Source: a virus (Duplodnaviria > Caudoviricetes). From it: a stretch of 64,000 bases of DNA. The notes below the pieces were generated by a model that worked only from the letters and a program-made list of their open reading frames with translations, was not told where the DNA came from and did not search any database. The translations under genes were made by a program, and so were the position numbers. The stretch lies in IMG/VR virus record IMGVR_UViG_2731957577_000001, positions 1 to 64,000 of that record. One strand, written 5' to 3'. Shown in pieces: positions 1 to 64,000 of this stretch; positions within the stretch are counted from its first letter, which is position 1; each line of letters opens with the position of its first letter.

Positions 1-165
1 CCCATGGACCGTGAAGAAATGATTTGTGAAGAATGTGTGCTGTTTCCGCGGAACTATAACCGTGAGGCGATGAAAAAGGGGAAAGCCGGCATTCCCAGCT
101 TGTTGTCGGAGATGATCATGGACAAAAGTGGCTTCGTGGCTCAGTCGTCTCCCATCCGGCTCTAA
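1..165 (+). CDS. Tail assembly chaperone-like protein, 5' truncated
   Basis: Open frame +1 from window start to TAA at 163-165 (PMDREEMICEECVLFP...GKAGIPSLLSEMIMDKSGF); resembles the next ORF; lies upstream of the tape-measure position. Confidence 0.6.
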   Translation, partial: PMDREEMICEECVLFPRNYNREAMKKGKAGIPSLLSEMIMDKSGFVAQSSPIRL

Positions 166-194
166 GCCCGTAGGCGGGGATGTGAATACGAACG

Positions 195-872
195 ATGGAC
201 GTCGAAGCCCTGAAGCAGAAGTACGAGGAGGTCTACCAGACTCAAATTCTCGATCAAGTGTTCATCATCCGCCCGCTCAGCCGGCAAGAGTACAAGGAGA
301 TTCTCGAGGCCGACCTTCCTCTTGGACAGCATCAGGAAGCCATCTGCAAGGTGGGCGTCATTTACCCCAGCGACTTTGACTTTGAGAATGGATTGGCTGG
401 TTACGCCGAAGCCCTCTCGGACATGATCCTCGACATTTCCACTCTGAAGCCAGACCAAGGCAAACAGCTTCTGGAACAGTACCGAAGTGAGATGGCCAAC
501 TTCGATTATCAGGTCGACTGCATCATTACCGAAGCGTTCCCGCAGTTTACCCTTGAAGAACTGCAGACCTGGACGGTCAAGAAGACCATGTTGTATTTGT
601 CGAGGGCCGAGTGGAAACTCGCCATGCTGCGCGGCGTACCATTGGTTCAGGTGCCGGAGGGCGATGCGCCGCCGCCGAACACTCCTTCACCATCTCCCTC
701 TTCGGAGAATCCTCCCAAACAAGGACCTCTCTCCAAAGAAGAAGTGGAAGCGATGCTCAGCCAAGCGATGGGAAAACCCATCAGCCTCGATCAGGAAACA
801 CGGATCGGTCAGCCGCTACCTGAGTTCAGTTGGTTCCGGGCAGAAGCGGAGCTGAAAGGAGAATTTGACTAG
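195..872 (+). CDS. Tail assembly chaperone-like protein (225 aa)
   Basis: FIIRPLSRQEY motif typical of phage tail chaperones; immediately precedes the giant tape-measure-like gene. Confidence 0.6.
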   Translation: MDVEALKQKYEEVYQTQILDQVFIIRPLSRQEYKEILEADLPLGQHQEAICKVGVIYPSDFDFENGLAGYAEALSDMILDISTLKPDQGKQLLEQYRSEMANFDYQVDCIITEAFPQFTLEELQTWTVKKTMLYLSRAEWKLAMLRGVPLVQVPEGDAPPPNTPSPSPSSENPPKQGPLSKEEVEAMLSQAMGKPISLDQETRIGQPLPEFSWFRAEAELKGEFD

Positions 873-888
873 ACAGGAGGGTGTTGTC

Positions 889-3800
889 GTGGCATACGAG
901 GACTATGAAAACGCGTATTCATCCTATCTGGATATGGACAACCGGACGCATGCGCGCTTTCTGCGTTCCGAGGATGATCGCGACGACACTCCTCTTTATC
1001 AGAAGATTGGAATTGGAGTTCTGGCCGGCGCCGCCCTGTTGGCCGTAGGCCATCGAACGGGCGCTTTGCATCAACTCGGTCGATTCCTTGAAACCGAAGG
1101 AAAGGGCACGCTACAGGCGGCCAAGGAAGCGTGGAGAGAACGAGGATCGGTCCTTCGCCCCGAGACCTATTCGGAGATGGGCCAAGCCTTCTTGGAACGC
1201 CGGCGCGAGATTACGGAGGAACTGCGCGCTCGTAATGAGGATTTCATCCGCAAACGCGAGTACGACATGGTGCGGTATCTCCGACAGCGCCAGGAATTGC
1301 TCGAGAAGCAGTTGCCCTTCCACATCGAAGAACGGATTCGGCAAGGGCAGATCCTGAATCATCTCCGGCAGGCTGGCATCCGTGAAGAAGCCGTTCACCA
1401 AGTCGAGTCCGCCTTCCATGCCGCGCGCGCAGGATTCTTACGTCATGCGGGAGACGAGCAGCTGCGACTTCACTTGGCGCAACATGGGGTCTCCGATCAG
1501 GACGTTCTCAATGAGGTCATCCGCGCGCGGGCCATCCACCGAGATTCGATTCGGAATACAGCGGAAGGCATTGCCTGGATTGATGGCATGCGAAAGCGGT
1601 GGCGCGAACAAACGGCCCATGACATCCAAACCACAACCCGTGACCAATCGAAGAGCGGCCGTCTGATCCGTGGACATAAGAGGGCCACGATCCAGGACAT
1701 TTTGGATCTGCACGAAGCCGGTGTCATTCGGATCGATGCCGATACCCTGACCCAGATCCATGATGTCCTGAAATACAACAAGAAGTTCGGCGAAGCCATT
1801 TTTGACGAGAATTTGTATCTGGTCACGAAGAACGGCCGGACGGTTCTTCAGGACTACAAGGTGTACGATCAGATCGGCCGGCGGACGATGGAATGGTGGG
1901 CGAAGATGCTTCCCGGCGGACTTCTTCACCTTCGGGACATCTTGAATGTGAAAGAAGCGCGGGAGAAAGCCGCTTTTCGTATTTTTGAAGCCGGTACTCG
2001 ACAGCCGGTTCTCAACGCGCATCTTGGCATTGCTCCCCAAGAGACCTTGCGTGAGCCGGTCGTCTTTTCAAATGGACATTTCGGCCGTTTGATGGACGCC
2101 AATGTCATCAACAATGATGCCCCGATTGAAATTCTCAACCCGAACCGGAGGATGTACCTGACTTCCTCACGCTTTGGAACTATCGGTAAGATTACGAGGC
2201 AAGTCAGCGGCATCGCGACCGATCACAAGCGACGGAATAAATTTACCGAGGCCCTGGACCTCTTTAACCAGATGCGGGACACGGAGTATGCCGAATGGTT
2301 CAGCATCGGGACGAAGTTCTTTAACCCCGATTGGGAACGAAACAAAGTCCGCAAGGCGCTGACCGAGCGTCTCGGTTACGACGATTTCTTCGACATGCAC
2401 CGATACTTCTCCCGGTATACCGAAGGATTCTCGCCCCGTGTCTTTAAGAATCTGGTCGAGTACATGCCCGGACACCTGCAGGGATTCATCGAACACGAAG
2501 GCATTAACTTCAACCGGGATGAAGATGTGCTCAAGCTGTTTGAGTACCTGAGTCAGGACAAGGAGGCCACGTTCAGCCTCCGTCAATTTTGGGGCCAATA
2601 TGAGCGAGATAAATATGGTGTCCTCGGTCGCAAGTATCCCGTTGGGGAGGCCAATCCGTTCCTCGGAGGATATGTCAAGATCCAGACGGGCATGGATCAA
2701 ATCCGTCAGAAGGTCAGCCTGGAGTTGATTCGCCAGATCGAAGAGGTTCGCCCCTTTGCATCGAGAACGAACATTCGCGAGATTGCCGAGGAGCTTCAGG
2801 CACAGGGCAAGATTCTCCGGTCTGACCTGGAGCAGATCAGTTGGCTGAAGAACTTTTTCGATCTTGAGCGCCGCGGCCGGGAGATCTATACAGACAAAGA
2901 TGCGGCGCTGGCCGAGATCAATGACCTGTTCCACGGAAGCTCGGAGGACTCACGCCAATTCCGTGCCTCTTTGGAATCGATGGTCAAAAAGACCAATCCC
3001 ATATGGCAAAAGTACGCGAGTACACGAGCGGCCAACCGAGTCGGTGACGAGTACATCGCGGTGAACCAGGCGAACTTTAAGAGTCTGTCGGATGTTATCA
3101 AACAGCTTGGCTTTCGCACAGGACGTCGAAATCTCGAAGACTTTACCACGCTCTCCGTGTTTGGATCCTTCTATCCGGTGTATCGTTTGCAGGAAGCACT
3201 CGGCACGATGGGCCTTGGCTTCTCGGATGCCTCGATGGGAAGCCCGTTGCAGCTTTGGTCCAGCCTGATACTCAAACGCTTCTTGCCAATTGGCCTTGGT
3301 GTCGCGTACTGGCAGTACCTTGATTACAAGGCGGACGACTGGACCGGCATGAGCATCTCCGGCCGTTGGGAGACCTATAAGGCGAACAAAGCCTTGAACG
3401 AGGCCGCAGAGCGCGATGAATCCGGGGAGACGGAACAACGCAAGCGCGAAATGATGCTCCATCCCGGCATTGAGCAGTTTGGCGAGATGCCGGCGATTAC
3501 GCTCCCAGGCCTGGGACGGATTGGGATGGGAAATCTCGCTCAGGTTGTGACCGGCACACTCGGCCTTCCGACACGTCCCCAGGACGCGATGAGTGAGGAG
3601 GAGTTGCTGGAATACTACCAGCAAGGCACAGATCCCGTCCGTAAAGGCCGCTGGTGGCTGTTTGGTTCCAAGAGTGCATACCGCGGCGATCGGATCATCC
3701 AGTTCGCGCCGAATGCCTATCGACGCGCGACCAGTGGCTGGGAGTATTCCGATGTGACCGCGACCGGTGAGGAACGCTGGTCGCATTCGATGATTCCGAC

Positions 3801-6741
3801 CTTGGAGAACCCGCTGGGTATCCTCAAGATGCTGTTTGAGAGCCAGGATGAGCGGTACTGGTGGGAACTGAAACATTACTACGACCGGCCGTATCTTCTG
3901 ACTGGGTCACTGTTCAACCCCAATACCATGTTCTTTGGCGACATCGGCAATGCGACGATTGGCCAGCTGATTAAACCGGTGAAGCAAATGCACCCGGAGT
4001 ATTGGGGGAATCCCATCCTCCTGACTGAGCAAAATGAAGAGATTGGCCAGCGACCGACCGGTCCCATTGTCACCAAGGTGTCGCCCGCAGGCCGCATGGA
4101 AAACGTCGTTCTCGCGACTCCAGAGGAATATGGCTCGGAATACCACGAGGGTTCCTCTCTGGTGCCCCAGGAGGACTACGACGAGATTCATGAGGCCGCC
4201 CCGAGACATGCCGCAGGGCCAGGACGATACGTTCGTATGGATCGTTTGGATGACGAAGGGAATCCAACCGGGGACTACACGCTGATGGATCTTCAGAGCG
4301 GCGATACGATCTTTGTGCCCAGTCGGGTGGCCAAGGAAGGATATACGCCACCAGAACTCTTTGATATGGCGGCGGCTGGACCCGAACCCTCCGAGGAGAC
4401 CAAGCCTCGGGCCATGTTCAGTCAGGAGTTTGCGTATCACAACGAGATCCGCAACCGGCGGCTTCGCAATCTGCAAGATCCACGCAGCATAAACTGGCAA
4501 GCCCAAGAGTTCGCCGCCAACTGGCAAGAGACCCTCGGTGTGTACAACTGGCTCGTCAGCGAAGAACTGTTCAACTATCAGCCGTACGCCATGAAGACGG
4601 TGATCGACAAGGCGGATCGGGCCACCAACATCTCAAACCAGTTCTGGGAAGCCAACCTGGGTGGACTTGGCGGGGAACTCTCCGAGATTGGACGCCGCTT
4701 CATTCGGCGCGACAGTGGTCAACTCCAGCATTATGATCCCGTGCCAAACCAGATGCCAGACTGGCTTCCGGGTGGAGATTATTTCCTCAACTTCCATGTT
4801 GGAGATCCTTACGCTCTCATCCCCTACGGGGAATACCGGTTGCCGGGTGAAGCGTATGAGAAACTGAATCCTTTGCACCCGGACGAGACCGGCCGCTACG
4901 GCGCATTCGATAAGTTCAAGATCCTTGCTGATGTGGCGCCGTGGTCAGATGAGTACAAGTTCTGGCGGGACTATGTCACCCATAACATCACCGACGAAGA
5001 ATTGCGGAAACAAGCGGCGGACATCAAGCGACAAGTCGCCAAACGCAAGCAAAAGTACGAGTTCTACGAGTATCGCTTCAAGGACAAGGATCTGAAACTC
5101 GAGAAGGTCCATGTCACGAAGCTGCTCGATGACTATACATTCTTGACGAAAGAGTACCCGGATACGCCGATTCGTCTGGCCGGCATGCGGTATCAGGCGA
5201 AGGCACCTGGGGTTTTGGCCAGCTACATTCACCCGGGGGATGTCGTGACCATTGGGGTCAATGCCGACGAGCTGCATCGGGTCTCGGATGATACCTATGG
5301 CACGATGCGCGCGGTTGTCTATATCGATAACCTCAAGAACATCAACCTCGACATCCTGCAAAAAGGCCTGATGAAAGAAAACGAGACCGACTTCTCCGCG
5401 CCGGCGGTCCACGCGCGATTCACACCGAAGGAGATTCGGGAAGGCCAGCGATGGGAAACCATTGCCCACTTTGAATCGCCGCTGAACACGAAGTTCCTGC
5501 AGGTTCGCAGTGCCCTTGAAGAATACGAGCGAGACCAAGTGTACGGCAAGGACTATGCGACGTGGCAAGACTTCATGATCCGGGATTACCTCATCCCGGC
5601 CTACCAATCGGAGATTCGTAAGGATCCTGCGGAAGCCGCCATGCGTGGCGCATTCATGGGTGCCTTTATCGGACGCGTCTTTTTTGGTGGTGGGCGCCGA
5701 ACCATCGGTGGGGCTATCATCGGCGCGCTGGTGACTGGTTCAGGGAGCCTGTGGCGAGAACACTGGGAACACGAACATGGCGAGACGTGGATCCCGAAGC
5801 GCCGGCGGATTGAGAATGACATCAACGAATACTTCGACCTGTTGAATTACATCAAGTACAATGCCTTGTACAACAAGGCGAAGGACGAGGCGAGGGAAGA
5901 AGGCTACGATGTCGACGCCATCGTCCGGTACATTCAACAGAAGCAGGAAGACACCAAACGCCTTCGTCAGCAGTTGCAGGCGGAGAAAAAACGGCTGTAT
6001 CTGGAGCAGCCCAAGGACTTCGACGAGAAGAAGAAAGCGATCAATGAGAAACTGGAAGCTATCGACGAGGATAAAGATGAACTGGTACTTCCAGAAATCG
6101 TGGTCGAAGCTCTAGAATACAAGAAGAAACGGGATAGCACCTTGTATGGGGTCGATCCCTATGGAGATCGGCTTCAAGTCATGGCGGCATTCCCGTACAA
6201 GGATCGGTGGTTCTTCAACGCCTTCGTGGAGGCGTCTCCGAAAGAGCGCCAGCGTATTCTTGAACTGGTTCCCGATAACGAGAAGCGCATTTACAAAGCG
6301 ATCTGGGGGATGGATCCCGGAGAAAAGCCGTCTTTGGAGGACTACTTCACAAAGAAGTATTACCTGCCGGGACCGGATTGGGCCGGATGGCGTCCCGAGT
6401 ACGACCTGAACGACATTAAACTCAAGGTCATTCGGAACTACGACAGCCTGGATTTGAGTGATTTCAACTTCTGGCCCGAGGATGTCGAGGCGGCAAAACT
6501 GGCGCCGGATCTGAATCGCGGCAACCAGATTTACCGTTCCCATGTCGACACCACGTTCAAAGGGTATCGGGAGATGTCCCGGCGCATTCAAGAGGTACTG
6601 GAAGGACAAGGTCTGCGAGATGTCCGCGTGACGGCCGCGCCTTCCGGCTCTAACAACTCCCGGATCATCTTTACCTATCAGGAAGACCGCAGCCAAGAGA
6701 TCGCGGACAACCTCAAGCAGAACATCGACCAGTACGTGTAA
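889..6741 (+). CDS. Giant tape-measure-like / ejected protein with a degenerate thermonuclease (SNase)-like domain
   Basis: ORF opens at 865; GGAGG at 876-880 favours GTG 889. Mostly helical composition with hydrophobic Gly-rich segments (IGIGVLAGAALLAVG; GAFMGAFIG...GGAIIGALV). SNase-like VTKLLDDYTF...IRLAG...DTYGTMRAVVY...NINLDILQKG at about 5098-5372. Confidence 0.7.
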   Translation: MAYEDYENAYSSYLDMDNRTHARFLRSEDDRDDTPLYQKIGIGVLAGAALLAVGHRTGALHQLGRFLETEGKGTLQAAKEAWRERGSVLRPETYSEMGQAFLERRREITEELRARNEDFIRKREYDMVRYLRQRQELLEKQLPFHIEERIRQGQILNHLRQAGIREEAVHQVESAFHAARAGFLRHAGDEQLRLHLAQHGVSDQDVLNEVIRARAIHRDSIRNTAEGIAWIDGMRKRWREQTAHDIQTTTRDQSKSGRLIRGHKRATIQDILDLHEAGVIRIDADTLTQIHDVLKYNKKFGEAIFDENLYLVTKNGRTVLQDYKVYDQIGRRTMEWWAKMLPGGLLHLRDILNVKEAREKAAFRIFEAGTRQPVLNAHLGIAPQETLREPVVFSNGHFGRLMDANVINNDAPIEILNPNRRMYLTSSRFGTIGKITRQVSGIATDHKRRNKFTEALDLFNQMRDTEYAEWFSIGTKFFNPDWERNKVRKALTERLGYDDFFDMHRYFSRYTEGFSPRVFKNLVEYMPGHLQGFIEHEGINFNRDEDVLKLFEYLSQDKEATFSLRQFWGQYERDKYGVLGRKYPVGEANPFLGGYVKIQTGMDQIRQKVSLELIRQIEEVRPFASRTNIREIAEELQAQGKILRSDLEQISWLKNFFDLERRGREIYTDKDAALAEINDLFHGSSEDSRQFRASLESMVKKTNPIWQKYASTRAANRVGDEYIAVNQANFKSLSDVIKQLGFRTGRRNLEDFTTLSVFGSFYPVYRLQEALGTMGLGFSDASMGSPLQLWSSLILKRFLPIGLGVAYWQYLDYKADDWTGMSISGRWETYKANKALNEAAERDESGETEQRKREMMLHPGIEQFGEMPAITLPGLGRIGMGNLAQVVTGTLGLPTRPQDAMSEEELLEYYQQGTDPVRKGRWWLFGSKSAYRGDRIIQFAPNAYRRATSGWEYSDVTATGEERWSHSMIPTLENPLGILKMLFESQDERYWWELKHYYDRPYLLTGSLFNPNTMFFGDIGNATIGQLIKPVKQMHPEYWGNPILLTEQNEEIGQRPTGPIVTKVSPAGRMENVVLATPEEYGSEYHEGSSLVPQEDYDEIHEAAPRHAAGPGRYVRMDRLDDEGNPTGDYTLMDLQSGDTIFVPSRVAKEGYTPPELFDMAAAGPEPSEETKPRAMFSQEFAYHNEIRNRRLRNLQDPRSINWQAQEFAANWQETLGVYNWLVSEELFNYQPYAMKTVIDKADRATNISNQFWEANLGGLGGELSEIGRRFIRRDSGQLQHYDPVPNQMPDWLPGGDYFLNFHVGDPYALIPYGEYRLPGEAYEKLNPLHPDETGRYGAFDKFKILADVAPWSDEYKFWRDYVTHNITDEELRKQAADIKRQVAKRKQKYEFYEYRFKDKDLKLEKVHVTKLLDDYTFLTKEYPDTPIRLAGMRYQAKAPGVLASYIHPGDVVTIGVNADELHRVSDDTYGTMRAVVYIDNLKNINLDILQKGLMKENETDFSAPAVHARFTPKEIREGQRWETIAHFESPLNTKFLQVRSALEEYERDQVYGKDYATWQDFMIRDYLIPAYQSEIRKDPAEAAMRGAFMGAFIGRVFFGGGRRTIGGAIIGALVTGSGSLWREHWEHEHGETWIPKRRRIENDINEYFDLLNYIKYNALYNKAKDEAREEGYDVDAIVRYIQQKQEDTKRLRQQLQAEKKRLYLEQPKDFDEKKKAINEKLEAIDEDKDELVLPEIVVEALEYKKKRDSTLYGVDPYGDRLQVMAAFPYKDRWFFNAFVEASPKERQRILELVPDNEKRIYKAIWGMDPGEKPSLEDYFTKKYYLPGPDWAGWRPEYDLNDIKLKVIRNYDSLDLSDFNFWPEDVEAAKLAPDLNRGNQIYRSHVDTTFKGYREMSRRIQEVLEGQGLRDVRVTAAPSGSNNSRIIFTYQEDRSQEIADNLKQNIDQYV

Positions 6742-6753
6742 GGAAGTGACGAG

Positions 6754-9700
6754 ATGGCCGATTACTTGAATCTGATCAGTGCCGGCGTACAAATGGTGAC
6801 CCAGACGCAAAGCACAACGCCCATCGGCATTTTCTATCCGGTCCAACGCCGGCCACGAAAAGATACCACGGAGTACGACCAGCGTGTCGCGCATGTACTG
6901 GGTCGGATCAACAGCACGAGACTGAGTTCGAACTTTGGCAAGCCGGGAATCTATGACCACTTTGTCTCGATGGCACAGTCTGCCCGACATCCCGGCCAGC
7001 CGGCCGTCGCCACCTTCAATGAGTTTGTGCGCAGAGCCATGCACGGCGTTCACGGTCGATATGTGGCGTTTGACATTGAGACCCTTGGGGATGCCATGAC
7101 GGGTCATGCGCTCTCAATCACCGAGATTGCCGCACAAGGATTCAATCCCATCCTGGGAACAGACCGGTCCGGCCGGCAGCTGGTGGTCGGGGCCACCCCG
7201 TCGAATGTCCGATTCAGCGCGATCATCCGGCCGACGAATGAGACGGTGCAGTATTTAGAAAACCTGATCACTCGTCTGGAACGGGATCCATACGCATGGC
7301 GATTCATGACAGACGCGGAGAAGAAGTCTTTGTATAACCTGATTCGCTACGATCCCGAAGGACCAGAAGGCGCTCAGCTCGAGGATCCTTGGCGCATTCG
7401 GCACAATCCTCTGGCCGCAATGCTCGAACAAGATCCGCTTCAGAACATGCAGCCGTATACCGCCAACATGCGCCGAGGTCTGGAATACTTGATGGAGAAG
7501 GGCACCAACCCACAAGACGTGATCCGTCAATATGATGACTTCATTCGACGGCACTCCGCCAAACTGTTTCTCTCCCAAAACGGGACCCAGTTCGACCTTC
7601 CGGTTCTTCAGCGTTGGGCCGAGCAAATGGGAGAATCTCTTCGCACACCGGCCAATCACTTGGACCTTCTGACACTGAATCAGACCATCTTCCAAAACCC
7701 GATCACCATGCACCAAGTTTATGGACAAAATACCGCGGTACGTCGATTCGTGGATGGTGCTTGGTCTTTGCAGGAGTTGCGCCGCACGTTCGGATTTGAG
7801 GAAGGTCAGGCCCATAGCGCGTTACATGATGTGGGTGAGCATGGCTTGGGTGGCGTGTTTGCCAAAGCCCTCCCGTGGATCCAACGTCAGATTGAGGACC
7901 GAAAGATTGATCCAACAACGGGATTCAGCCATCGCTCTCCAGTGTTTACGTGGAGTGATGCGAAACTTCAAGTCGGCCAGAAGCTGTTCTCTGTCGGCGG
8001 CGTGATGGCCATGCCGGGAATGGAAGATCACCAAGCTGTCCTCCGGGATGGAGAGTTCGTACCCTATAATCCTGGCTGGAACCGAACGATCATCAATACC
8101 CATACGTTCTATGAAGTGCAGGGAATCCGAAGGCTTAACCAACAGGGAGAACCGCTCAAACTTGCGATTCAATTGTACGACCAAGATAACGACCGTTACG
8201 CCTTCATTATTCGAGAAGGTAAGGATGCAATGGCTCAGATTGGTGAGTTCTTGCAAAGAAGCTTCATCAACTGGGATGGGGCGGATGAGGAAACCAGAAA
8301 CAAAATCCGAAAGCGTCATGGAGAAGAGTACGCACGGCGCGCGTATCGCCGTCTAACCAGTCTGGAGGGGGCCGGTCGCGGCATGACGGCTGGCTTTATC
8401 GGAGCTAGGCGGATGTATCAGAACGCCGCCATGTATGAGAAGCGCCTTCAAGGTAAAGCCGGAAACATGCAGGATAACTTTGACGAGAACGGCAACATCA
8501 TAGACCCCACACGGCGCATTACGCACCAACAGATGCTCGAAGGCATGGACTTCTACAGCAAACCCGGTTCCACTCCAGAGGAGCGCTTCAACCAACAAGA
8601 ATGGGAGAGCTTTTGGTACATGCAACGTCGGCTTCGGTCGGAATTGCCGGTGATGATGCCGGCGCTGGAAGCCATCGAAAAGGCATTTCCTGAACCGACG
8701 AGGAGACGCAATGAGAGCGAATTAGAGTATAAAAACCGTCTCTTCGAAGCGCGCCGGCAGCGCGATATTGCATGGCGGCTGTTTAATCAGTATCTGAATG
8801 AAGTTGTTGGCGACGATGGTCATGTCGAGGAGCTTCCGCTTGAGGAATATGAGAACCGTGGTCTCCATTTCCGAGACCGGGAGACAAAGAAGCCCGTATA
8901 CATCAACTTCACGGATACCACCACGGCGTCAACGAGTATTTATCGCCATATCGCACATGAAAGGGAAGAGGTCCGAAAGCAGAAGCTGACGTCTCTCATT
9001 CACTCGTTGCGCGAGAGCAGCGCCATTGACGATGACACGGCGGAGTATTTCCATCAGGTGAACGCGAATACCAAAGGCATCAGTGAAACGGTCCGGACGA
9101 TTGTGCAGCACCTGATGGCCAGCGCACAAATCATCCGGGATAAAGAAACTGTGTTGTCGCTTCGTGAGCGAAAGGCCATTCAGAAGATCTCGGATGATGT
9201 GTCCAAGGAACTGGTTCAGCGAGCCATCGATCAAACGAAAGGTGCGTGGGGAGTCGCCATTCAACGATCCTTTGGTGATAAAGAACTGCGCCTGAGCCCC
9301 GAGATGTCGCGCTTCTTTGATGAGGAGCTGGATCGGGTCAACCCCATTACGGGCCTGGAACCGAATAACAAGCAAGCGGTCATGGAAGTGCTGAATCGCT
9401 ATCAAGAGATGTTCCCGCATATGCAATTTGCCTTGTCGGTGGCAAAGGACAAGACGGCGGCGGTCATCCACATGTATGACCCGGAGCATAGTGCAAGCGT
9501 GATGGAACATGTCCTGTCCGGCAAAGAACATCCGAACGCGCTTCAGCTGACGGTTCCGCTTGTGACTGAGCGCGGCACGATTGAATACGGAAACCGGAAA
9601 CTTAACTCCCGCGTCACCTGGATGCCTGGACAAGGCAAGCAGGTCATTCGGGAGATGTCCTCGTCCGAGATGATGGCATACCACCTGACCGGCGAGCGGC

Positions 9701-12700
9701 GCATGAACGCAATCCGTGAGGCCATTGAGGCAGGTGACTGGAAGCGAGCCAATGACCTGGTTCGTCAGGGACTCAACAAGGGACTGGATCATTTGGCCAC
9801 GATCAACTTGCAGGACTTTGAGATCAAGGACAACCTGTACAATAACAACCCGGCGGACCTGGTTCGCACCGGTCGCGTCGACATCTCTCCGGCCATGATT
9901 CACGACCTGTACAACCGCGGAATCTTGCGGGAGAAGTACACCGATGAATTTGGTCAGGAACGAAGCGACTTTGTGAACCCCGACGAGGTTTTCTATACGG
10001 ATAAGAGAGGGAACCGCCGACTCAAGCGTCTGGTCAACATCTCGGCGCTGACCATCGACAGACAGGCGGAGCTGGTCATGAATGCGAGGAAGTGGGCGGA
10101 GGAACACGGCCGTCTCATCTACTCCTCGAGCATCAAAGGCGATATGGTGGCAAAAAACCTGTGGTCTTTGATTGACGGCCGGGATCTGGTTACTTACGGT
10201 ACCTTCACCAGCATGGGCCGCGACAACCCGATCCAGTTCCAGAATGTCTCGCGGTTCTTGCCGGAAGTTGTGGAGCGCCTGGGTCAGACGAAGGTGTATC
10301 ACAACTTCAATGAACTGGTAGCCACTCCACTGCAGCACGCGCTGCGGGAGGCACATCAGGATCGTTTCAGCATGAACGTGAAGATGACCTACATGAATGA
10401 GGCGGATCTTCGCAACCGGGTTATGGAACTGGCGGAAACAAAAGAAGGTCGTCGGCTGTTGCAGGAGGAGGGCTGGATTGATGAACAAGGGAACATCGAT
10501 CCAGTGCGCATCGGCCGCGTCTACGAACAGCAAGCCGTCTTCAACCGTGACCTCATCAATGCCCTTGAGGTCGAACGACAGAAGTTCTATGACATGGGAG
10601 ATGATCCTTCGACCTTTGAATGGGATGAGAAGCTGCTTCGCAATGGGGAGCCGATCGAAGGCGCCACGCTAAAGCCAGGCCAACGCATTGGATGGGCGAT
10701 GATCGGCGGAAAGCGTACCGAGATTACCTATGACCGGCCTTATGAAGGGACACTCTGGAGCACCGATGGCCGCATTGGTGTGACCTGGCGAGAGAAGCCC
10801 TTCAAGTTCTTCTTCGAAGGCGAGAAAATGACGCGGGTCGGTGAAGGCGTATCACAGCGCTTGCTTGAACTCATCACGGGCGTCAAAGGCGTCGCCGGTA
10901 TCATGAATACCGATGTCACGAAACACGAGGACTTTGGTGCCATGATGGCGGCACAGGCCAAGAAGCTCGCTGCCTTTACCATGGGTCTGCAGAACGAACG
11001 AGACCGCCAGCGCGCCATTGAGATGATTCATCAAGCGAACATTGGTCTGCGTTGGAATGGTTCCTATTTCGAAGACGTGAGCAAGGAACTTCAGGAGATC
11101 AATGCCAAGGCCTTCCGCGATGTCGCTGAGCAGCTGGATCGGGCGCTGGGTAAGGCCAAAGGCGCTGATCGGAGTCTCTTGGTCAATACGAAGCCACAGA
11201 AATACCAGGCGGTGTGGGGATTGGGTGACTTCCGCATGGCGAACGTCGCCCCAACCGGATTCATCGTCGACAAGGAAGGCAAACACATTTTCTACATGGA
11301 TGAAGATGATGACCTTGTTTCCAGCGGCGAATATAAGGGAACCAGCTACAGCCACCGTGAGATTGGTGTACTCAAAGCTACAGGTCGTGAGAAAACGGCA
11401 AACTATGTACTCGATCTCATGCGGAGACATGGACTCGAAATCGGCCGCAGGCAGGAGACCGTGAATTTTCTCAAGTCGATGGAGGCGTTTGTGGCGCCAG
11501 AAAATGTGGTGGACCCACGCTTTAGTGAAGACTCAGTGGTGCGGCTTGGTGTCCATGACCTTCGTCCTCTCCCGGATGCTTCCGAAGTGACACCGACCCA
11601 AGAACACTATACAGGCACCATCTTTGACCGCCAACATATTGAAAAACTGCTTGGCGACAAGTCGAACGAACATGGATTCTGGTTTGCCCTGCCGGAGTTG
11701 CCAGAGGACATGCGGATTCAGGTTCTGGAATACGCGCGCGGATATGGCGGTGCCAGGGAGAACCTCTCACGGCCCATTGATAAGATCTTCATCCCCTATA
11801 CTGAGCTTCGCGGCCAGGGCAAGAACATTTATCTCTCGGAGGTTCAAAAAAGCATTGCCGACATTTATCGCAAGGCTCAGGCGGTGCGTGAGGCCGCAAG
11901 TAATCAGGAACTCGTCGATGCACGCAACGAGCTGCAATCGGCCGTGGACCGGTACATTAACACACTGGCTTATAATGTGACTTCCTCGAAAGGACAAACC
12001 GGAGAATCGACGTTCAAGGTCCGTCTCCCGTCCTCGATGCGTGGACGTGCCGCGCTGATCTCACCCGAAGAATCACAGATGCTCCAAGGTGAGCATGTTT
12101 TTATCAGTGAGCATGATGCGAGAAAGATGGGCATCTATGACGATTTGGCGGATGGACAAACCCGAGAAGTCATCGTGAACCGCTATCCGACCTTCCACCA
12201 GGATGCTTTGAAACAGGCCATTCTCCACATGCGCAGTGATGTCGCACCGGGAGAGATTCACGTGACGTCCGGTATCGCGGACCTTCTCAAGGCCGACGCC
12301 GACGGTGACGAGCTGAACCTCTTCTATGCGGCGGACAAAGAGATCCAAAACGAGTGGCGCCACATTCGAACGATGGAAGAGAAGATGGCGGCACAGCGGA
12401 CCAAAAAGATCCTCAACGACTTTGCCGAATCCCCGCGTCGCTTTGATTTGGAGAGTTTGGCGGCCGACCAAGGTGGCGTGTTCCGCCAGATTGAACCTGG
12501 CAATGCGGAAACTCAGGCAAAGATGGGGAAGATGTTTGTCGGTCTAGCTGATACGATGAACTTGAAGCTCCGTCAATTTGCCGCAGACTTTGTAGAGGAT
12601 CGGGACCAGCGTGCGGCGGTAGAGAGTTTTGGCCAGGGCTTGGTCCAGCGGATCATCTCCTCCAAACACGGTGGCACAGACATCGGCGCCTTGAAGATGC

Positions 12701-13536
12701 TCGATGCCATGCGACTTGGAAACTGGGATGAGCTAGAGTCCATTGACCAGGACTACTTTGGCGGTGTCCTGACTCAAAAGCACCGCCTTCGTGAAGCTGT
12801 ACCCGTTCTCAAGGACATCACCACGAAGCTCCAATACGGTCTTTATAACCCGACGCTCAACTTCGGTACGGCCGGCGGATGGCGCGTCAACAAGACCGGC
12901 TTGGCACCATTGATGGAGGCCGTACAGGGGCGGCTTACAGATCGTGAGTCCACGGGCAGCAACCCGTTCCTGCAAATGCTTCAGGATTTGATGGGTGTCG
13001 AATCCGAAGACGGCCTGCCGAAATACCGGGTCGAGCCGTTCCAAACCCAAGAGCCACTTCGACGGCCGGAGCGCGCGGGTGGACTGGCGGGTTTCATCAG
13101 TGAGACGCTCGAGGATACCACAGGCGGGATCGTCGATGCCTTTCGTCCGGGAACGATGCAGGCCATTACAGATCGGATCAAGACATTCTTCTCAAAACCG
13201 AGAAACAAGTGGGGATTCATCGGCGGAATGCTCGGACTTGGTGGTATAATGGCTTATAATACCCTTCATGAAACGGAACTTGAACCGCCTCCGGGACCGC
13301 CGACTCCGGCGATTTCTCCGATCGATGAACCCTCTCCTCAAGGCGCCAACATCTCCATCTCTGCCAGCGGAGACAAACAGCCAGAAGAATCCTTTGGTCC
13401 TATGGTTCACGAAGGCATGCGAAATGCGGGGTACAATGGCGGCCCTTCGAATATGACGGTCAACTATACGGACAACACCGCCAATCTGAACCGAAACTGG
13501 TATCGAGACAAGGTTCAGCAATCGATGGCGATGTAG
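6754..13536 (+). CDS. Single-chain two-barrel RNA polymerase (fused beta/beta-prime-like) with N-terminal DEDDh exonuclease; putative virion RNAP
   Basis: DEDDh: FDIET (D at 7072), NGTQFD, HSALHD. RNAP: SBHM-like GATLKPGQRIG..YEGTL, KFFFEGEK, NRYPTFH (12178), KADADGDEL (12289), GLADT (12541), ESFGQGLVQRIISSKH (12622-12669). C-terminal hydrophobic WGFIGGMLGLGGIMAY. Confidence 0.88.
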   Translation: MADYLNLISAGVQMVTQTQSTTPIGIFYPVQRRPRKDTTEYDQRVAHVLGRINSTRLSSNFGKPGIYDHFVSMAQSARHPGQPAVATFNEFVRRAMHGVHGRYVAFDIETLGDAMTGHALSITEIAAQGFNPILGTDRSGRQLVVGATPSNVRFSAIIRPTNETVQYLENLITRLERDPYAWRFMTDAEKKSLYNLIRYDPEGPEGAQLEDPWRIRHNPLAAMLEQDPLQNMQPYTANMRRGLEYLMEKGTNPQDVIRQYDDFIRRHSAKLFLSQNGTQFDLPVLQRWAEQMGESLRTPANHLDLLTLNQTIFQNPITMHQVYGQNTAVRRFVDGAWSLQELRRTFGFEEGQAHSALHDVGEHGLGGVFAKALPWIQRQIEDRKIDPTTGFSHRSPVFTWSDAKLQVGQKLFSVGGVMAMPGMEDHQAVLRDGEFVPYNPGWNRTIINTHTFYEVQGIRRLNQQGEPLKLAIQLYDQDNDRYAFIIREGKDAMAQIGEFLQRSFINWDGADEETRNKIRKRHGEEYARRAYRRLTSLEGAGRGMTAGFIGARRMYQNAAMYEKRLQGKAGNMQDNFDENGNIIDPTRRITHQQMLEGMDFYSKPGSTPEERFNQQEWESFWYMQRRLRSELPVMMPALEAIEKAFPEPTRRRNESELEYKNRLFEARRQRDIAWRLFNQYLNEVVGDDGHVEELPLEEYENRGLHFRDRETKKPVYINFTDTTTASTSIYRHIAHEREEVRKQKLTSLIHSLRESSAIDDDTAEYFHQVNANTKGISETVRTIVQHLMASAQIIRDKETVLSLRERKAIQKISDDVSKELVQRAIDQTKGAWGVAIQRSFGDKELRLSPEMSRFFDEELDRVNPITGLEPNNKQAVMEVLNRYQEMFPHMQFALSVAKDKTAAVIHMYDPEHSASVMEHVLSGKEHPNALQLTVPLVTERGTIEYGNRKLNSRVTWMPGQGKQVIREMSSSEMMAYHLTGERRMNAIREAIEAGDWKRANDLVRQGLNKGLDHLATINLQDFEIKDNLYNNNPADLVRTGRVDISPAMIHDLYNRGILREKYTDEFGQERSDFVNPDEVFYTDKRGNRRLKRLVNISALTIDRQAELVMNARKWAEEHGRLIYSSSIKGDMVAKNLWSLIDGRDLVTYGTFTSMGRDNPIQFQNVSRFLPEVVERLGQTKVYHNFNELVATPLQHALREAHQDRFSMNVKMTYMNEADLRNRVMELAETKEGRRLLQEEGWIDEQGNIDPVRIGRVYEQQAVFNRDLINALEVERQKFYDMGDDPSTFEWDEKLLRNGEPIEGATLKPGQRIGWAMIGGKRTEITYDRPYEGTLWSTDGRIGVTWREKPFKFFFEGEKMTRVGEGVSQRLLELITGVKGVAGIMNTDVTKHEDFGAMMAAQAKKLAAFTMGLQNERDRQRAIEMIHQANIGLRWNGSYFEDVSKELQEINAKAFRDVAEQLDRALGKAKGADRSLLVNTKPQKYQAVWGLGDFRMANVAPTGFIVDKEGKHIFYMDEDDDLVSSGEYKGTSYSHREIGVLKATGREKTANYVLDLMRRHGLEIGRRQETVNFLKSMEAFVAPENVVDPRFSEDSVVRLGVHDLRPLPDASEVTPTQEHYTGTIFDRQHIEKLLGDKSNEHGFWFALPELPEDMRIQVLEYARGYGGARENLSRPIDKIFIPYTELRGQGKNIYLSEVQKSIADIYRKAQAVREAASNQELVDARNELQSAVDRYINTLAYNVTSSKGQTGESTFKVRLPSSMRGRAALISPEESQMLQGEHVFISEHDARKMGIYDDLADGQTREVIVNRYPTFHQDALKQAILHMRSDVAPGEIHVTSGIADLLKADADGDELNLFYAADKEIQNEWRHIRTMEEKMAAQRTKKILNDFAESPRRFDLESLAADQGGVFRQIEPGNAETQAKMGKMFVGLADTMNLKLRQFAADFVEDRDQRAAVESFGQGLVQRIISSKHGGTDIGALKMLDAMRLGNWDELESIDQDYFGGVLTQKHRLREAVPVLKDITTKLQYGLYNPTLNFGTAGGWRVNKTGLAPLMEAVQGRLTDRESTGSNPFLQMLQDLMGVESEDGLPKYRVEPFQTQEPLRRPERAGGLAGFISETLEDTTGGIVDAFRPGTMQAITDRIKTFFSKPRNKWGFIGGMLGLGGIMAYNTLHETELEPPPGPPTPAISPIDEPSPQGANISISASGDKQPEESFGPMVHEGMRNAGYNGGPSNMTVNYTDNTANLNRNWYRDKVQQSMAM

Positions 13537-13547
13537 GGGGAAACTCC

Positions 13548-16500
13548 ATGGCAACAACCGTTCTCGATGACCGGGACGCCCTATATGGGGCGCTCCCTGA
13601 CCATCATTTGCGAATTGGAGATACACAGTTTTACGTACCGCCAACGGCGATTCAGGTGACGCGGCGCGTGCGATCCGACCGGATCAATATTTTGCGTGGC
13701 CGCGGCAGCTTTGCCAAGCAAAGCGGATACTCGGACTTAGTGGTTGAGCTGACGTTGTTCTTTCCAGATACACAGTCGATCAATAACGAACTCCGGCCGC
13801 TTTTGGCTCAGTTTATGAAATGTCCGTTCTTGCCGATTGAGAACACGCATCTAAATAACGTCCACAAGATCGAAGCGGTCACGGTCGAAGGCTTGACGGT
13901 TACAACCACACCTGGTTTCCCGACGACCCTGACCGCGACCATTCAGCTTCTTGCATTCAACCCTTGGTCGTATCTCATCGATCAAACCGGCCGTACCTTT
14001 GATGAGATGATCAACTGGCCGCTGTTTCGTTGGTACTACCAAAGGAACCTAGAGCCTTCGAAATACCGGTACATCCGCTATTTCGAGCCGCTCACCGAGG
14101 ATCTGGACAACAGCTACATCTTCCGTGTAGCCTCCGAGCAGGATCTAAGTGCCATGAAAGCCTGGAGGGTACAGGAGAATAAGCTGTATCAGGATTGGTT
14201 GCAGAAGACCCAAACGACCGATCCGGTGCAGGACATCAAGAATGAATTCGCCTCCGACGAGGATTTCTGGAACAAACTTGACCAACAAGCTCGAAGCGCT
14301 ATTTTCGAGTACGACATTCATATGGAGGAGTGGCCCATCCCCAACCTCCATCTGGTGAGTCTATCTGCGAGCTTCCAGAACATTATCAGCACTGTTCAAT
14401 TGCAGATGCACGAAGCCCCGACGCATCAGTACCTTGGGTCTCAGGACACCGTGTTTGCCGCGGTATTTCAAACCGATGACGAGGAAGCGATTGCGTCGTT
14501 GCAAAACCTCGTGCGCCGTTCCTCATATCTGACCCGGGAGTACCATACGGTACTGTCGAACGGCTTTCTTGAGTTTGATAATCAACTCGCCCGGCTTTTT
14601 GGAGTGCATTACGTCATCATCGATGATATGGTTGTTCGCAGCGTGGAAAACATGCCGGGTGTCTTCGAGGTCACGTTACAGATGACCTCGTACAACCGGA
14701 TGCAGCAGCGGCTGGCGGAAACCCAGATGATTGGCGGTAACGTGAAGTGGGATCTCGGTGGAGCGTTCACGAACTCGTTCCTCAAGATGCTGACACCCCT
14801 TACGTCTTGGTCATGGCTGCAAGATCGTCCGTTCTGGAAGCAAATCACGAGCGATGGATGGAACGAGCTGGACATTCAAAAACAAGCGGTCTACAACGCA
14901 GCCATCCGGGAAGCCTTCAAGATCATCGAGGTGTATCCCGATCTCGAACTCCCGACGTATGCGGAAGTCGAGCAAGCCGGCTTCTCGATTCCGAACACCA
15001 ACGGTGGCTATTTCGTCGACCCGGACTTTTTCATCATGTACGAGGACCCGTTTGAGTTTAACAACATGCTCAAAGACGAAGTGGCGAAGTCCTACACCAC
15101 CGTATTGAGAGATGCCGGCGGTGGTAAAGCGGAGATTACGCCGAGTACAGCCAATCCAGACGAAAAGACCCAAAAGGACATCGACGAGAAAAGTGCCAAG
15201 TATGACAATCCTACATCTGGCATCTCCTCGGGCGATCCCCCGGATACGGCGGACCAGAAGAACCTGTCGACGGCGGACATGGAAACGCTGATCCGAGAAA
15301 AGGCCGCTGCAGAAGGGTTGGACCAGCGGTTCGTCATTGCCTTTGCGAAAATGAACGACGCCAAGCTGCGGCAGTTTTACAATCCTGGAATTGGCGCGAA
15401 CAAAGAGTTGGACAACATCACGGTATCTGACTCCAACATCCCGGTCATGCAGACTGCGGATCTGCATTACTTTAAGGACCCAAGCCTGATTCAAGAAGCT
15501 GCCTATATCGGTGTCATGCGCGTCAGTCCCTTGATGGGGGATGCGCAGGCACTGGGTCGGAGCATTGTCTACAACGTGACCCAAGGCGTAGCGGCCCTCA
15601 AGTATTACCTAAGCCAAGTTGATGATGCCGGGACGATCAATCAGAACGTATATGATGCGCTTGGCCTGGATCCCGACAAGGATATTCAGAAGGCAAAGTA
15701 CGCCGCGGCCATCGCTTTGTATCTGGGCTTCGGCCGAGAGTGGAATGACCTGGTCAGTCAGAATAAACGCTTGCCGTACCTTCTCACGGCCAAGATCAAG
15801 GCCGTCCTCTCGGACATGGATAAAGAGTCCAAGTGGTCCAGCCAGGATCTGAAGAAGAAGTATTCGGCATTGCCCATTGCTGACCAAAAAGCGCCGGCCA
15901 ACACCGAGGAAGATCTGTCCGCACAGTTCCAACCCGATGAGCCTGGAAACGAATCGGATTATGAGAGTGACGATTTCACCTTCCGGGGCATGTTCCAGGA
16001 CATGATTCAGTACGACCGACGCGGCCGACTGATTCGTGCGTTCCCGACTTTCTTTATGGTGTTCATCGATGAGGGTCAGTACGTGGACGGCGTGGTGAAA
16101 CTGGCGGATCACTTCTTTGGGTATTCGGCGGTATCGGACATCACCTATACGAACAACCGGAAACAGGCCTCCAGCACACTCGTCGTGGAAATGTGCAACG
16201 TCTTTGGCAACCTGACGGATGCAACGAAGAGCGTGGACCTGACTCATCCCAACACCCTGAGCCTGTTTGAATCGCTCTTTGTGCCAACGATGGAGGCGGC
16301 ACACATTGAGCAAAGCCGCGACCGGAATTCGAACTACTACAAGTCGATCTTCCTGCGCACGGGGGCCAGAGTGCATTTCCGCATGGGATACGGCTCCAAT
16401 GCCGCAGAGCTGCCGACGATCATGAACGGCACGGTGACACAGCTCGAGAACAACGGGGATACCGTGACGATGATCGTCCAGGATGATGGGGTGGAACTGA

Positions 16501-19500
16501 CCAATAAGCTCAAGGCGAAGCCTGGCGATTCCACGGATGGATTCCTGCAGGCCAAGAAGGAACCGTCTGAGATCATCGACGACCTGCTTCTGGATCGCGG
16601 CAGCGGCATCAGCGGATTCATCGGCAACCTGTGGGAAGACTTCAGCAACAAAGCGTACTATAGCCACTCCCTGGGCATCATGCACTTTGGTATGCATGGT
16701 GTACCGATCTCTGGTCAGGACTTCATCAAAGGGGTTCTGCCCATCGCATGGCTGATTTCAGGTACAGACCGAGACATTTACGAGATCAACATGAACATCT
16801 ACAAGACCAACGGTCTGTTGAATGTCGAGAACGACACCTTCTGGCACAAGCTCGAAGACATGTTTGGTATTGGACAGGGACAGGAAGATAGTATTAACAT
16901 CACACTGTACGACAAGACGGTGTGGGATGTTCTAAGTGTCTGTGCCTACATGGGACCGGACTACATTCTGGCCGTTCATCCATTTGAGTTCCGTAGCACC
17001 ATCTTCATGGGGAAACCGTATTTCCCGCTCAACTATGGGTACGTCGTCGACAATAACAAGATTACGGGAACGCTCATGAAGCCGTTCCGCCAGTACCATT
17101 TGTACGATTCGTGGACGAGCATTATTGACAATAGCATCGTTGCCTCGGAGCAAAATATGTACACCGTGGCGATTGGCACCTTCATGAACGAAGGCAAGCT
17201 CGATACCACGCGCCCCATCTATGTCGACGCGGACATCTGGCCGGAGAAGCAACGCACGGTCAACGTCGACACACAAGTGAACGCCAAGGGAATCTGGTTT
17301 GTTGAAAAGGCCGTTCCCTTCGTGGGAGGTCTGCTTAACAAACCATTCAAGTGGTACTTCGATGAGGGCGTCGCCATCAAAATCGCGGCATCCGCCCTTC
17401 GTGACTATGTGAAGGACATGTACGATGGGTACCTCACAGTGATGGGTGATCCAACAGTAAAGCCGTTCGACCAAATCCTCATCCATGATGAGTACATCGA
17501 CATGGCGGGGCCTGCGGAAGTCAAGGAAGTTACGCAGATCATGTCCCTGGATATGGGCTATGTTACAGCCATCAAGCCGGACTGTGTGGTGGTCAATTCC
17601 GACCGGAAAGTGATCAATGGCGCGTTCTCGATGACGGCCACATTGACACCGCTGTTGGTCACGTTGAAGCTGCGGAGTATGTTCCGAAATGCCGGGTACA
17701 CCGGTGCATTGCCCATCATGAACGCCATTTGGGCCATGACGAAGAACAACATGAAGACGCTCAAGGCCAAATTCGACGCCACGAAACTCGGCACAAAACT
17801 GAACAATTGGTGGAACGGCAGCGATATGCAGACGTATACCCGGAAGTTTGACATGGTTTCAAAAGAAACCATAGAACGGTGGAAGAAGTCCGGGCTTCTG
17901 AAGAAAACGGCCGATACCCTTGGGAGTGTCAATGCACAGCAGATAGAGGAGTTGCTCAACAGAGGCGATTCTGCTTTGCTCGAAAAAGGCTTTTGGGGCT
18001 ATGATAAGGTGAGTTCAGCTGCCAAAACATTGAGACTGGAGAAGGCTACAAGCAAGTTTGTGGCCGGCGGCGCAAAGGCAATTGGAATGGCAGCTCGATT
18101 TGCACAAGCCGGTCTTGTAGGGGCAGAGATGTTCGCCGGTCCCATTGGATGGATCGCCATTTTGGTCGAGACGATGGCCATGTCGCTTCTGACCGCGACC
18201 GTGGGTGAGTTCCTCAAGCGATTCCTCTTCACGCGCCATGCTTGCCTCGTCATGCCCCTTAAGAAAGAAGGCATCGAGTTTACGGCCGGACTCAATGGCC
18301 ATAAGGGATCGGTGGTCGGAGACTCCCCAGACATGTGGCAGTCCCTGTTGACCAATGGCGTCGCGTCCACGATCTTCTCCGTCTTCCTCGGCGTTGACAC
18401 CTCGCAGTATGGCGCGGCTGGAAGCTCCAACAATCCAGTGTCAGTAAAAGCGAGCAGCAATGGGTCGTCAACGGGCTCCAGCAGTTCCGCGATGTCGTTC
18501 TTTGAGCAATACCGCCGGCCGGTTCCGTATGACCCGACGCTAATCCAGTGGTACAACACCGATTTGGAGAACGCCAAGAAAGAGATGTCGGGCGAACTCC
18601 AGCGTCTGGATGACGAGAACAAGAAGCCGGACTACAGCGATGAGATCAGCGCCATGCAAAAGGGATTGCAGGAGATTAGTCAACTGCCTTCTCTGATCAA
18701 GAATGCCATCTCGAATCTGGCGAGTGAGATTGCCCAGCTCATCAGTGGCGGGGATGGCTACAACTACGATGGCACCGACTTTACGAAGATCGACCTCAAT
18801 CAACCAAGTGGCATTAGCGCCGAGGCCATTGATAAGGCATTTGCGGCCAATGGAGGCGGTCATCTCAAAGGGCTTGGAAAATACTTTGTCCAGTTGGAGA
18901 AGCAGATCCCACCGCTTCCGGGACATCAAGCCAAGGAAGGGCGCGTCATGAATGGTTTGTATTTTGCCGCTCACGCCGCCCACGAATCTGGATGGGGAAC
19001 GTCTCAGATCTATCGAGACAAACACAACTTGTTTGGCTACGGTGCATACGACTCCAACCCCTATGGCGACGCCGACTCCTTTGACTCCGATGAACACTGC
19101 ATCATTTTCGTGGCCAACAAGGTGAAGGATGATTATCTGACACCCGGTGGACAGTTCTACAGCAAGGATAAGGGTCCGACCCTGGAAGGCATGAATGAGA
19201 AGTATGCCACGGACAAACACTGGGCCACGGACATCGCCAACATCATGAAAGAGATTGCAAAGCTCGATCCCAACTTCAAATGGCCAGGCACCGCCACTAA
19301 GGTCAAGATCGATGAGACACCGCCCGATCCGAACCATCGAGAGAAATACTATTTGACCCCGGCACAAGCCAAACAGAGATTGGCCTATGTCCCATCCTTC
19401 GGACTCAAACACCTGGGGCAAACATGGGTCGATGGCAGCGCGGCCATCAAGTACGCACACAAGGGTACGCTTGAAATGGCCGATGAACTGGCGAGGCTAT

Positions 19501-19823
19501 ACAAGCAAAAGACGGGAGATAAACTGAATCTGACCTCCACATACCGCGTCGAGTCGGGCAGCTGGCACATGACCGGTTGGGCGATTGACATCGATACCCC
19601 GGACGCCCCGCGGATCGGCGGACAGGTCCGGTTCCCGAAAGGCAGCAAGGAAAAGCAGAACCTCGAGACCTTGATTGACCTAGCGATTCAGGTTGGTTTC
19701 GGCGGAATCATTCACGGGGATGTGGACGTGATCGCAGCCATGAAGAAGAAGTATCCCAACGTTGTGATTCAGCAGCGTGATGACCACTATAACCACTTAC
19801 ATCTGTCCTATCCGAGGGGCTGA
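13548..19823 (+). CDS. Tail tube-initiator / baseplate hub fusion with degenerate SLT, GH73 glucosaminidase and M15-like peptidase domains
   Basis: Hub-like RVHFRMGYG..NGTV; GH73 motifs AHESGWG, NLFG, YATD (about 18790-19260); M15-like TSTYR..SWHMTGWAIDI..HLHLS (about 19470-19815). Confidence 0.82.
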   Translation: MATTVLDDRDALYGALPDHHLRIGDTQFYVPPTAIQVTRRVRSDRINILRGRGSFAKQSGYSDLVVELTLFFPDTQSINNELRPLLAQFMKCPFLPIENTHLNNVHKIEAVTVEGLTVTTTPGFPTTLTATIQLLAFNPWSYLIDQTGRTFDEMINWPLFRWYYQRNLEPSKYRYIRYFEPLTEDLDNSYIFRVASEQDLSAMKAWRVQENKLYQDWLQKTQTTDPVQDIKNEFASDEDFWNKLDQQARSAIFEYDIHMEEWPIPNLHLVSLSASFQNIISTVQLQMHEAPTHQYLGSQDTVFAAVFQTDDEEAIASLQNLVRRSSYLTREYHTVLSNGFLEFDNQLARLFGVHYVIIDDMVVRSVENMPGVFEVTLQMTSYNRMQQRLAETQMIGGNVKWDLGGAFTNSFLKMLTPLTSWSWLQDRPFWKQITSDGWNELDIQKQAVYNAAIREAFKIIEVYPDLELPTYAEVEQAGFSIPNTNGGYFVDPDFFIMYEDPFEFNNMLKDEVAKSYTTVLRDAGGGKAEITPSTANPDEKTQKDIDEKSAKYDNPTSGISSGDPPDTADQKNLSTADMETLIREKAAAEGLDQRFVIAFAKMNDAKLRQFYNPGIGANKELDNITVSDSNIPVMQTADLHYFKDPSLIQEAAYIGVMRVSPLMGDAQALGRSIVYNVTQGVAALKYYLSQVDDAGTINQNVYDALGLDPDKDIQKAKYAAAIALYLGFGREWNDLVSQNKRLPYLLTAKIKAVLSDMDKESKWSSQDLKKKYSALPIADQKAPANTEEDLSAQFQPDEPGNESDYESDDFTFRGMFQDMIQYDRRGRLIRAFPTFFMVFIDEGQYVDGVVKLADHFFGYSAVSDITYTNNRKQASSTLVVEMCNVFGNLTDATKSVDLTHPNTLSLFESLFVPTMEAAHIEQSRDRNSNYYKSIFLRTGARVHFRMGYGSNAAELPTIMNGTVTQLENNGDTVTMIVQDDGVELTNKLKAKPGDSTDGFLQAKKEPSEIIDDLLLDRGSGISGFIGNLWEDFSNKAYYSHSLGIMHFGMHGVPISGQDFIKGVLPIAWLISGTDRDIYEINMNIYKTNGLLNVENDTFWHKLEDMFGIGQGQEDSINITLYDKTVWDVLSVCAYMGPDYILAVHPFEFRSTIFMGKPYFPLNYGYVVDNNKITGTLMKPFRQYHLYDSWTSIIDNSIVASEQNMYTVAIGTFMNEGKLDTTRPIYVDADIWPEKQRTVNVDTQVNAKGIWFVEKAVPFVGGLLNKPFKWYFDEGVAIKIAASALRDYVKDMYDGYLTVMGDPTVKPFDQILIHDEYIDMAGPAEVKEVTQIMSLDMGYVTAIKPDCVVVNSDRKVINGAFSMTATLTPLLVTLKLRSMFRNAGYTGALPIMNAIWAMTKNNMKTLKAKFDATKLGTKLNNWWNGSDMQTYTRKFDMVSKETIERWKKSGLLKKTADTLGSVNAQQIEELLNRGDSALLEKGFWGYDKVSSAAKTLRLEKATSKFVAGGAKAIGMAARFAQAGLVGAEMFAGPIGWIAILVETMAMSLLTATVGEFLKRFLFTRHACLVMPLKKEGIEFTAGLNGHKGSVVGDSPDMWQSLLTNGVASTIFSVFLGVDTSQYGAAGSSNNPVSVKASSNGSSTGSSSSAMSFFEQYRRPVPYDPTLIQWYNTDLENAKKEMSGELQRLDDENKKPDYSDEISAMQKGLQEISQLPSLIKNAISNLASEIAQLISGGDGYNYDGTDFTKIDLNQPSGISAEAIDKAFAANGGGHLKGLGKYFVQLEKQIPPLPGHQAKEGRVMNGLYFAAHAAHESGWGTSQIYRDKHNLFGYGAYDSNPYGDADSFDSDEHCIIFVANKVKDDYLTPGGQFYSKDKGPTLEGMNEKYATDKHWATDIANIMKEIAKLDPNFKWPGTATKVKIDETPPDPNHREKYYLTPAQAKQRLAYVPSFGLKHLGQTWVDGSAAIKYAHKGTLEMADELARLYKQKTGDKLNLTSTYRVESGSWHMTGWAIDIDTPDAPRIGGQVRFPKGSKEKQNLETLIDLAIQVGFGGIIHGDVDVIAAMKKKYPNVVIQQRDDHYNHLHLSYPRG

Positions 19824-19828
19824 TCGGA

Positions 19829-20251
19829 ATGCCTGAGACGAGTCATTTTCGCAAGCAGCTAGCCCATGAAGGTCGGGAGGCGGCGGGTGATACCCACACC
19901 TCCGGCCTGATTGGGTATGTCGTGAACTTTCATCCGGCGGCAGATATCTGCAACTGCAGCCGGCATAAAGGCGCCAAGATTGAAAAGGATGTTTGGCACA
20001 CCGCAGACATCGACGTCTTCATGGGGCGCAAGTATCAGCGATATGTTGACGTGCCTTGCTTTGTATACTCACAGGGCATTTTAGACCACGGTCTGAAACC
20101 CAATGATCGGGTATGGGTAGAGTTCATTGGCGGCGATAAGTCGCATGCCGTTATCACGGCCTACTATCGAGACCCAAGTGGGTTGGAAGTCCTTGTGAAT
20201 GACTTTCAGATTGGTGTCGCCAACTTCGTCTCCAAACTTTTTAACTGGTAG
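19829..20251 (+). CDS. Baseplate spike N-terminal OB-fold-like protein (gp5/gpV type)
   Basis: VPCF..QG....LKPNDRVWVEFIGGD..AVITAY pattern; follows the hub gene. Confidence 0.6.
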   Translation: MPETSHFRKQLAHEGREAAGDTHTSGLIGYVVNFHPAADICNCSRHKGAKIEKDVWHTADIDVFMGRKYQRYVDVPCFVYSQGILDHGLKPNDRVWVEFIGGDKSHAVITAYYRDPSGLEVLVNDFQIGVANFVSKLFNW

Positions 20252-20260
20252 GTGAAGTGC

Positions 20261-20629
20261 ATGTCATGGACGGACACTTTGAATGATATTCAATTCCAGC
20301 CAGACGTTGACATCGACGATATGGTCAACCAGTTTCATGCCACCAACGGGACGGACAATCAAGATGTCGGCTTCGTGCATCGTATGACAGGCGCCGGCAT
20401 TTTGGCCCGCTCCAGTGGTACGCTCGAAGGTTTCGCTGATTATGGACTTGGCTTTCGGATCGACCCAGACACGCAAAGCATTACGTTTGTCGCTCCCACA
20501 ATTCAGTTCCTCTGCTATCAAACAAAGACGTACGACCCCAACTTCAAGCAGCCGCTCAACCCCATCAACAAGGAATTTGCAGACGTGTTGCAGATCTTAG
20601 GAGGGACTCCCGATGGCACTTCGGTATGA
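20261..20629 (+). CDS. Putative spike-associated beta-rich protein
   Basis: AGGTG RBS before ATG 20261; short beta-strand repeats; lies between the OB-fold gene and the gp25-like gene. Confidence 0.45.
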   Translation: MSWTDTLNDIQFQPDVDIDDMVNQFHATNGTDNQDVGFVHRMTGAGILARSSGTLEGFADYGLGFRIDPDTQSITFVAPTIQFLCYQTKTYDPNFKQPLNPINKEFADVLQILGGTPDGTSV

Positions 20630-21014
20630 CGATTATGACTTACGCTTCTACGGAAATGGAATTGAAGGCGATCTACAGGTGGACCCTGTAACCGGCGATT
20701 TAGCCTTGACTGAGCAGTGGGAATGTCCCCGGCAGGATATGACCAACCGGATTCGCACACAGACGGGGGACTGGAGTACGCACCCGGATATTGGCGGGGA
20801 TCTGGAGCTTCTTGAGGGGGAACCCAATACCCGGGCCACCGCGGATCAAGGAGCGGCTCAGATTTTGCGAACACTCACGTTTGATGGACGGTTTTCTCCT
20901 GCGGATTTGACCATCCGGCCAGTGCCGACCAGCATCGACCAGATCGATTACTACGTGTTTCTTGACGCCGGCGCCGATCAGCCACTGGTTGTCAAACAGA
21001 CTTCTCAGTTGTAG
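20613..21014 (+). CDS. Baseplate wedge / sheath initiator, gp25-like
   Basis: GDLAL...RIRTQTGDW..HPDIG motif, 133 aa, directly upstream of baseplate J. Confidence 0.75.
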   Translation: MALRYDDYDLRFYGNGIEGDLQVDPVTGDLALTEQWECPRQDMTNRIRTQTGDWSTHPDIGGDLELLEGEPNTRATADQGAAQILRTLTFDGRFSPADLTIRPVPTSIDQIDYYVFLDAGADQPLVVKQTSQL

Positions 21015-21022
21015 GGGAAGGG

Positions 21023-21886
21023 GTGAGTGATGTGGCCACCCTGATCAAACGAACCGCCGATCAGATTCTCCAGGATGCCTTGACCTACATCCCGGCGAAC
21101 ACACCGATTACCAATCTCACGCCGGGAGCCATTGCCCGCGCGCTGGTCGAGGCCATGAAAGACGAGTATCCACGGCTATACGACTATGCAGAAACGATCC
21201 TGAACATGGGATTTCTAAGTACCGCCGAAGGTCAGTATCTGGATCTCATCGGTGGACTCTTTAGCTACCCTCGTCGAACCACGACCGTCATCGATCAGAC
21301 CACAGGCGAGATGAATGATGTCCTCATTGATGATGACACATATCGATACGAGATTTCACAACGGGTGCTGGCCGCGGCAAACGCCAACTTAACCGCATTG
21401 CGTCTGGCCATTCTACCGGTTCCAGGTGTGGATGATGTGGTGGAGAAGGAGTATGCGCAGGGCACTGGCAGCTTTAGCTTTTACGTCATCACCTCCAACG
21501 GATTTACACCGGAGAGTGTGCAAAGCCAAGTCCAAGCGGCCGTCGAGGATGTGAAAGCGTTCGGTGTTCGGGACAATATTCTGCTTCCCACAGAGATTCC
21601 CCTCGACATCAGCCTGCAGCTTACCCTTGCAGACTCCGTTTCCGACCAGGATGCACAACTGATTCAATTGAACGTGAAAACGGCCATCTACAATTACATC
21701 GGCAACCTCAGTATGGGGCAGGGATTGATCTATAACGAGTTGGTCAAAGCCATCATGGATGCGGATAGCCGGATTCAGGAATTCACGATCACCCAGTTCT
21801 ATCTCAATAATGAGCCGGCGTTGCTGACCAACCAGAATGTCAATGATGACGAGCGAATCGTGGTCTCCAGTGTCAACGTAAGCTGA
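21023..21886 (+). CDS. Baseplate J-like wedge protein
   Basis: TNLTPGAIARALVEA, TAEGQYLDLIG, DDDTYRYEI, VPGVDDV, GTGS motifs. Confidence 0.85.
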   Translation: MSDVATLIKRTADQILQDALTYIPANTPITNLTPGAIARALVEAMKDEYPRLYDYAETILNMGFLSTAEGQYLDLIGGLFSYPRRTTTVIDQTTGEMNDVLIDDDTYRYEISQRVLAAANANLTALRLAILPVPGVDDVVEKEYAQGTGSFSFYVITSNGFTPESVQSQVQAAVEDVKAFGVRDNILLPTEIPLDISLQLTLADSVSDQDAQLIQLNVKTAIYNYIGNLSMGQGLIYNELVKAIMDADSRIQEFTITQFYLNNEPALLTNQNVNDDERIVVSSVNVS

Positions 21887-21912
21887 AACACCCGATAAGG
21901 AGGTAAATAGGG

Positions 21913-22572
21913 ATGCCGCTGACCAAGATTCTGAAATCCGATCTCAGTGTGGACCTCCAGCAACTGATTGAAGACCTGAGAAATGCCCGAGGGACATTTC
22001 CCTCGCTGTCCGACCGGCTTGATGGCCCTTCGGTGTTGCTGAAAAACCTGGACTCGAGCATTCAAGATGTGATCAAAGACCTACAGATGGCCAAAGACAC
22101 AACCGGCCAAGAAATGTCGATCCGCATGACAAACATGGAGAATAAGGAAGTCATCGTGGACTTAGAGAACGCCAAAACCGCGAGTGGCAAGGACATGTCC
22201 ACCCGTGTTTCCGATCTGGAATCCGAAGTATCCAGTCTGTCCTCAGCCTCTGGCACAGTGGGTCTAAAGACCGTTGGCGAACCCCAGCTTACGGATGCCC
22301 TGCTGGCCGAAATCCACGCGGTGTCAGAGCGCGGAAACTACACAGAACAGTACACTTACGATGATTATGGCAACGTAACATCTGTTACGGTAACTGGGGA
22401 CTTCGCCTATACCGTTACCTACACGTATTCAGATCCCGTCAACGGCATACTTCAACAATCTGTCAAGACACTCATTGAAGACGGCAAGACGGTGACGGTG
22501 ACTAAAACCTACACTTACGATTCCACCAACACCAATATCACCGCAGTATCGACCACAACCACGATTTCGTAA
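21913..22572 (+). CDS. Tail fibre / baseplate-associated protein
   Basis: Three A(R/K)...(L/M)S.R..(D/E) coil repeats (ARGTFPSLSDRLD type); C-terminal YTYD beta repeats; AGGAGG RBS. Confidence 0.6.
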   Translation: MPLTKILKSDLSVDLQQLIEDLRNARGTFPSLSDRLDGPSVLLKNLDSSIQDVIKDLQMAKDTTGQEMSIRMTNMENKEVIVDLENAKTASGKDMSTRVSDLESEVSSLSSASGTVGLKTVGEPQLTDALLAEIHAVSERGNYTEQYTYDDYGNVTSVTVTGDFAYTVTYTYSDPVNGILQQSVKTLIEDGKTVTVTKTYTYDSTNTNITAVSTTTTIS

Positions 22573-22587
22573 GGGCGGTGAAAGACA

Positions 22588-23280
22588 ATGGATGCCATCG
22601 TGATGAGCAAGGCCAAATCAGCCTTGAATAAGATTAAGAATCTTGATCTCAACGTTGTCGCGCCGCTGGCGGAAGGCCGGTTTGCGACCGTTGCCGATCG
22701 ATTGGCATGGTTGGAAGATCAAGCGGCGAAATTAAAGGCCAGTAACTCCATTCCTATTGACTTGAGCCAAGGTATCTTTGATGGGACCGAGTTTGTAGGA
22801 GGACAACTGCGGCTGAAATGTCTTGGAGAGAATCAATATGTCACTTCCGGCACGTGGGAATCTCCTATTATTGACCTGACGAGCGATTGGATCGATACGA
22901 CACGCGTCAACATCACGAACATTGTACCCTCAGGAGCGTCATGCGTTCTTGAAGTGGCTTCCTCAACGGATGGCGTTACATTCTCAAACTATTCGACATA
23001 TGACCCAGCAAACATTCCGCAGACCAGATACCTGAAATTCAGGGTGACTTTAACCGCACCAGTGACAAGTTCAACATCAACGACCCTTGAATTCAACAAT
23101 TCAGATCCTCAAAACACATTCACATTGGACAGTAATACAGTAGCGGACGGGGCTCTTCACCTCAAGACCAGTTACACATTCACGATGACGGATGAAGGTG
23201 CGGTAGGGGCCGGCCATATGTTTAGCCAAGTCTTGGACAAGACAGCCTTTAGTTCTATTGAGAAAGTGAGTGTGAACTAA
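22588..23280 (+). CDS. Tail fibre scaffold protein (paralogue of 26595..27602)
   Basis: Shares GRFATVADRL, G.WES..IDL, S.DG..FS.Y and SIE.(V/L).V segments with the 26595 ORF. Confidence 0.6.
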   Translation: MDAIVMSKAKSALNKIKNLDLNVVAPLAEGRFATVADRLAWLEDQAAKLKASNSIPIDLSQGIFDGTEFVGGQLRLKCLGENQYVTSGTWESPIIDLTSDWIDTTRVNITNIVPSGASCVLEVASSTDGVTFSNYSTYDPANIPQTRYLKFRVTLTAPVTSSTSTTLEFNNSDPQNTFTLDSNTVADGALHLKTSYTFTMTDEGAVGAGHMFSQVLDKTAFSSIEKVSVN

Positions 23281-23281
23281 T

Positions 23282-24001
23282 ATGGCAGCACCTGCAACAA
23301 GCGGGAAATTGGTAACGACTCTGCAAGGAATGAATATAGGAGATTATATTGTCTGCGGATTGACATTTGTAGGAAGCAATTCAGCACCAAAACTCGGAAT
23401 GCTTGGCAGTTGCAATTATAGCGAGATGTCTTACTCTGGTATGGCAAATCCGTCCAATGGCGCTAAATCAACTCAGTGGTCCTTTTACTTTGTAAAGGTT
23501 GATAAAGGTTTACTCATTGCGGATCGTGTAATCGTGAACTCCATCTCGTGGGACACTTTGAATTCTGGCAAGGTCATTCAAGGAACTCCTGCATCTAATG
23601 TGTTTTCTGACAGCACATATGCGCAGCAAGGTATATCCAACCCCATCATACGTTCCCTTACAGGTGGAGTAGCTTATGCAGATGCGAATGGGAATTACAC
23701 TACGAGTGGAACAAATGCTTCACCGGGATGGCCAACGAACAATGAATATGATCGCTACCTCATGAACTCCACCCTAGGGGGAAAGATTATTGCCGGAGAT
23801 GACAATGTGTGGCACCACGGGAATGGCTCTTTTTATATGCAGACATGGTGTCAAGACACTCCGGCACTTGCCATAGCTGTCTCGACCAATAGGGTGGTAA
23901 GGTCCAACAATCCATCACAGTCATGGAATTTTAACTACAGGGCGTCAAGTACCGCAATCACAACTACCGGTTTCCGCCCAGTCTTCCAGTACCAAGAATA
24001 A
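23282..24001 (+). CDS. Putative receptor-binding protein with C-type-lectin-like fold
   Basis: LIADR..ISWDTLN, LTGG, NNEYDRY, C-terminal GFRPV; AT-richer than flanks. Confidence 0.55.
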   Translation: MAAPATSGKLVTTLQGMNIGDYIVCGLTFVGSNSAPKLGMLGSCNYSEMSYSGMANPSNGAKSTQWSFYFVKVDKGLLIADRVIVNSISWDTLNSGKVIQGTPASNVFSDSTYAQQGISNPIIRSLTGGVAYADANGNYTTSGTNASPGWPTNNEYDRYLMNSTLGGKIIAGDDNVWHHGNGSFYMQTWCQDTPALAIAVSTNRVVRSNNPSQSWNFNYRASSTAITTTGFRPVFQYQE

Positions 24002-24017
24002 AGAGAGGTGAGAGCAT

Positions 24018-26537
24018 ATGGCTACAGTAGGACAACAGCTTCTTTATCCGGAGTATGGTTGGAAACGGTATGATGATACAAATAAAGCTCTTACCTATAC
24101 AGGAACATGGAGTTCGGTATCTGGGCCTGGGTTGGCTAATTTCAATCAAACAAGAAGGGAATCGACAGCTACTGGAGCTTTAGTGTCCTTTACGTTTTTC
24201 GGAACAAAACTAAGAATTATCTCAGTAGTAAACAGTAATGGCCCCACAAGTGTTCAGGTCGCAATCGATGACGCTCAGAATACGTTTAGTTGCAACGGAG
24301 CCACCACAGTAGCTCAGGCGCTCGTGTTCGAACAAACTGGACTTTCACAAGGAAATCATTCTGTGACAATTACTCTTACACAAGCAAGTAACTTTGTGTT
24401 TGACGCCATCGACACCGATGGGTACTTGGTTGACTCCAACGGTAACCGTGTACCAGGTGCATGGTGTACATCCATTCAAGACATGATTGTGGGAGACAGG
24501 ATTGTTGCAGAATATACGGCTCCCACATCTGATCAGGTCGGGACATTCAAGAATCTTGGTACATCTACAGCTTCTTTGATTCCCGCTGCCTCTTCTGCCA
24601 CGCCAAATGGTGCATTCTACTTCATCATGGTGGATAGAGATTATCTCGGACGAAAGCTCCTTGTGGCGGACCGAAATATTCAAAGCGGCATTTCATGGGA
24701 TACATTAAATACAGCAGGCATCGCCAGCGGGAGTGGATTACCCTATTCATTTCTCAGAGATCTAGTTCCGGTAATGACATCTGATACAAGTCCAGGCATC
24801 TGCTCCATATCCGGATTTTCTGATGCATGGAAAATATTTGATGGGTATGAATCATCGAACGTTTATTTTAGTGCTTCTCAGAACATCATTATAGATTTCC
24901 TATCCCCAATCAGTGTTCAGGGCATGAGCTATTTTGCAGACGGATCCTATGTAGTGAAAAGCTTTACCCTAAGTGGATCCAACGATGGCTCTACATGGAC
25001 AACTATCCAATCTGTATCTGCACCACAAGTACAGCGCAACACAGTATTATTTGATGTGGTAACTTACCGCTACTATCAAATTAGCAATGTACAAATCTAC
25101 AGCAGTGGTGTTGCAGACCGCGCATTTAAATCAATTCAATTGATTGGACCATCATCAAAAGAACACACTCTTCGGCTCCTCACGGGTGGTACATCTTCTC
25201 AAGACACCAATAATGAATGGGATAAGTACATTGTTAACTCCACATTGAATGGCGCCATTACAGCGGGAGATAACAATGTATGGAATTGGAGTGGTTTATA
25301 CAGTTGGGCATCTACTGTGGGTTCCTCTGCAGGTACATGGAGGGTAACAAGAGGATACAGTGCAGCAAACACTTGGGATCAAGCAGGATCAAGTTCAGTC
25401 AATTCTATTTACGGTTTCCGTCCAATGCTTGTCGTAGATCCACCTGCACCCCAAAAGAAGTTCTTAATACAAGATGGGATGGATATTGAGGCATATGTAT
25501 CTAGTACATGGACGACAATTGGATCTGCTCCTGCCACTCAGGACATGTTTGATCAAAATGGCATGACAGACTTGTCTGTCCTCACGCCCGACGCTATTCA
25601 ACAGCTCACATCTTCTCAGCCTAAGCTCTTGTTCTGGACAGATGATACACAGACTCCAAGTCATACCGCGACGATCACCGCTGTTCCTGCACCGCGACTT
25701 GTATTTCCAACGGGTGACATTGATCTTCCGCCACAAGGATTTCAGTCGATTCAGCTTAATGCCTCTGTTTCTGGTTCTGGTGTACTGGGAGTGCTGGCGA
25801 GTGTGGATGGCGGGGAAACGTGGCATTCATACAATGGCGGCGCGTGGGCTGTCGTAGATACAACAGACTTGGCTACTGTGAAATCCTTGGTAATGACGCC
25901 GGACACCTTTAATGGACTGACACTGGATCAATGGCAAAAGCTCATTGGTTCATCCACAAAGATCCGCTTTGCCTATTATATTGAACAGGCAACTTCCATA
26001 GACCAAGCAGCGGCGGATTTCCTTACGATTACCGCCAATCCTGTGTCGATGGTCACGCCTACGATAAATTCGCTCTCCGTACAAGCTGACCAGATTTCGC
26101 TGGAGAACCGGCTGAAGAGCCTCGAGCAAATCAACGCCATCAACCTCTCCAAGCTCAATTTCAAGAGCAATGCTTTGATCAAGTCTGCTCAATACAGTAT
26201 GTATGACATGATTGTCGATACATTTGAGGATGTGGGGACGGTTGACACTGCCGCCACCACAGCCACCTATGATACAGTGAATAAAGCATATATCGGTCCG
26301 GGTGATGTTGTAATGCCCATCCAGACACTTCCGGATCCGAGAAGCAAGCTCATGATCAACGCAGACGCGGATCCAGAGGCGGCGTTTAGTTACAGTCTGG
26401 ATGGCGGCGCGACGTGGAATGCAGCCACCTTGGGGACAATCATGGACATCTCCTGCGCCTCTGGCAACCAACTAAAGATCAGAGCCACGTTGACGGGGAG
26501 CTCACAGCTTCGGGCATTGTCTTACGCTTGGGTTTAA
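24018..26537 (+). CDS. Multidomain tail fibre / adhesin (carbohydrate-binding, CLec-like and discoidin domains)
   Basis: GWKRYDD jelly-roll N-terminus; LVADRNIQ..ISWD..GFRPM; discoidin-like IFDG..FTLSGSNDG..W..YRYY; conserved C-terminal scaffold. Confidence 0.7.
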   Translation: MATVGQQLLYPEYGWKRYDDTNKALTYTGTWSSVSGPGLANFNQTRRESTATGALVSFTFFGTKLRIISVVNSNGPTSVQVAIDDAQNTFSCNGATTVAQALVFEQTGLSQGNHSVTITLTQASNFVFDAIDTDGYLVDSNGNRVPGAWCTSIQDMIVGDRIVAEYTAPTSDQVGTFKNLGTSTASLIPAASSATPNGAFYFIMVDRDYLGRKLLVADRNIQSGISWDTLNTAGIASGSGLPYSFLRDLVPVMTSDTSPGICSISGFSDAWKIFDGYESSNVYFSASQNIIIDFLSPISVQGMSYFADGSYVVKSFTLSGSNDGSTWTTIQSVSAPQVQRNTVLFDVVTYRYYQISNVQIYSSGVADRAFKSIQLIGPSSKEHTLRLLTGGTSSQDTNNEWDKYIVNSTLNGAITAGDNNVWNWSGLYSWASTVGSSAGTWRVTRGYSAANTWDQAGSSSVNSIYGFRPMLVVDPPAPQKKFLIQDGMDIEAYVSSTWTTIGSAPATQDMFDQNGMTDLSVLTPDAIQQLTSSQPKLLFWTDDTQTPSHTATITAVPAPRLVFPTGDIDLPPQGFQSIQLNASVSGSGVLGVLASVDGGETWHSYNGGAWAVVDTTDLATVKSLVMTPDTFNGLTLDQWQKLIGSSTKIRFAYYIEQATSIDQAAADFLTITANPVSMVTPTINSLSVQADQISLENRLKSLEQINAINLSKLNFKSNALIKSAQYSMYDMIVDTFEDVGTVDTAATTATYDTVNKAYIGPGDVVMPIQTLPDPRSKLMINADADPEAAFSYSLDGGATWNAATLGTIMDISCASGNQLKIRATLTGSSQLRALSYAWV

Positions 26538-26594
26538 GAACGTGGGGTCGCTCCGCCCCCCTCCCGCCTCATAGATGTGAAAGAGGTGATTGGA

Positions 26595-27602
26595 TTGGAT
26601 ATCCTGGCTCTTCAACAAGCCATGAAGGCCAAAAAAGCCATGAGTGCCCTGTCCAACCGTATGGGGGCAACCCCACAGGGCGCATATACCGACGTTGCCA
26701 CCCGATTGAGTGCGTTAGAATCTGAAGAGATTCCTACAGTATCTCACCATGTCTCCGATGTAGAGGCGGCGACGGCCATCAATCTGAATAAAACCAACCT
26801 TTTCATTCAGAGCATCATCGATAAAAACCGGTACGAGCATACGGATATGGTGGTGGAGGATTTTCAAGACGACTCTGGAATTGACCCTTTACAGTCGTCT
26901 GGCTATGTTTTAGATACAATCCTCGGCGCTGTTGAAGTGGTATCTGGCCAGCCGTCTGCGATTGTGGTCACGACGGCGGAAGACTCCGATATTGTCCCCT
27001 CTGAGTTTCAGATTTCCATAGCTACGAAGGTCAACGATACCGATGACGTTTCCGTTGATCTGACAAAAGGTACGTTTACCAACACAGAGATTGTGAGTGA
27101 TCAGTTGCAACTGAAACGAACGAGTGCCGATGAGGATTCTCCAGTCACTTATGCGGCATCAGGTTCATGGGAATCGGATGTCATTGACTTAGGAGATAAC
27201 TTTAAGTCTCTTGATACAATCAACGTGACGAATACTTTACCAACTGGTACATCCATTTCGATTGAGACATCTACCTCTACAGATGGAATCAACTTCTCTC
27301 CATATACACCCCTGAATTCAGATGGAACCATTGCTTCACCTTCAGGGAGATACATCAAAATCAAAGTGGATATGTCAGGGGGGTATCAATTTGTCAGCAA
27401 CCTCAAGAATGATTTTGTGGCTTCAGAAGCAAGTCAGTTTCAGAGTGACCCACAGGTTGCTTTTGATGGCAGTCTTCATGAAGTGACTTCGTATTCCACT
27501 CCGATGACAGTTGACTCTTCATGGACAGATGCAGGAACACTCTTCAGATCGACGATTGATACATCATCTCTGAAATCCATTGAAAGACTAGAGGTGAAAT
27601 GA
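26595..27602 (+). CDS. Tail fibre scaffold protein
   Basis: GAGGTG RBS before TTG 26595 (ORF track starts 26577); paralogous to the 22588 and 29252 ORFs. Confidence 0.6.
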   Translation: MDILALQQAMKAKKAMSALSNRMGATPQGAYTDVATRLSALESEEIPTVSHHVSDVEAATAINLNKTNLFIQSIIDKNRYEHTDMVVEDFQDDSGIDPLQSSGYVLDTILGAVEVVSGQPSAIVVTTAEDSDIVPSEFQISIATKVNDTDDVSVDLTKGTFTNTEIVSDQLQLKRTSADEDSPVTYAASGSWESDVIDLGDNFKSLDTINVTNTLPTGTSISIETSTSTDGINFSPYTPLNSDGTIASPSGRYIKIKVDMSGGYQFVSNLKNDFVASEASQFQSDPQVAFDGSLHEVTSYSTPMTVDSSWTDAGTLFRSTIDTSSLKSIERLEVK

Positions 27603-29236
27603 TGGCTCAGTACACAATCAATTCGCCAGGCAGTTCCAACATGACATTGCCGTCTACCCTCTCAGCAGGCGACATTCTTGTGTTCAACTGGAGTCCAAAC
27701 CCACTAGCATGGAGTCCTCCTGAATATGGAACATACAAAATAACGGCTTATGGAGCAAAGGGTGGCGGAACGAACGGTGGGGCTGGGGGGATTGTACAAG
27801 GAACCCTTACTCTGCTCCCTACAGATGTCGTACAGCTTTCTATATATGCTGCTGCAACTGGGGCATCTGGTGGCACAGGTGGTGGCCCTGGTGGGAATGG
27901 AGGGTACTCATCGGCTGGTGAAAATGGATACCGTGGCGGCAAGGCTACATTATGTAACTTAAACGGAGCATTGATTCTTGCGGCAGCAGGAGGCGGTGGA
28001 CAAGGAGGAAAGGGAGGAGACACACATTATGGTACCACTACGTTGTATGGGACAAGCGGTGGTGCAGGATCTCCTGGTGGATCTGGGCAAGACGGAAATC
28101 CAGGAACTGGAACTGGAGGCGGAGCTGGTGGTACCGTTTCCTCTCCTGGAGGACAAGGCGGAAAAGGTGGTAAAGTAATTTATAGTAACAAAACATATAG
28201 TGGTCAAACAGGATCAGATGGAGCACCTGGAGACACACCGTACGATGGATCTGGCGGTGGTGGCGGAGGTGGTGCTACCTGGGCTTCGAGCGGTCAAGGT
28301 GGTTTTGGCGGAGGTGGTGGGCGAGGAGGAGACAACTATCTCGATTCCTCTCTCACAGATTCATCCGTGTTGGCCACATTTAACACTGGAGACGGCCGAG
28401 TCGAGATTGCAGTTGTTTCAGTCGCACAGAACAAATATCTAATTCAAGATGGAAACGATATTAAAGCGTTTGTATCTGGCGCATGGACAACGGTAGGGCA
28501 AGAGCCTATTACCAAGGCCATGTTTGACTCTTATGGTATGACCGATCTGTCTGTCCTAACGGATGCCGCTCTTCGTCAGCTCAATTCCACTTCACCACAG
28601 CTCCTGTGTTGGACAGATGAAACCGGATCTCCATCCAGAACACAAATCATTACGGGGATTCCTCCGGCCAAACTCATTCTGCCTATAGGAGACATTGAAG
28701 TACCAGATGGGATTGATTCTGTCAATCTTGATGTCACCACGTCAGGATTTGGCAAGGTAATTATTGTGGTGAGCGTAGATGGGGGATTAACATGGCAATC
28801 GCATGCATTAGGTGGATGGACCCCCGTAGATATCTCCTATCTTGAAAACGTCGGTGCGAATGGGATGTTGCCGGATCAAGTCAATGCTTTGACGGCCGAT
28901 GAATGGGCGGCGTTGGGCGTCACGGACAAAATTCGTTTTGCCTATTATCTCGATCAGTTATACAGCACCGACACCGCACAAGTGAATTCACTGACTATCA
29001 ACGAGCGGCAATACACCCTGACTCCAACCGTCTCCAGCCTGGATGTCATCTACAAATTGCTCAATGCTTCAAACCCGACGTTTTATGTATCGCGAGATGA
29101 TGGGGTGACGTGGAAAGAAGTCGAGCCGGATACGTTGGTTGACCTCACGGATCTTCCAAGCGGGAATCAGATTCGCATCAAAGCCGTCTTACAAAGTGGG
29201 CAAGAGATCTATGGCTATTCATATTCTTGGGTATAA
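27599..29236 (+). CDS. Glycine-rich tail fibre / receptor-binding protein
   Basis: YKITAYGAKGG, AAGGGGQGG, GDGRVEI glycine-rich domain, followed by the scaffold shared with the 24018 ORF (YLIQDG..GMTDLSVL..IRFAYY). Confidence 0.7.
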   Translation: MMAQYTINSPGSSNMTLPSTLSAGDILVFNWSPNPLAWSPPEYGTYKITAYGAKGGGTNGGAGGIVQGTLTLLPTDVVQLSIYAAATGASGGTGGGPGGNGGYSSAGENGYRGGKATLCNLNGALILAAAGGGGQGGKGGDTHYGTTTLYGTSGGAGSPGGSGQDGNPGTGTGGGAGGTVSSPGGQGGKGGKVIYSNKTYSGQTGSDGAPGDTPYDGSGGGGGGGATWASSGQGGFGGGGGRGGDNYLDSSLTDSSVLATFNTGDGRVEIAVVSVAQNKYLIQDGNDIKAFVSGAWTTVGQEPITKAMFDSYGMTDLSVLTDAALRQLNSTSPQLLCWTDETGSPSRTQIITGIPPAKLILPIGDIEVPDGIDSVNLDVTTSGFGKVIIVVSVDGGLTWQSHALGGWTPVDISYLENVGANGMLPDQVNALTADEWAALGVTDKIRFAYYLDQLYSTDTAQVNSLTINERQYTLTPTVSSLDVIYKLLNASNPTFYVSRDDGVTWKEVEPDTLVDLTDLPSGNQIRIKAVLQSGQEIYGYSYSWV

Positions 29237-29251
29237 GGAGGGCGTGAAAAC

Positions 29252-30307
29252 ATGGATGTCATCAGCCTTGGTATAGCATCGTCTGCATACAGCGCGGAAG
29301 AAAAGATGCGCAATCAGACATTGGGACCGGATGTGACGGGATCGTTCCCGAACACTAAGTCCCGTATTGATGCAATTGATAAGTCCTATGCCGGCGTCGT
29401 CGAAACCGCCAATCAACTTATCATCAATGACGCGATCAACATCATGAAGGCGAACGCCAAGCTGAATGCCGTGGCCAAGTCGATGAGGTACAAGCATCAG
29501 AACATGATTTTCGACGACCTTCTTGACGCTAATGGGATTGATGCAAGCAAGAGTTCGGGATATACCGTCGATACCACGAATGGACTGGTCAAATCTTCTG
29601 GATCTGAACCGGCGACCATTGTAACAATTCAAGAACTTGCGGATGCGGTTCCGCAAGAAGCTGTGTTAGTTGTCGAAGAATCTGTACCGGCATATACTGC
29701 AATTGTTCCAGTGATGACAAGCAACACATCTCCTGCGGGATATGTCGCTTCAACAAACACATCGACTCCAGCATATTATGCGTTTGACGGAGCTGCTCCC
29801 GAATGGGGAACAGGAGATAGTAATACGACGGGGTGGGTTCAGATCGACTTACCGTCGGCTGCGAAACTCGATAAACTCACTTTGTCGATCAATAACGCTC
29901 CTTGGTCCACTCAATGCGCTCCAAAAACATTCGATATTCTTGGATTTAATCCAGATACACATGCATGGGAAACTATCCAGTCATTTACCGCTGGAGCCTG
30001 GTCTGATAACATGATACAGGAATTTACTGTGAATTCTACAAGAACATACACCTCCTATAAACTTAATATAAACACTGTCAACGGAGGACAAAACTTGTGG
30101 GTCGAAAATGTCGGTCTTTATCAACTGAACACAGGTATCATGGGAACGTACTATATTTCTCGTGACGACGGTGTTACATGGGAACAGATTATCCCTGAGC
30201 AACTCTTCTACTTCACAGCCAAGTCTCCACAAGACAAGAAGATTCGCCTGAAGGCTATGTTGCCTCCCGATGTCTCGTTACTCAATTATGGACTCACCTG
30301 GACCTAA
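29252..30307 (+). CDS. Tail fibre protein with discoidin (F5/8C)-like domain
   Basis: VPVMTSNTSP..AFDG..W..WVQIDL..PKTF..YKLNI; SRDDGVTW scaffold end. Confidence 0.7.
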   Translation: MDVISLGIASSAYSAEEKMRNQTLGPDVTGSFPNTKSRIDAIDKSYAGVVETANQLIINDAINIMKANAKLNAVAKSMRYKHQNMIFDDLLDANGIDASKSSGYTVDTTNGLVKSSGSEPATIVTIQELADAVPQEAVLVVEESVPAYTAIVPVMTSNTSPAGYVASTNTSTPAYYAFDGAAPEWGTGDSNTTGWVQIDLPSAAKLDKLTLSINNAPWSTQCAPKTFDILGFNPDTHAWETIQSFTAGAWSDNMIQEFTVNSTRTYTSYKLNINTVNGGQNLWVENVGLYQLNTGIMGTYYISRDDGVTWEQIIPEQLFYFTAKSPQDKKIRLKAMLPPDVSLLNYGLTWT

Positions 30308-30329
30308 ACTCTCATGAGGAGTGATTCCA

Positions 30330-30773
30330 ATGGCACGCGAAGTCTTTAGCCTTGTTTCCGACGAAGTCCGTCAAGAGACCGTTCTTCGTTATCAAATCTT
30401 GAACGGCCAGATTACACCAGAAGTCTATGCGACGTTGGATCCTGACACACAAGCCAAGATCAACAAGATCCTCTTTGACATTGCCTCCGAGAAATCAGAC
30501 CCCAATATCGGCGCATCCTGTCTCGAGTTTGTTCTTTTCACCTTCATGCGTCTCATGCTCAAGCGCCTGAATGGAGAAGCCTTCACGGATGAAGACATGG
30601 GGATCCAAGAAGGACTCAATCAGATCCTTGCCATGCATGAAATCACCAATGGCACCCCAAGGTCTGAGTGGCTGTTTGACTATCTTCTGTATACACAGGC
30701 GAAAGCCCAAGATTTTCTGCAAAACCGAAAGGAGCATATTGAACGCAAGAAAGCTGTAATCGGAGACGTGTAA
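30330..30773 (+). CDS. Hypothetical protein, possibly fibre assembly chaperone
   Basis: GAGGAG RBS before ATG 30330; helical; last gene of the fibre cassette. Confidence 0.5.
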   Translation: MAREVFSLVSDEVRQETVLRYQILNGQITPEVYATLDPDTQAKINKILFDIASEKSDPNIGASCLEFVLFTFMRLMLKRLNGEAFTDEDMGIQEGLNQILAMHEITNGTPRSEWLFDYLLYTQAKAQDFLQNRKEHIERKKAVIGDV

Positions 30774-30792
30774 TGTCCGTCATCAATGCAAA

Positions 30793-30821
30793 TTGGTCAG
30801 TTCATGAATGAGGAGTAGAAT
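30793..30821 (+). promoter_or_regulatory. Possible sigma-A promoter for the Fn3 gene
   Basis: TTGGTC-17 bp-TAGAAT in an intergenic gap. Confidence 0.3.
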
Positions 30822-30893
30822 GGGTTCATTGGAAAATGGTCGTAACCGCTCTTCATAGAGGGGTTATAGCATATCCACAAAGGAGTGATAGGG

Positions 30894-31526
30894 ATGCCGC
30901 TTGAGTCGCAACAGTCGAATCAAGTCACCGTGATGGTGAGTGACGCACTGGCTCCTGCCAAGGTTCAAAACCTGCGGTACACGGTATCGCAAGGAAAAGT
31001 GTCCTTGGCTTGGGATCCGGTAACGACCAACTCGGATAGTTCGCCACTCACTGACCTGGCTGCGTACCGCGTCTACCGCAAGGACGACGAGGGTTCCTCG
31101 CCGGTACTGGTGGGTACGGTGGCTTCCACAATCGACAATCAAGTCACCAACTTCGACGACACGACGATGCTCGATGGCGCGAGCTATCTGTACATCGTCA
31201 CGGCGGTCGACAACGAAGCGACCCCGAACGAGTCGGTGGCCTCGGACGAATTGCCGGTCAAGACCATCCCATCGGTGCCTCAGAACCTGCAGGCGACCTC
31301 GGGCGACGGTCATACACACCTCACCTGGGACTCGGTCCTCGATGGCGGCAATGCCAAGAAGAACGAGAACCTGGCGGGGTACAATGTATACCGTTCGGAC
31401 GATGGGGGCGCGACCTTCAACAAGATTGGGTCGGTCGACAAGAACACCCTCAGCTACCAGGACAACACGGTGGCCATTGGCCAGCAGTACATCTACGCGG
31501 TCACGGCGTTCGACAACAGTCCGTGA
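30894..31526 (+). CDS. Tandem fibronectin type III domain virion protein
   Basis: Two Fn3 units (P..VQNL..VSLAWD..YRVYR..YIVTAVD; PQNL..LTWD..YNVYRS..YAVTAFD); AAGGAG RBS. Confidence 0.85.
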   Translation: MPLESQQSNQVTVMVSDALAPAKVQNLRYTVSQGKVSLAWDPVTTNSDSSPLTDLAAYRVYRKDDEGSSPVLVGTVASTIDNQVTNFDDTTMLDGASYLYIVTAVDNEATPNESVASDELPVKTIPSVPQNLQATSGDGHTHLTWDSVLDGGNAKKNENLAGYNVYRSDDGGATFNKIGSVDKNTLSYQDNTVAIGQQYIYAVTAFDNSP

Positions 31527-31542
31527 TGTCAGCGTAACTTTT

Positions 31543-31575
31543 GGGCATCCGGCGTTTGCCGGGTGCTCTTTTCTT
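31543..31575 (+). terminator. Intrinsic terminator
   Basis: GGGCATCCGGC-gttt-GCCGGGTGCTC followed by TTTTCTT. Confidence 0.75.
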
Positions 31576-31600
31576 ATCCTGAGAATGACGATATAATCAG

Positions 31601-31614
31601 TGTAATGCGTTACA
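31601..31614. promoter_or_regulatory. Palindromic operator-like site 1
   Basis: TGTAATGCGTTACA, 3 bp downstream of TATAAT (31592-31597). Confidence 0.6.
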
Positions 31615-31624
31615 TGTAGGGAGT

Positions 31625-33082
31625 GTGAGGGCCTTGAGCTACTCATACATATCTCCAAATGGGGACATCCTCATTGTCTCCGATGCCGAAATTAACTGCA
31701 CTCGGCTCGTGAATTCGGATGTTCAATCGGATCCTGTGGCCGTCGATGAACCATTCTACCAAGACTACCGGCCAACCCATCTTCAGTTTCAAATCCAATC
31801 ACCCGTCCAGGAACAAACCCTCCAGATCACCATCCCGTACTTGAATAAGCTATCCACCTTGGAAGCACGGCATGCGGTCATCTGTCTGCATGATGACGAC
31901 AACAAAGTCTGGCGGGTCTTGGAGACCACCGTCAATGAAGATGGCAAAACACTCATGGCAACGGCCAATCAGGTCGGAATGATCGCGGTTTTCTTGAACA
32001 AGTATTGGTATTCGGCGCGTGCACAGATCATGGCGGATACTTTTCCAAGCTGGACATATATTCGGCAGTCCTCCAAAAGTATCGGCCAGCTTTTCTTGAA
32101 CTTCTTTGGCCTCAAGCTCGAGGAAGTCGAAGAGCAGCTCAATTTGATTGAAAGCCAGAAATATATTGGCACGCTCCAAGTCGAGATGCTCGATTGGATT
32201 TATATTTATGAGTTGCCCAGTGTTCAGCCGACCGATGACCTGACACTGTACAACGACGGCCGGCCCATTCCGATTCTGGATACCATCGAGCAGTTCTTCT
32301 ACAACGACCTCGATGATGGCGGGATCATCGATTACGACAATCGACGATTTTACTCCCGATTCAAATACGACAAGTTCAGTGGACTCATCAATAACGTGAA
32401 TCAGCGTGTTTCCTTTGAGTCCACACCCATTCCACAGCTGCTTTGGAACGCGTTTGACGAATTTGGTCTCCTCGTAGGACTCGCGCGCCTGCCTATGGAG
32501 ACCAATGCTCAATTCAAGGAACGCATCCTCGATGTCTTCCGTTATCCGGCTAACTCCGGTGACGAAGGACTCACCAATGGGATTGCCCGCGAACTGGGCC
32601 TTGTCCAACGCGTCACATGGGCCAATGATTCGAAGCATCTGTACCTCAAAGGCCGCAGCATTGACCCAAGAAGTCTCCGCGTAGATGGGCAGACGTTGCA
32701 ACCCAATGAGTACAAGCAAGATGAGTTCGGCAACATCATCGTCTTGGCTAGAGGAAATGGCGGATCTCACGTGGTCTCGTTCATCGCCGGAATTGAGAAG
32801 TATGAGCTACATGATCAAACGAATGAACAACTCTACCAGCTCATGTTTACCCCAGATGGACAGGCAACCCCATTGCTTCGGAATTGGGTGGCATACATTG
32901 AGAAAGTGGCGCCGATCATGTGGGGACGGTTCACCTGGGATGAAGGCTCCTGGGACACGATTGACAAGGCGTTTACGGGCCTTGGTTATCTGCCAAACAT
33001 GTGGGACTCCGACATTGAAGTCTGGAAGAACTACACCTTTGATCCAAAGCGGTGGGAGAGTGAAAGTATATGGCGTTCGTGA
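31625..33082 (+). CDS. Virion structural / baseplate-associated protein
   Basis: 485-aa ORF with NAFDEFGLLVGLARLPMETNAQFKERI, a wedge-like motif; overlaps the start of the next gene. Confidence 0.6.
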   Translation: MRALSYSYISPNGDILIVSDAEINCTRLVNSDVQSDPVAVDEPFYQDYRPTHLQFQIQSPVQEQTLQITIPYLNKLSTLEARHAVICLHDDDNKVWRVLETTVNEDGKTLMATANQVGMIAVFLNKYWYSARAQIMADTFPSWTYIRQSSKSIGQLFLNFFGLKLEEVEEQLNLIESQKYIGTLQVEMLDWIYIYELPSVQPTDDLTLYNDGRPIPILDTIEQFFYNDLDDGGIIDYDNRRFYSRFKYDKFSGLINNVNQRVSFESTPIPQLLWNAFDEFGLLVGLARLPMETNAQFKERILDVFRYPANSGDEGLTNGIARELGLVQRVTWANDSKHLYLKGRSIDPRSLRVDGQTLQPNEYKQDEFGNIIVLARGNGGSHVVSFIAGIEKYELHDQTNEQLYQLMFTPDGQATPLLRNWVAYIEKVAPIMWGRFTWDEGSWDTIDKAFTGLGYLPNMWDSDIEVWKNYTFDPKRWESESIWRS

Positions 33083-36000
33083 CGTTTGACTATAAACTTC
33101 AGGCCTTGATCCAACCCATCCTGACTCGCTACTTCAACTATCAGATTTGGGCCAACTGCACCATCGATAACAATGGATCCACCCAGACGGTCACCGAACT
33201 GGTCTACACCGGTCGAGGTTGTGTCACCTCTCTCAATGACAGCCTGAACTCGGCCAATACCCTCGATGAACACACCGTCGAATATCTGGCGACCACGGGT
33301 GTGAACCAGTTACGAGACCAGTATGCCGGCATGACCGTCACGGTGGATTCGTATACCATCGTCTCGACGGATCCGCGGGTCTCTGTGATCTGTCCTCCAG
33401 ATGGAAGCGCACAGCCACTCGCTTGGTGCAGCGACCTGGTTCAAGACGAGGTGGAGGTCGAAACCACTTGGATTCAAGGGCCGACAATTGATACATCTCT
33501 GTACAACTCTCCAGACCAGATGATGCCGCTCTTGGAGACGAACATTAAGGTCCATCTGGCCCGTTTTGCCACGGCCCCACTTCCAGACAACTACAACATC
33601 ATCTCTCTGCTGGCCACTTCGGATAACGAAGCCGTCGTCATGGAGCTTCAAGATGACAACCTCTTTGTGTTTGCCCAAGATGCTGGAGACTTTCCGCCAG
33701 AATTGGTCGTGGACGAAGACACGGTGACGCTGGTACAGGGCATGACCGGGACTCTCAATATCCAGATGCTTGTCGGCGGTGAGAGCGTCGACCGCATGGA
33801 TGAACTGCAGGTTTACATCAATGATCCGTCCATTGTGTCCCTCGTCAGCGTGGATGACAACGGCGTCGTCTTGCAGGGCACCAATGTCGGTACCACGACG
33901 GTTTCTCTGTCCTTCCTCACCTCGAATGTCATTGTCACCGTTCAAGTGGTGGCACCCCAAGGACAATTGGACTTCAGTAAATCTGTTCAAACCTCGTATG
34001 TCGGGGACCCAACGGAGATTCATTTCCATGCCACTTACGAAAATGGCAGTCGGTTTGACATCGCCTCATCGATCCTGGCACTGGTGGATGGAGACGCAGA
34101 GATCCAAAAGATCGACGAATCCACGTATGCGGTGACGCCGCATGCCTCTGGGATCCTTACGATGTCGATTTCCGTGACCGGGGCAACGGGCGACCCGATC
34201 AACGCCACAATCAAAATGCCTGTAAAGGACAAGCAATTGAACCGATTCTTCATCACGCCACGAGAGCTCCAGGTGGTCAAGGGCCAGCCGTTTACGGTCA
34301 CGGCCAACTATGATGTGCCGGATCCGGAGATGACCGTGGATGAATCGTTGATTACCTGGACCGCTTCGGATGAATCCGGCCCGATTGGACTGGAGGTTCA
34401 GAGTGGGCGGAGCATCACCCTCACCCCTCAGAACACAGGTGAGTTGACGATTCAAGCCCGCTTGTACAATGGCGCGGACTCCGTTGTGGCGACCGTGTAT
34501 GGAGAAACCGAGCCTTTTATTACGGTCAGTGCGGAATCGGTTCTCCTAAAGCCGAATGACACCGTGACTCTGTTTGCTCAAGTCGTCAATGGTCAAAATC
34601 AGCCGATTGATTGGTCGGTGGAAGACAATGGGCTCATCAAAGTCCTGAACCAGAGCGACAACTCGATTGAGATTCAAGGGCTTATCGATGGCACCGCTGT
34701 GATTCATGCTCGTGCGCTCGGGATGCAGAAGGATATCACCATTAGTGTCAGCTCGGTGGAATTTCAGGCCAGCGATGACCCGGATCCCATTCAGATGGAT
34801 CCCGGTGATCAAAACACCTACTACTTCCCGACTGAAGATGCTCCTGAACAGTGGGGAGACCCAGGCACGCCCTCTTCCTATGTGGATGGTGGCGGCATTC
34901 TCACAGAGATCTACGGGAACGGAAGCGGAACAGAGGACCCGACCTATGCCTTTTACTCTGGCATCGGAGACAATGACGATCTGTTCGTCAAAAAACCACA
35001 GTTTGAAAACACGGTCCAGAAGTTCAACTATGCGGCTCGGATGCGCGGAAAGAAAAAGCATAGCGTGATGATCTATCCAGAGATCGACTTCCAGTATTCT
35101 ATTCAGTACAAAGGTGACTTCTTTACGGATTACAACGAGTCGCCATTCAAGTTCGAAGTAGACGCCTATCCGCAGCGGGACTTTCACTTTACCATCAATG
35201 AAACCCGCAAGCTGCAGTCCTTGCGCGACTACTCGGTGAAGATGACGATTGGCGGAACCGTCCCGAAAAAGACGCTGCAGTATGCGGTCGAGTGGACCGG
35301 TGCCTATGAAATTTCCAACACGATCGACATCCGTGCCTTGTTCGACAAGAATTCAGGGGAAGGCCATTTTGTGGGGGCTGGAAAAGATACCTGGGAACTT
35401 CTCTCCAATGGTCATGTCGTCGACCACAGTAACCAGAGCCGTTTCAGTGGGTCCATTGCCAGAAACACCCAATATTTCAATCCAACATGGGCCTATAATG
35501 ACTTTGAGGTTCACTTTACGCCTGTGATCGACTTAGTCACTGACTATCACGCTCCCCTCTGGGGCAATGACGACGATATTATCGGTGTGATTTTTAAGGC
35601 GCAGAACGACTGGAAGAACTTCTACTGCTTCATGTGGGAACGGGATGAACGGGTGCAGTATTCTTGGCGCGCCGGCAACAACCTGGATGGTCTTCCCCTT
35701 GGTTTCACAGACTCCGAGTGGGAAGCCCATTGCGTCACCGAGAAATATCAGGATCCGTGGAGTAACTATGTCCACAATCTCGGATGGGGAGACCGGCATT
35801 ATCGAGTGTACCGATGCAAAAATGGAAAGTTTTATCGGGTCAATACGCCTGACCTCTCCAATGGAGATGGATGGGTCTATGAAAAAAGCAATGGCATTCG
35901 GATTCACGCGGATGGCAATCACATTCAAATTTACATCCTGCCATCCGGAGCAAGCAACTGGAGGAAAGTCTTTGAGTTTGATACGGAATATGAAACCGGG

Positions 36001-39000
36001 AGCTTTGGTCTCTTTAACATCTCCCAGGCAGTCGAATTTACGTCTTGTACGATTACTCGTTGGCAGCCGATTTCCGGACGTGTACCGGATTCTCCGAACT
36101 GGGATAGCTGGGACGGCATTGGTACGAAGACACTTGCCTCTTCCGGCAGCGACTATGTCGATGCGGATGTGAAGAAAGCCGCGGGAGGAAAACCGTATGA
36201 AATCTTATCGGTGAAAGGTGTCGTCAAGGATTCTTCGGCCGGTAAGATCGACGCGAGTCTCAATGGTGCAGTGACCATTACCACGACCAACCCGCCGGAT
36301 GCCGGGAAGTCGGTTGACACGGAGTTCATTAAACAGGGCACGGTGACGATTACGCCCGATAACACGAGTGAATCAACCGCCGTTGTCGTATTCAGCGATC
36401 CATCCACCTTGTTTACCGATGAGATCAAGCAGTTTAAGGAAAACAACCCGACGTTGGTCAATGTCACGCCGACCTACACCTTGGAGGAGCCAACGTCATC
36501 CGATGAGGAGTTTAGTTTCGACGGGAAGACCCTCAAGATGTGGAAGAGTGACCCGCCCACCGAGACGTCGAGCAAGGACTTCACCTGCTCGGTCTATGCA
36601 TATGAGGGGTGGAAGACGGCGGCAACGCTGACCAGCTTTGAGGGCGGCCCGTGGGCCACCTACACGGTGACGATGAATGAGGCCGATTTTAACCCGGATT
36701 ATGACCAGGTCCGTTGGCATATCGCGGGTGACATCAAGAACCCGGCCAAGGACAATGACTATCTGGAGATCAAGACCACCGAATGGTATCACGGCATCTG
36801 GCCGGCCGACGTGAAAAACGAGGGAACGGTAAACAGTGAACAGCGGCTGTATATCGACATTCCGCCAATGCCTGAACACTATGTCGAGCCGCATACAGGA
36901 GAAGTCATGTACCACGGATACGACAAGGTGGACTTTCTCTTAACCAAGGATCCGGTCGGCAAAGACGCCGTGTGGATGTACTTTAAATCCAACCCGAATA
37001 TCACAACGAGAAATGCAGCGTCACTGTGTCCGATCAACCCGATCAATGGGTATCCGGTCATCAAGACGAATCTCATTAACGATCAAGTCGTGGTGGTCTG
37101 TGATCCCGACCCGAGGTACATCCCCTGGATCAGTGGTAAGTATATTGGCTATGGAAAGGTCAATGGGAAACGGCCCTTTTTCTCGGATAACACCGGGAAG
37201 GCCGATATGATCAATGTCCCGACGGATGTCGTATACCTGCCGCCAAATCTGGTGAATATCCAAGGGCCGTTTGTCGAAGTCGACGATCCGAGGGTGCAGG
37301 TATCGGTGAATCCAGACAAGACCGTGAACTTCAGCTCAGACTACATGGACGCCTACGTCTGGTACACCGACTGGTATACGGATTGGGTGAATGATCCGAA
37401 TAACTACTTTGCGACACTCGATCAGCCCACAGAAATCACCGATCCGGTGTACATTGACCCAACGCTCGCGCCGGACTACGACGAAAATGTCATCATCGAC
37501 CATGTAGAAGTGACGAGCAACAACCCCTTCGTGGCGACATGGGTGAATCCGGCGCCAACCGATACGCATGGCTTGCTCGGCACGTATTACAAGATGCCGA
37601 ATCGCATCGACCCAACTCGCGAAAAGTTCCAGGTCACTGGCGACTATCGCTTGCGCCAACAGGTCTTCACCGTCAATGAGCCGGTCGATGAATACCGAGA
37701 ACCCGGAACTCCGGTGTCCGAGGCCTTTTTGCCGGGTATTGCGCCCATTGTCGGTACCGTGCCTGACCGACAAGTCGTGGATGTCACCACCATCTTTGTG
37801 CCGGCCGGCCAACCCGTCTTGAAAATCTTAGGGGCATTCTTTGGGCCATCCGGTGACCACTATCCGGATCTCCAGGTGACAGCCCCGAATGGAGAACAGT
37901 TTGGAATCGCTGCGAACAATGGCACATGGAGTCAGACGGCCATCTCGATCACTCAGTTCGCCAATGGCACTTCGATCAAATCCTGCAGTCAGTACAGCTT
38001 TGCGGGAGAGAACGATCTGTATGACCTGATGACGTTCACCAATCCGATGACGGGTGTGTGGAAGATACAGGTCTACAACGGTGGCATTGAGTCGTCGGAA
38101 TACACGGTGACAACCAACATCGGTACTCTTCTTCAAAACGCATTCACGCTTCAGCACGTTCCCGATGCGTGGAATGTGAAGGTGAAAGTCAATGGCACAC
38201 CCATTCCCGGATTTACCGTCGATGGCAGCACGGTGACGATTACCGATCCACTGAACAAGGACGACGTGGTGGAGATTGACTACACCACAGGTGGCCTTCA
38301 GGTGGACGCCCTGCCCATGCAGTCGGAATTTGAATTCCAGGACTCGCCACCGTTCACGATCGTCAGCGTTCAACGCAATGGCGTGGACATCCCAGAAGAC
38401 CCAACCAATGGCTATACGGTGCAGGATGATAAGTTCTATCTGCATGGCAGCGCGCTGACACCCGGAGACGTCGTGGTCCAATACGCGATGGGTTCCGTGA
38501 ACAATGTCTTCACCTTGGCCAATCCCGTGGGAGAAGGCGTCGAGGTTTATCTCAATGGGGTCAAGCTCGATCCGTCTCAATACACGGTCTCAGGAACCAC
38601 GCTCGTCATCCAAAAGAGTCTCTTGCATCTGAATGACTGGGTTCATATTCAGTCGTATCAGTTGCTTCCGGGCTTTGATACCTCAAAGAACAATTACTTG
38701 GGCGAGTTCCAGTTCTCGCGGATTGACCCGGCGATCAACTTTGATTGGGGATACAGCTCTCCGTTTGCCGAAGAGACGTCCCCGGTACAGGCCAGTGAAT
38801 TCACGATCGAAGAAGTCATCCCGGATACCGCGGACTTCGATTTCATCCTGGATGCGACCGTCGTGTATCCGACGAATAGTCCCATCAGCATCGATAACTT
38901 TACAGGGACTTGGGTGGAGTTCGATACGGATCCCACCAGTAAAGGTAATTGGCATGGACCGCCGGAGGACGGTTATACGGACGTTACCAACTTGGAAAAT

Positions 39001-41544
39001 CAGAATGGTCAATCTGGATGGTACAATCCCGATCATGTGAACCTGACGGATTATGCGTTCTCCTTCAAGGTGCAGACCCGTGCGGGTGATGATGACGTGA
39101 TTGGCGCCTTGTTCCGCTTCGACCCCGATACGTTGAATTTCTACTCGTTTGAGTGGGATGCGGAAGCGCCAGAAACGCATTGGATCTTGCCCACAAAAGG
39201 GATGTATGTCTTCCGCAACATTTGCCTGAACCCGCAAGACTACGGGAAAGATAAATTGGTCTACGAGCGAGAGCAATTGGGGTACTTTAATCAAGCATGG
39301 GAACCTGGTCAGCACATTGTGCATGAGGTCCTCATCCAGGTATTTGGATCCACGATCATTGTCACGGTGGATGGAGAAGAAAAGATCCACGTCACCGATC
39401 CGGATTCGACAAAAGTGTTGACCAAAGGCGCATGGGGACCGCTGACGCAGTCGCAGCCCGAATCGCACTTTTGGGATTTCTTGTTCACCACCTATCAGCA
39501 GGTAGTCTTCAGCCATCACATTCAAAACTCAGTTCCCGTCCCCGTGTCAGATACCAACCGGACTGCAACATTACAGGTGATCGATCATACGGTTCGGGAA
39601 GAGTTCCAAGAAGACATCAATGAGCTTCTGGACAACAACGTGGGAGTGGATGAAGCCGATCTGATTGTCAGCTATCAGATTGTAGACGACCACAGCGATG
39701 TCGCCAGCGTGTATTTCGATGATCCGGCCCAGCCGACGACAAATATGCCGACTTCGACTTCAGACCAAAACGCATCCGTCTACGCCAAGATTCTCACCAA
39801 ACCGCAGACGGCGCCAGAGGTGCCAGACTATGGCGAAACGCGTCATACCACCCTGGACTACCCGCCGCCGGACGTGCCATCGGATGTGTATGTACCGAAT
39901 CAGCCAGAACCCTACATTCCGGACATGGTCCCGCCGCCGACCACCGATATGTCGGACGGCTTTGCGGTGAGCTGGCGCGGGCGGATCTATGCCCCCGTCA
40001 GTGGCGTGTACACATTCTATGCGACCGTCGATGATGGATTCCGTCTCTGGATCGATAACCGTCTCATCATCGACGCTTGGAAGGACAATCCCGGTGGCGT
40101 GACCTACACCGGCTCCATCGAACTGGAAGGTGGGAAGTGGTACACATTCTCCGCGAACTATTTCGAGGATACGGATCGGGCGATGGTTCGGCTGGAGTGG
40201 GAGTATCCAGGATCCCCAAGGCAAGTGATTGGTCCGGATTACTTCGTGCCGTATCTGGGCTACACCGTGATGGCACAGGTGCGTGAAGCCACGCCGCTGC
40301 CCTGGAGCCCGATGATTCATAACGGGTATTACTACTTCCAGGACAAAGAGTTTTACCTGTATGCCAACAAGGTGCATATCGTAACCACACCCGTGGACAA
40401 CACGGTCTTGTTACAGCCAAGACCCCAACAAGGTTCGCCCCTCATCGTTCGAGACAACGAGGGCAACATTCTCCGCAAGGTCACATTCTTTGATGACGAC
40501 TGGAATCTGACCCTTGAATATACGGACGAGATGACAGGGAATGGCGGCGCGCGGTACTTCCTGGCTTATCGAGACATCGATCCCAACACGCTCAAGGTGT
40601 ATGTGAACGGGGAACTTCTTGGGCCATCCCAATATGTTTTTGATCCCAAGAAATCTGTAGTGGAGTTCATGAAAAACCTCGGCTTCTCTGATATAATCGT
40701 CCTGAAGTACAAGCTGTTGTACAGCTACATGGTCGATTACAACTACGATGTCGAGAACGACGTCGCCAAGCTCACCCTGCATGATGCCTATGATCCAGCG
40801 CTCATGCGGGATATGGAGATCATTTATGAAGGCGCGACCGACACGCCGTTCTACCGGGCTTCCGATGAAGTGTCTTTCAACCCGATCCTGAATCACAATC
40901 ATCGAGGGTTCTTGTACATCACGAACAAGCTCGATGAGACGGCCAAGAGCATTGAACTGACGGTCTCTCCCGACAAACTTCCGGCCAGCGGAACCGGGAA
41001 GTGTCTCGTCACCGTCAAAGTTCTCGACAAGTACAACAACCCCATTCAGAGAAAAGACGTTCAGATCTTCCGAGATGGCGAGCTGGTCTTTAGCGGCAAG
41101 ACGAACCGCGCCGGTGAGGTCTATCTGTATGAACAGCCCGCGCCGACTCCCATTGGGGTATCCCAGTACCAGGCGGTATGTGATGGCCTCTACAATGTCG
41201 CTCTGCTGAATTTCTATCAGCCCAATGTGGCCAAACGGTACTTTGTCGAACTGAAAGCCTCGAAAGCCGCGATCCAAGCGGGTGTGGACGATACCGTCAC
41301 GATTACGGCCACGGTTCGGGATGAAAACTGGATGTCAGTTCCTGGCGTGAAACTGACGGTGACGTATAAAGACACCCTCGGCCGGACCCGCACCGTCATG
41401 CCGATCACCGATGCGTTTGGTCAAACGACCATCACCATTTCGGGTGAGGATCTCGCGCCTGGAGCGTTCCCCGTATACGCCATTTATGACATGGGTGTGG
41501 AAGAAGCCAGCAACTTCATTTTCATCAAGGTGATCGGGGGCTGA
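33070..41544 (+). CDS. Giant (2824 aa) adhesin-like virion protein: Ig-like repeats, two thrombospondin-C-like lectin domains, split PA14, C-terminal Big-like domains
   Basis: Ig-like units at about aa 200-560; DDDIIGVIF (35569) and DDDVIGALF (39088); PA14 FAVSWRGRI..VDDGFRLWID..RLEW. Confidence 0.75.
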   Translation: MAFVTFDYKLQALIQPILTRYFNYQIWANCTIDNNGSTQTVTELVYTGRGCVTSLNDSLNSANTLDEHTVEYLATTGVNQLRDQYAGMTVTVDSYTIVSTDPRVSVICPPDGSAQPLAWCSDLVQDEVEVETTWIQGPTIDTSLYNSPDQMMPLLETNIKVHLARFATAPLPDNYNIISLLATSDNEAVVMELQDDNLFVFAQDAGDFPPELVVDEDTVTLVQGMTGTLNIQMLVGGESVDRMDELQVYINDPSIVSLVSVDDNGVVLQGTNVGTTTVSLSFLTSNVIVTVQVVAPQGQLDFSKSVQTSYVGDPTEIHFHATYENGSRFDIASSILALVDGDAEIQKIDESTYAVTPHASGILTMSISVTGATGDPINATIKMPVKDKQLNRFFITPRELQVVKGQPFTVTANYDVPDPEMTVDESLITWTASDESGPIGLEVQSGRSITLTPQNTGELTIQARLYNGADSVVATVYGETEPFITVSAESVLLKPNDTVTLFAQVVNGQNQPIDWSVEDNGLIKVLNQSDNSIEIQGLIDGTAVIHARALGMQKDITISVSSVEFQASDDPDPIQMDPGDQNTYYFPTEDAPEQWGDPGTPSSYVDGGGILTEIYGNGSGTEDPTYAFYSGIGDNDDLFVKKPQFENTVQKFNYAARMRGKKKHSVMIYPEIDFQYSIQYKGDFFTDYNESPFKFEVDAYPQRDFHFTINETRKLQSLRDYSVKMTIGGTVPKKTLQYAVEWTGAYEISNTIDIRALFDKNSGEGHFVGAGKDTWELLSNGHVVDHSNQSRFSGSIARNTQYFNPTWAYNDFEVHFTPVIDLVTDYHAPLWGNDDDIIGVIFKAQNDWKNFYCFMWERDERVQYSWRAGNNLDGLPLGFTDSEWEAHCVTEKYQDPWSNYVHNLGWGDRHYRVYRCKNGKFYRVNTPDLSNGDGWVYEKSNGIRIHADGNHIQIYILPSGASNWRKVFEFDTEYETGSFGLFNISQAVEFTSCTITRWQPISGRVPDSPNWDSWDGIGTKTLASSGSDYVDADVKKAAGGKPYEILSVKGVVKDSSAGKIDASLNGAVTITTTNPPDAGKSVDTEFIKQGTVTITPDNTSESTAVVVFSDPSTLFTDEIKQFKENNPTLVNVTPTYTLEEPTSSDEEFSFDGKTLKMWKSDPPTETSSKDFTCSVYAYEGWKTAATLTSFEGGPWATYTVTMNEADFNPDYDQVRWHIAGDIKNPAKDNDYLEIKTTEWYHGIWPADVKNEGTVNSEQRLYIDIPPMPEHYVEPHTGEVMYHGYDKVDFLLTKDPVGKDAVWMYFKSNPNITTRNAASLCPINPINGYPVIKTNLINDQVVVVCDPDPRYIPWISGKYIGYGKVNGKRPFFSDNTGKADMINVPTDVVYLPPNLVNIQGPFVEVDDPRVQVSVNPDKTVNFSSDYMDAYVWYTDWYTDWVNDPNNYFATLDQPTEITDPVYIDPTLAPDYDENVIIDHVEVTSNNPFVATWVNPAPTDTHGLLGTYYKMPNRIDPTREKFQVTGDYRLRQQVFTVNEPVDEYREPGTPVSEAFLPGIAPIVGTVPDRQVVDVTTIFVPAGQPVLKILGAFFGPSGDHYPDLQVTAPNGEQFGIAANNGTWSQTAISITQFANGTSIKSCSQYSFAGENDLYDLMTFTNPMTGVWKIQVYNGGIESSEYTVTTNIGTLLQNAFTLQHVPDAWNVKVKVNGTPIPGFTVDGSTVTITDPLNKDDVVEIDYTTGGLQVDALPMQSEFEFQDSPPFTIVSVQRNGVDIPEDPTNGYTVQDDKFYLHGSALTPGDVVVQYAMGSVNNVFTLANPVGEGVEVYLNGVKLDPSQYTVSGTTLVIQKSLLHLNDWVHIQSYQLLPGFDTSKNNYLGEFQFSRIDPAINFDWGYSSPFAEETSPVQASEFTIEEVIPDTADFDFILDATVVYPTNSPISIDNFTGTWVEFDTDPTSKGNWHGPPEDGYTDVTNLENQNGQSGWYNPDHVNLTDYAFSFKVQTRAGDDDVIGALFRFDPDTLNFYSFEWDAEAPETHWILPTKGMYVFRNICLNPQDYGKDKLVYEREQLGYFNQAWEPGQHIVHEVLIQVFGSTIIVTVDGEEKIHVTDPDSTKVLTKGAWGPLTQSQPESHFWDFLFTTYQQVVFSHHIQNSVPVPVSDTNRTATLQVIDHTVREEFQEDINELLDNNVGVDEADLIVSYQIVDDHSDVASVYFDDPAQPTTNMPTSTSDQNASVYAKILTKPQTAPEVPDYGETRHTTLDYPPPDVPSDVYVPNQPEPYIPDMVPPPTTDMSDGFAVSWRGRIYAPVSGVYTFYATVDDGFRLWIDNRLIIDAWKDNPGGVTYTGSIELEGGKWYTFSANYFEDTDRAMVRLEWEYPGSPRQVIGPDYFVPYLGYTVMAQVREATPLPWSPMIHNGYYYFQDKEFYLYANKVHIVTTPVDNTVLLQPRPQQGSPLIVRDNEGNILRKVTFFDDDWNLTLEYTDEMTGNGGARYFLAYRDIDPNTLKVYVNGELLGPSQYVFDPKKSVVEFMKNLGFSDIIVLKYKLLYSYMVDYNYDVENDVAKLTLHDAYDPALMRDMEIIYEGATDTPFYRASDEVSFNPILNHNHRGFLYITNKLDETAKSIELTVSPDKLPASGTGKCLVTVKVLDKYNNPIQRKDVQIFRDGELVFSGKTNRAGEVYLYEQPAPTPIGVSQYQAVCDGLYNVALLNFYQPNVAKRYFVELKASKAAIQAGVDDTVTITATVRDENWMSVPGVKLTVTYKDTLGRTRTVMPITDAFGQTTITISGEDLAPGAFPVYAIYDMGVEEASNFIFIKVIGG

Positions 41545-41557
41545 GGCCCCCGTTTTT
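41536..41557 (+). terminator. Intrinsic terminator overlapping the stop codon
   Basis: GGGGGC-TGAG-GCCCCC-GTTTTT. Confidence 0.65.
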
Positions 41558-41579
41558 GATCGATAGGAGGATGACCCAC

Positions 41580-41894
41580 ATGCCGCGGCCTTATGTCGTG
41601 GGTTGGTACTACGCATTTAAGACCCTGTATGACTGGAAGAAGAAACATGGATGGCGGGTTACACGGCGCCGAATGAAGCTGTGGAAACAGATGCTCCGGA
41701 AGAAATACTTCTGGAGGACTCCAAAAGAGCGGGCCGAAGAGATGCGAAAGTTTCTGGATGGGATTCGTGAAATGGGAAGGACCGTTCATGAAGAACTCCA
41801 TGTCGCCCGAGGGATCTCGGTGCCCTCTTGTGGATGGTGTAACCCGCGCGCCGGGGAAGAGGACGATGAGGAAGACTTGGAGGTGAGCTCATGA
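41580..41894 (+). CDS. Small basic Trp/Arg-rich protein with putative His/Cys zinc site and acidic tail
   Basis: GGAGG RBS at 41566-41570; HEELH..SCGWC; EEDDEEDLE tail; ATGA overlap with next gene. Confidence 0.55.
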   Translation: MPRPYVVGWYYAFKTLYDWKKKHGWRVTRRRMKLWKQMLRKKYFWRTPKERAEEMRKFLDGIREMGRTVHEELHVARGISVPSCGWCNPRAGEEDDEEDLEVSS

Positions 41895-44800
41895 TCTCAT
41901 ACTCTTGCCGAGTCAGTTGTGTCATCTCCGTGCCCAAGCAAGAACTGCTGGCACACGCCTTCAATTTGGAGTTAGATGATCAATCCATCGCGGAGACGCG
42001 AGATAGCGAAGACGTCGCTGACCTGCTCTTTGAAGGAAAGACGCTGCAGGATTTGTTTGAGCCGATGATTCAGGATTATGCGCAGCAATACGGATTGCAA
42101 CGCTCGGACATTGTGGTCACCAAGTATCTGGCCGTATCCGGCAATAAAGACGTTATGGTGGCCTTCAAAGGCGCCAGCGGCACCGATCTATTCGAGACCC
42201 AAGATGACTCCAAGGTTGTCATCGCATATTACCGGCCCAGCGCGAATCTCGGCTATGGGCTGGAGTTACATGAGTACCTCAGCCAACTTCCCAACAACAA
42301 ATATGCCTTGCGGGTCGGTAATCAAGTCCCAAACGGCGATGTGAACCTGGCCTATGTCTACACGCCGGATCTGGATTCGGACGCGAATGTGGCCTTGATT
42401 GATACGTCCTCGGTCTCCGACAACGTGATTCCGTTGGATCAGATGGAATCCATCGTCGTCCCTGATTCGACCGGGAAGCTGCAGTATGCATCGATTGTGT
42501 CCGAGAATGAACCGGTTGTTGTGCGGCCGCCATATGACATGTTTCCCTCCAAAGACTTTGTCCTGACTCGCCGGTTTGCGAACCATACCAAGTCCGTGGA
42601 CAATGCGTTGTTCTACAAATTCGAACTCAAATACCACTACGACAGCAAAACCGGCACACCTGGGCAGGTGACTCGATATACGGGTAGCGAGATTCAGATC
42701 ACCGATGAGAACGGGAATCCTCTCGGTGACGGGTTCAACTACCTGATTTACGCGCGCTGCATGGAAGGGAACCCGCATATTTACTGGGTCAAAATCTACA
42801 CGGCGTTCAACACGAATGAAGAGCAGACCTTCAAGGTTCTGTACAACCACGTGGATCAGGTCCTGCCCGATGACCAACTGACCACGACCCGCCAATCCGT
42901 GTTGTATTCCAACCAGCAGGGGAAGGCAATTCAAGGTGGCAAGCTGCGGATCATCAATGGCATGAGCGCCTATGAAGAAACGACAATGGATACGGTGAAA
43001 TCGGCCGATGAGACCCAAGAGGTCTATGCCATTGACGATCAGCCCCAGTACGATGGCTATCGGATCTATGTTCCGCAAAAATCGGAGTCCGATCCGCGCG
43101 GGCCCCAGATCTTCAGCTACAAACTGTCGGCTACTTATACCACGGCGGAGGGGACGGAGGAAACCTTCACCCTTGGCTGGATCACCGACTGGGTCCTCAA
43201 CCCAGAGGCTTTGCTGGAACATGAGAAGCCCGTGTTTGATGGGCAGTGGAAGAACATCGGGATCCAGGATGGTTCCAGTTTCTTGTCTGCCCAAAGTCTC
43301 ATTGGGATGGTTCTTCCGCATGGCATCGATCGATTGCCGTCCAATGCGGTTTATAAGATCGAAGACGCCGCGGGAAATCTTTTGTATACCACCGAGACGG
43401 CGCCGGATAACCCGAATGTTCAAACGGACGTGGACTCCTCCGGAGACAATCCGCCGCGCGCGTCCTATACGGGAACCCCCAAGTCCCCGTGGACCGAAGG
43501 CGATGATCCGAATACACGTCTGAAAAGTAATCCCATTCCGCATCAATGCACGGTATTTGCAGAGCATCAGCGACAAGAACTGGACTTTACCTGGCAAGCC
43601 AGTGGGACGGGCCTTCTCACCAAAACCAGCTTGTTTGAATCGCAATGGCAGGCGGTCGCACGACTCGAGGTCGTCAATGAGACCACGGAGAAAATGATCA
43701 AGGTCTTTGATGACTGGGATTATCTTGGCCCCAACTCCGGTATGAAGCGGTCTGACTGGAAATACGATGCCTCGAAAGATCAGTTGTACTGCACGTCCGA
43801 TGCCGTGGATATCGGGGCGTTTTACGAGAATACCAGTGACGCCAAAAAGCTATCGAACTACGTATGGTCCGCTACGGTGACGGTCAACGACCCTGGGGAT
43901 GATGATGTCATCGGCCTGATCTTCCGACTCAAGGACGCGAACCATTACTATATGTTCGCGTGGGAAAAGCAGACCATGAACACCTCGTCCTATAAGTATC
44001 CCGATGGGTCAACCAACCCCGTGGGGCGCATTTTGGTTTCCAGTAAGGGCGTTTCCCAGCTTATCTATGACTCGAAAGGCGCGAGCCACTCTCCGTATCT
44101 GACGACTAAGAGCTGGAGCGACTACATGAATGGATACGCCGGTGAGTCCTTTGGCTCGAAAAAAAAGCGCATTTTCAAGGCAAAGCCGGCGAGCGGGTCA
44201 AAATACAGCGCAGATAAAACCGGGAACAGCTATGTGGATGTGACCATTTACGACAGTACCTACAAAGGAACGGGGTGGGAGAAGAACACGAAATACCAGA
44301 TCGAAGTTCACTGCATCGGCGATTTTTTCAAGGTCTACATTAACGGTTCGTTGGTCCTGACCGCCCGGGACGCCGATTACGATGCGGGTACCTATGGGGT
44401 CATGGACATCTCCCAAAAAAGTGTGTACTGGTCGAGCCTAAAACTCACCCTGATTGATACGGACGTGGTGGTGTCCGAAGCCTTCCCGGTATCCTTGCCA
44501 TCGAATGCCCAGTACAAGCTCTCGACGCAACCCGTGTCTGCGATTATGGCCCCATATATCCAAACCTTTATGAAGCAGAACTATGGGTCGGAGACCTATC
44601 CGTACGATATTCTGGGCTATTCCGTGAACCCCGGACAGGATCTCATTTGCACCATTAAGAGCGATGGCTACGTGTATGGATATACCAACAGCCCCAAAGC
44701 GGCTGGTTCTGTCACGGTACCCTGGAGCACATCTGACAATGGACTTGACGTCGAGGGAACCGGTAAGGCGTTCTTCCAGCCGGACGGGACGTTCCGGTAC

Positions 44801-47008
44801 GTGCTGGAACCCGCTGTCTTGCCCGTGGACTTTGTGCCGAAGAATGTCGTGAACTTCCAGTGGACCCGGATCTGGATTACAGGTGGAGACAACGTGGCGT
44901 TATCCATTGGCCCCGATAACGAAGTGATTGCAAACGCGAGCCCACCACCGATTGAACCCATCGGCCGGCCGTACACCCTGACGGATCAGATTCTCAAGAA
45001 CGATGGCATCAAGACGTTGGCCAATGTCTTTGGTGACGGTGGAATCTACGAGCAGCTTGCGATCCCAAAAGATATTCCACAGAATGAGATTCTTCTGCGG
45101 ATCGAGCGAGGGGATGCAAACGGAAACAATAAAGAGTTCCGTGTCAACTACCGCTTCATGAGTACCCTCGATAGTACACGACGCTTTTGCATCGACCAAG
45201 CCAGCCACGGCGTCAACCGAATGAATGTTGGGTATGTGCTCTCCCAACTGGGCGACAATCCCCAAGTGGATCTCGTGGCCTGGACGACGTTTGAGGATCT
45301 CGAGGCGGTTCCGATCCTCGCCATTCAGCTCACGGACAACAAGAAGATTGAAACGGAAAAGCCAAGGGTCGAAAAGGCGTCGATGGAGATTTCGAACTGG
45401 TATCTGCGGATCAAAAACGGCCGAGTCAAACGAAGGATTCTGCTTCCGTACTATGAGGCCGAAGAGCGTGTGCCTCAGATCTACGTCTCGTATCCGCAAC
45501 TGATGGCCTATGCGCCAAAGGATCCGTCCGATACCGTCGAAGTGATTCTGGACTACACGATCCCGGAATACACAAATCAGGACTTCTACGACCGGCCCGT
45601 GATGTTTGTCGAGAATGAGCGGCCGCTCATCATCGATGAGACGACGATTCAAACCCGCTATGCACCGATTGTCCTGAGTTCCGAGACCGGGATCAGCTAT
45701 CTTGAGGTCGAAGCGCTCCACATGAACTACGGACGCATCCTACGGATTTCCGACGTCGACGCAGAGAAGGGAATCATCTATCTGTATGACCGGATCCGGG
45801 ATAATGATGATGTCGTCGTGCGCTATGCCTATCGGGAGGAATGGTACACCTACCGCGGATTTGAGCGTCAGAATCCGTCCACGGGCGACACGGTATTGTT
45901 CCACCTGGATCTGAATCCAAGCCCAGGACACCGCATTACCTTGGCGCAGGACGGATTTCACGAGTGGATTCCAGGAGACGTCCCGTTGCGGGAAGTCTAC
46001 ACAGAGCAAGAGCGCGAGAGCAATCAGATGCTGGTGCGGCAGATTCATGTGTACCTGCGGCCGACGGCCATCTGGCTCCCGGGCGCCAGCTCACCGATTG
46101 AAGGTACAACGAGGACGCAAGCGGTCTTCCATACCACTGAGGCCAACTGGTTCGATCCAAACGACTATCTGTATGACCCGACCATGCTGCGTTTGGCGAA
46201 AGTATCCGTACAGGCCAACTCGCGGATCGACAAGGACATGATCGTTCTCGATACGCGTTCCCGTGGCGGTGGACTCGACGAGGCTCTCTCCAACGACATC
46301 ATCGCTGCCGTCAACAAAGAGTCACTGTATCACTGGGACATCGGATTCTTTGATGGGGAGGCGTATCAGGAAAATGGCGTCATGATTATCCGGTTGCCGC
46401 GTTCGATTCTCAAGACCGAATCGAACCCAAACGGGTTTACCGAGTCTCAAGTACAGGCGGTCGTTGCAAAACACAAGGCTTTCGGTGTGCTTCCGATTAT
46501 CGAGTTCTACAGTGACGCCGAAAACGATCTGAACGTGATTGGAAATCCTGAATTCTCCTATGGGGAACATGTAGACCAGTACAACAAAGACCTAAGTTAT
46601 GGCGTTTACCAGATTGAGCAATCCAGTGATGACGTGACATCTAACTGGGTGTTACGGATTATTGACGACGCTCGTTACGGAGTTTCCATTCCAGGGTACC
46701 GCCTTACCTATAGCACATACGACATCATCGTCCGCGCGCGCTTGGACAATGGTGCCCAACCTCGAAAGGCCGGCGTGCTGCAGATCACAAAGACGGATGG
46801 GTCCACCGAAACGGTGCTGATGCCAACCGTCAACAGCACGTCGTGGGACTCGTATGTCACAGTCATTCCGATCGATCAAGCCATCGATCGAGTGGACCTG
46901 ATCCTCGGTGGAGGTCAGGATGTCACCGAAGACCTCTTGATTGACTCCATTCGCGTCGAACCCGTGTACAACGTAGACGAGACCCAAATGGAGGTTCATG
47001 ATGTGTAG
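41891..47008 (+). CDS. Large (1705 aa) virion structural protein with thrombospondin-C-like lectin domain
   Basis: DDDVIGLIF..YYMFAW..GTYG (from 43898); LDTRSRGGGL C-terminal region. Confidence 0.7.
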   Translation: MISYSCRVSCVISVPKQELLAHAFNLELDDQSIAETRDSEDVADLLFEGKTLQDLFEPMIQDYAQQYGLQRSDIVVTKYLAVSGNKDVMVAFKGASGTDLFETQDDSKVVIAYYRPSANLGYGLELHEYLSQLPNNKYALRVGNQVPNGDVNLAYVYTPDLDSDANVALIDTSSVSDNVIPLDQMESIVVPDSTGKLQYASIVSENEPVVVRPPYDMFPSKDFVLTRRFANHTKSVDNALFYKFELKYHYDSKTGTPGQVTRYTGSEIQITDENGNPLGDGFNYLIYARCMEGNPHIYWVKIYTAFNTNEEQTFKVLYNHVDQVLPDDQLTTTRQSVLYSNQQGKAIQGGKLRIINGMSAYEETTMDTVKSADETQEVYAIDDQPQYDGYRIYVPQKSESDPRGPQIFSYKLSATYTTAEGTEETFTLGWITDWVLNPEALLEHEKPVFDGQWKNIGIQDGSSFLSAQSLIGMVLPHGIDRLPSNAVYKIEDAAGNLLYTTETAPDNPNVQTDVDSSGDNPPRASYTGTPKSPWTEGDDPNTRLKSNPIPHQCTVFAEHQRQELDFTWQASGTGLLTKTSLFESQWQAVARLEVVNETTEKMIKVFDDWDYLGPNSGMKRSDWKYDASKDQLYCTSDAVDIGAFYENTSDAKKLSNYVWSATVTVNDPGDDDVIGLIFRLKDANHYYMFAWEKQTMNTSSYKYPDGSTNPVGRILVSSKGVSQLIYDSKGASHSPYLTTKSWSDYMNGYAGESFGSKKKRIFKAKPASGSKYSADKTGNSYVDVTIYDSTYKGTGWEKNTKYQIEVHCIGDFFKVYINGSLVLTARDADYDAGTYGVMDISQKSVYWSSLKLTLIDTDVVVSEAFPVSLPSNAQYKLSTQPVSAIMAPYIQTFMKQNYGSETYPYDILGYSVNPGQDLICTIKSDGYVYGYTNSPKAAGSVTVPWSTSDNGLDVEGTGKAFFQPDGTFRYVLEPAVLPVDFVPKNVVNFQWTRIWITGGDNVALSIGPDNEVIANASPPPIEPIGRPYTLTDQILKNDGIKTLANVFGDGGIYEQLAIPKDIPQNEILLRIERGDANGNNKEFRVNYRFMSTLDSTRRFCIDQASHGVNRMNVGYVLSQLGDNPQVDLVAWTTFEDLEAVPILAIQLTDNKKIETEKPRVEKASMEISNWYLRIKNGRVKRRILLPYYEAEERVPQIYVSYPQLMAYAPKDPSDTVEVILDYTIPEYTNQDFYDRPVMFVENERPLIIDETTIQTRYAPIVLSSETGISYLEVEALHMNYGRILRISDVDAEKGIIYLYDRIRDNDDVVVRYAYREEWYTYRGFERQNPSTGDTVLFHLDLNPSPGHRITLAQDGFHEWIPGDVPLREVYTEQERESNQMLVRQIHVYLRPTAIWLPGASSPIEGTTRTQAVFHTTEANWFDPNDYLYDPTMLRLAKVSVQANSRIDKDMIVLDTRSRGGGLDEALSNDIIAAVNKESLYHWDIGFFDGEAYQENGVMIIRLPRSILKTESNPNGFTESQVQAVVAKHKAFGVLPIIEFYSDAENDLNVIGNPEFSYGEHVDQYNKDLSYGVYQIEQSSDDVTSNWVLRIIDDARYGVSIPGYRLTYSTYDIIVRARLDNGAQPRKAGVLQITKTDGSTETVLMPTVNSTSWDSYVTVIPIDQAIDRVDLILGGGQDVTEDLLIDSIRVEPVYNVDETQMEVHDV

Positions 47009-47017
47009 TTATTTATG

Positions 47018-47031
47018 TGTAATGCTTTTCA
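47018..47031. promoter_or_regulatory. Palindromic operator-like site 2
   Basis: TGTAATGCTTTTCA directly upstream of extended -10-like TGaTAGAAT (47032-47040). Confidence 0.5.
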
Positions 47032-47041
47032 TGATAGAATA

Positions 47042-47076
47042 GGCTCATGTCGAGACTGGCATGAGCCATTTTGTTT
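47042..47076 (+). terminator. Intrinsic terminator-like hairpin
   Basis: GGCTCATG...CATGAGCC followed by ATTTTGTTT. Confidence 0.6.
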
Positions 47077-47131
47077 CCATCGAGAACTCGGAATCTATAG
47101 ACCCCTGAATTCGTATAAGGAGGTGTAACCG

Positions 47132-48190
47132 ATGCCCGTCACGAGTTCCTCGCAACTGATTCCGTTTGTGAACAGCCTGGAATCTCGAATCAACACGATG
47201 CAAGATGCCTTTAATAGTTGGCAGCAGAATAAGTCCGCCATTCTGTCCGCATTACCTCAAATCGATGCCAATCGCGTCAGCTCGCTCAGCGCGCTGGTGA
47301 AAGCTGAGGATGCCTTGGCGGAAATCAACACGGCGACATTTAATGTGGCCGCGGCAAAGGGCCAGAAGCTCAAAAAGGTCATCGATGACCTAAAGCAACA
47401 GTGTATTGAGGCCGCCCAGAATGCCACCGGCAAGATCGATCCGAGGTTTGCCGATGAGATCGACAATGCGATCTCGGAAGTCGACAGTGTGGTGGCCGAT
47501 GGCCTCAAACTTGATTATCGACTTCGAAAGATTCAAGAACTCGGCCAGACCGCGCTGGATACCTCGAACTCGGTCTTTGCCAAGGAACTCATCGTCCCGC
47601 AGGTTTGGGATATCGGAACGCCCGTCACAGATACCACATTGAATGTACAGGGGGATCCCGGTGTCGAGTTTATCAGCGGCGATGTGACCGTTCTTGATGA
47701 AGACGGCAATGCGATGTTGGATGAATCCGGGCAGCTCATCACTGGCACCATTGACGAGTCCGGCACCATTATGCTTTCCGCGGCTCCAGGTGACACTTGC
47801 AAATTGTACTATCCCGTTCGACTTCATTTTAGCGACATTCCAGATGACTTTTTGTACTTGTTCATGCAGATGGTCGTCGCCAAGAACAGCCCACTCATGC
47901 AGCAGATTCTTCAGTTTGAAAAGACGCTGGACAGTATTGCGGCAGACATTCAGGCGATGAAGGGGCAAGATTGGACGATTGATCACTCCATCATGGACAA
48001 CTATCGAGACATCGTGAAGGAGAGCATTACCCCGAAAGGCCTCACCATCACAGTTCAAGATGGGATTGTCCATACAACCTTCTCGTACAATGACCATCCG
48101 CTCCTCGATCATTTCGTGTTACAACGCTGGAATGAAGACGCAAAAACCTGGGAGCCGTATGACGGCGCGGACGGTATTGTCAGCAAGTAA
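47132..48190 (+). CDS. Hypothetical virion protein (coiled-coil N-terminus)
   Basis: AAGGAGGTG RBS; 352-aa ORF in the structural cluster. Confidence 0.6.
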   Translation: MPVTSSSQLIPFVNSLESRINTMQDAFNSWQQNKSAILSALPQIDANRVSSLSALVKAEDALAEINTATFNVAAAKGQKLKKVIDDLKQQCIEAAQNATGKIDPRFADEIDNAISEVDSVVADGLKLDYRLRKIQELGQTALDTSNSVFAKELIVPQVWDIGTPVTDTTLNVQGDPGVEFISGDVTVLDEDGNAMLDESGQLITGTIDESGTIMLSAAPGDTCKLYYPVRLHFSDIPDDFLYLFMQMVVAKNSPLMQQILQFEKTLDSIAADIQAMKGQDWTIDHSIMDNYRDIVKESITPKGLTITVQDGIVHTTFSYNDHPLLDHFVLQRWNEDAKTWEPYDGADGIVSK

Positions 48191-48229
48191 GACAGCCTCG
48201 TGCTGTCTTGGTACATAGGAGGGACGAAT

Positions 48230-50680
48230 ATGGCCAGTTACCTCGATCAATTCATGCTGACGATGCCCGCCACTCAGCGCCAAAAGCTGCTGGAACTGCT
48301 GCAACTCAAACAGCAATTGGGTTACATCAAGTCGGAGTACGAACTGCAACTGGAACTGGATAATCTTCTCAAGCAGCTGGACGCGCGCGACGGAAAGCCG
48401 ACGTTTCAAGCCAGAACCCAGTCTGGCATTACAAATTCGACAGCGTACAACCAGAACTTTGAGGAGATCGCCTTTGACCTCAATGTTCTCTTTGGGGCAT
48501 CGGATACCATTGACCGTCTCTTACGAGACAACCAGCTCCTCTCGCGAGCTGCCCTATCGGACATCCGCAAACAAATCTTTGCGATGCAATCGAAACTCGA
48601 GCAGCTCAAACTCACGATGAAAAACACCGATGGATTCGTCCAAGGTGTCCATGAACAATTCAACGTGCCGCAGTACACGGAGACCGACGAACAAACCCTG
48701 AGCCTCCTTCGACAAGACCGATTTGGCCAACCCGTGCCGGCGATCTATAACGCTCAGGTGGTCGGCGGCGCCCTGCAGCTGGCGTCTTCCGAGAGCTTTG
48801 ATGCCCTGCGAACAGCGTATGGCAGCAACATCGCGACGATTAAAGTCCGCAACCGCGTCGGCCCTGTGGCCACGGATAACAGTCATCCCGTGGAATACGC
48901 CATTGACGGCAGTACCGAAAGCTATTGGGCGGAAGCGGTATTGGTCGATGCGCCCATCCAACAGGACATCAGCAATCTATGGAGCCATGACTATCACGAC
49001 TATCCGAAGGACGGGGCACTCTGCGAACTGGAGATTGATCTTGGCGGCATTACGACCGTCTCGGAGATCACCTTTGATCCGTATTGCGCCTATCCGCTTG
49101 AGGTCGTTGCGATACACGGATATGAGTCGACGGATTATGATGGCCAGATGTACGAGCTCATTTCACCGACGCACCCGAATCCGTACCAGCGAAGCCAAAG
49201 CTCAACGACAGAGATGACCTTCCAGTTCCCATCCGTGGACATCTCCAAGATTCGGATTCTCCTTCGTCAGGAGAACTATGTGAAGGTCAACTACATCGTG
49301 AGCCAGGATCAGGTCAATGACATGCAACTCTGGAACCAGATTGCCCAGTCGGATGCGTCAACCACGATTCCGGACAAGGCAGCGCCGGGGCAGACGGTCG
49401 CAGAGTTTGATCAGGTCAACCAGATTACCGGTTGGAACACCTATCTGAATGCCCTCGAACAGTGGGCGTCTCAACAAGGAGACAAAGCCTCGAACCTGAT
49501 TCAGTCTGCGCGGACCGCGATGAATGTCATTCGAACGGGGAACTATCAGAACCCAATGGCCCTGACACTCCGCGCAGTGGATCCCAATGCGACCCTGCCT
49601 TCGGATCCCGAGCTCCAGAAGTCCTGGGTCCCCGTCTCAAAACTTGAGTATCTGTACGGCGCCTATGACATCAGTATCAACGGCCGGCAGTACGAAAGCA
49701 TGTCGGTCTACGTGTCAAAGCCGTTGCCGTTGCCTGGCAACATCAAGAACATCAGCATCGATACCCAGGAAAAGCATTACGACATTCCGATGGATCAAGG
49801 AGACCAGGCCCGAATTACGGACATTGAATACTACATTACGTACAAGAAGAATCCAGACGTGGAAGCCTGGAAACCGATTCTTCCGATCAGCAAAGAGTAC
49901 GTAGTCGGGGAGTTGTTACTCGGCCGAAGCAGTGATGTCGACTATCCAGAGCTTTCCGGAACCATGTGGTTTACTCTTCGGTTCCCGGCCATCTCGGCGG
50001 ACACCGTGGCTGTGCGTCGGAATGGCTCACCCATGGACAGCATGACCTACGTCTTGTCGGATGACGGCAAGGCGCTGGGAATCTACCCACAATATTATTC
50101 GGCCTCAAGTATCTATACCGTCGATTACAAACCCGCCGATTCGGCCTACGTCGTGAGCCTGGACGCGTCTTCAGGCGTTGAACCAGTCCAATTCATCAAC
50201 GACAACGGCGATACCGGGGAGTTCTTTGAGACGGTGGACGGAGACAACACGGTGACGCTCAAGCATGAGCCATTCATCTACCGCAGTGATCTCTTTACCT
50301 ACGACCAAGACGCGGCCTTATACACCCAGGATGATTCCAAGCTGAGTCCAGCGAACCCGTATTACTCGGTGCGCGTGATGGTCAACGGGGTGGAGTACGA
50401 GAACATCACCGACTACACCACCGGCACCTTTGACCGAGAAAAGCTGCAGACGGCCAATGGCGGCAAGTGTTTTGCGCAGATCGGAAACAAGATTTACTTC
50501 CCGACGGGCCAGCAACTCACCAACATCGTGGTGGACTACTTCTACTTGACCACAGACATCCGGCTCAAAGCGATTCTTCGACGCAATGCGGCCGGCTACG
50601 AAAGCGTCACGCCGGCACTGTATGAGTACAGTGTCCGCTGCCAGACCTATGACCAGGCCGTGAAGGACTTGTTGACGTAA
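48230..50680 (+). CDS. Virion structural protein, paralogue family member 1
   Basis: GGAGG RBS before ATG 48230; shared N-terminal motif (NSTAYNQNFEEIAFDL), coiled coil, AIDG..YW jelly-roll. Confidence 0.65.
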   Translation: MASYLDQFMLTMPATQRQKLLELLQLKQQLGYIKSEYELQLELDNLLKQLDARDGKPTFQARTQSGITNSTAYNQNFEEIAFDLNVLFGASDTIDRLLRDNQLLSRAALSDIRKQIFAMQSKLEQLKLTMKNTDGFVQGVHEQFNVPQYTETDEQTLSLLRQDRFGQPVPAIYNAQVVGGALQLASSESFDALRTAYGSNIATIKVRNRVGPVATDNSHPVEYAIDGSTESYWAEAVLVDAPIQQDISNLWSHDYHDYPKDGALCELEIDLGGITTVSEITFDPYCAYPLEVVAIHGYESTDYDGQMYELISPTHPNPYQRSQSSTTEMTFQFPSVDISKIRILLRQENYVKVNYIVSQDQVNDMQLWNQIAQSDASTTIPDKAAPGQTVAEFDQVNQITGWNTYLNALEQWASQQGDKASNLIQSARTAMNVIRTGNYQNPMALTLRAVDPNATLPSDPELQKSWVPVSKLEYLYGAYDISINGRQYESMSVYVSKPLPLPGNIKNISIDTQEKHYDIPMDQGDQARITDIEYYITYKKNPDVEAWKPILPISKEYVVGELLLGRSSDVDYPELSGTMWFTLRFPAISADTVAVRRNGSPMDSMTYVLSDDGKALGIYPQYYSASSIYTVDYKPADSAYVVSLDASSGVEPVQFINDNGDTGEFFETVDGDNTVTLKHEPFIYRSDLFTYDQDAALYTQDDSKLSPANPYYSVRVMVNGVEYENITDYTTGTFDREKLQTANGGKCFAQIGNKIYFPTGQQLTNIVVDYFYLTTDIRLKAILRRNAAGYESVTPALYEYSVRCQTYDQAVKDLLT

Positions 50681-50694
50681 CGGGAGGTTTCATC

Positions 50695-53600
50695 ATGCCA
50701 CTGACGCAGCCGCTCCAAAACGATTCGCAGATGCTTTATCTGCAAGCCAAGTACCAGTTCGAGAAAGCCCAACAGGCCTTTCAGGACGGCACGATCAAAA
50801 CGGAAAAAGGACTGATTCAGGCTGTCTTCAAGGCCTTTCAGGATTTTTTCTTGAGTCTTGGAAAACCGATGTTGACTCCAAGGTACGCGGTTGATGGCGG
50901 ACCGCCCATCTCCGATGACTATAACCAAATGATGCAGGAGATCCTTCAAGACCTCACCCTTTTGTATCAAGAGGTCGATATCCTCGGCCGCGGCCTGTAT
51001 ACCGACTTTAACTACAACCAAGTACAGGCCGGACAGCTCAAGGCCAAGTTCGATGAGGTCAGCGACAAACTGAAGGATCTCGAACTCCTCAGTGGCACAT
51101 CGGCGGACGATGCAACCATTGTTCAGTTCCGGGAGAACTTCACGAACTCCAACGACATCGACTTCGACCGCATTATGACGGAGCCTGCGACCATTGAGAA
51201 TGGCACCGTCACGCTCAAGGCGGTCAATACGGAGAATCTGAGTCCCAATGCGACCGTCACGATCGTCGTGGGCGACGAAACCTACACCAACTTTATTATC
51301 GGCTCGGATTCCAATGGGTTTCCCGGCAACAACGCAGAAGTCACGGTTCAACCCGGAAGCTCCCTCACGGGGACCGACAATCAATACACGTTCCTGGGTG
51401 AGAAGGACAATCACGGAAACTACGGGGCCGTGCTCGATGGAAACTCGAACACCTGGTTTGAGTACGAACTGAATAACCTGCGCGACCAAGAAGCCATTCG
51501 GGTAGCCAAAAACCTAGGCTGGGATTACCAAGTGAGCGGCAACCAAACCATTCGCTGGGCCAGAGATCCCGACAATGGCGCGCTGCGGCTCCATTTGCAG
51601 ATCGTTCTCGATGAAGTGACACAGATCAACCACATCAACATCAACATGTACACACCGCCGAACTACGGCGCACAGCCGGCTATTGTGAAAAACATCCTGG
51701 TGTCCGATGGCGTCAGCGCCCCACAGTCGGTGCTGAGTCCCGACAAAAAGGATACGGACTACAGCTTTTACTTTGCGCCGATCAAAGCCAAAACGATCTC
51801 CATTCTCTTTGAGCAGCCGACAAAGTATTACACCGACCTGGGCCACATTTATTACCGGAAGAAAGATTCCAACCAGGACACGGTTCAATATGCCATTACC
51901 CAGGGCGGCCAGCCACCACAAGACATGATCCAGCGGGTGGATGGTCCGCTCATCTCCATCGAAGATCTCGGCGTCACGGTGACGGATACAGGAGCGTCTG
52001 TGTCGACGTACTATCCCATGAAAGGGCCGGAGTCCAATGGATATTCCATCGGGGACATCCTGACGGACCTGACAAGGCGCGTACAGGAAGAAGACATCGA
52101 CATTGGCGTGGAGCGATTCGAAGGATACCGCTACTGCATTGGCATTCGAGACATTGAGATTTACTCGTTCCAATACGAGCAGCAAGGCGAGATTGTCTCC
52201 AAACCATATTACTTTGAACAGCCGTTGCAAAAGGTGGCTCTCTCTGTGGACGAGGTGTTGCCCGATGCCTTTGGTGAGGATGCGGATTCGTATCTGCAAT
52301 ATTTCATCAGCATCGACGACGGCGCTACTTGGTATCCGATCACCCCTCTGGAACGGTCCATCACGGGTGTGACCGGGGGAGAGGAAGGACCGCCACCGAA
52401 AATCTATACGATTGAACAGGTCGATTCACCGGATCAAAGCATCACAAAACCTGGCTACATTGAGACCCAGTATCCGGTCTATAGTCTTCGTGTACGGTGT
52501 CTATTGTCTCGTCCGGGAGATGCAGCGTCGAGCAACTCGGTTCAGCAATTTGGCGATGGCTCGGATGACCTGACCTTTGCCACGCCGATTCTCAAAGGCT
52601 ATACCGTGAAGGGATATATCCAGGGACAGGTCAGCGACTCTGCGGCCTCTCACTTGATTGCCCAAGCTCCCGATCAAGTCGATCCATACCCAAGCGACGA
52701 TGACACGCCGTTTTTCCCGAGCGGCTCTGACAACAACAATGGTGGTAGTGACACAGGCGGTGGCGCAGGGGGAACGGGAGGCACAGGCGGTGTTGGAGGG
52801 ATCGGTGGCACGGGAGACACTGGCGATACCGGTGGCCCTGGAACCGGTGGGTCGGGAGGCAGCGGAAGCACCGGTGATTCTGGAGGAAGCGGTGGAAGCG
52901 GCGGCGACACCGGAGGAAACACGGGCAACAACGGAGATTCAGGCTCCGGTGGATCCGATGGATCAGGTGGATCGGGTGGATCCGGAAGTTCCGGGAGCGG
53001 AGAAGATACCGAGAATCCGACCCTGCGAGTGGTCATCGACAACAAAAACGAGCAGCAGTGCATCGAGGATCCACTAACGGTATCAGGAACAGTGGAAACG
53101 TCAAAGCCGCTGGACAAGATCGTCCTGATCATCAATGGATCCGTGGAGCAAACCAACGACAACCCAGATAGCGGGACGGAGGTGCCCTTCCAGTTTCAAT
53201 TTCCTTTGGATGACTTCTCGGCTGGCGATTCTATTGCGGTTGAAGTCAAAGCCTTTGATAACGTCGGGAATACTGCCGAAGATGACTACGTACTTACGCT
53301 GGAAGATTGCAGTCAGGATGGAGGCCAACAAGTCCGAGACTGCTTGCTCTACAGCGCGCTCGTCATTCATTACTTCAACCCCGTCACGGGGTCCATCGAA
53401 GTCGCCAATGTTCCGATGTCGTGGCTGCCGTATGAGATCGACAATGGCGCCGGCGTGAAAGCCACATTTGCCTTTAATCAGTCTCTCAACGGCATTGTGG
53501 CCATGATTACGGATGGATACGACACCACCGGCTATGCATTCCCCTTGTGGGCAGTCGGCGTCGAATACCTGGATGAATACAACGACCAAAAGACGTCTTG

Positions 53601-55647
53601 GGCCCAGACCATCCTCAATCAAACCGAAGGTGTGAAAAATGCGGAACTGATGCTGGGTGATCCCTCAACGAAAGACCCAAGCGGATGGATTGCCCAAATC
53701 ATGGACGGTAATCTGTACACGAATGCCCCGTGTATTGGGAGCATCAATGACTATGTCGTGTTTGGGTTCGACGAGGATCTTCAGAATCGGCATTGTACGG
53801 TGGATGGAGATTGGGATCCGGAGGCGCATAAGAAGGACATCAGCGATACGGATCCGCCGGTTGATCCATACGACCCGAACAAAAACCCGGTCAGAAACTG
53901 CTTGTCCGTCGAAAAGGTGTGCTTCCAGTATTACAGTGACGTCACCAATGAATTAGAAATGGTCATTGTCCCGATGTCCTTAATGGTGAACTACACCTAC
54001 ACCCTTGAAACGAAAGCGGGGAACGTTGACCTACTGATTGGATGGTCGGAGTATTTCAAGGGCATTTCCCTCTATGTGAAGGATGCGACCGGAGATACCA
54101 ATGTCCAACTGACCGGTGTCGGCGTCATGTTCCGGGACTACTATGACAACATTAAGACCGCATGGGCCAACGGGACCTCGTATTGGACCCGCGGGGTCAA
54201 GCATACCGAGTACATGATCGGTGGACCCAAAGAGCTTGGGGACTTAACCTGGGTGGCCGAAGTGGAGAGCGGTGATTTTTCGAACGCACCTTGCATTGGG
54301 GCGCCCCATGACTTCGTGGTCATGCATTTCTACGACGTGTTTACGGGGAATGTTTGTCCGATCGATCCGTCCCAGAACACAGACTCCACCATTGGCATCG
54401 ATCCCAACAACCCACCCGATGTGCCAACGGTCAAATTGGATGCTCTGCTTCCTGACTGGTGTCAGTCCACGGACCTTCCGATCACCGGCACCATTACCGA
54501 CTGGCAAGGGGTCACAAGTTATGTCGTATCGGTCAATGGTGTGAAACAAACGCCGATCAGTGGTCAGGGCCAAGCCTCGGTACCGATCAATCTCACGATT
54601 CCAACCGGTGACTATGAACCTGGCGAGACTCTCACGATTACGGTAACAGCCACCAATATCAACGGAAAAACGGGGAGCGCGAGTGTCAGCACGGTGATTA
54701 AGGACTGCTCACCGCCGCCTCAGATTGCCTTTGACCCGATCTCTGATCCGGTCTGCTATCGGACATTGGGTGACAGCCACCAGTTGACGATCGCTGGAAC
54801 GATTACCGACGATACCGCCGTCTCGCGTTGGCAGGTCGTCTATGGAGATGCCGTCATCGCAGATACAACATTGACGCCGATGCCCAAGTCGACGAGGTTC
54901 TCGGTACCGGTGACGATTACCTTCCCAGAGCCTACGATCACGACGACGGCTGGCAAAGCCGACATTGTCTTCTTAATCGACTACACCGGCAGCATGAGTG
55001 GACCGATTCAGAGCATCCGAAGCAACCTGCAGGCGTTCTGCAACTCGTTGACGAGCAACAAGATCGACTTCCGACTAGCCGTTGTATTCTATGGGGACAT
55101 CACAGGCATTGGCGGCAATATGCCATATATTCGCCATGATTGGACCTCGGACGTGACCCAGTTCCTGAACAACCTAGCCGTCACTGTCTCTGGAGGAGGA
55201 GATACGCCGGAATCCACGCTGGATGCGATCATGGACGCCAGCCAGGGTGGTATGTCCTTCTTACCCAGCGTACGAAGTGATGCTGTGCCGTTCTTTATTG
55301 TCGTGACGGACGCGCCGACACACGCCAAAGGGTACGATTCCCTGAGCATTTATGACCCTGACCAGGTAGCCAATACACTCAAGGATCAAGGGGTTGTGGC
55401 CTCGTTTGTCACCCAACTTACCGACCCCATCAAGACCCAATATAACCCGATTGTCTCTGAAACCGGAGGCCAGTTCTTCGACATCAGCTCGGGCACTTTT
55501 GGTGTTCAGATGCAGGCACTCACGAATCAGATCACCAAGCAATCCCTCTACTATCCAGACAGCACGGCGACCATTACCGTGAACGCTTGGGATGAGAAGA
55601 ACACGATGGCGACAAGTTCCATCACCGTAAACCTCAAGACCTGCTAG
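50695..55647 (+). CDS. Virion protein, paralogue family member 2, with Gly-rich linker, Cys-framed Ig-like domains and VWA domain
   Basis: GPPISDDYNQ..QDL motif; G/S/T-rich linker; VWA MIDAS DIVFLIDYTGSM, GGGDTPE, VVTDAP (about 54961-55530). Confidence 0.8.
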   Translation: MPLTQPLQNDSQMLYLQAKYQFEKAQQAFQDGTIKTEKGLIQAVFKAFQDFFLSLGKPMLTPRYAVDGGPPISDDYNQMMQEILQDLTLLYQEVDILGRGLYTDFNYNQVQAGQLKAKFDEVSDKLKDLELLSGTSADDATIVQFRENFTNSNDIDFDRIMTEPATIENGTVTLKAVNTENLSPNATVTIVVGDETYTNFIIGSDSNGFPGNNAEVTVQPGSSLTGTDNQYTFLGEKDNHGNYGAVLDGNSNTWFEYELNNLRDQEAIRVAKNLGWDYQVSGNQTIRWARDPDNGALRLHLQIVLDEVTQINHININMYTPPNYGAQPAIVKNILVSDGVSAPQSVLSPDKKDTDYSFYFAPIKAKTISILFEQPTKYYTDLGHIYYRKKDSNQDTVQYAITQGGQPPQDMIQRVDGPLISIEDLGVTVTDTGASVSTYYPMKGPESNGYSIGDILTDLTRRVQEEDIDIGVERFEGYRYCIGIRDIEIYSFQYEQQGEIVSKPYYFEQPLQKVALSVDEVLPDAFGEDADSYLQYFISIDDGATWYPITPLERSITGVTGGEEGPPPKIYTIEQVDSPDQSITKPGYIETQYPVYSLRVRCLLSRPGDAASSNSVQQFGDGSDDLTFATPILKGYTVKGYIQGQVSDSAASHLIAQAPDQVDPYPSDDDTPFFPSGSDNNNGGSDTGGGAGGTGGTGGVGGIGGTGDTGDTGGPGTGGSGGSGSTGDSGGSGGSGGDTGGNTGNNGDSGSGGSDGSGGSGGSGSSGSGEDTENPTLRVVIDNKNEQQCIEDPLTVSGTVETSKPLDKIVLIINGSVEQTNDNPDSGTEVPFQFQFPLDDFSAGDSIAVEVKAFDNVGNTAEDDYVLTLEDCSQDGGQQVRDCLLYSALVIHYFNPVTGSIEVANVPMSWLPYEIDNGAGVKATFAFNQSLNGIVAMITDGYDTTGYAFPLWAVGVEYLDEYNDQKTSWAQTILNQTEGVKNAELMLGDPSTKDPSGWIAQIMDGNLYTNAPCIGSINDYVVFGFDEDLQNRHCTVDGDWDPEAHKKDISDTDPPVDPYDPNKNPVRNCLSVEKVCFQYYSDVTNELEMVIVPMSLMVNYTYTLETKAGNVDLLIGWSEYFKGISLYVKDATGDTNVQLTGVGVMFRDYYDNIKTAWANGTSYWTRGVKHTEYMIGGPKELGDLTWVAEVESGDFSNAPCIGAPHDFVVMHFYDVFTGNVCPIDPSQNTDSTIGIDPNNPPDVPTVKLDALLPDWCQSTDLPITGTITDWQGVTSYVVSVNGVKQTPISGQGQASVPINLTIPTGDYEPGETLTITVTATNINGKTGSASVSTVIKDCSPPPQIAFDPISDPVCYRTLGDSHQLTIAGTITDDTAVSRWQVVYGDAVIADTTLTPMPKSTRFSVPVTITFPEPTITTTAGKADIVFLIDYTGSMSGPIQSIRSNLQAFCNSLTSNKIDFRLAVVFYGDITGIGGNMPYIRHDWTSDVTQFLNNLAVTVSGGGDTPESTLDAIMDASQGGMSFLPSVRSDAVPFFIVVTDAPTHAKGYDSLSIYDPDQVANTLKDQGVVASFVTQLTDPIKTQYNPIVSETGGQFFDISSGTFGVQMQALTNQITKQSLYYPDSTATITVNAWDEKNTMATSSITVNLKTC
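52723..53005 (+). repeat. Gly/Ser/Thr-rich low-complexity coding repeat (GGSGGTG-like)
   Basis: Degenerate GGxGG repeats in the translation. Confidence 0.8.
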
Positions 55648-55659
55648 GGGTGGACGTGC

Positions 55660-57735
55660 ATGAACATCAAACAAATTCAAATACGCCGGGCCGTGGAGCA
55701 GATCGTCCGGTACTACCTGAAATACGGCCGGTATCCCACGTTCCAGACGATTACGTACCAACTGAGCCAATGGCTCCGGGACCATACCCCTGGGGCCCCG
55801 AGTTTCTCGCCGTACAAGGTGTTACGCAAGAGCCGGTCCGATGCCAATTTGTTCAATGAAAACATCGCTCAGATTGCCCAAGACCTCAGTGATGCCTACG
55901 CGGCGACGATTGACCAAACCACCAGCCTCATGACCAGCTTCAATTACATGGAGGCCGAGCGAAGAAAGCTCTGGCATGCGCTGGCTGAGCTGCAAAACGA
56001 GATTGAACAACTCATGCTGGTGGCTACAAACTCAAGTGGGTATGTCGACAGCCAAATCATCAGCTTCGAGGACATGTCTGATGTCGATAAGACCCGAAGC
56101 ACAGTCTTCATCGATCTCAATACCGGCCAAGTCACCTTGCCGCCGAATGACCGCAGCTCCGAGAAGATCAATATCCAAGGATCCAATACGACCTTCAATG
56201 TACTGACCCAAGCAGCCAAGACAGCGGCACTGGATACCATCAACAACGCCTTTGATGACAACGCCAATACGGCCTGGTGGCAGGTCGTCAAGATGCTGTC
56301 CCCAGGCGTCGTCAATGCCGAACTCATCGTCATGTTTGACCAACAGTACGTGATCAATCAGATCGACTACGTGAACCATGCCAACAGCCCCGTGACGATG
56401 CATGTGTCCTACACGGAAGATGGAACGAGCTTTAGTCCCATCCCGGGGGACAACCAGCAAGTTGTGTCGGATGCGGCGACATGGAAGTTCTCGGACGTGC
56501 CCGCCAAGGGAATCCGTTTTACGTACACGAAACAGACGCATGATGACAACTCGGCCGGCGTGTATCAATACTACTTCGGCGCCAAGAACATCTCGGTCTA
56601 CCGCAAGAGCTATCTGACAAGCGGTGTGCTGATCAGCAATCCCGTCCAGATGGAAGAGCTGCATGTATCGGGTGTCTCCATCAAGACCACAGATACCATT
56701 CCCTACAGCACCTCGATTGATTACGCGGTCGCCTTGTACGATCCGGATCAAAGTGTCGATGACGCCGTTTGGTACCCGATTAGTTCTCTCGATGACACGA
56801 ACCCGAAGTACCCAAAGGTCGTTCAGTTCAATGCCTCGACCACGAAGACCGTGGAGTTCCCAAAAGCAGAACCAACCACCGAAGTGATCAACGGGATGCC
56901 TGTGTTTCGACTGATTCGGGAGGACGGAGAGCCGGTACTGCCGGATGAAGATACGTTTGACAACATCAAAAACCCCAAGCTATTCCGTGGCATCAACCAG
57001 TGGAAACGTGAGCAGACCTATGTCCCGTTTACGGGCAACGTGCCTCTCAATAGCGCATGGGATGACATCTACACCAATCGGCCGAGTCTTGTGACCACCG
57101 ACTATTGGCCCATTGGAAATACCTTGAGTCTGCAACGGGTCAATGGCGGCGACAAAAACAACTTCTATCGGTTCACGACCTGTATCTATTCAGAGACGGA
57201 CCGGACAGTCCCCATGAGTCTTTCCGTGATTCAAACCGATGCGACCACTGGGATGAAAAAGCGCCTTGGCACGTTTGCCGTGTACGTCAATAATCAGCGG
57301 ATGGTCGCTTCGAACGACCAGGTGACCTTGCCACTTCAGGCTGGATGGAACCAGATTCAGATCCTGTATCACTGGGGCGACATGGCGAATCGCACCGACA
57401 TGGATCCCGCGAATCTTCCAACCACAACCTACCTGGGGATGTTCAATTTTTCAGCGGAGCCGAAAGTCCGGGCGGAGCTGGACAGCCTGACATTTGTCGA
57501 TGTGCATACGCTCTATCACAACATTTCGCCCAACGATCATGGCTACTGCGCCATCTACGATAACCAGATCGTCCTGAATTACCAGCCCAAGGACTGCATC
57601 TTTCAGCTGGTCTATGACGTGTCGTCGAACGACAACCCAACGAATCAAATCCTCGTCAAGGCGACTCTGTCTCGAGAAGCCGATACCGATGGTTTGACGC
57701 CGATAATTTCCAAGATTGAAGTCCGTGCCATGTGA
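55660..57735 (+). CDS. Virion structural protein, paralogue family member 3
   Basis: SDANLFNENIAQIAQDL motif, AFDD..AWW jelly-roll, C-terminal A.L.R..TP. Confidence 0.65.
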   Translation: MNIKQIQIRRAVEQIVRYYLKYGRYPTFQTITYQLSQWLRDHTPGAPSFSPYKVLRKSRSDANLFNENIAQIAQDLSDAYAATIDQTTSLMTSFNYMEAERRKLWHALAELQNEIEQLMLVATNSSGYVDSQIISFEDMSDVDKTRSTVFIDLNTGQVTLPPNDRSSEKINIQGSNTTFNVLTQAAKTAALDTINNAFDDNANTAWWQVVKMLSPGVVNAELIVMFDQQYVINQIDYVNHANSPVTMHVSYTEDGTSFSPIPGDNQQVVSDAATWKFSDVPAKGIRFTYTKQTHDDNSAGVYQYYFGAKNISVYRKSYLTSGVLISNPVQMEELHVSGVSIKTTDTIPYSTSIDYAVALYDPDQSVDDAVWYPISSLDDTNPKYPKVVQFNASTTKTVEFPKAEPTTEVINGMPVFRLIREDGEPVLPDEDTFDNIKNPKLFRGINQWKREQTYVPFTGNVPLNSAWDDIYTNRPSLVTTDYWPIGNTLSLQRVNGGDKNNFYRFTTCIYSETDRTVPMSLSVIQTDATTGMKKRLGTFAVYVNNQRMVASNDQVTLPLQAGWNQIQILYHWGDMANRTDMDPANLPTTTYLGMFNFSAEPKVRAELDSLTFVDVHTLYHNISPNDHGYCAIYDNQIVLNYQPKDCIFQLVYDVSSNDNPTNQILVKATLSREADTDGLTPIISKIEVRAM

Positions 57736-57745
57736 GGTGATACCC

Positions 57746-59500
57746 TTGGCGTCCATCCAAAACTTCGAGTTTTACCTCGACGCTCCTGGCGACAGCTTTC
57801 CCGTCGTGGTGAGCTTCGACGATGTGCAGGGCGGCCGCGGCTTTAGTTTGTCTGATGGGGAGATTTTTGCCCTGCAGTGGGACGATACCAACCGATTGTT
57901 ACGCATCATCAACTTTACCAACATGGGCAATTCCGGGGCCAAAATGGGTTCGATCCTCGGCATTTGTGCGGTCTATGACGATAATGTGCGTTGCTGGGTC
58001 GATCGTATCACCGATCAATCTCCGAATGCTGTCAATCTGAATCTGGCCGTAGGAAACTGGGTCTTTGGCAAAACTTATGATCAAGCCGTCAGTGTACCGG
58101 GGTACCAAAAGCCGTACATTGGGTATGTGAATGATTCTGTCCAGGTCCACATCGAATCGTATTCGCCGCCGCCGGAGCCCATGAGCGTGACCCTGGATCA
58201 AGACTATGTCACGAAATACTTGGGCGACACCCTGACGGTGAATGCGACCATTGTTTCCAGCGCGCCGGTCACGGATTACGAGTGGAACATCAACAACCAG
58301 ATCGATGTCTTGTCCAAGGATCAAAATCAGGCCACGTTGAAATTCAACGTGCTGGGAACGTTTCAGATTGAGTACACAGCTACCAACCAGATCGGTCAAA
58401 CGGCGAGTGCTTCTTGTACGGTGGTCGTCGTTAATCCGCCGGCCAAAGTTCTTGATCTCTCGCTCTTCACAAAAACCAAAGATGGCACCGAAGTCCCGAT
58501 CGCGCCATCAATCACCTTGAACCAGTACGATATCGATCCAGCGAACATCCCGCTTTTGTTTCGAAACACCGGCGAGTCCACATGGGTGGGGGAAAACTTC
58601 AGCGTCGATGTGGGATCGATGGTGTTTCAGGATTCCTCCACACTCTGCGTCGATTCGCTGCCTAGAACCCCCAACAGTGACTATCAGCTGACTGGGGTCA
58701 TCACTCCGTTTGATCCGTCACGCGCCTATACGATTACGCTCAAGGCCACGGTGTTGGACGACCAGGGGAAGTCAGACACGAAGTTCTTTCAGATTCATTG
58801 GACGGCCCAGAGTGGTCCAGACATCAAGCTCAGTCTGGTTGGCCGGCCCAATGTGAACCTCAAGCTGCCGAACCGCATGAAGCGAAATGCCAGGTACCGG
58901 GGACCGAGGGAATCTGAGAAATACCTGTCTGACCATCAAGAAGAGATCTTTGAAATCCGCCAGAACTGGAGAGACATCGCCAGTCTGACGCAGCTTCAAG
59001 AGCAAACGATTCATTCATGGTTTGCGGGACAACATGAAGGAACATCAACCATCGTTACGTCTTCGGCAACAAAGACCTTGCAGACGACGCCAGATAAAGC
59101 ACGATATGCGCTGTTGCCCAAAGACAGCGAAGGAACGATTGATTATGCCGTGGTATCATTAAATGGAACATCCATTCCATTAGCTACGCCCTTGCAATCC
59201 AACTTCTCCGCTGGTGCGAGCATCACCGTCGGCGATCCCGTTTCCACAGAAGTTCCGATCACGATCACCCCGCAAAATGTTCTTGCCGACGATGGATTTA
59301 TCATCGACGGAGACGCCATCGTACTCGGGCGTCATGTCTTACAAGAAGGAACTCTGTCCGTCACGTATACCGCTACAGGTCCCATACAAGCGGACAGTGT
59401 CTACGGCTTGGATGAACTCAAACTTCAGCTCCGAGAGTTGGACGAACGGCTTGGCGAACTGGAAAGGAGATATGCCTCCTATGAGAATGCCTACAAGTAA
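57746..59500 (+). CDS. Virion protein with PKD/Ig-like domain and internal family motif
   Basis: GAGGTG RBS before TTG 57746; YEWNI..GTFQIEYTATN; RYRGPRESEKY motif. Confidence 0.6.
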   Translation: MASIQNFEFYLDAPGDSFPVVVSFDDVQGGRGFSLSDGEIFALQWDDTNRLLRIINFTNMGNSGAKMGSILGICAVYDDNVRCWVDRITDQSPNAVNLNLAVGNWVFGKTYDQAVSVPGYQKPYIGYVNDSVQVHIESYSPPPEPMSVTLDQDYVTKYLGDTLTVNATIVSSAPVTDYEWNINNQIDVLSKDQNQATLKFNVLGTFQIEYTATNQIGQTASASCTVVVVNPPAKVLDLSLFTKTKDGTEVPIAPSITLNQYDIDPANIPLLFRNTGESTWVGENFSVDVGSMVFQDSSTLCVDSLPRTPNSDYQLTGVITPFDPSRAYTITLKATVLDDQGKSDTKFFQIHWTAQSGPDIKLSLVGRPNVNLKLPNRMKRNARYRGPRESEKYLSDHQEEIFEIRQNWRDIASLTQLQEQTIHSWFAGQHEGTSTIVTSSATKTLQTTPDKARYALLPKDSEGTIDYAVVSLNGTSIPLATPLQSNFSAGASITVGDPVSTEVPITITPQNVLADDGFIIDGDAIVLGRHVLQEGTLSVTYTATGPIQADSVYGLDELKLQLRELDERLGELERRYASYENAYK

Positions 59501-60725
59501 GCCAGGCGGGGCCCGATTCCGCGGTCCCACCTCGTCTCATGAATATAACCAGAACGAAGACGATAAGTATCTGGAACTGGTTGAGTTATACCAGCAAAGC
59601 AACAAGAATCTCCAGGATCTTCAGGAAGCACACCGCATTGTGGTGGCAGAAAATGCGGCACTGCAGGCGTACATCCAGATGTTAACCGATCGGATTGGCA
59701 CGCTGGAACAAAAGATCACGGATATGCAGGGTGCGCTTCCGTATCCGCCAACATTCTTTCAAACCTCCTTTGTGCAACAGATGGCGACCCACTATCCGAA
59801 CATCTCGCAGGATAACTCCGATAGCACCCTGAGAGCCGACATGGACACAGAATATCGATACGCTACACTGCCGATGATCGCACAGATCCCGAAGACGTAC
59901 GTCAAGAACGACCTCACGGGAGAGATCATTGTTCCCGATGAACTGCAAGTCAGTCTCGGCCGCTCCAATAGTGGCGGCACAGTGGTGGATACGAATGTCT
60001 ATGAAGCGTTCAACGGCAGCGACGATACCTTCTGGGAGCGGGTTGTCACCTATGATTTCTCGAGTTGTCCTGACCAGGAAGATGTCATCATGGAAATTAC
60101 GCTGCCCTCACACCTAGTCAACAATCTCAATATCAACACCATCGTCATCAATCCGCATCCGGAGCGTGGCGTTCAGGTCGCCAATGTCGAGTATCTTTAC
60201 GAGGACGCTTGGCAGCAGATTCCCGGCTTCCAGCAAAACGACCTCGCCACGATTAGCACCGCACTCTATTCTCCACGCAAGAAGTGGTACTTTCCACAGG
60301 TTCCGGTGCAAAAGATCCGGATCACCCTGGTACAAAAGACCCCGATTGACTTGGGTGGGAAAAAGGCATTCATCCTTGGCGCCCAGGAGATCGGTGTGTA
60401 TTTGACCTTATTCGAGCAGGGAGGTGGAATGGTCCTCACCCCGTTTGAGATGACGGGTCTGTACAACATCGAGTCGGTCGAGCATGTATTTCTCAACCGC
60501 GGCGCGTTCAGCTTTGACCAGAAACTCGACAATCAGCTTGAGGGCAACATCTTTGACTATGAAATCCTCAAAGAGGAGATCGATGGCACTCTGACACCAC
60601 TGAGTGGCCGAGAGTGGTCTGGCCAATTTGCACAGCGCCTTTGGGTCCGAACGATGCTGTATCCGGATCCGTATAACGGCGTCAATCCCTGTCTGACGGC
60701 CGTACGCCTCAATTATTCTCGATAG
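59481..60725 (+). CDS. Virion structural protein, paralogue family member
   Basis: AAAGGAG RBS favours a start near 59481 rather than 59214; RFRGPTSSHEYNQ, coiled coil, AFNG..FW. Confidence 0.65.
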   Translation: MRMPTSKPGGARFRGPTSSHEYNQNEDDKYLELVELYQQSNKNLQDLQEAHRIVVAENAALQAYIQMLTDRIGTLEQKITDMQGALPYPPTFFQTSFVQQMATHYPNISQDNSDSTLRADMDTEYRYATLPMIAQIPKTYVKNDLTGEIIVPDELQVSLGRSNSGGTVVDTNVYEAFNGSDDTFWERVVTYDFSSCPDQEDVIMEITLPSHLVNNLNINTIVINPHPERGVQVANVEYLYEDAWQQIPGFQQNDLATISTALYSPRKKWYFPQVPVQKIRITLVQKTPIDLGGKKAFILGAQEIGVYLTLFEQGGGMVLTPFEMTGLYNIESVEHVFLNRGAFSFDQKLDNQLEGNIFDYEILKEEIDGTLTPLSGREWSGQFAQRLWVRTMLYPDPYNGVNPCLTAVRLNYSR

Positions 60726-60740
60726 AAGGGTGGGTGAACG

Positions 60741-61136
60741 ATGGATGAAGCAATCTTCACGCAGAAAGACCTAGAAGAGCTGCGTACCGAGCATAAGCAA
60801 ATGTCCCAGACGATCAGCGACATCATCGCGCGGCTCACCATTGTGGAAACCAATCATGCCTCGATGGCCGATGATGTGAAGGAACAAAAAGGCCTCATTT
60901 CGGAGATTCGCAAACAGCTTGACTCCCTCACGAACTCCTCCACGGAGACCAAGGTTCAGATCAATATGATCTTCAGCACCCTACACGAGATCAAACAATC
61001 GGTAGCCGCACTGCAACGGGACGGTCAAGACACCCGAGACAAACATCACTCTGCATGGACCGAGTTCCTCAAGCAAGTCATCTACTTTTTCATCATGGGT
61101 GGGATCACCCTGATGGCCTCGCACATGGCTCATTAA
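60741..61136 (+). CDS. XhlA/hemolysin-like or holin-like membrane protein
   Basis: Long coiled coil followed by one C-terminal TM segment (VIYFFIMGGITLMA). Confidence 0.55.
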   Translation: MDEAIFTQKDLEELRTEHKQMSQTISDIIARLTIVETNHASMADDVKEQKGLISEIRKQLDSLTNSSTETKVQINMIFSTLHEIKQSVAALQRDGQDTRDKHHSAWTEFLKQVIYFFIMGGITLMASHMAH

Positions 61137-61154
61137 CCAAGGAAGGTGAGAATC

Positions 61155-61655
61155 ATGCCACGTTTTCTACAAGCTCTCATTGCCACGCCGGCATTTGTGC
61201 AGCTGGTCCTCGCATCGATCAAACTCGTCGAGTCTCCGAAGAATGGCCAAGCCAAGAAGAAAGCCGTTCTGGACATCGTGAGTGCCGTGTATGATGAACT
61301 CGCGGCCAACTTCCGAATCCGGTTCGGAAAGACCTTCGTGCTTCGGGTTGCCGACTTGGTCATTGAAATCGGCGTTCGCTTCTACAATCTCATTGGCGAG
61401 TTCAAGCACAACCACGACAACAAGGATGAAGCGACGAGCGATGATTCGGCATCACAAGCTCCAAAAGCTGAAGCTCCAAAAGACGCTAAAGCTCCAGCGG
61501 AACCGACCACCGCACCCGCGGCTCCTGCGACATCGCCTGAACCAGCAGCTCCGGCAGAACCGGCTGACCAACCCGCGAATCCGGCGGAAGGCAATGCCGA
61601 GCCCAGTGAAAATCAGTCGGTTGCAGCCAATCCCACTCAGCCCGTTTCTCAATAA
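61155..61655 (+). CDS. Holin-like protein (LL-H-like motif) with Pro/Ala-rich tail
   Basis: Amphipathic N-terminus, GQAKKKAV motif, low-complexity PA-rich C-terminus. Confidence 0.4.
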   Translation: MPRFLQALIATPAFVQLVLASIKLVESPKNGQAKKKAVLDIVSAVYDELAANFRIRFGKTFVLRVADLVIEIGVRFYNLIGEFKHNHDNKDEATSDDSASQAPKAEAPKDAKAPAEPTTAPAAPATSPEPAAPAEPADQPANPAEGNAEPSENQSVAANPTQPVSQ

Positions 61656-61666
61656 GGCTTCATCAG

Positions 61667-61720
61667 AATCCCGAGATGATTCGTGTGTTTCCTGTGAATC
61701 TCTCGGGATTTTTCATGTTT
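61667..61720 (+). terminator. Intrinsic terminator ending the structural/lysis operon
   Basis: AATCCCGAGA-t-GATTC...GAATC-TCTCGGGATT followed by a T-rich tract. Confidence 0.75.
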
Positions 61721-61724
61721 TCTG

Positions 61725-61753
61725 TTGAAGATGCAGATCAGACGTGTTAAAAT
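61725..61753 (+). promoter_or_regulatory. Sigma-A promoter P1 (extended -10)
   Basis: TTGAAG-17 bp-TAAAAT with TG at -15/-14. Confidence 0.65.
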
Positions 61754-61759
61754 CATATG

Positions 61760-61773
61760 TGTAATGCACTACA
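61760..61773. promoter_or_regulatory. Palindromic operator-like site 3
   Basis: TGTAATGCACTACA at the expected +1 of P1 and just upstream of the P2 -35. Confidence 0.6.
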
Positions 61774-61782
61774 ATATATTTG

Positions 61783-61811
61783 TTGCGCGCAACCCAGTGG
61801 GAGTCTATAAT
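61783..61811 (+). promoter_or_regulatory. Sigma-A promoter P2
   Basis: TTGCGC-17 bp-TATAAT, upstream of AAGGAGG RBS. Confidence 0.6.
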
Positions 61812-61839
61812 GGGTCTGCATTGAAGGAGGCATCATGAC

Positions 61840-62886
61840 ATGCGGCCTGTCATTGAAAAGTACCTGCCGGATCTCGAGCAGGTCAACAAGATCAAAGAGA
61901 AGCTGAAGGTCTGCAAAGATGAATGGCTAGAGACCAAGCCCGGCCCCAAGGGTAGCTACAGCCAATACATGGGCGTGAACACCGTCCGACAGATTCTTGA
62001 TTATGCCGTGGATGGCATCACGTATTGGGATTTTGGCGTGGACGCACAGTGGCGAGAGGAAATCTACAAGTACAACAAGCAAGGTAACTCATGGGAATTC
62101 GACGGCTATGTCTATCATGTCCGTGGGTATCTGTTTATCCCTGGGCTCGGTCATCGCGAACAGTATGGCTGCAAGATCGCGGTTGGGGGTAGGGACAATC
62201 AAGACTCTGCCTACAAGGCTGCCGCATCAAACCTGTTGGTGAAATGCGCGTCACTGTTTGGCGTGGGCGAGTCCATTTACTCCAAGATCAAGGTCGAACT
62301 CGACGACGAGCATCAATATGAGCAGATGCAACAGTCGGGTCAATATCAATTCGCACCGGATGGATACGGCCAACAATGGCAACAAGCCCAGCAACCCCAG
62401 CAGTGGCAGGGACAGACAAATTGGCAACCCCAACAAGGCTGGAATGCGCAAGCCCAGCAGTGGCAACAGCCCCAGTCGTCCGACCTGGCGCCGCAAGAGC
62501 AGTGGCAGATGCAACAACAGTTTGGCTCGGCCGCGGGATACCAAGCACAGCCTAATCCGCAACAGGCCCAGCCGCAGGCCCAAGCACAACCACAAGCACA
62601 GGCTCAGCAACAGCAATATCAGGCGCAACCGATGACGTCCTATGGAGCGCCGGCCAACGCGCAACAGGAGCAAACGCAGTCAGCCTCCAGTGCGATTCCG
62701 CAACAGTGGGACCCGAACGAGATTCAGCGAATCCACATGCACAAAGCGCGGTTAGGCATCCAAAACGATGAGCAGCTGTATCCGTACATTCGTGACTTTA
62801 TGCGGGACGAAAACGCGACGTTGGCCAACATCAATCCCGATAACCTAAAAGCCTTCAATGACTACTTGGATCAAATCGCGGTGTGA
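61840..62886 (+). CDS. Sak / Rad52-Rad22-family single-strand annealing protein with Gln-rich linker
   Basis: YMGVNTVRQILD and YKAAASNLLVKCASLFGVGESIY match the Rad52/22 pattern (K.A.S..LK.A...FG.G..LY). Confidence 0.72.
   Translation: MRPVIEKYLPDLEQVNKIKEKLKVCKDEWLETKPGPKGSYSQYMGVNTVRQILDYAVDGITYWDFGVDAQWREEIYKYNKQGNSWEFDGYVYHVRGYLFIPGLGHREQYGCKIAVGGRDNQDSAYKAAASNLLVKCASLFGVGESIYSKIKVELDDEHQYEQMQQSGQYQFAPDGYGQQWQQAQQPQQWQGQTNWQPQQGWNAQAQQWQQPQSSDLAPQEQWQMQQQFGSAAGYQAQPNPQQAQPQAQAQPQAQAQQQQYQAQPMTSYGAPANAQQEQTQSASSAIPQQWDPNEIQRIHMHKARLGIQNDEQLYPYIRDFMRDENATLANINPDNLKAFNDYLDQIAV
62310..62700 (+). repeat. Gln-rich low-complexity coding region
   Basis: QQWQ and QPQAQ repeats; CAA/CAG-rich DNA. 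Confidence 0.8.
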
Positions 62887-62893
62887 CGAGACG

Positions 62894-63568
62894 ATGAATC
62901 GAGAAGAGCTTGCCCAGTATTTCGTCTATGAACTTGTTCAGCCCAGTGGCAATGCAGAACGGCGGGTATCCACCGCGATACTCGCCCTCGAACGTCTTGA
63001 AGAACTGGGATGGACGCTGGAAGAGATCAAGCAAGAACTCGACACCTTTGCCAAGTCGTACCCGCAGATCATTCGGAATGTGTATCATCTCGAAGAGATC
63101 TTTGGCCAGAAAGAACCTCCGGGAAACCTCATGGAGCCGGATGTGTTCTATTATCACAACGAATTACGCGAAGTGCCGCCACCAACTCGGATCGTCAAAG
63201 ATCCCGTGACCGGACAGTTCATCCGAACAGATTCCGAGTTCTATCTAGAGATGAAGCGCCGATTCACCATGAATGATCTTTTAGCGTACTGGTATCGATC
63301 CAATGGCACAGTAGACCCCAAAGAACACACGCGGCGGCAAGACGAAGCGCGCTTTCGGTATCTGCTTGGGATCTACAACCTGGATGAGATCTTGTTTGCC
63401 ATTGATTGCGCCAAGTCCCTTCGAGAAGAACGGCAACAGTCACCGCTTCGGAATGTCTTTGAGCTGGAGCGGTACATCGAGGATGCGAGGCAAATGTTGT
63501 TGGAGAAGATCAACGTCCACAAGCTGGCCGGCATCAATCAGATCATCCCAAAGAAGGTTCAAGCATGA
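62894..63568 (+). CDS. Hypothetical replication-module protein
   Basis: ORF between Sak and primase with ATGA overlap into the primase; start 62894 or 62858. Confidence 0.55.
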   Translation: MNREELAQYFVYELVQPSGNAERRVSTAILALERLEELGWTLEEIKQELDTFAKSYPQIIRNVYHLEEIFGQKEPPGNLMEPDVFYYHNELREVPPPTRIVKDPVTGQFIRTDSEFYLEMKRRFTMNDLLAYWYRSNGTVDPKEHTRRQDEARFRYLLGIYNLDEILFAIDCAKSLREERQQSPLRNVFELERYIEDARQMLLEKINVHKLAGINQIIPKKVQA

Positions 63569-64000
63569 ACACGTTCCCAGACGTATGGGTTGAATGTGGG
63601 GCGGACCTAGACAATCCCAAGTTTCCGTTCACGCGAAAACATTATTATCCAGCCGGCCAGACGGATGAATTTCGCCAGCAATACGGAAACTGCGGCGTCT
63701 ATGAGACCGTGATGAAGTACGTTTCACCGGTATGGGTTCAAGACTCCAAGGGCCGGATGATCATCAATACGCGCGAGTCCCTGAAGTACGGTGACTTCTA
63801 TATGGACTTTGACACCAAACTCGAAAGCGATGAGGATTTCGAGAAGGTACGCGCGGATGTCAAAAGTGCGCTCCGGTATCTGAAGGTCATCCTGTCCATT
63901 GATCCCAGCCAGGTGTCTTTGTACTTCTCCGGCCATAAGGGGATTCATCTGACGGTGGACGCGCGCGTTTTGGGGATTCAGCCCCACTTGGCGCTCAACC
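63565..64000 (+). CDS. Archaeo-eukaryotic primase (AEP) catalytic domain, 3' truncated
   Basis: Not in the ORF track; ATG 63565 opens MNTFPDVW...FYMDFD (motif I DxD)...YFSGHKGIHL (motif II) to the window end. Confidence 0.85.
   Translation, partial: MNTFPDVWVECGADLDNPKFPFTRKHYYPAGQTDEFRQQYGNCGVYETVMKYVSPVWVQDSKGRMIINTRESLKYGDFYMDFDTKLESDEDFEKVRADVKSALRYLKVILSIDPSQVSLYFSGHKGIHLTVDARVLGIQPHLALN

Follow-up and report, generated by a model that had tools for sequence, protein, structure and literature searches.

A giant protein, P0001, is encoded in the window (the whole 64,000-nt stretch of viral DNA analyzed), and sequence comparison and structural modelling confirmed that it joins a predicted intact 3′-5′ exonuclease to a core of the cellular RNA polymerase (RNAP) type on a single chain. 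As these two modules are joined in one protein at the tape-measure position, it is probable that the phage brings a transcription enzyme of its own into the host.

Gene and genome context

The reading frame was confirmed as a real gene. It encodes 2260 aa, and its ATG start, with an AAGGAAG Shine-Dalgarno-like site upstream, is separated by 12 nt from the stop of the giant gene before it. The family has 84 representatives, nearly all 2100–3100 aa long, and conservation was read from an alignment of 39 sequences at 17–39% identity. Along the chain, a DEDDh 3′-5′ exonuclease would be followed by a globular region of ~730 aa with no named fold, a single-chain two-barrel RNAP core, a Gly-rich hydrophobic segment and a C-terminal domain of ~65 aa (Table 1). 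A script found every motif of the original prediction at the position it had been given.

Table 1 Features of the P0001 locus (window coordinates)
Feature	Position	Strand	Evidence
Two tail-chaperone genes	1..872	+	tblastn: 0305phi8-36 gp143/gp144, KLEB27-3 gp029/gp030, MTATph1 CDS24/25
Second tail chaperone, gp144-like	195-872	+	tblastn
Giant 1, 1958 aa, homologue of 0305phi8-36 virion protein gp145	865..6741	+	BLAST
P0001, exonuclease-RNAP giant protein	6754..13536	+	ORF list and translation, family, synteny
DEDDh 3′-5′ exonuclease domain (predicted), residues 92-402	7027..7959	+	Fold and profile matches, invariant residues
ExoI, D107/E109	7069-7083	+	Invariant residues
ExoII, N276..D281	7579-7596	+	D281 invariant
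ExoIII, H354..D359	7813-7830	+	H354, D359 invariant
Middle region, residues 403-1129, globular α/β, no named fold	7960..10140	+	AF2 model
β/Rpb2-like module, residues 1132-1501, with first double-psi β-barrel	10147..11256	+	VIA-align, invariance
YEQQ (includes E1258)	10522-10533	+	Scripted motif search
KFFFEGEK (K1351, K1358)	10804-10827	+	Scripted motif search
SHREIG	11350	+	Scripted motif search
β′/Rpb1-like module, residues 1580-1885, second double-psi β-barrel ~1759-1874	11491..12408	+	Fold and profile
NRYPTFH (R1810, P1812)	12178-12198	+	Scripted motif search
KADADGD (D1848, D1850, D1852)	12289-12309	+	Scripted motif search
Long helix 1918-1946 (GLADT, G1930) and ISSKHG motif 1968-1973, candidate bridge helix/trigger loop	12505..12675	+	AF2 model, conservation
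GLADT	12541	+	Scripted motif search
ISSKHGG	12655	+	Scripted motif search
Gly/Ala-rich, mildly hydrophobic segment, residues 2153-2171, then Pro-rich linker	13210..13266	+	Kyte-Doolittle
C-terminal ~65-aa domain (ISISASG ... DNTxxLNRxWYRDKV)	13339..13533	+	Tails aligned by eye, BLAST
Giant 3, 2091 aa, baseplate hub/tail lysin, gp147 homologue, C-terminal glucosaminidase domain	13548..19823	+	PHROG, Pfam, tblastn
Baseplate genes, gp150-like (W-like) and P2 gpJ-like	20613..21886	+	phrog_975, phrog_261, phrog_6; tblastn gp150, gp151

The source contig (C7) represents a complete phage of 198 kb, with a contractile tail and of the 0305phi8-36 type; the replicon would be a jumbo myovirus (or phage-plasmid). 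The gene order was sheath, tubes, two chaperones, giant 1, P0001, hub/lysin and baseplate W/J; only the 3′ part of the first chaperone gene, which is gp143-like, lies here, and the rest of it is at the opposite end of the contig. Giant 1 showed 37.8% identity to gp145 over 641 aa (BLAST) and carries an N-terminal hydrophobic segment; it had no match in Pfam, PHROG or PDB-profile searches. Giant 3 matched phrog_20474 (E = 0), PF01832 (E = 1.2e-13) and, in tblastn, the hub genes of MTATph1, KLEB27-3, WH1 and 0305phi8-36. The tape-measure position originally proposed was upheld: the gene lies between the chaperones and giant 1 on one side and the hub on the other, the locus is collinear with those of 0305phi8-36, KLEB27-3, WH1 and MTATph1, and in 0305phi8-36 the equivalent position is occupied by gp146. 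A second RNAP gene is present on the same contig (C7:154.5-157.8 kb; PF05183, YonO/RdRP-type, E = 9.2e-13).

The polymerase half

Judged from sequence and modelled fold, P0001 is very probably a true homologue of two-barrel RNAPs and has kept an intact site. The AF2 model of residues 1130–2060 was of moderate confidence (pLDDT 70.4, pTM 0.46) and gave at least 500 Foldseek matches in the PDB at E < 1e-3, reaching E = 1.6e-7; the 50 that were listed were all RNAP β′-class or Rpb2-class large subunits, with Rpb2-class matches first along the chain and Rpb1-class matches after them. In VIA-align comparisons the β-like module scored highest against Pol I/II second subunits and their ASFV and plastid homologues (Z 14.6–14.9 over 270–282 residues, rmsd 4.0–4.8 Å), followed by the AR9 nvRNAP (Z 13.3), the phiKZ nvRNAP (Z 13.0) and bacterial β (Z 11.7). 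The β′-like module aligned with RNAP largest subunits at Z 8.2–9.6, and many isolated DPBB domains aligned to model positions 630–745, the second barrel.

Sequence profiles pointed to the same class. The family profile matched RNAP largest subunits among PDB sequences (E = 3.8e-6 to 1e-3; for example, phiKZ nvRNAP gp55, 3.8e-6, and Pol V, 6.3e-5) along the stretch NRxPTxH...ADxDGD, and the β′ half matched Bacillota RpoC (hhalign, E = 2.4e-4). Pfam RNA_pol_Rpb1_2 (PF00623) aligned to residues 1792–1871 at E = 7.6e-4, under its gathering score; nine of the 39 family members matched it, and no other Pfam family recurred. For the β half, sequence comparison alone gave E values of 0.01–0.2, which are not significant. 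The predicted single-chain RNAP, β-like part first and β′-like part second, was supported by the profiles, by the invariant catalytic residues and by the fold comparisons, which matched large subunits of both classes in the right order.

Seven residues of this half were invariant in all 39 sequences (K1351, K1358, R1810, P1812, D1848, D1850 and D1852), and the only other invariant residues of the C-terminal half were Q1161, T1360 and G1930. The family thus keeps seven (K, K, R, P, D, D, D) of the eight residues listed as universal to two-barrel RNAPs by Ruprich-Robert & Thuriaux 2010 (PMC2919709). The eighth, the β Asp (Rpb2 D837), had no certain counterpart: a weak alignment gave Q1259, adjoining E1258, a position occupied by E in 37 and by D in two of the 39. 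The β-like barrel would supply the two lysines, and the β′-like barrel the R..P motif and the DxDGD metal triad.

The proposal of GLADT as bridge helix and ISSKHGG as trigger loop stood as regards coordinates, but no significant profile alignment to RpoC was obtained for it. K1971 was found in 38 of 39 sequences. The RNAP fold matches end near 1885, and the model is poor at ~1886–1923, just ahead of the candidate helix. The SBHM reading gave only a weak alignment (E = 0.096).

The exonuclease and the middle region

The AF2 model of residues 1–1130 (pLDDT 85.1, pTM 0.75) was confident and globular throughout, with nothing of a helical ruler. Its exonuclease domain matched Pol III ε (1j53_A; Z 14.3, rmsd 2.3 Å, 166 aligned residues), RNase T (Foldseek E = 1.4e-4) and phrog_192 (E = 8e-6). 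An insertion of ~100 aa separates ExoI from ExoII. All five DEDDh residues (D107, E109, D281, H354 and D359) were invariant in 39/39 family sequences, in keeping with an intact exonuclease. In the middle region, R626 and E630 were invariant; a profile search of it against PDB sequences gave no match, and fold-search matches were dominated by the exonuclease domain. The original prediction for this gene had not mentioned the exonuclease.

The C-terminal region

The predicted C-terminal hydrophobic segment was present, and its Gly/Ala-rich character is kept across the family while its sequence varies, but its hydrophobicity was only mild (Kyte-Doolittle mean 1.05). The domain that follows is common to P0001, 0305phi8-36 gp146, KLEB27-3 gp034, WH1 gp095 and MTATph1 CDS0031 (BLAST of KLEB27-3 gp034 against P0001, E = 5.6e-4; against MTATph1 CDS0031, E = 1.4e-4), with D2240 nearly invariant. 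Hardies et al. 2007 described the same similarity over the last 60 residues of gp146 and its BtI1/BwK1 counterpart. The domain is a candidate virion-anchoring or assembly domain.

Proposed role and alternatives

We consider it likely that P0001 is carried in the virion and delivered. The best explanation as a whole, a virion-built, expelled multi-domain enzyme that transcribes the first phage genes, is moderately favored. The protein would enter the virion by way of its C-terminal domain, alongside the neighboring giant proteins, with the tail lumen or hub as its probable site. At infection it would be expelled into the cell, where it would transcribe the first genes of the phage without recourse to host RNAP; the YonO-like polymerase, made after infection, would take over the later classes. 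The fold, the catalytic residues with their conservation, the position of the gene and the second polymerase come from the analysis itself; catalytic activity, packaging, injection, the early-gene role and any cooperation between exonuclease and polymerase are what we infer for the protein.

The link to the virion consists of the C-terminal domain shared with gp146 and of the annotation of homologues in WH1 and KLEB27-3. Against the family profiles of the polymerase half and the N-terminal half, WH1 gp095 gave E = 1.3e-42 and 2.2e-82, respectively, and KLEB27-3 gp034 gave 8e-61 and 2.6e-121; the records label WH1 gp095 a virion structural protein and KLEB27-3 gp034 a structural protein. A literature search traced no data behind these GenBank labels. 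Both phages are cultured. The only protein at this family position with mass-spectrometry support is gp146, itself without an RNAP motif.

A tape-measure-like placement within the tail lumen can be proposed only tentatively. Both modelled parts are globular and lack a long helical ruler stretch (1–1130 confidently; 1130–2060 at pLDDT 70.4). This casts doubt on a true ruler role, and fitting the protein into the tail-tube lumen would need unfolding. The same globular enzyme folds, and the fact that neither giant 1 nor P0001 resembles a helical ruler, would suit a virion cargo held inside the capsid, as are the virion polymerases of N4, phiKZ and the crAss type; the place among tail genes would then reflect no more than co-expression or the order of assembly. 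According to Chaban et al., crAss-like and N4-related phages, too, have vRNAPs fused to large proteins of unknown function. We regard capsid packing as unlikely, since tail chaperones lie directly upstream, the order chaperones, giant 1, P0001 homologue and hub is strictly conserved even in metagenomic relatives at 18% identity, and the C-terminal domain is shared with gp146, which the 0305phi8-36 authors assigned as tape measure.

It is less probable still that P0001 is not delivered with the DNA and acts only once the cell is infected, either as an RNAP for middle or late genes or as a structural protein whose enzyme domains work after synthesis. The phage could use host RNAP for its early genes, but a dedicated polymerase of the non-virion (YonO-like) type is already encoded on the contig, homologues are labelled structural, and a 2260-aa protein in the tail operon with a C-terminal domain shared with a virion protein would be hard to explain otherwise.

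The Asn of NADFDGD in cellular RNAPs helps sense ribose, and in this family it is replaced by K or A. The core might then make no mRNA and form, with the ε-like exonuclease, a proofreading nucleotide polymerase of another kind, acting in the synthesis or repair of DNA where the incoming genome ends, in priming or in RNA-templated synthesis: DEDDh ε-type exonucleases are classically DNA polymerase partners, Pol III ε was the best fold match, and the archaeal DNA polymerase PolD and RNA-dependent polymerases are two-barrel enzymes as well. This is improbable, as the β-like half aligned far better with second subunits of DNA-dependent multisubunit RNAPs (Z ~15 over ~275 residues) than with QDE-1 (Z 8.6 over 146 residues), the sequence-profile matches were all to DNA-dependent RNAP largest subunits, PolD was absent among the matches listed, and 0305phi8-36-type phages encode their own replicative polymerase. 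That P0001 is simply a tail tape measure with inactive enzyme relics, as relatives managing without the RNAP part might suggest, is very hard to credit when the catalytic residues of both enzymes are without exception invariant in 39 sequences at 17–39% identity and both modelled parts are compact rather than extended helices.

Comparison with known systems

Single-chain two-barrel RNAPs have a precedent in phi14:2 gp66 of a crAss-like phage. The literature confirmed the other precedents named in the original prediction, P23-45 gp96 and YonO, and agreed with its view that this architecture is undescribed in Bacillota myoviruses, no description being found in our searches. In 0305phi8-36, gp146 is annotated as a hypothetical tape measure and is present in virions by mass spectrometry (record note). 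Unlike P0001, it has no RNAP motif (no DxDxD) and does not match the P0001 family profiles; 0305phi8-36 and MTATph1 both manage without the RNAP part that P0001 carries. The closest known system is P23-45 gp96. In P23-45, a non-virion RNAP gene is transcribed by the vRNAP that is fused to the tape measure (PMC10770324), an arrangement of two polymerases that parallels P0001 and the YonO-like RNAP on one contig. To date, only a few very different phages have been shown to carry a transcription enzyme of their own into the host.

The gene and its neighborhood

P0001, the giant protein examined here, was encoded in one open frame of 2260 codons with an ATG start, preceded by an AAGGAAG ribosome-binding-like site and by the stop of the upstream gene 12 nt away. 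The original prediction had placed a series of RNA polymerase (RNAP) motifs along this frame, and all of them were found at their positions when re-derived from the sequence.

Contig C7, whose first 64 kb make up the window and on which the gene lies, was 197,999 bp long and contained 52.4% G+C (59.2% in the rest of the 3.63-Mb genome). Its two ends (window 1-162 and C7:197687-197999) met within one gp143-like tail-chaperone gene; thus, C7 represents an entire element, either circular or circularly permuted. Across the contig junction, the tube genes were followed by two chaperones, giant 1, P0001, the hub/lysin giant, and baseplate W-like and J-like genes. The hub/lysin giant matched phrog_20474 (E = 0) and had a glucosaminidase domain. 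The predicted tape-measure location of P0001 was borne out: the gene lay within the tail module, at a locus collinear with gp143-gp151 of Bacillus phage 0305phi8-36 (gp143/144 chaperonins, gp145, gp146, and the gp147 hub), with baseplate genes downstream. The gene order was also collinear with that of Bacillus phages KLEB27-3 and WH1 and of Moorella phage MTATph1, and it was kept in metagenomic relatives at 18% identity.

Coordinates of the features discussed (positions marked C7 are those of the contig)
Feature	Position	Strand	Length	Remark
Sheath	C7 194.7-195.6 kb			
Three tube paralogues	C7 195.7-197.7 kb			
Giant 1 (gp145-like)	865-6741	+	1958 aa	first of three consecutive giant genes
P0001	6754-13536	+	2260 aa	second of three
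Giant 3, hub/lysin (gp147-like)	13548-19823	+	2091 aa	third of three
Giant ORF	33070-41544		2824 aa	downstream of baseplate
Giant ORF	41891-47008		1705 aa	downstream of baseplate
Giant ORF	50695-55647		1650 aa	downstream of baseplate
YonO-like gene (L005)	C7:154520-157795	-	1,134 aa stop to stop	1,091-aa ORF from first start codon

Giant 1 showed no Pfam, PHROG or PDB-profile match. It had an N-terminal hydrophobic segment, its C-terminal ~750 aa were strongly conserved with many W, P, G and Y residues among the invariant ones, and its counterpart in KLEB27-3 was formed by two genes, gp031 and gp033. Its ESM Atlas feature match to an SNase cluster (score 0.76) was under the meaningful level. 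The three giant ORFs downstream of the baseplate matched only PHROGs of unknown function or labelled 'virion structural protein'.

The P0001 family

A word-indexed search returned eight full-length relatives (2226-2633 aa, 28-39% identity), and an exhaustive profile search returned 84 representatives (E < 1e-3), nearly all of 2100-3100 aa and matched over about residues 1100-2100; cellular RpoB or RpoC were absent from these 84. When the whole protein was compared by tblastn with 50,697 phage records, KLEB27-3 was the only match, in the N-terminal part only; family profiles, not tblastn, were needed to reveal KLEB27-3 gp034 and WH1 gp095 as full members. Phmmer with the whole protein against PDB sequences gave one chance capsid match (E = 0.25). 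The family is rare among the genomes searched: among 401 genomes sampled from the host's phylum, its profile was detected in one, the window's own. Named hosts of relatives were Paenibacillus urinalis (on a 215-kb plasmid), Virgibacillus salexigens and Parageobacillus galactosidasius.

Predicted fold of the polymerase half

Residues 1130-2060 were modelled with AlphaFold2 from nine sequences (pLDDT 70.4, pTM 0.46). At least 500 PDB entries matched this model in Foldseek at E < 1e-3, and all 50 matches listed were RNAP large subunits of both classes, for example beta-prime (4xln_D, 1.6e-7) and, in the Rpb2 class, Pol I A135 and vaccinia Rpo132. In VIA-align, the Rpb2 class matched model residues 1-373 (protein 1130-1502; Z 14.6-14.9, 270-282 residues aligned, rmsd 4.0-4.8 Å), and the same beta-like module was matched by the AR9 nvRNAP (Z 13.3), the phiKZ nvRNAP (Z 13.0) and bacterial beta (Z 11.7). 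The largest-subunit class matched model residues 451-756 (protein 1580-1885; Z 8.2-9.6), and many isolated double-psi beta-barrel domains matched residues 630-745 of the model. QDE-1 (Z 8.6) and gp96 of phage P23-45 (8h2m_A, Z 7.4; 8h2n_A, Z 7.0; 113-116 residues) matched on the barrel region only. All RNAP fold matches ended at about residue 1885. From the order of these matches, with the Rpb2 class preceding the largest-subunit class, P0001 therefore carries a beta-like and then a beta-prime-like module on a single chain, as had been proposed from the motifs. As modelled, the beta-like half resembles the multisubunit enzymes well beyond the barrel.

The best viral fold matches (BFVD) to the same model were A0A8S5SD80_1, labelled 'Minor tail protein' and from an uncultured siphovirus (E = 1.3e-17, ~990 columns), and A0A7R7G2L5_2, an unnamed protein (E = 1.7e-16). 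Acinetobacter phage ME3 and Microcystis phage MaMV-DC gave further matches, to uncharacterised proteins. These model-based matches hint at a wider occurrence of RNAP cores inside tail proteins or large proteins.

Sequence similarity and catalytic residues

The Pfam family RNA_pol_Rpb1_2 matched P0001 at E = 7.6e-4, under its gathering score, and was matched by nine of the 39 aligned family members; no second Pfam family recurred. When the family profile was compared with PDB sequences, matches were found to the phiKZ nvRNAP gp55 (E = 3.8e-6), to Pol V (6.3e-5), and to Pol I, Rpo1N and Rpb1 (each ~1e-3), with the stretch NRxPTxH...ADxDGD aligned in every RNAP match. The same stretch was aligned to RpoC when twelve Bacillota sequences of that subunit were compared by local hhalign (E = 2.4e-4). 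Against a 12-sequence Bacillota RpoB alignment, hhalign gave no significance (E = 0.15-0.2); sub-alignments gave E = 0.0097 (the HRE region against GEME), 0.038, and 0.096 (YEQQ/PGQRIG/EGEK), and their collinearity is suggestive, short of proof. In the weak alignment at E = 0.096, PGQRIG, which the original prediction had read as an SBHM-like segment, fell on GDILVGKV. The bridge-helix (GLADT) and trigger-loop (ISSKHGG) sub-alignment gave no meaningful match to RpoC.

In the C-terminal half, Q1161, K1351, K1358, T1360, R1810, P1812, D1848, D1850, D1852 and G1930 were invariant in the 39-sequence alignment, whose full-length members shared 17-39% identity with P0001. Eight residues are listed as universal to two-barrel RNAPs (Ruprich-Robert & Thuriaux 2010, PMC2919709), and seven of them were invariant in the family; the catalytic residues are under purifying selection. 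The triad of ADxDGD (D1848, D1850 and D1852; 39/39) aligned to NADFDGD of RNAP largest subunits, and R1810 and P1812 (cf. Rpb1 R446/P448, NRxPxxH) aligned to NRAPTLH/NRQPSLH. K1351 and K1358 (cf. Rpb2 K979/K987) lay inside the module matched by Rpb2-class subunits; their residue-by-residue pairing with the Rpb2 lysines was given by two weak alternative alignments. Position 1258 was E in 37 sequences and D in the other two, and the weak alignment of YEQQ on YEDA of bacterial beta (E = 0.096) paired E1258 with Glu and Q1259 with Asp. By sequence, E1258 may be the counterpart of the eighth universal residue (Rpb2 D837).

Exonuclease domain and remaining parts of P0001

Residues 1-1130 were modelled from the 39-sequence alignment (pLDDT 85.1, pTM 0.75). 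Residues 92-402 formed a DEDDh exonuclease domain, closest to Pol III epsilon (Z 14.3, rmsd 2.3 Å, 166 of 174 residues) and matched also by 3'hExo, ExoI, TREX and RNase T. Matches to this domain filled the fold searches made with the 1-1130 model. The residues invariant in the N-terminal part (D107, E109, E124, G242, D281, D304, H354 and D359) included all DEDDh motifs (ExoI D107/E109, ExoII D281, ExoIII H354/D359). Residues 403-1129 were globular alpha/beta without a named fold, and profile comparison of the middle region (400-1135) with PDB sequences gave no match. Only ~200 residues lay outside the two modelled parts. They included a conserved segment that is rich in Gly/Ala and mildly hydrophobic (2153-2171), then a Pro-rich linker and, at the C-terminus, a small domain of ~65 aa.

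Second polymerase and a hairpin element

A second two-barrel polymerase gene was found on C7: PF05183 (YonO/RdRP-type) matched C7:155492-156886 (-) with 47.1 bits (E = 9.2e-13). This YonO-like gene is the counterpart of 0305phi8-36 orf99 and likely encodes the non-virion RNAP of the phage.

A phage-specific element immediately preceded at least 11 genes on the minus strand of C7 100,010-154,010 (outside the window). It was composed of a variable stem of 4-6 bp, a loop (TATC, once TGTC) and the stem's complement, followed by ATTTTRGGGA at 10-25 nt before the Shine-Dalgarno sequence. Its strict form occurred six times on C7, always on the minus strand, vs. once in the other 3.43 Mb. The element was absent upstream of the YonO-like gene.

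Cultured relatives and the gp146 position

KLEB27-3 gp034 (labelled "structural protein") was matched by both family profiles (E = 8e-61 and 2.6e-121), as were both halves of WH1 gp095 (labelled "virion structural protein"; E = 1.3e-42 and 2.2e-82), which carries KADHDGD. Literature searches for papers on KLEB27-3 or WH1 found none. The MTATph1 counterpart (7766-15122 of that genome) was matched by the profile in the exonuclease part only and was without the RNAP part. An IS21-like insertion with a transposase and an IstB-like ATPase (CDS0028/0029) had split this counterpart into a 1309-aa N-terminal and a 313-aa C-terminal ORF.

The 0305phi8-36 counterpart, gp146 (7573-15186 of that genome), is labelled 'hypothetical tape measure', and it is a virion protein by mass spectrometry according to its record note. 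It showed no family-profile match and no DxDxD motif, and hhalign of the 9-sequence polymerase-region alignment against it gave nothing. An ExoI-like DIETTG was found near residue 1223, and on this motif gp146 may carry a mid-protein exonuclease instead of being a plain ruler. The C-terminal domain of ~60-65 aa was common to all five proteins (P0001, gp034, gp095, gp146 and the MTATph1 counterpart); the same C-terminal similarity had been noticed between gp146 and the BtI1/BwK1 counterpart (Hardies et al. 2007, PMC2147016). The RNAP part was present in most of the lineages found, not in all. From this shared domain and the differing RNAP and exonuclease content, the gene at the gp146 position looks like a conserved C-terminal anchor with variable enzyme cargo, and its tape-measure label, about 20 years old, merits re-examination.

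Proposed role and alternatives

We consider it probable that P0001 is an exonuclease-RNAP that is carried in the virion, delivered to the host cell and active there in starting phage transcription. It would be packaged with the tail and would act on the early genes, and the YonO-like enzyme would be the separate, non-virion polymerase. The virion status noted for gp146 and the structural labels of gp095 and gp034 lend indirect support to its presence in virions. Such a pair of a virion and a non-virion enzyme has been shown experimentally for P23-45 (PMC10770324). The cultured members, KLEB27-3 and WH1, make the idea directly testable.

That P0001 is packed in the capsid, and not in the tail whose genes surround it, is unlikely. 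A distinctly unlikely reading concerns the exonuclease: it would work in cis with the two-barrel active site, and P0001 would perhaps be no plain mRNA synthase. The exonuclease could trim the 3' end of the polymerase's own product or, alternatively, resect the incoming genome end into a single-stranded (hairpin-forming) start template. If this were true, P0001 would be the first of the two-barrel polymerases in which a dedicated nuclease, for proofreading or end processing, is covalently attached.

A polymerase acting only inside the cell, as the YonO-like enzyme probably does, is very unlikely for a gene of the tail module. In the P0001 family, the Asn of NADFDGD was replaced by K or A, so that the sugar selectivity of P0001 may not be that of a plain RNAP. 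The substitution favors a reading in which P0001 runs another chemistry, for instance priming or DNA synthesis with proofreading, which we rate as highly improbable. An inactive ruler is scarcely credible: classical tape measures are mostly extended and alpha-helical, both modelled parts of P0001 were predicted to be mixed alpha/beta globular, and some 2,000 of its 2,260 residues fell into folded domains, so P0001 is unlike a helical ruler. The virion-carried, host-delivered exonuclease-RNAP is the reading that we retain.

Comparison with known polymerases

Literature searches found no description of the P0001 family or of any exonuclease-RNAP fusion; the combination of a DEDDh exonuclease with a two-barrel RNAP is thus a fusion not described before. 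Jumbo-phage reviews credit 0305phi8-36 with the YonO-like enzyme only (PMC7824862), and phages of the 0305phi8-36 type are not listed in the Supplementary Data of Chaban et al. (PMC10770324). The tape-measure-fused virion RNAP of P23-45 is already published (PMC10770324). Four points are new here: P0001 is linked to gp146 via the C-terminal domain, KLEB27-3 and WH1 encode members of the family, the N-terminal half has a compact predicted fold, and the family's invariant residues are nearly identical to the universal two-barrel set.

Like gp146 (2537 aa), P0001 is of similar size, lies between a gp145-like gene and the hub, and has an ExoI-like motif, but near the N-terminus. Crass-like phage phi14:2 reportedly has a single-chain two-barrel virion RNAP, gp66, in a ~2,200-aa protein that adjoins giant genes. 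The phage order differs and the tail is podovirus-like, and we know of no exonuclease in gp66. It was not among the structural matches listed for the P0001 model, which gives no measure of difference.

Like YonO of SPbeta, 0305phi8-36 gp99 and the QDE-1 type, P0001 is a single chain with two barrels and DxDGD, phage-borne in Bacillota. It is not of the YonO family, because PF05183 matched neither P0001 nor any of the 39 family members at E ≤ 0.1. The order of beta and then beta-prime, as in rpoBC, is that of the phiKZ and AR9 nvRNAPs (7OGP, 7S00) and of cellular enzymes. P0001 is one polypeptide, whereas the phiKZ and AR9 RNAPs have four or five, and it is strongly reduced, with ~750 aa in its RNAP modules together, where beta and beta-prime reach ~2,500 aa; no clamp module, sigma-binding module or further accessory RNAP module was detected. 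Because the fold of its beta-like half is unusually near that of the multisubunit enzymes, the family also offers a compact model of how small a cellular-type RNAP core may become.

P23-45 gp96 is a tape-measure-fused virion two-barrel RNAP with a non-virion partner, gp64 (Chaban et al. 2024, PMC10770324; PDB 8H2M/8H2N). P0001 likewise has a single-chain two-barrel RNAP with a DxDGD motif within a giant protein at the tape-measure locus, and C7 encodes a second, non-virion-type two-barrel RNAP elsewhere. Some close relatives are without the fused RNAP, as are the P23-45 relatives G18 and phiFa (PMC10770324). The RNAP occupies the C-terminal half of P0001 (1130-2060) but the N-terminal 1200 residues of gp96, and the beta-like half of P0001 is nearer in fold to multisubunit enzymes (Z ~15) than to gp96 (Z 7.0-7.4). 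A DEDDh exonuclease is fused in P0001, whereas the word 'exonuclease' is not mentioned in the P23-45 paper (PMC10770324); the long ruler part and the metallopeptidase of gp96 are absent from P0001. P0001 does not appear to belong to the gp96 family, because it has no ruler part and its structural match to gp96 was confined to the barrel region. P23-45 is a Thermus siphovirus, whereas the phage described here is a jumbo myovirus of Bacillota. The strategy of a polymerase in the tape-measure gene is experimentally shown only in P23-45-type Thermus siphoviruses, and P0001 would extend it to the jumbo contractile-tailed phages and phage-plasmids of a Bacillota-infecting lineage that is both large and ancient.
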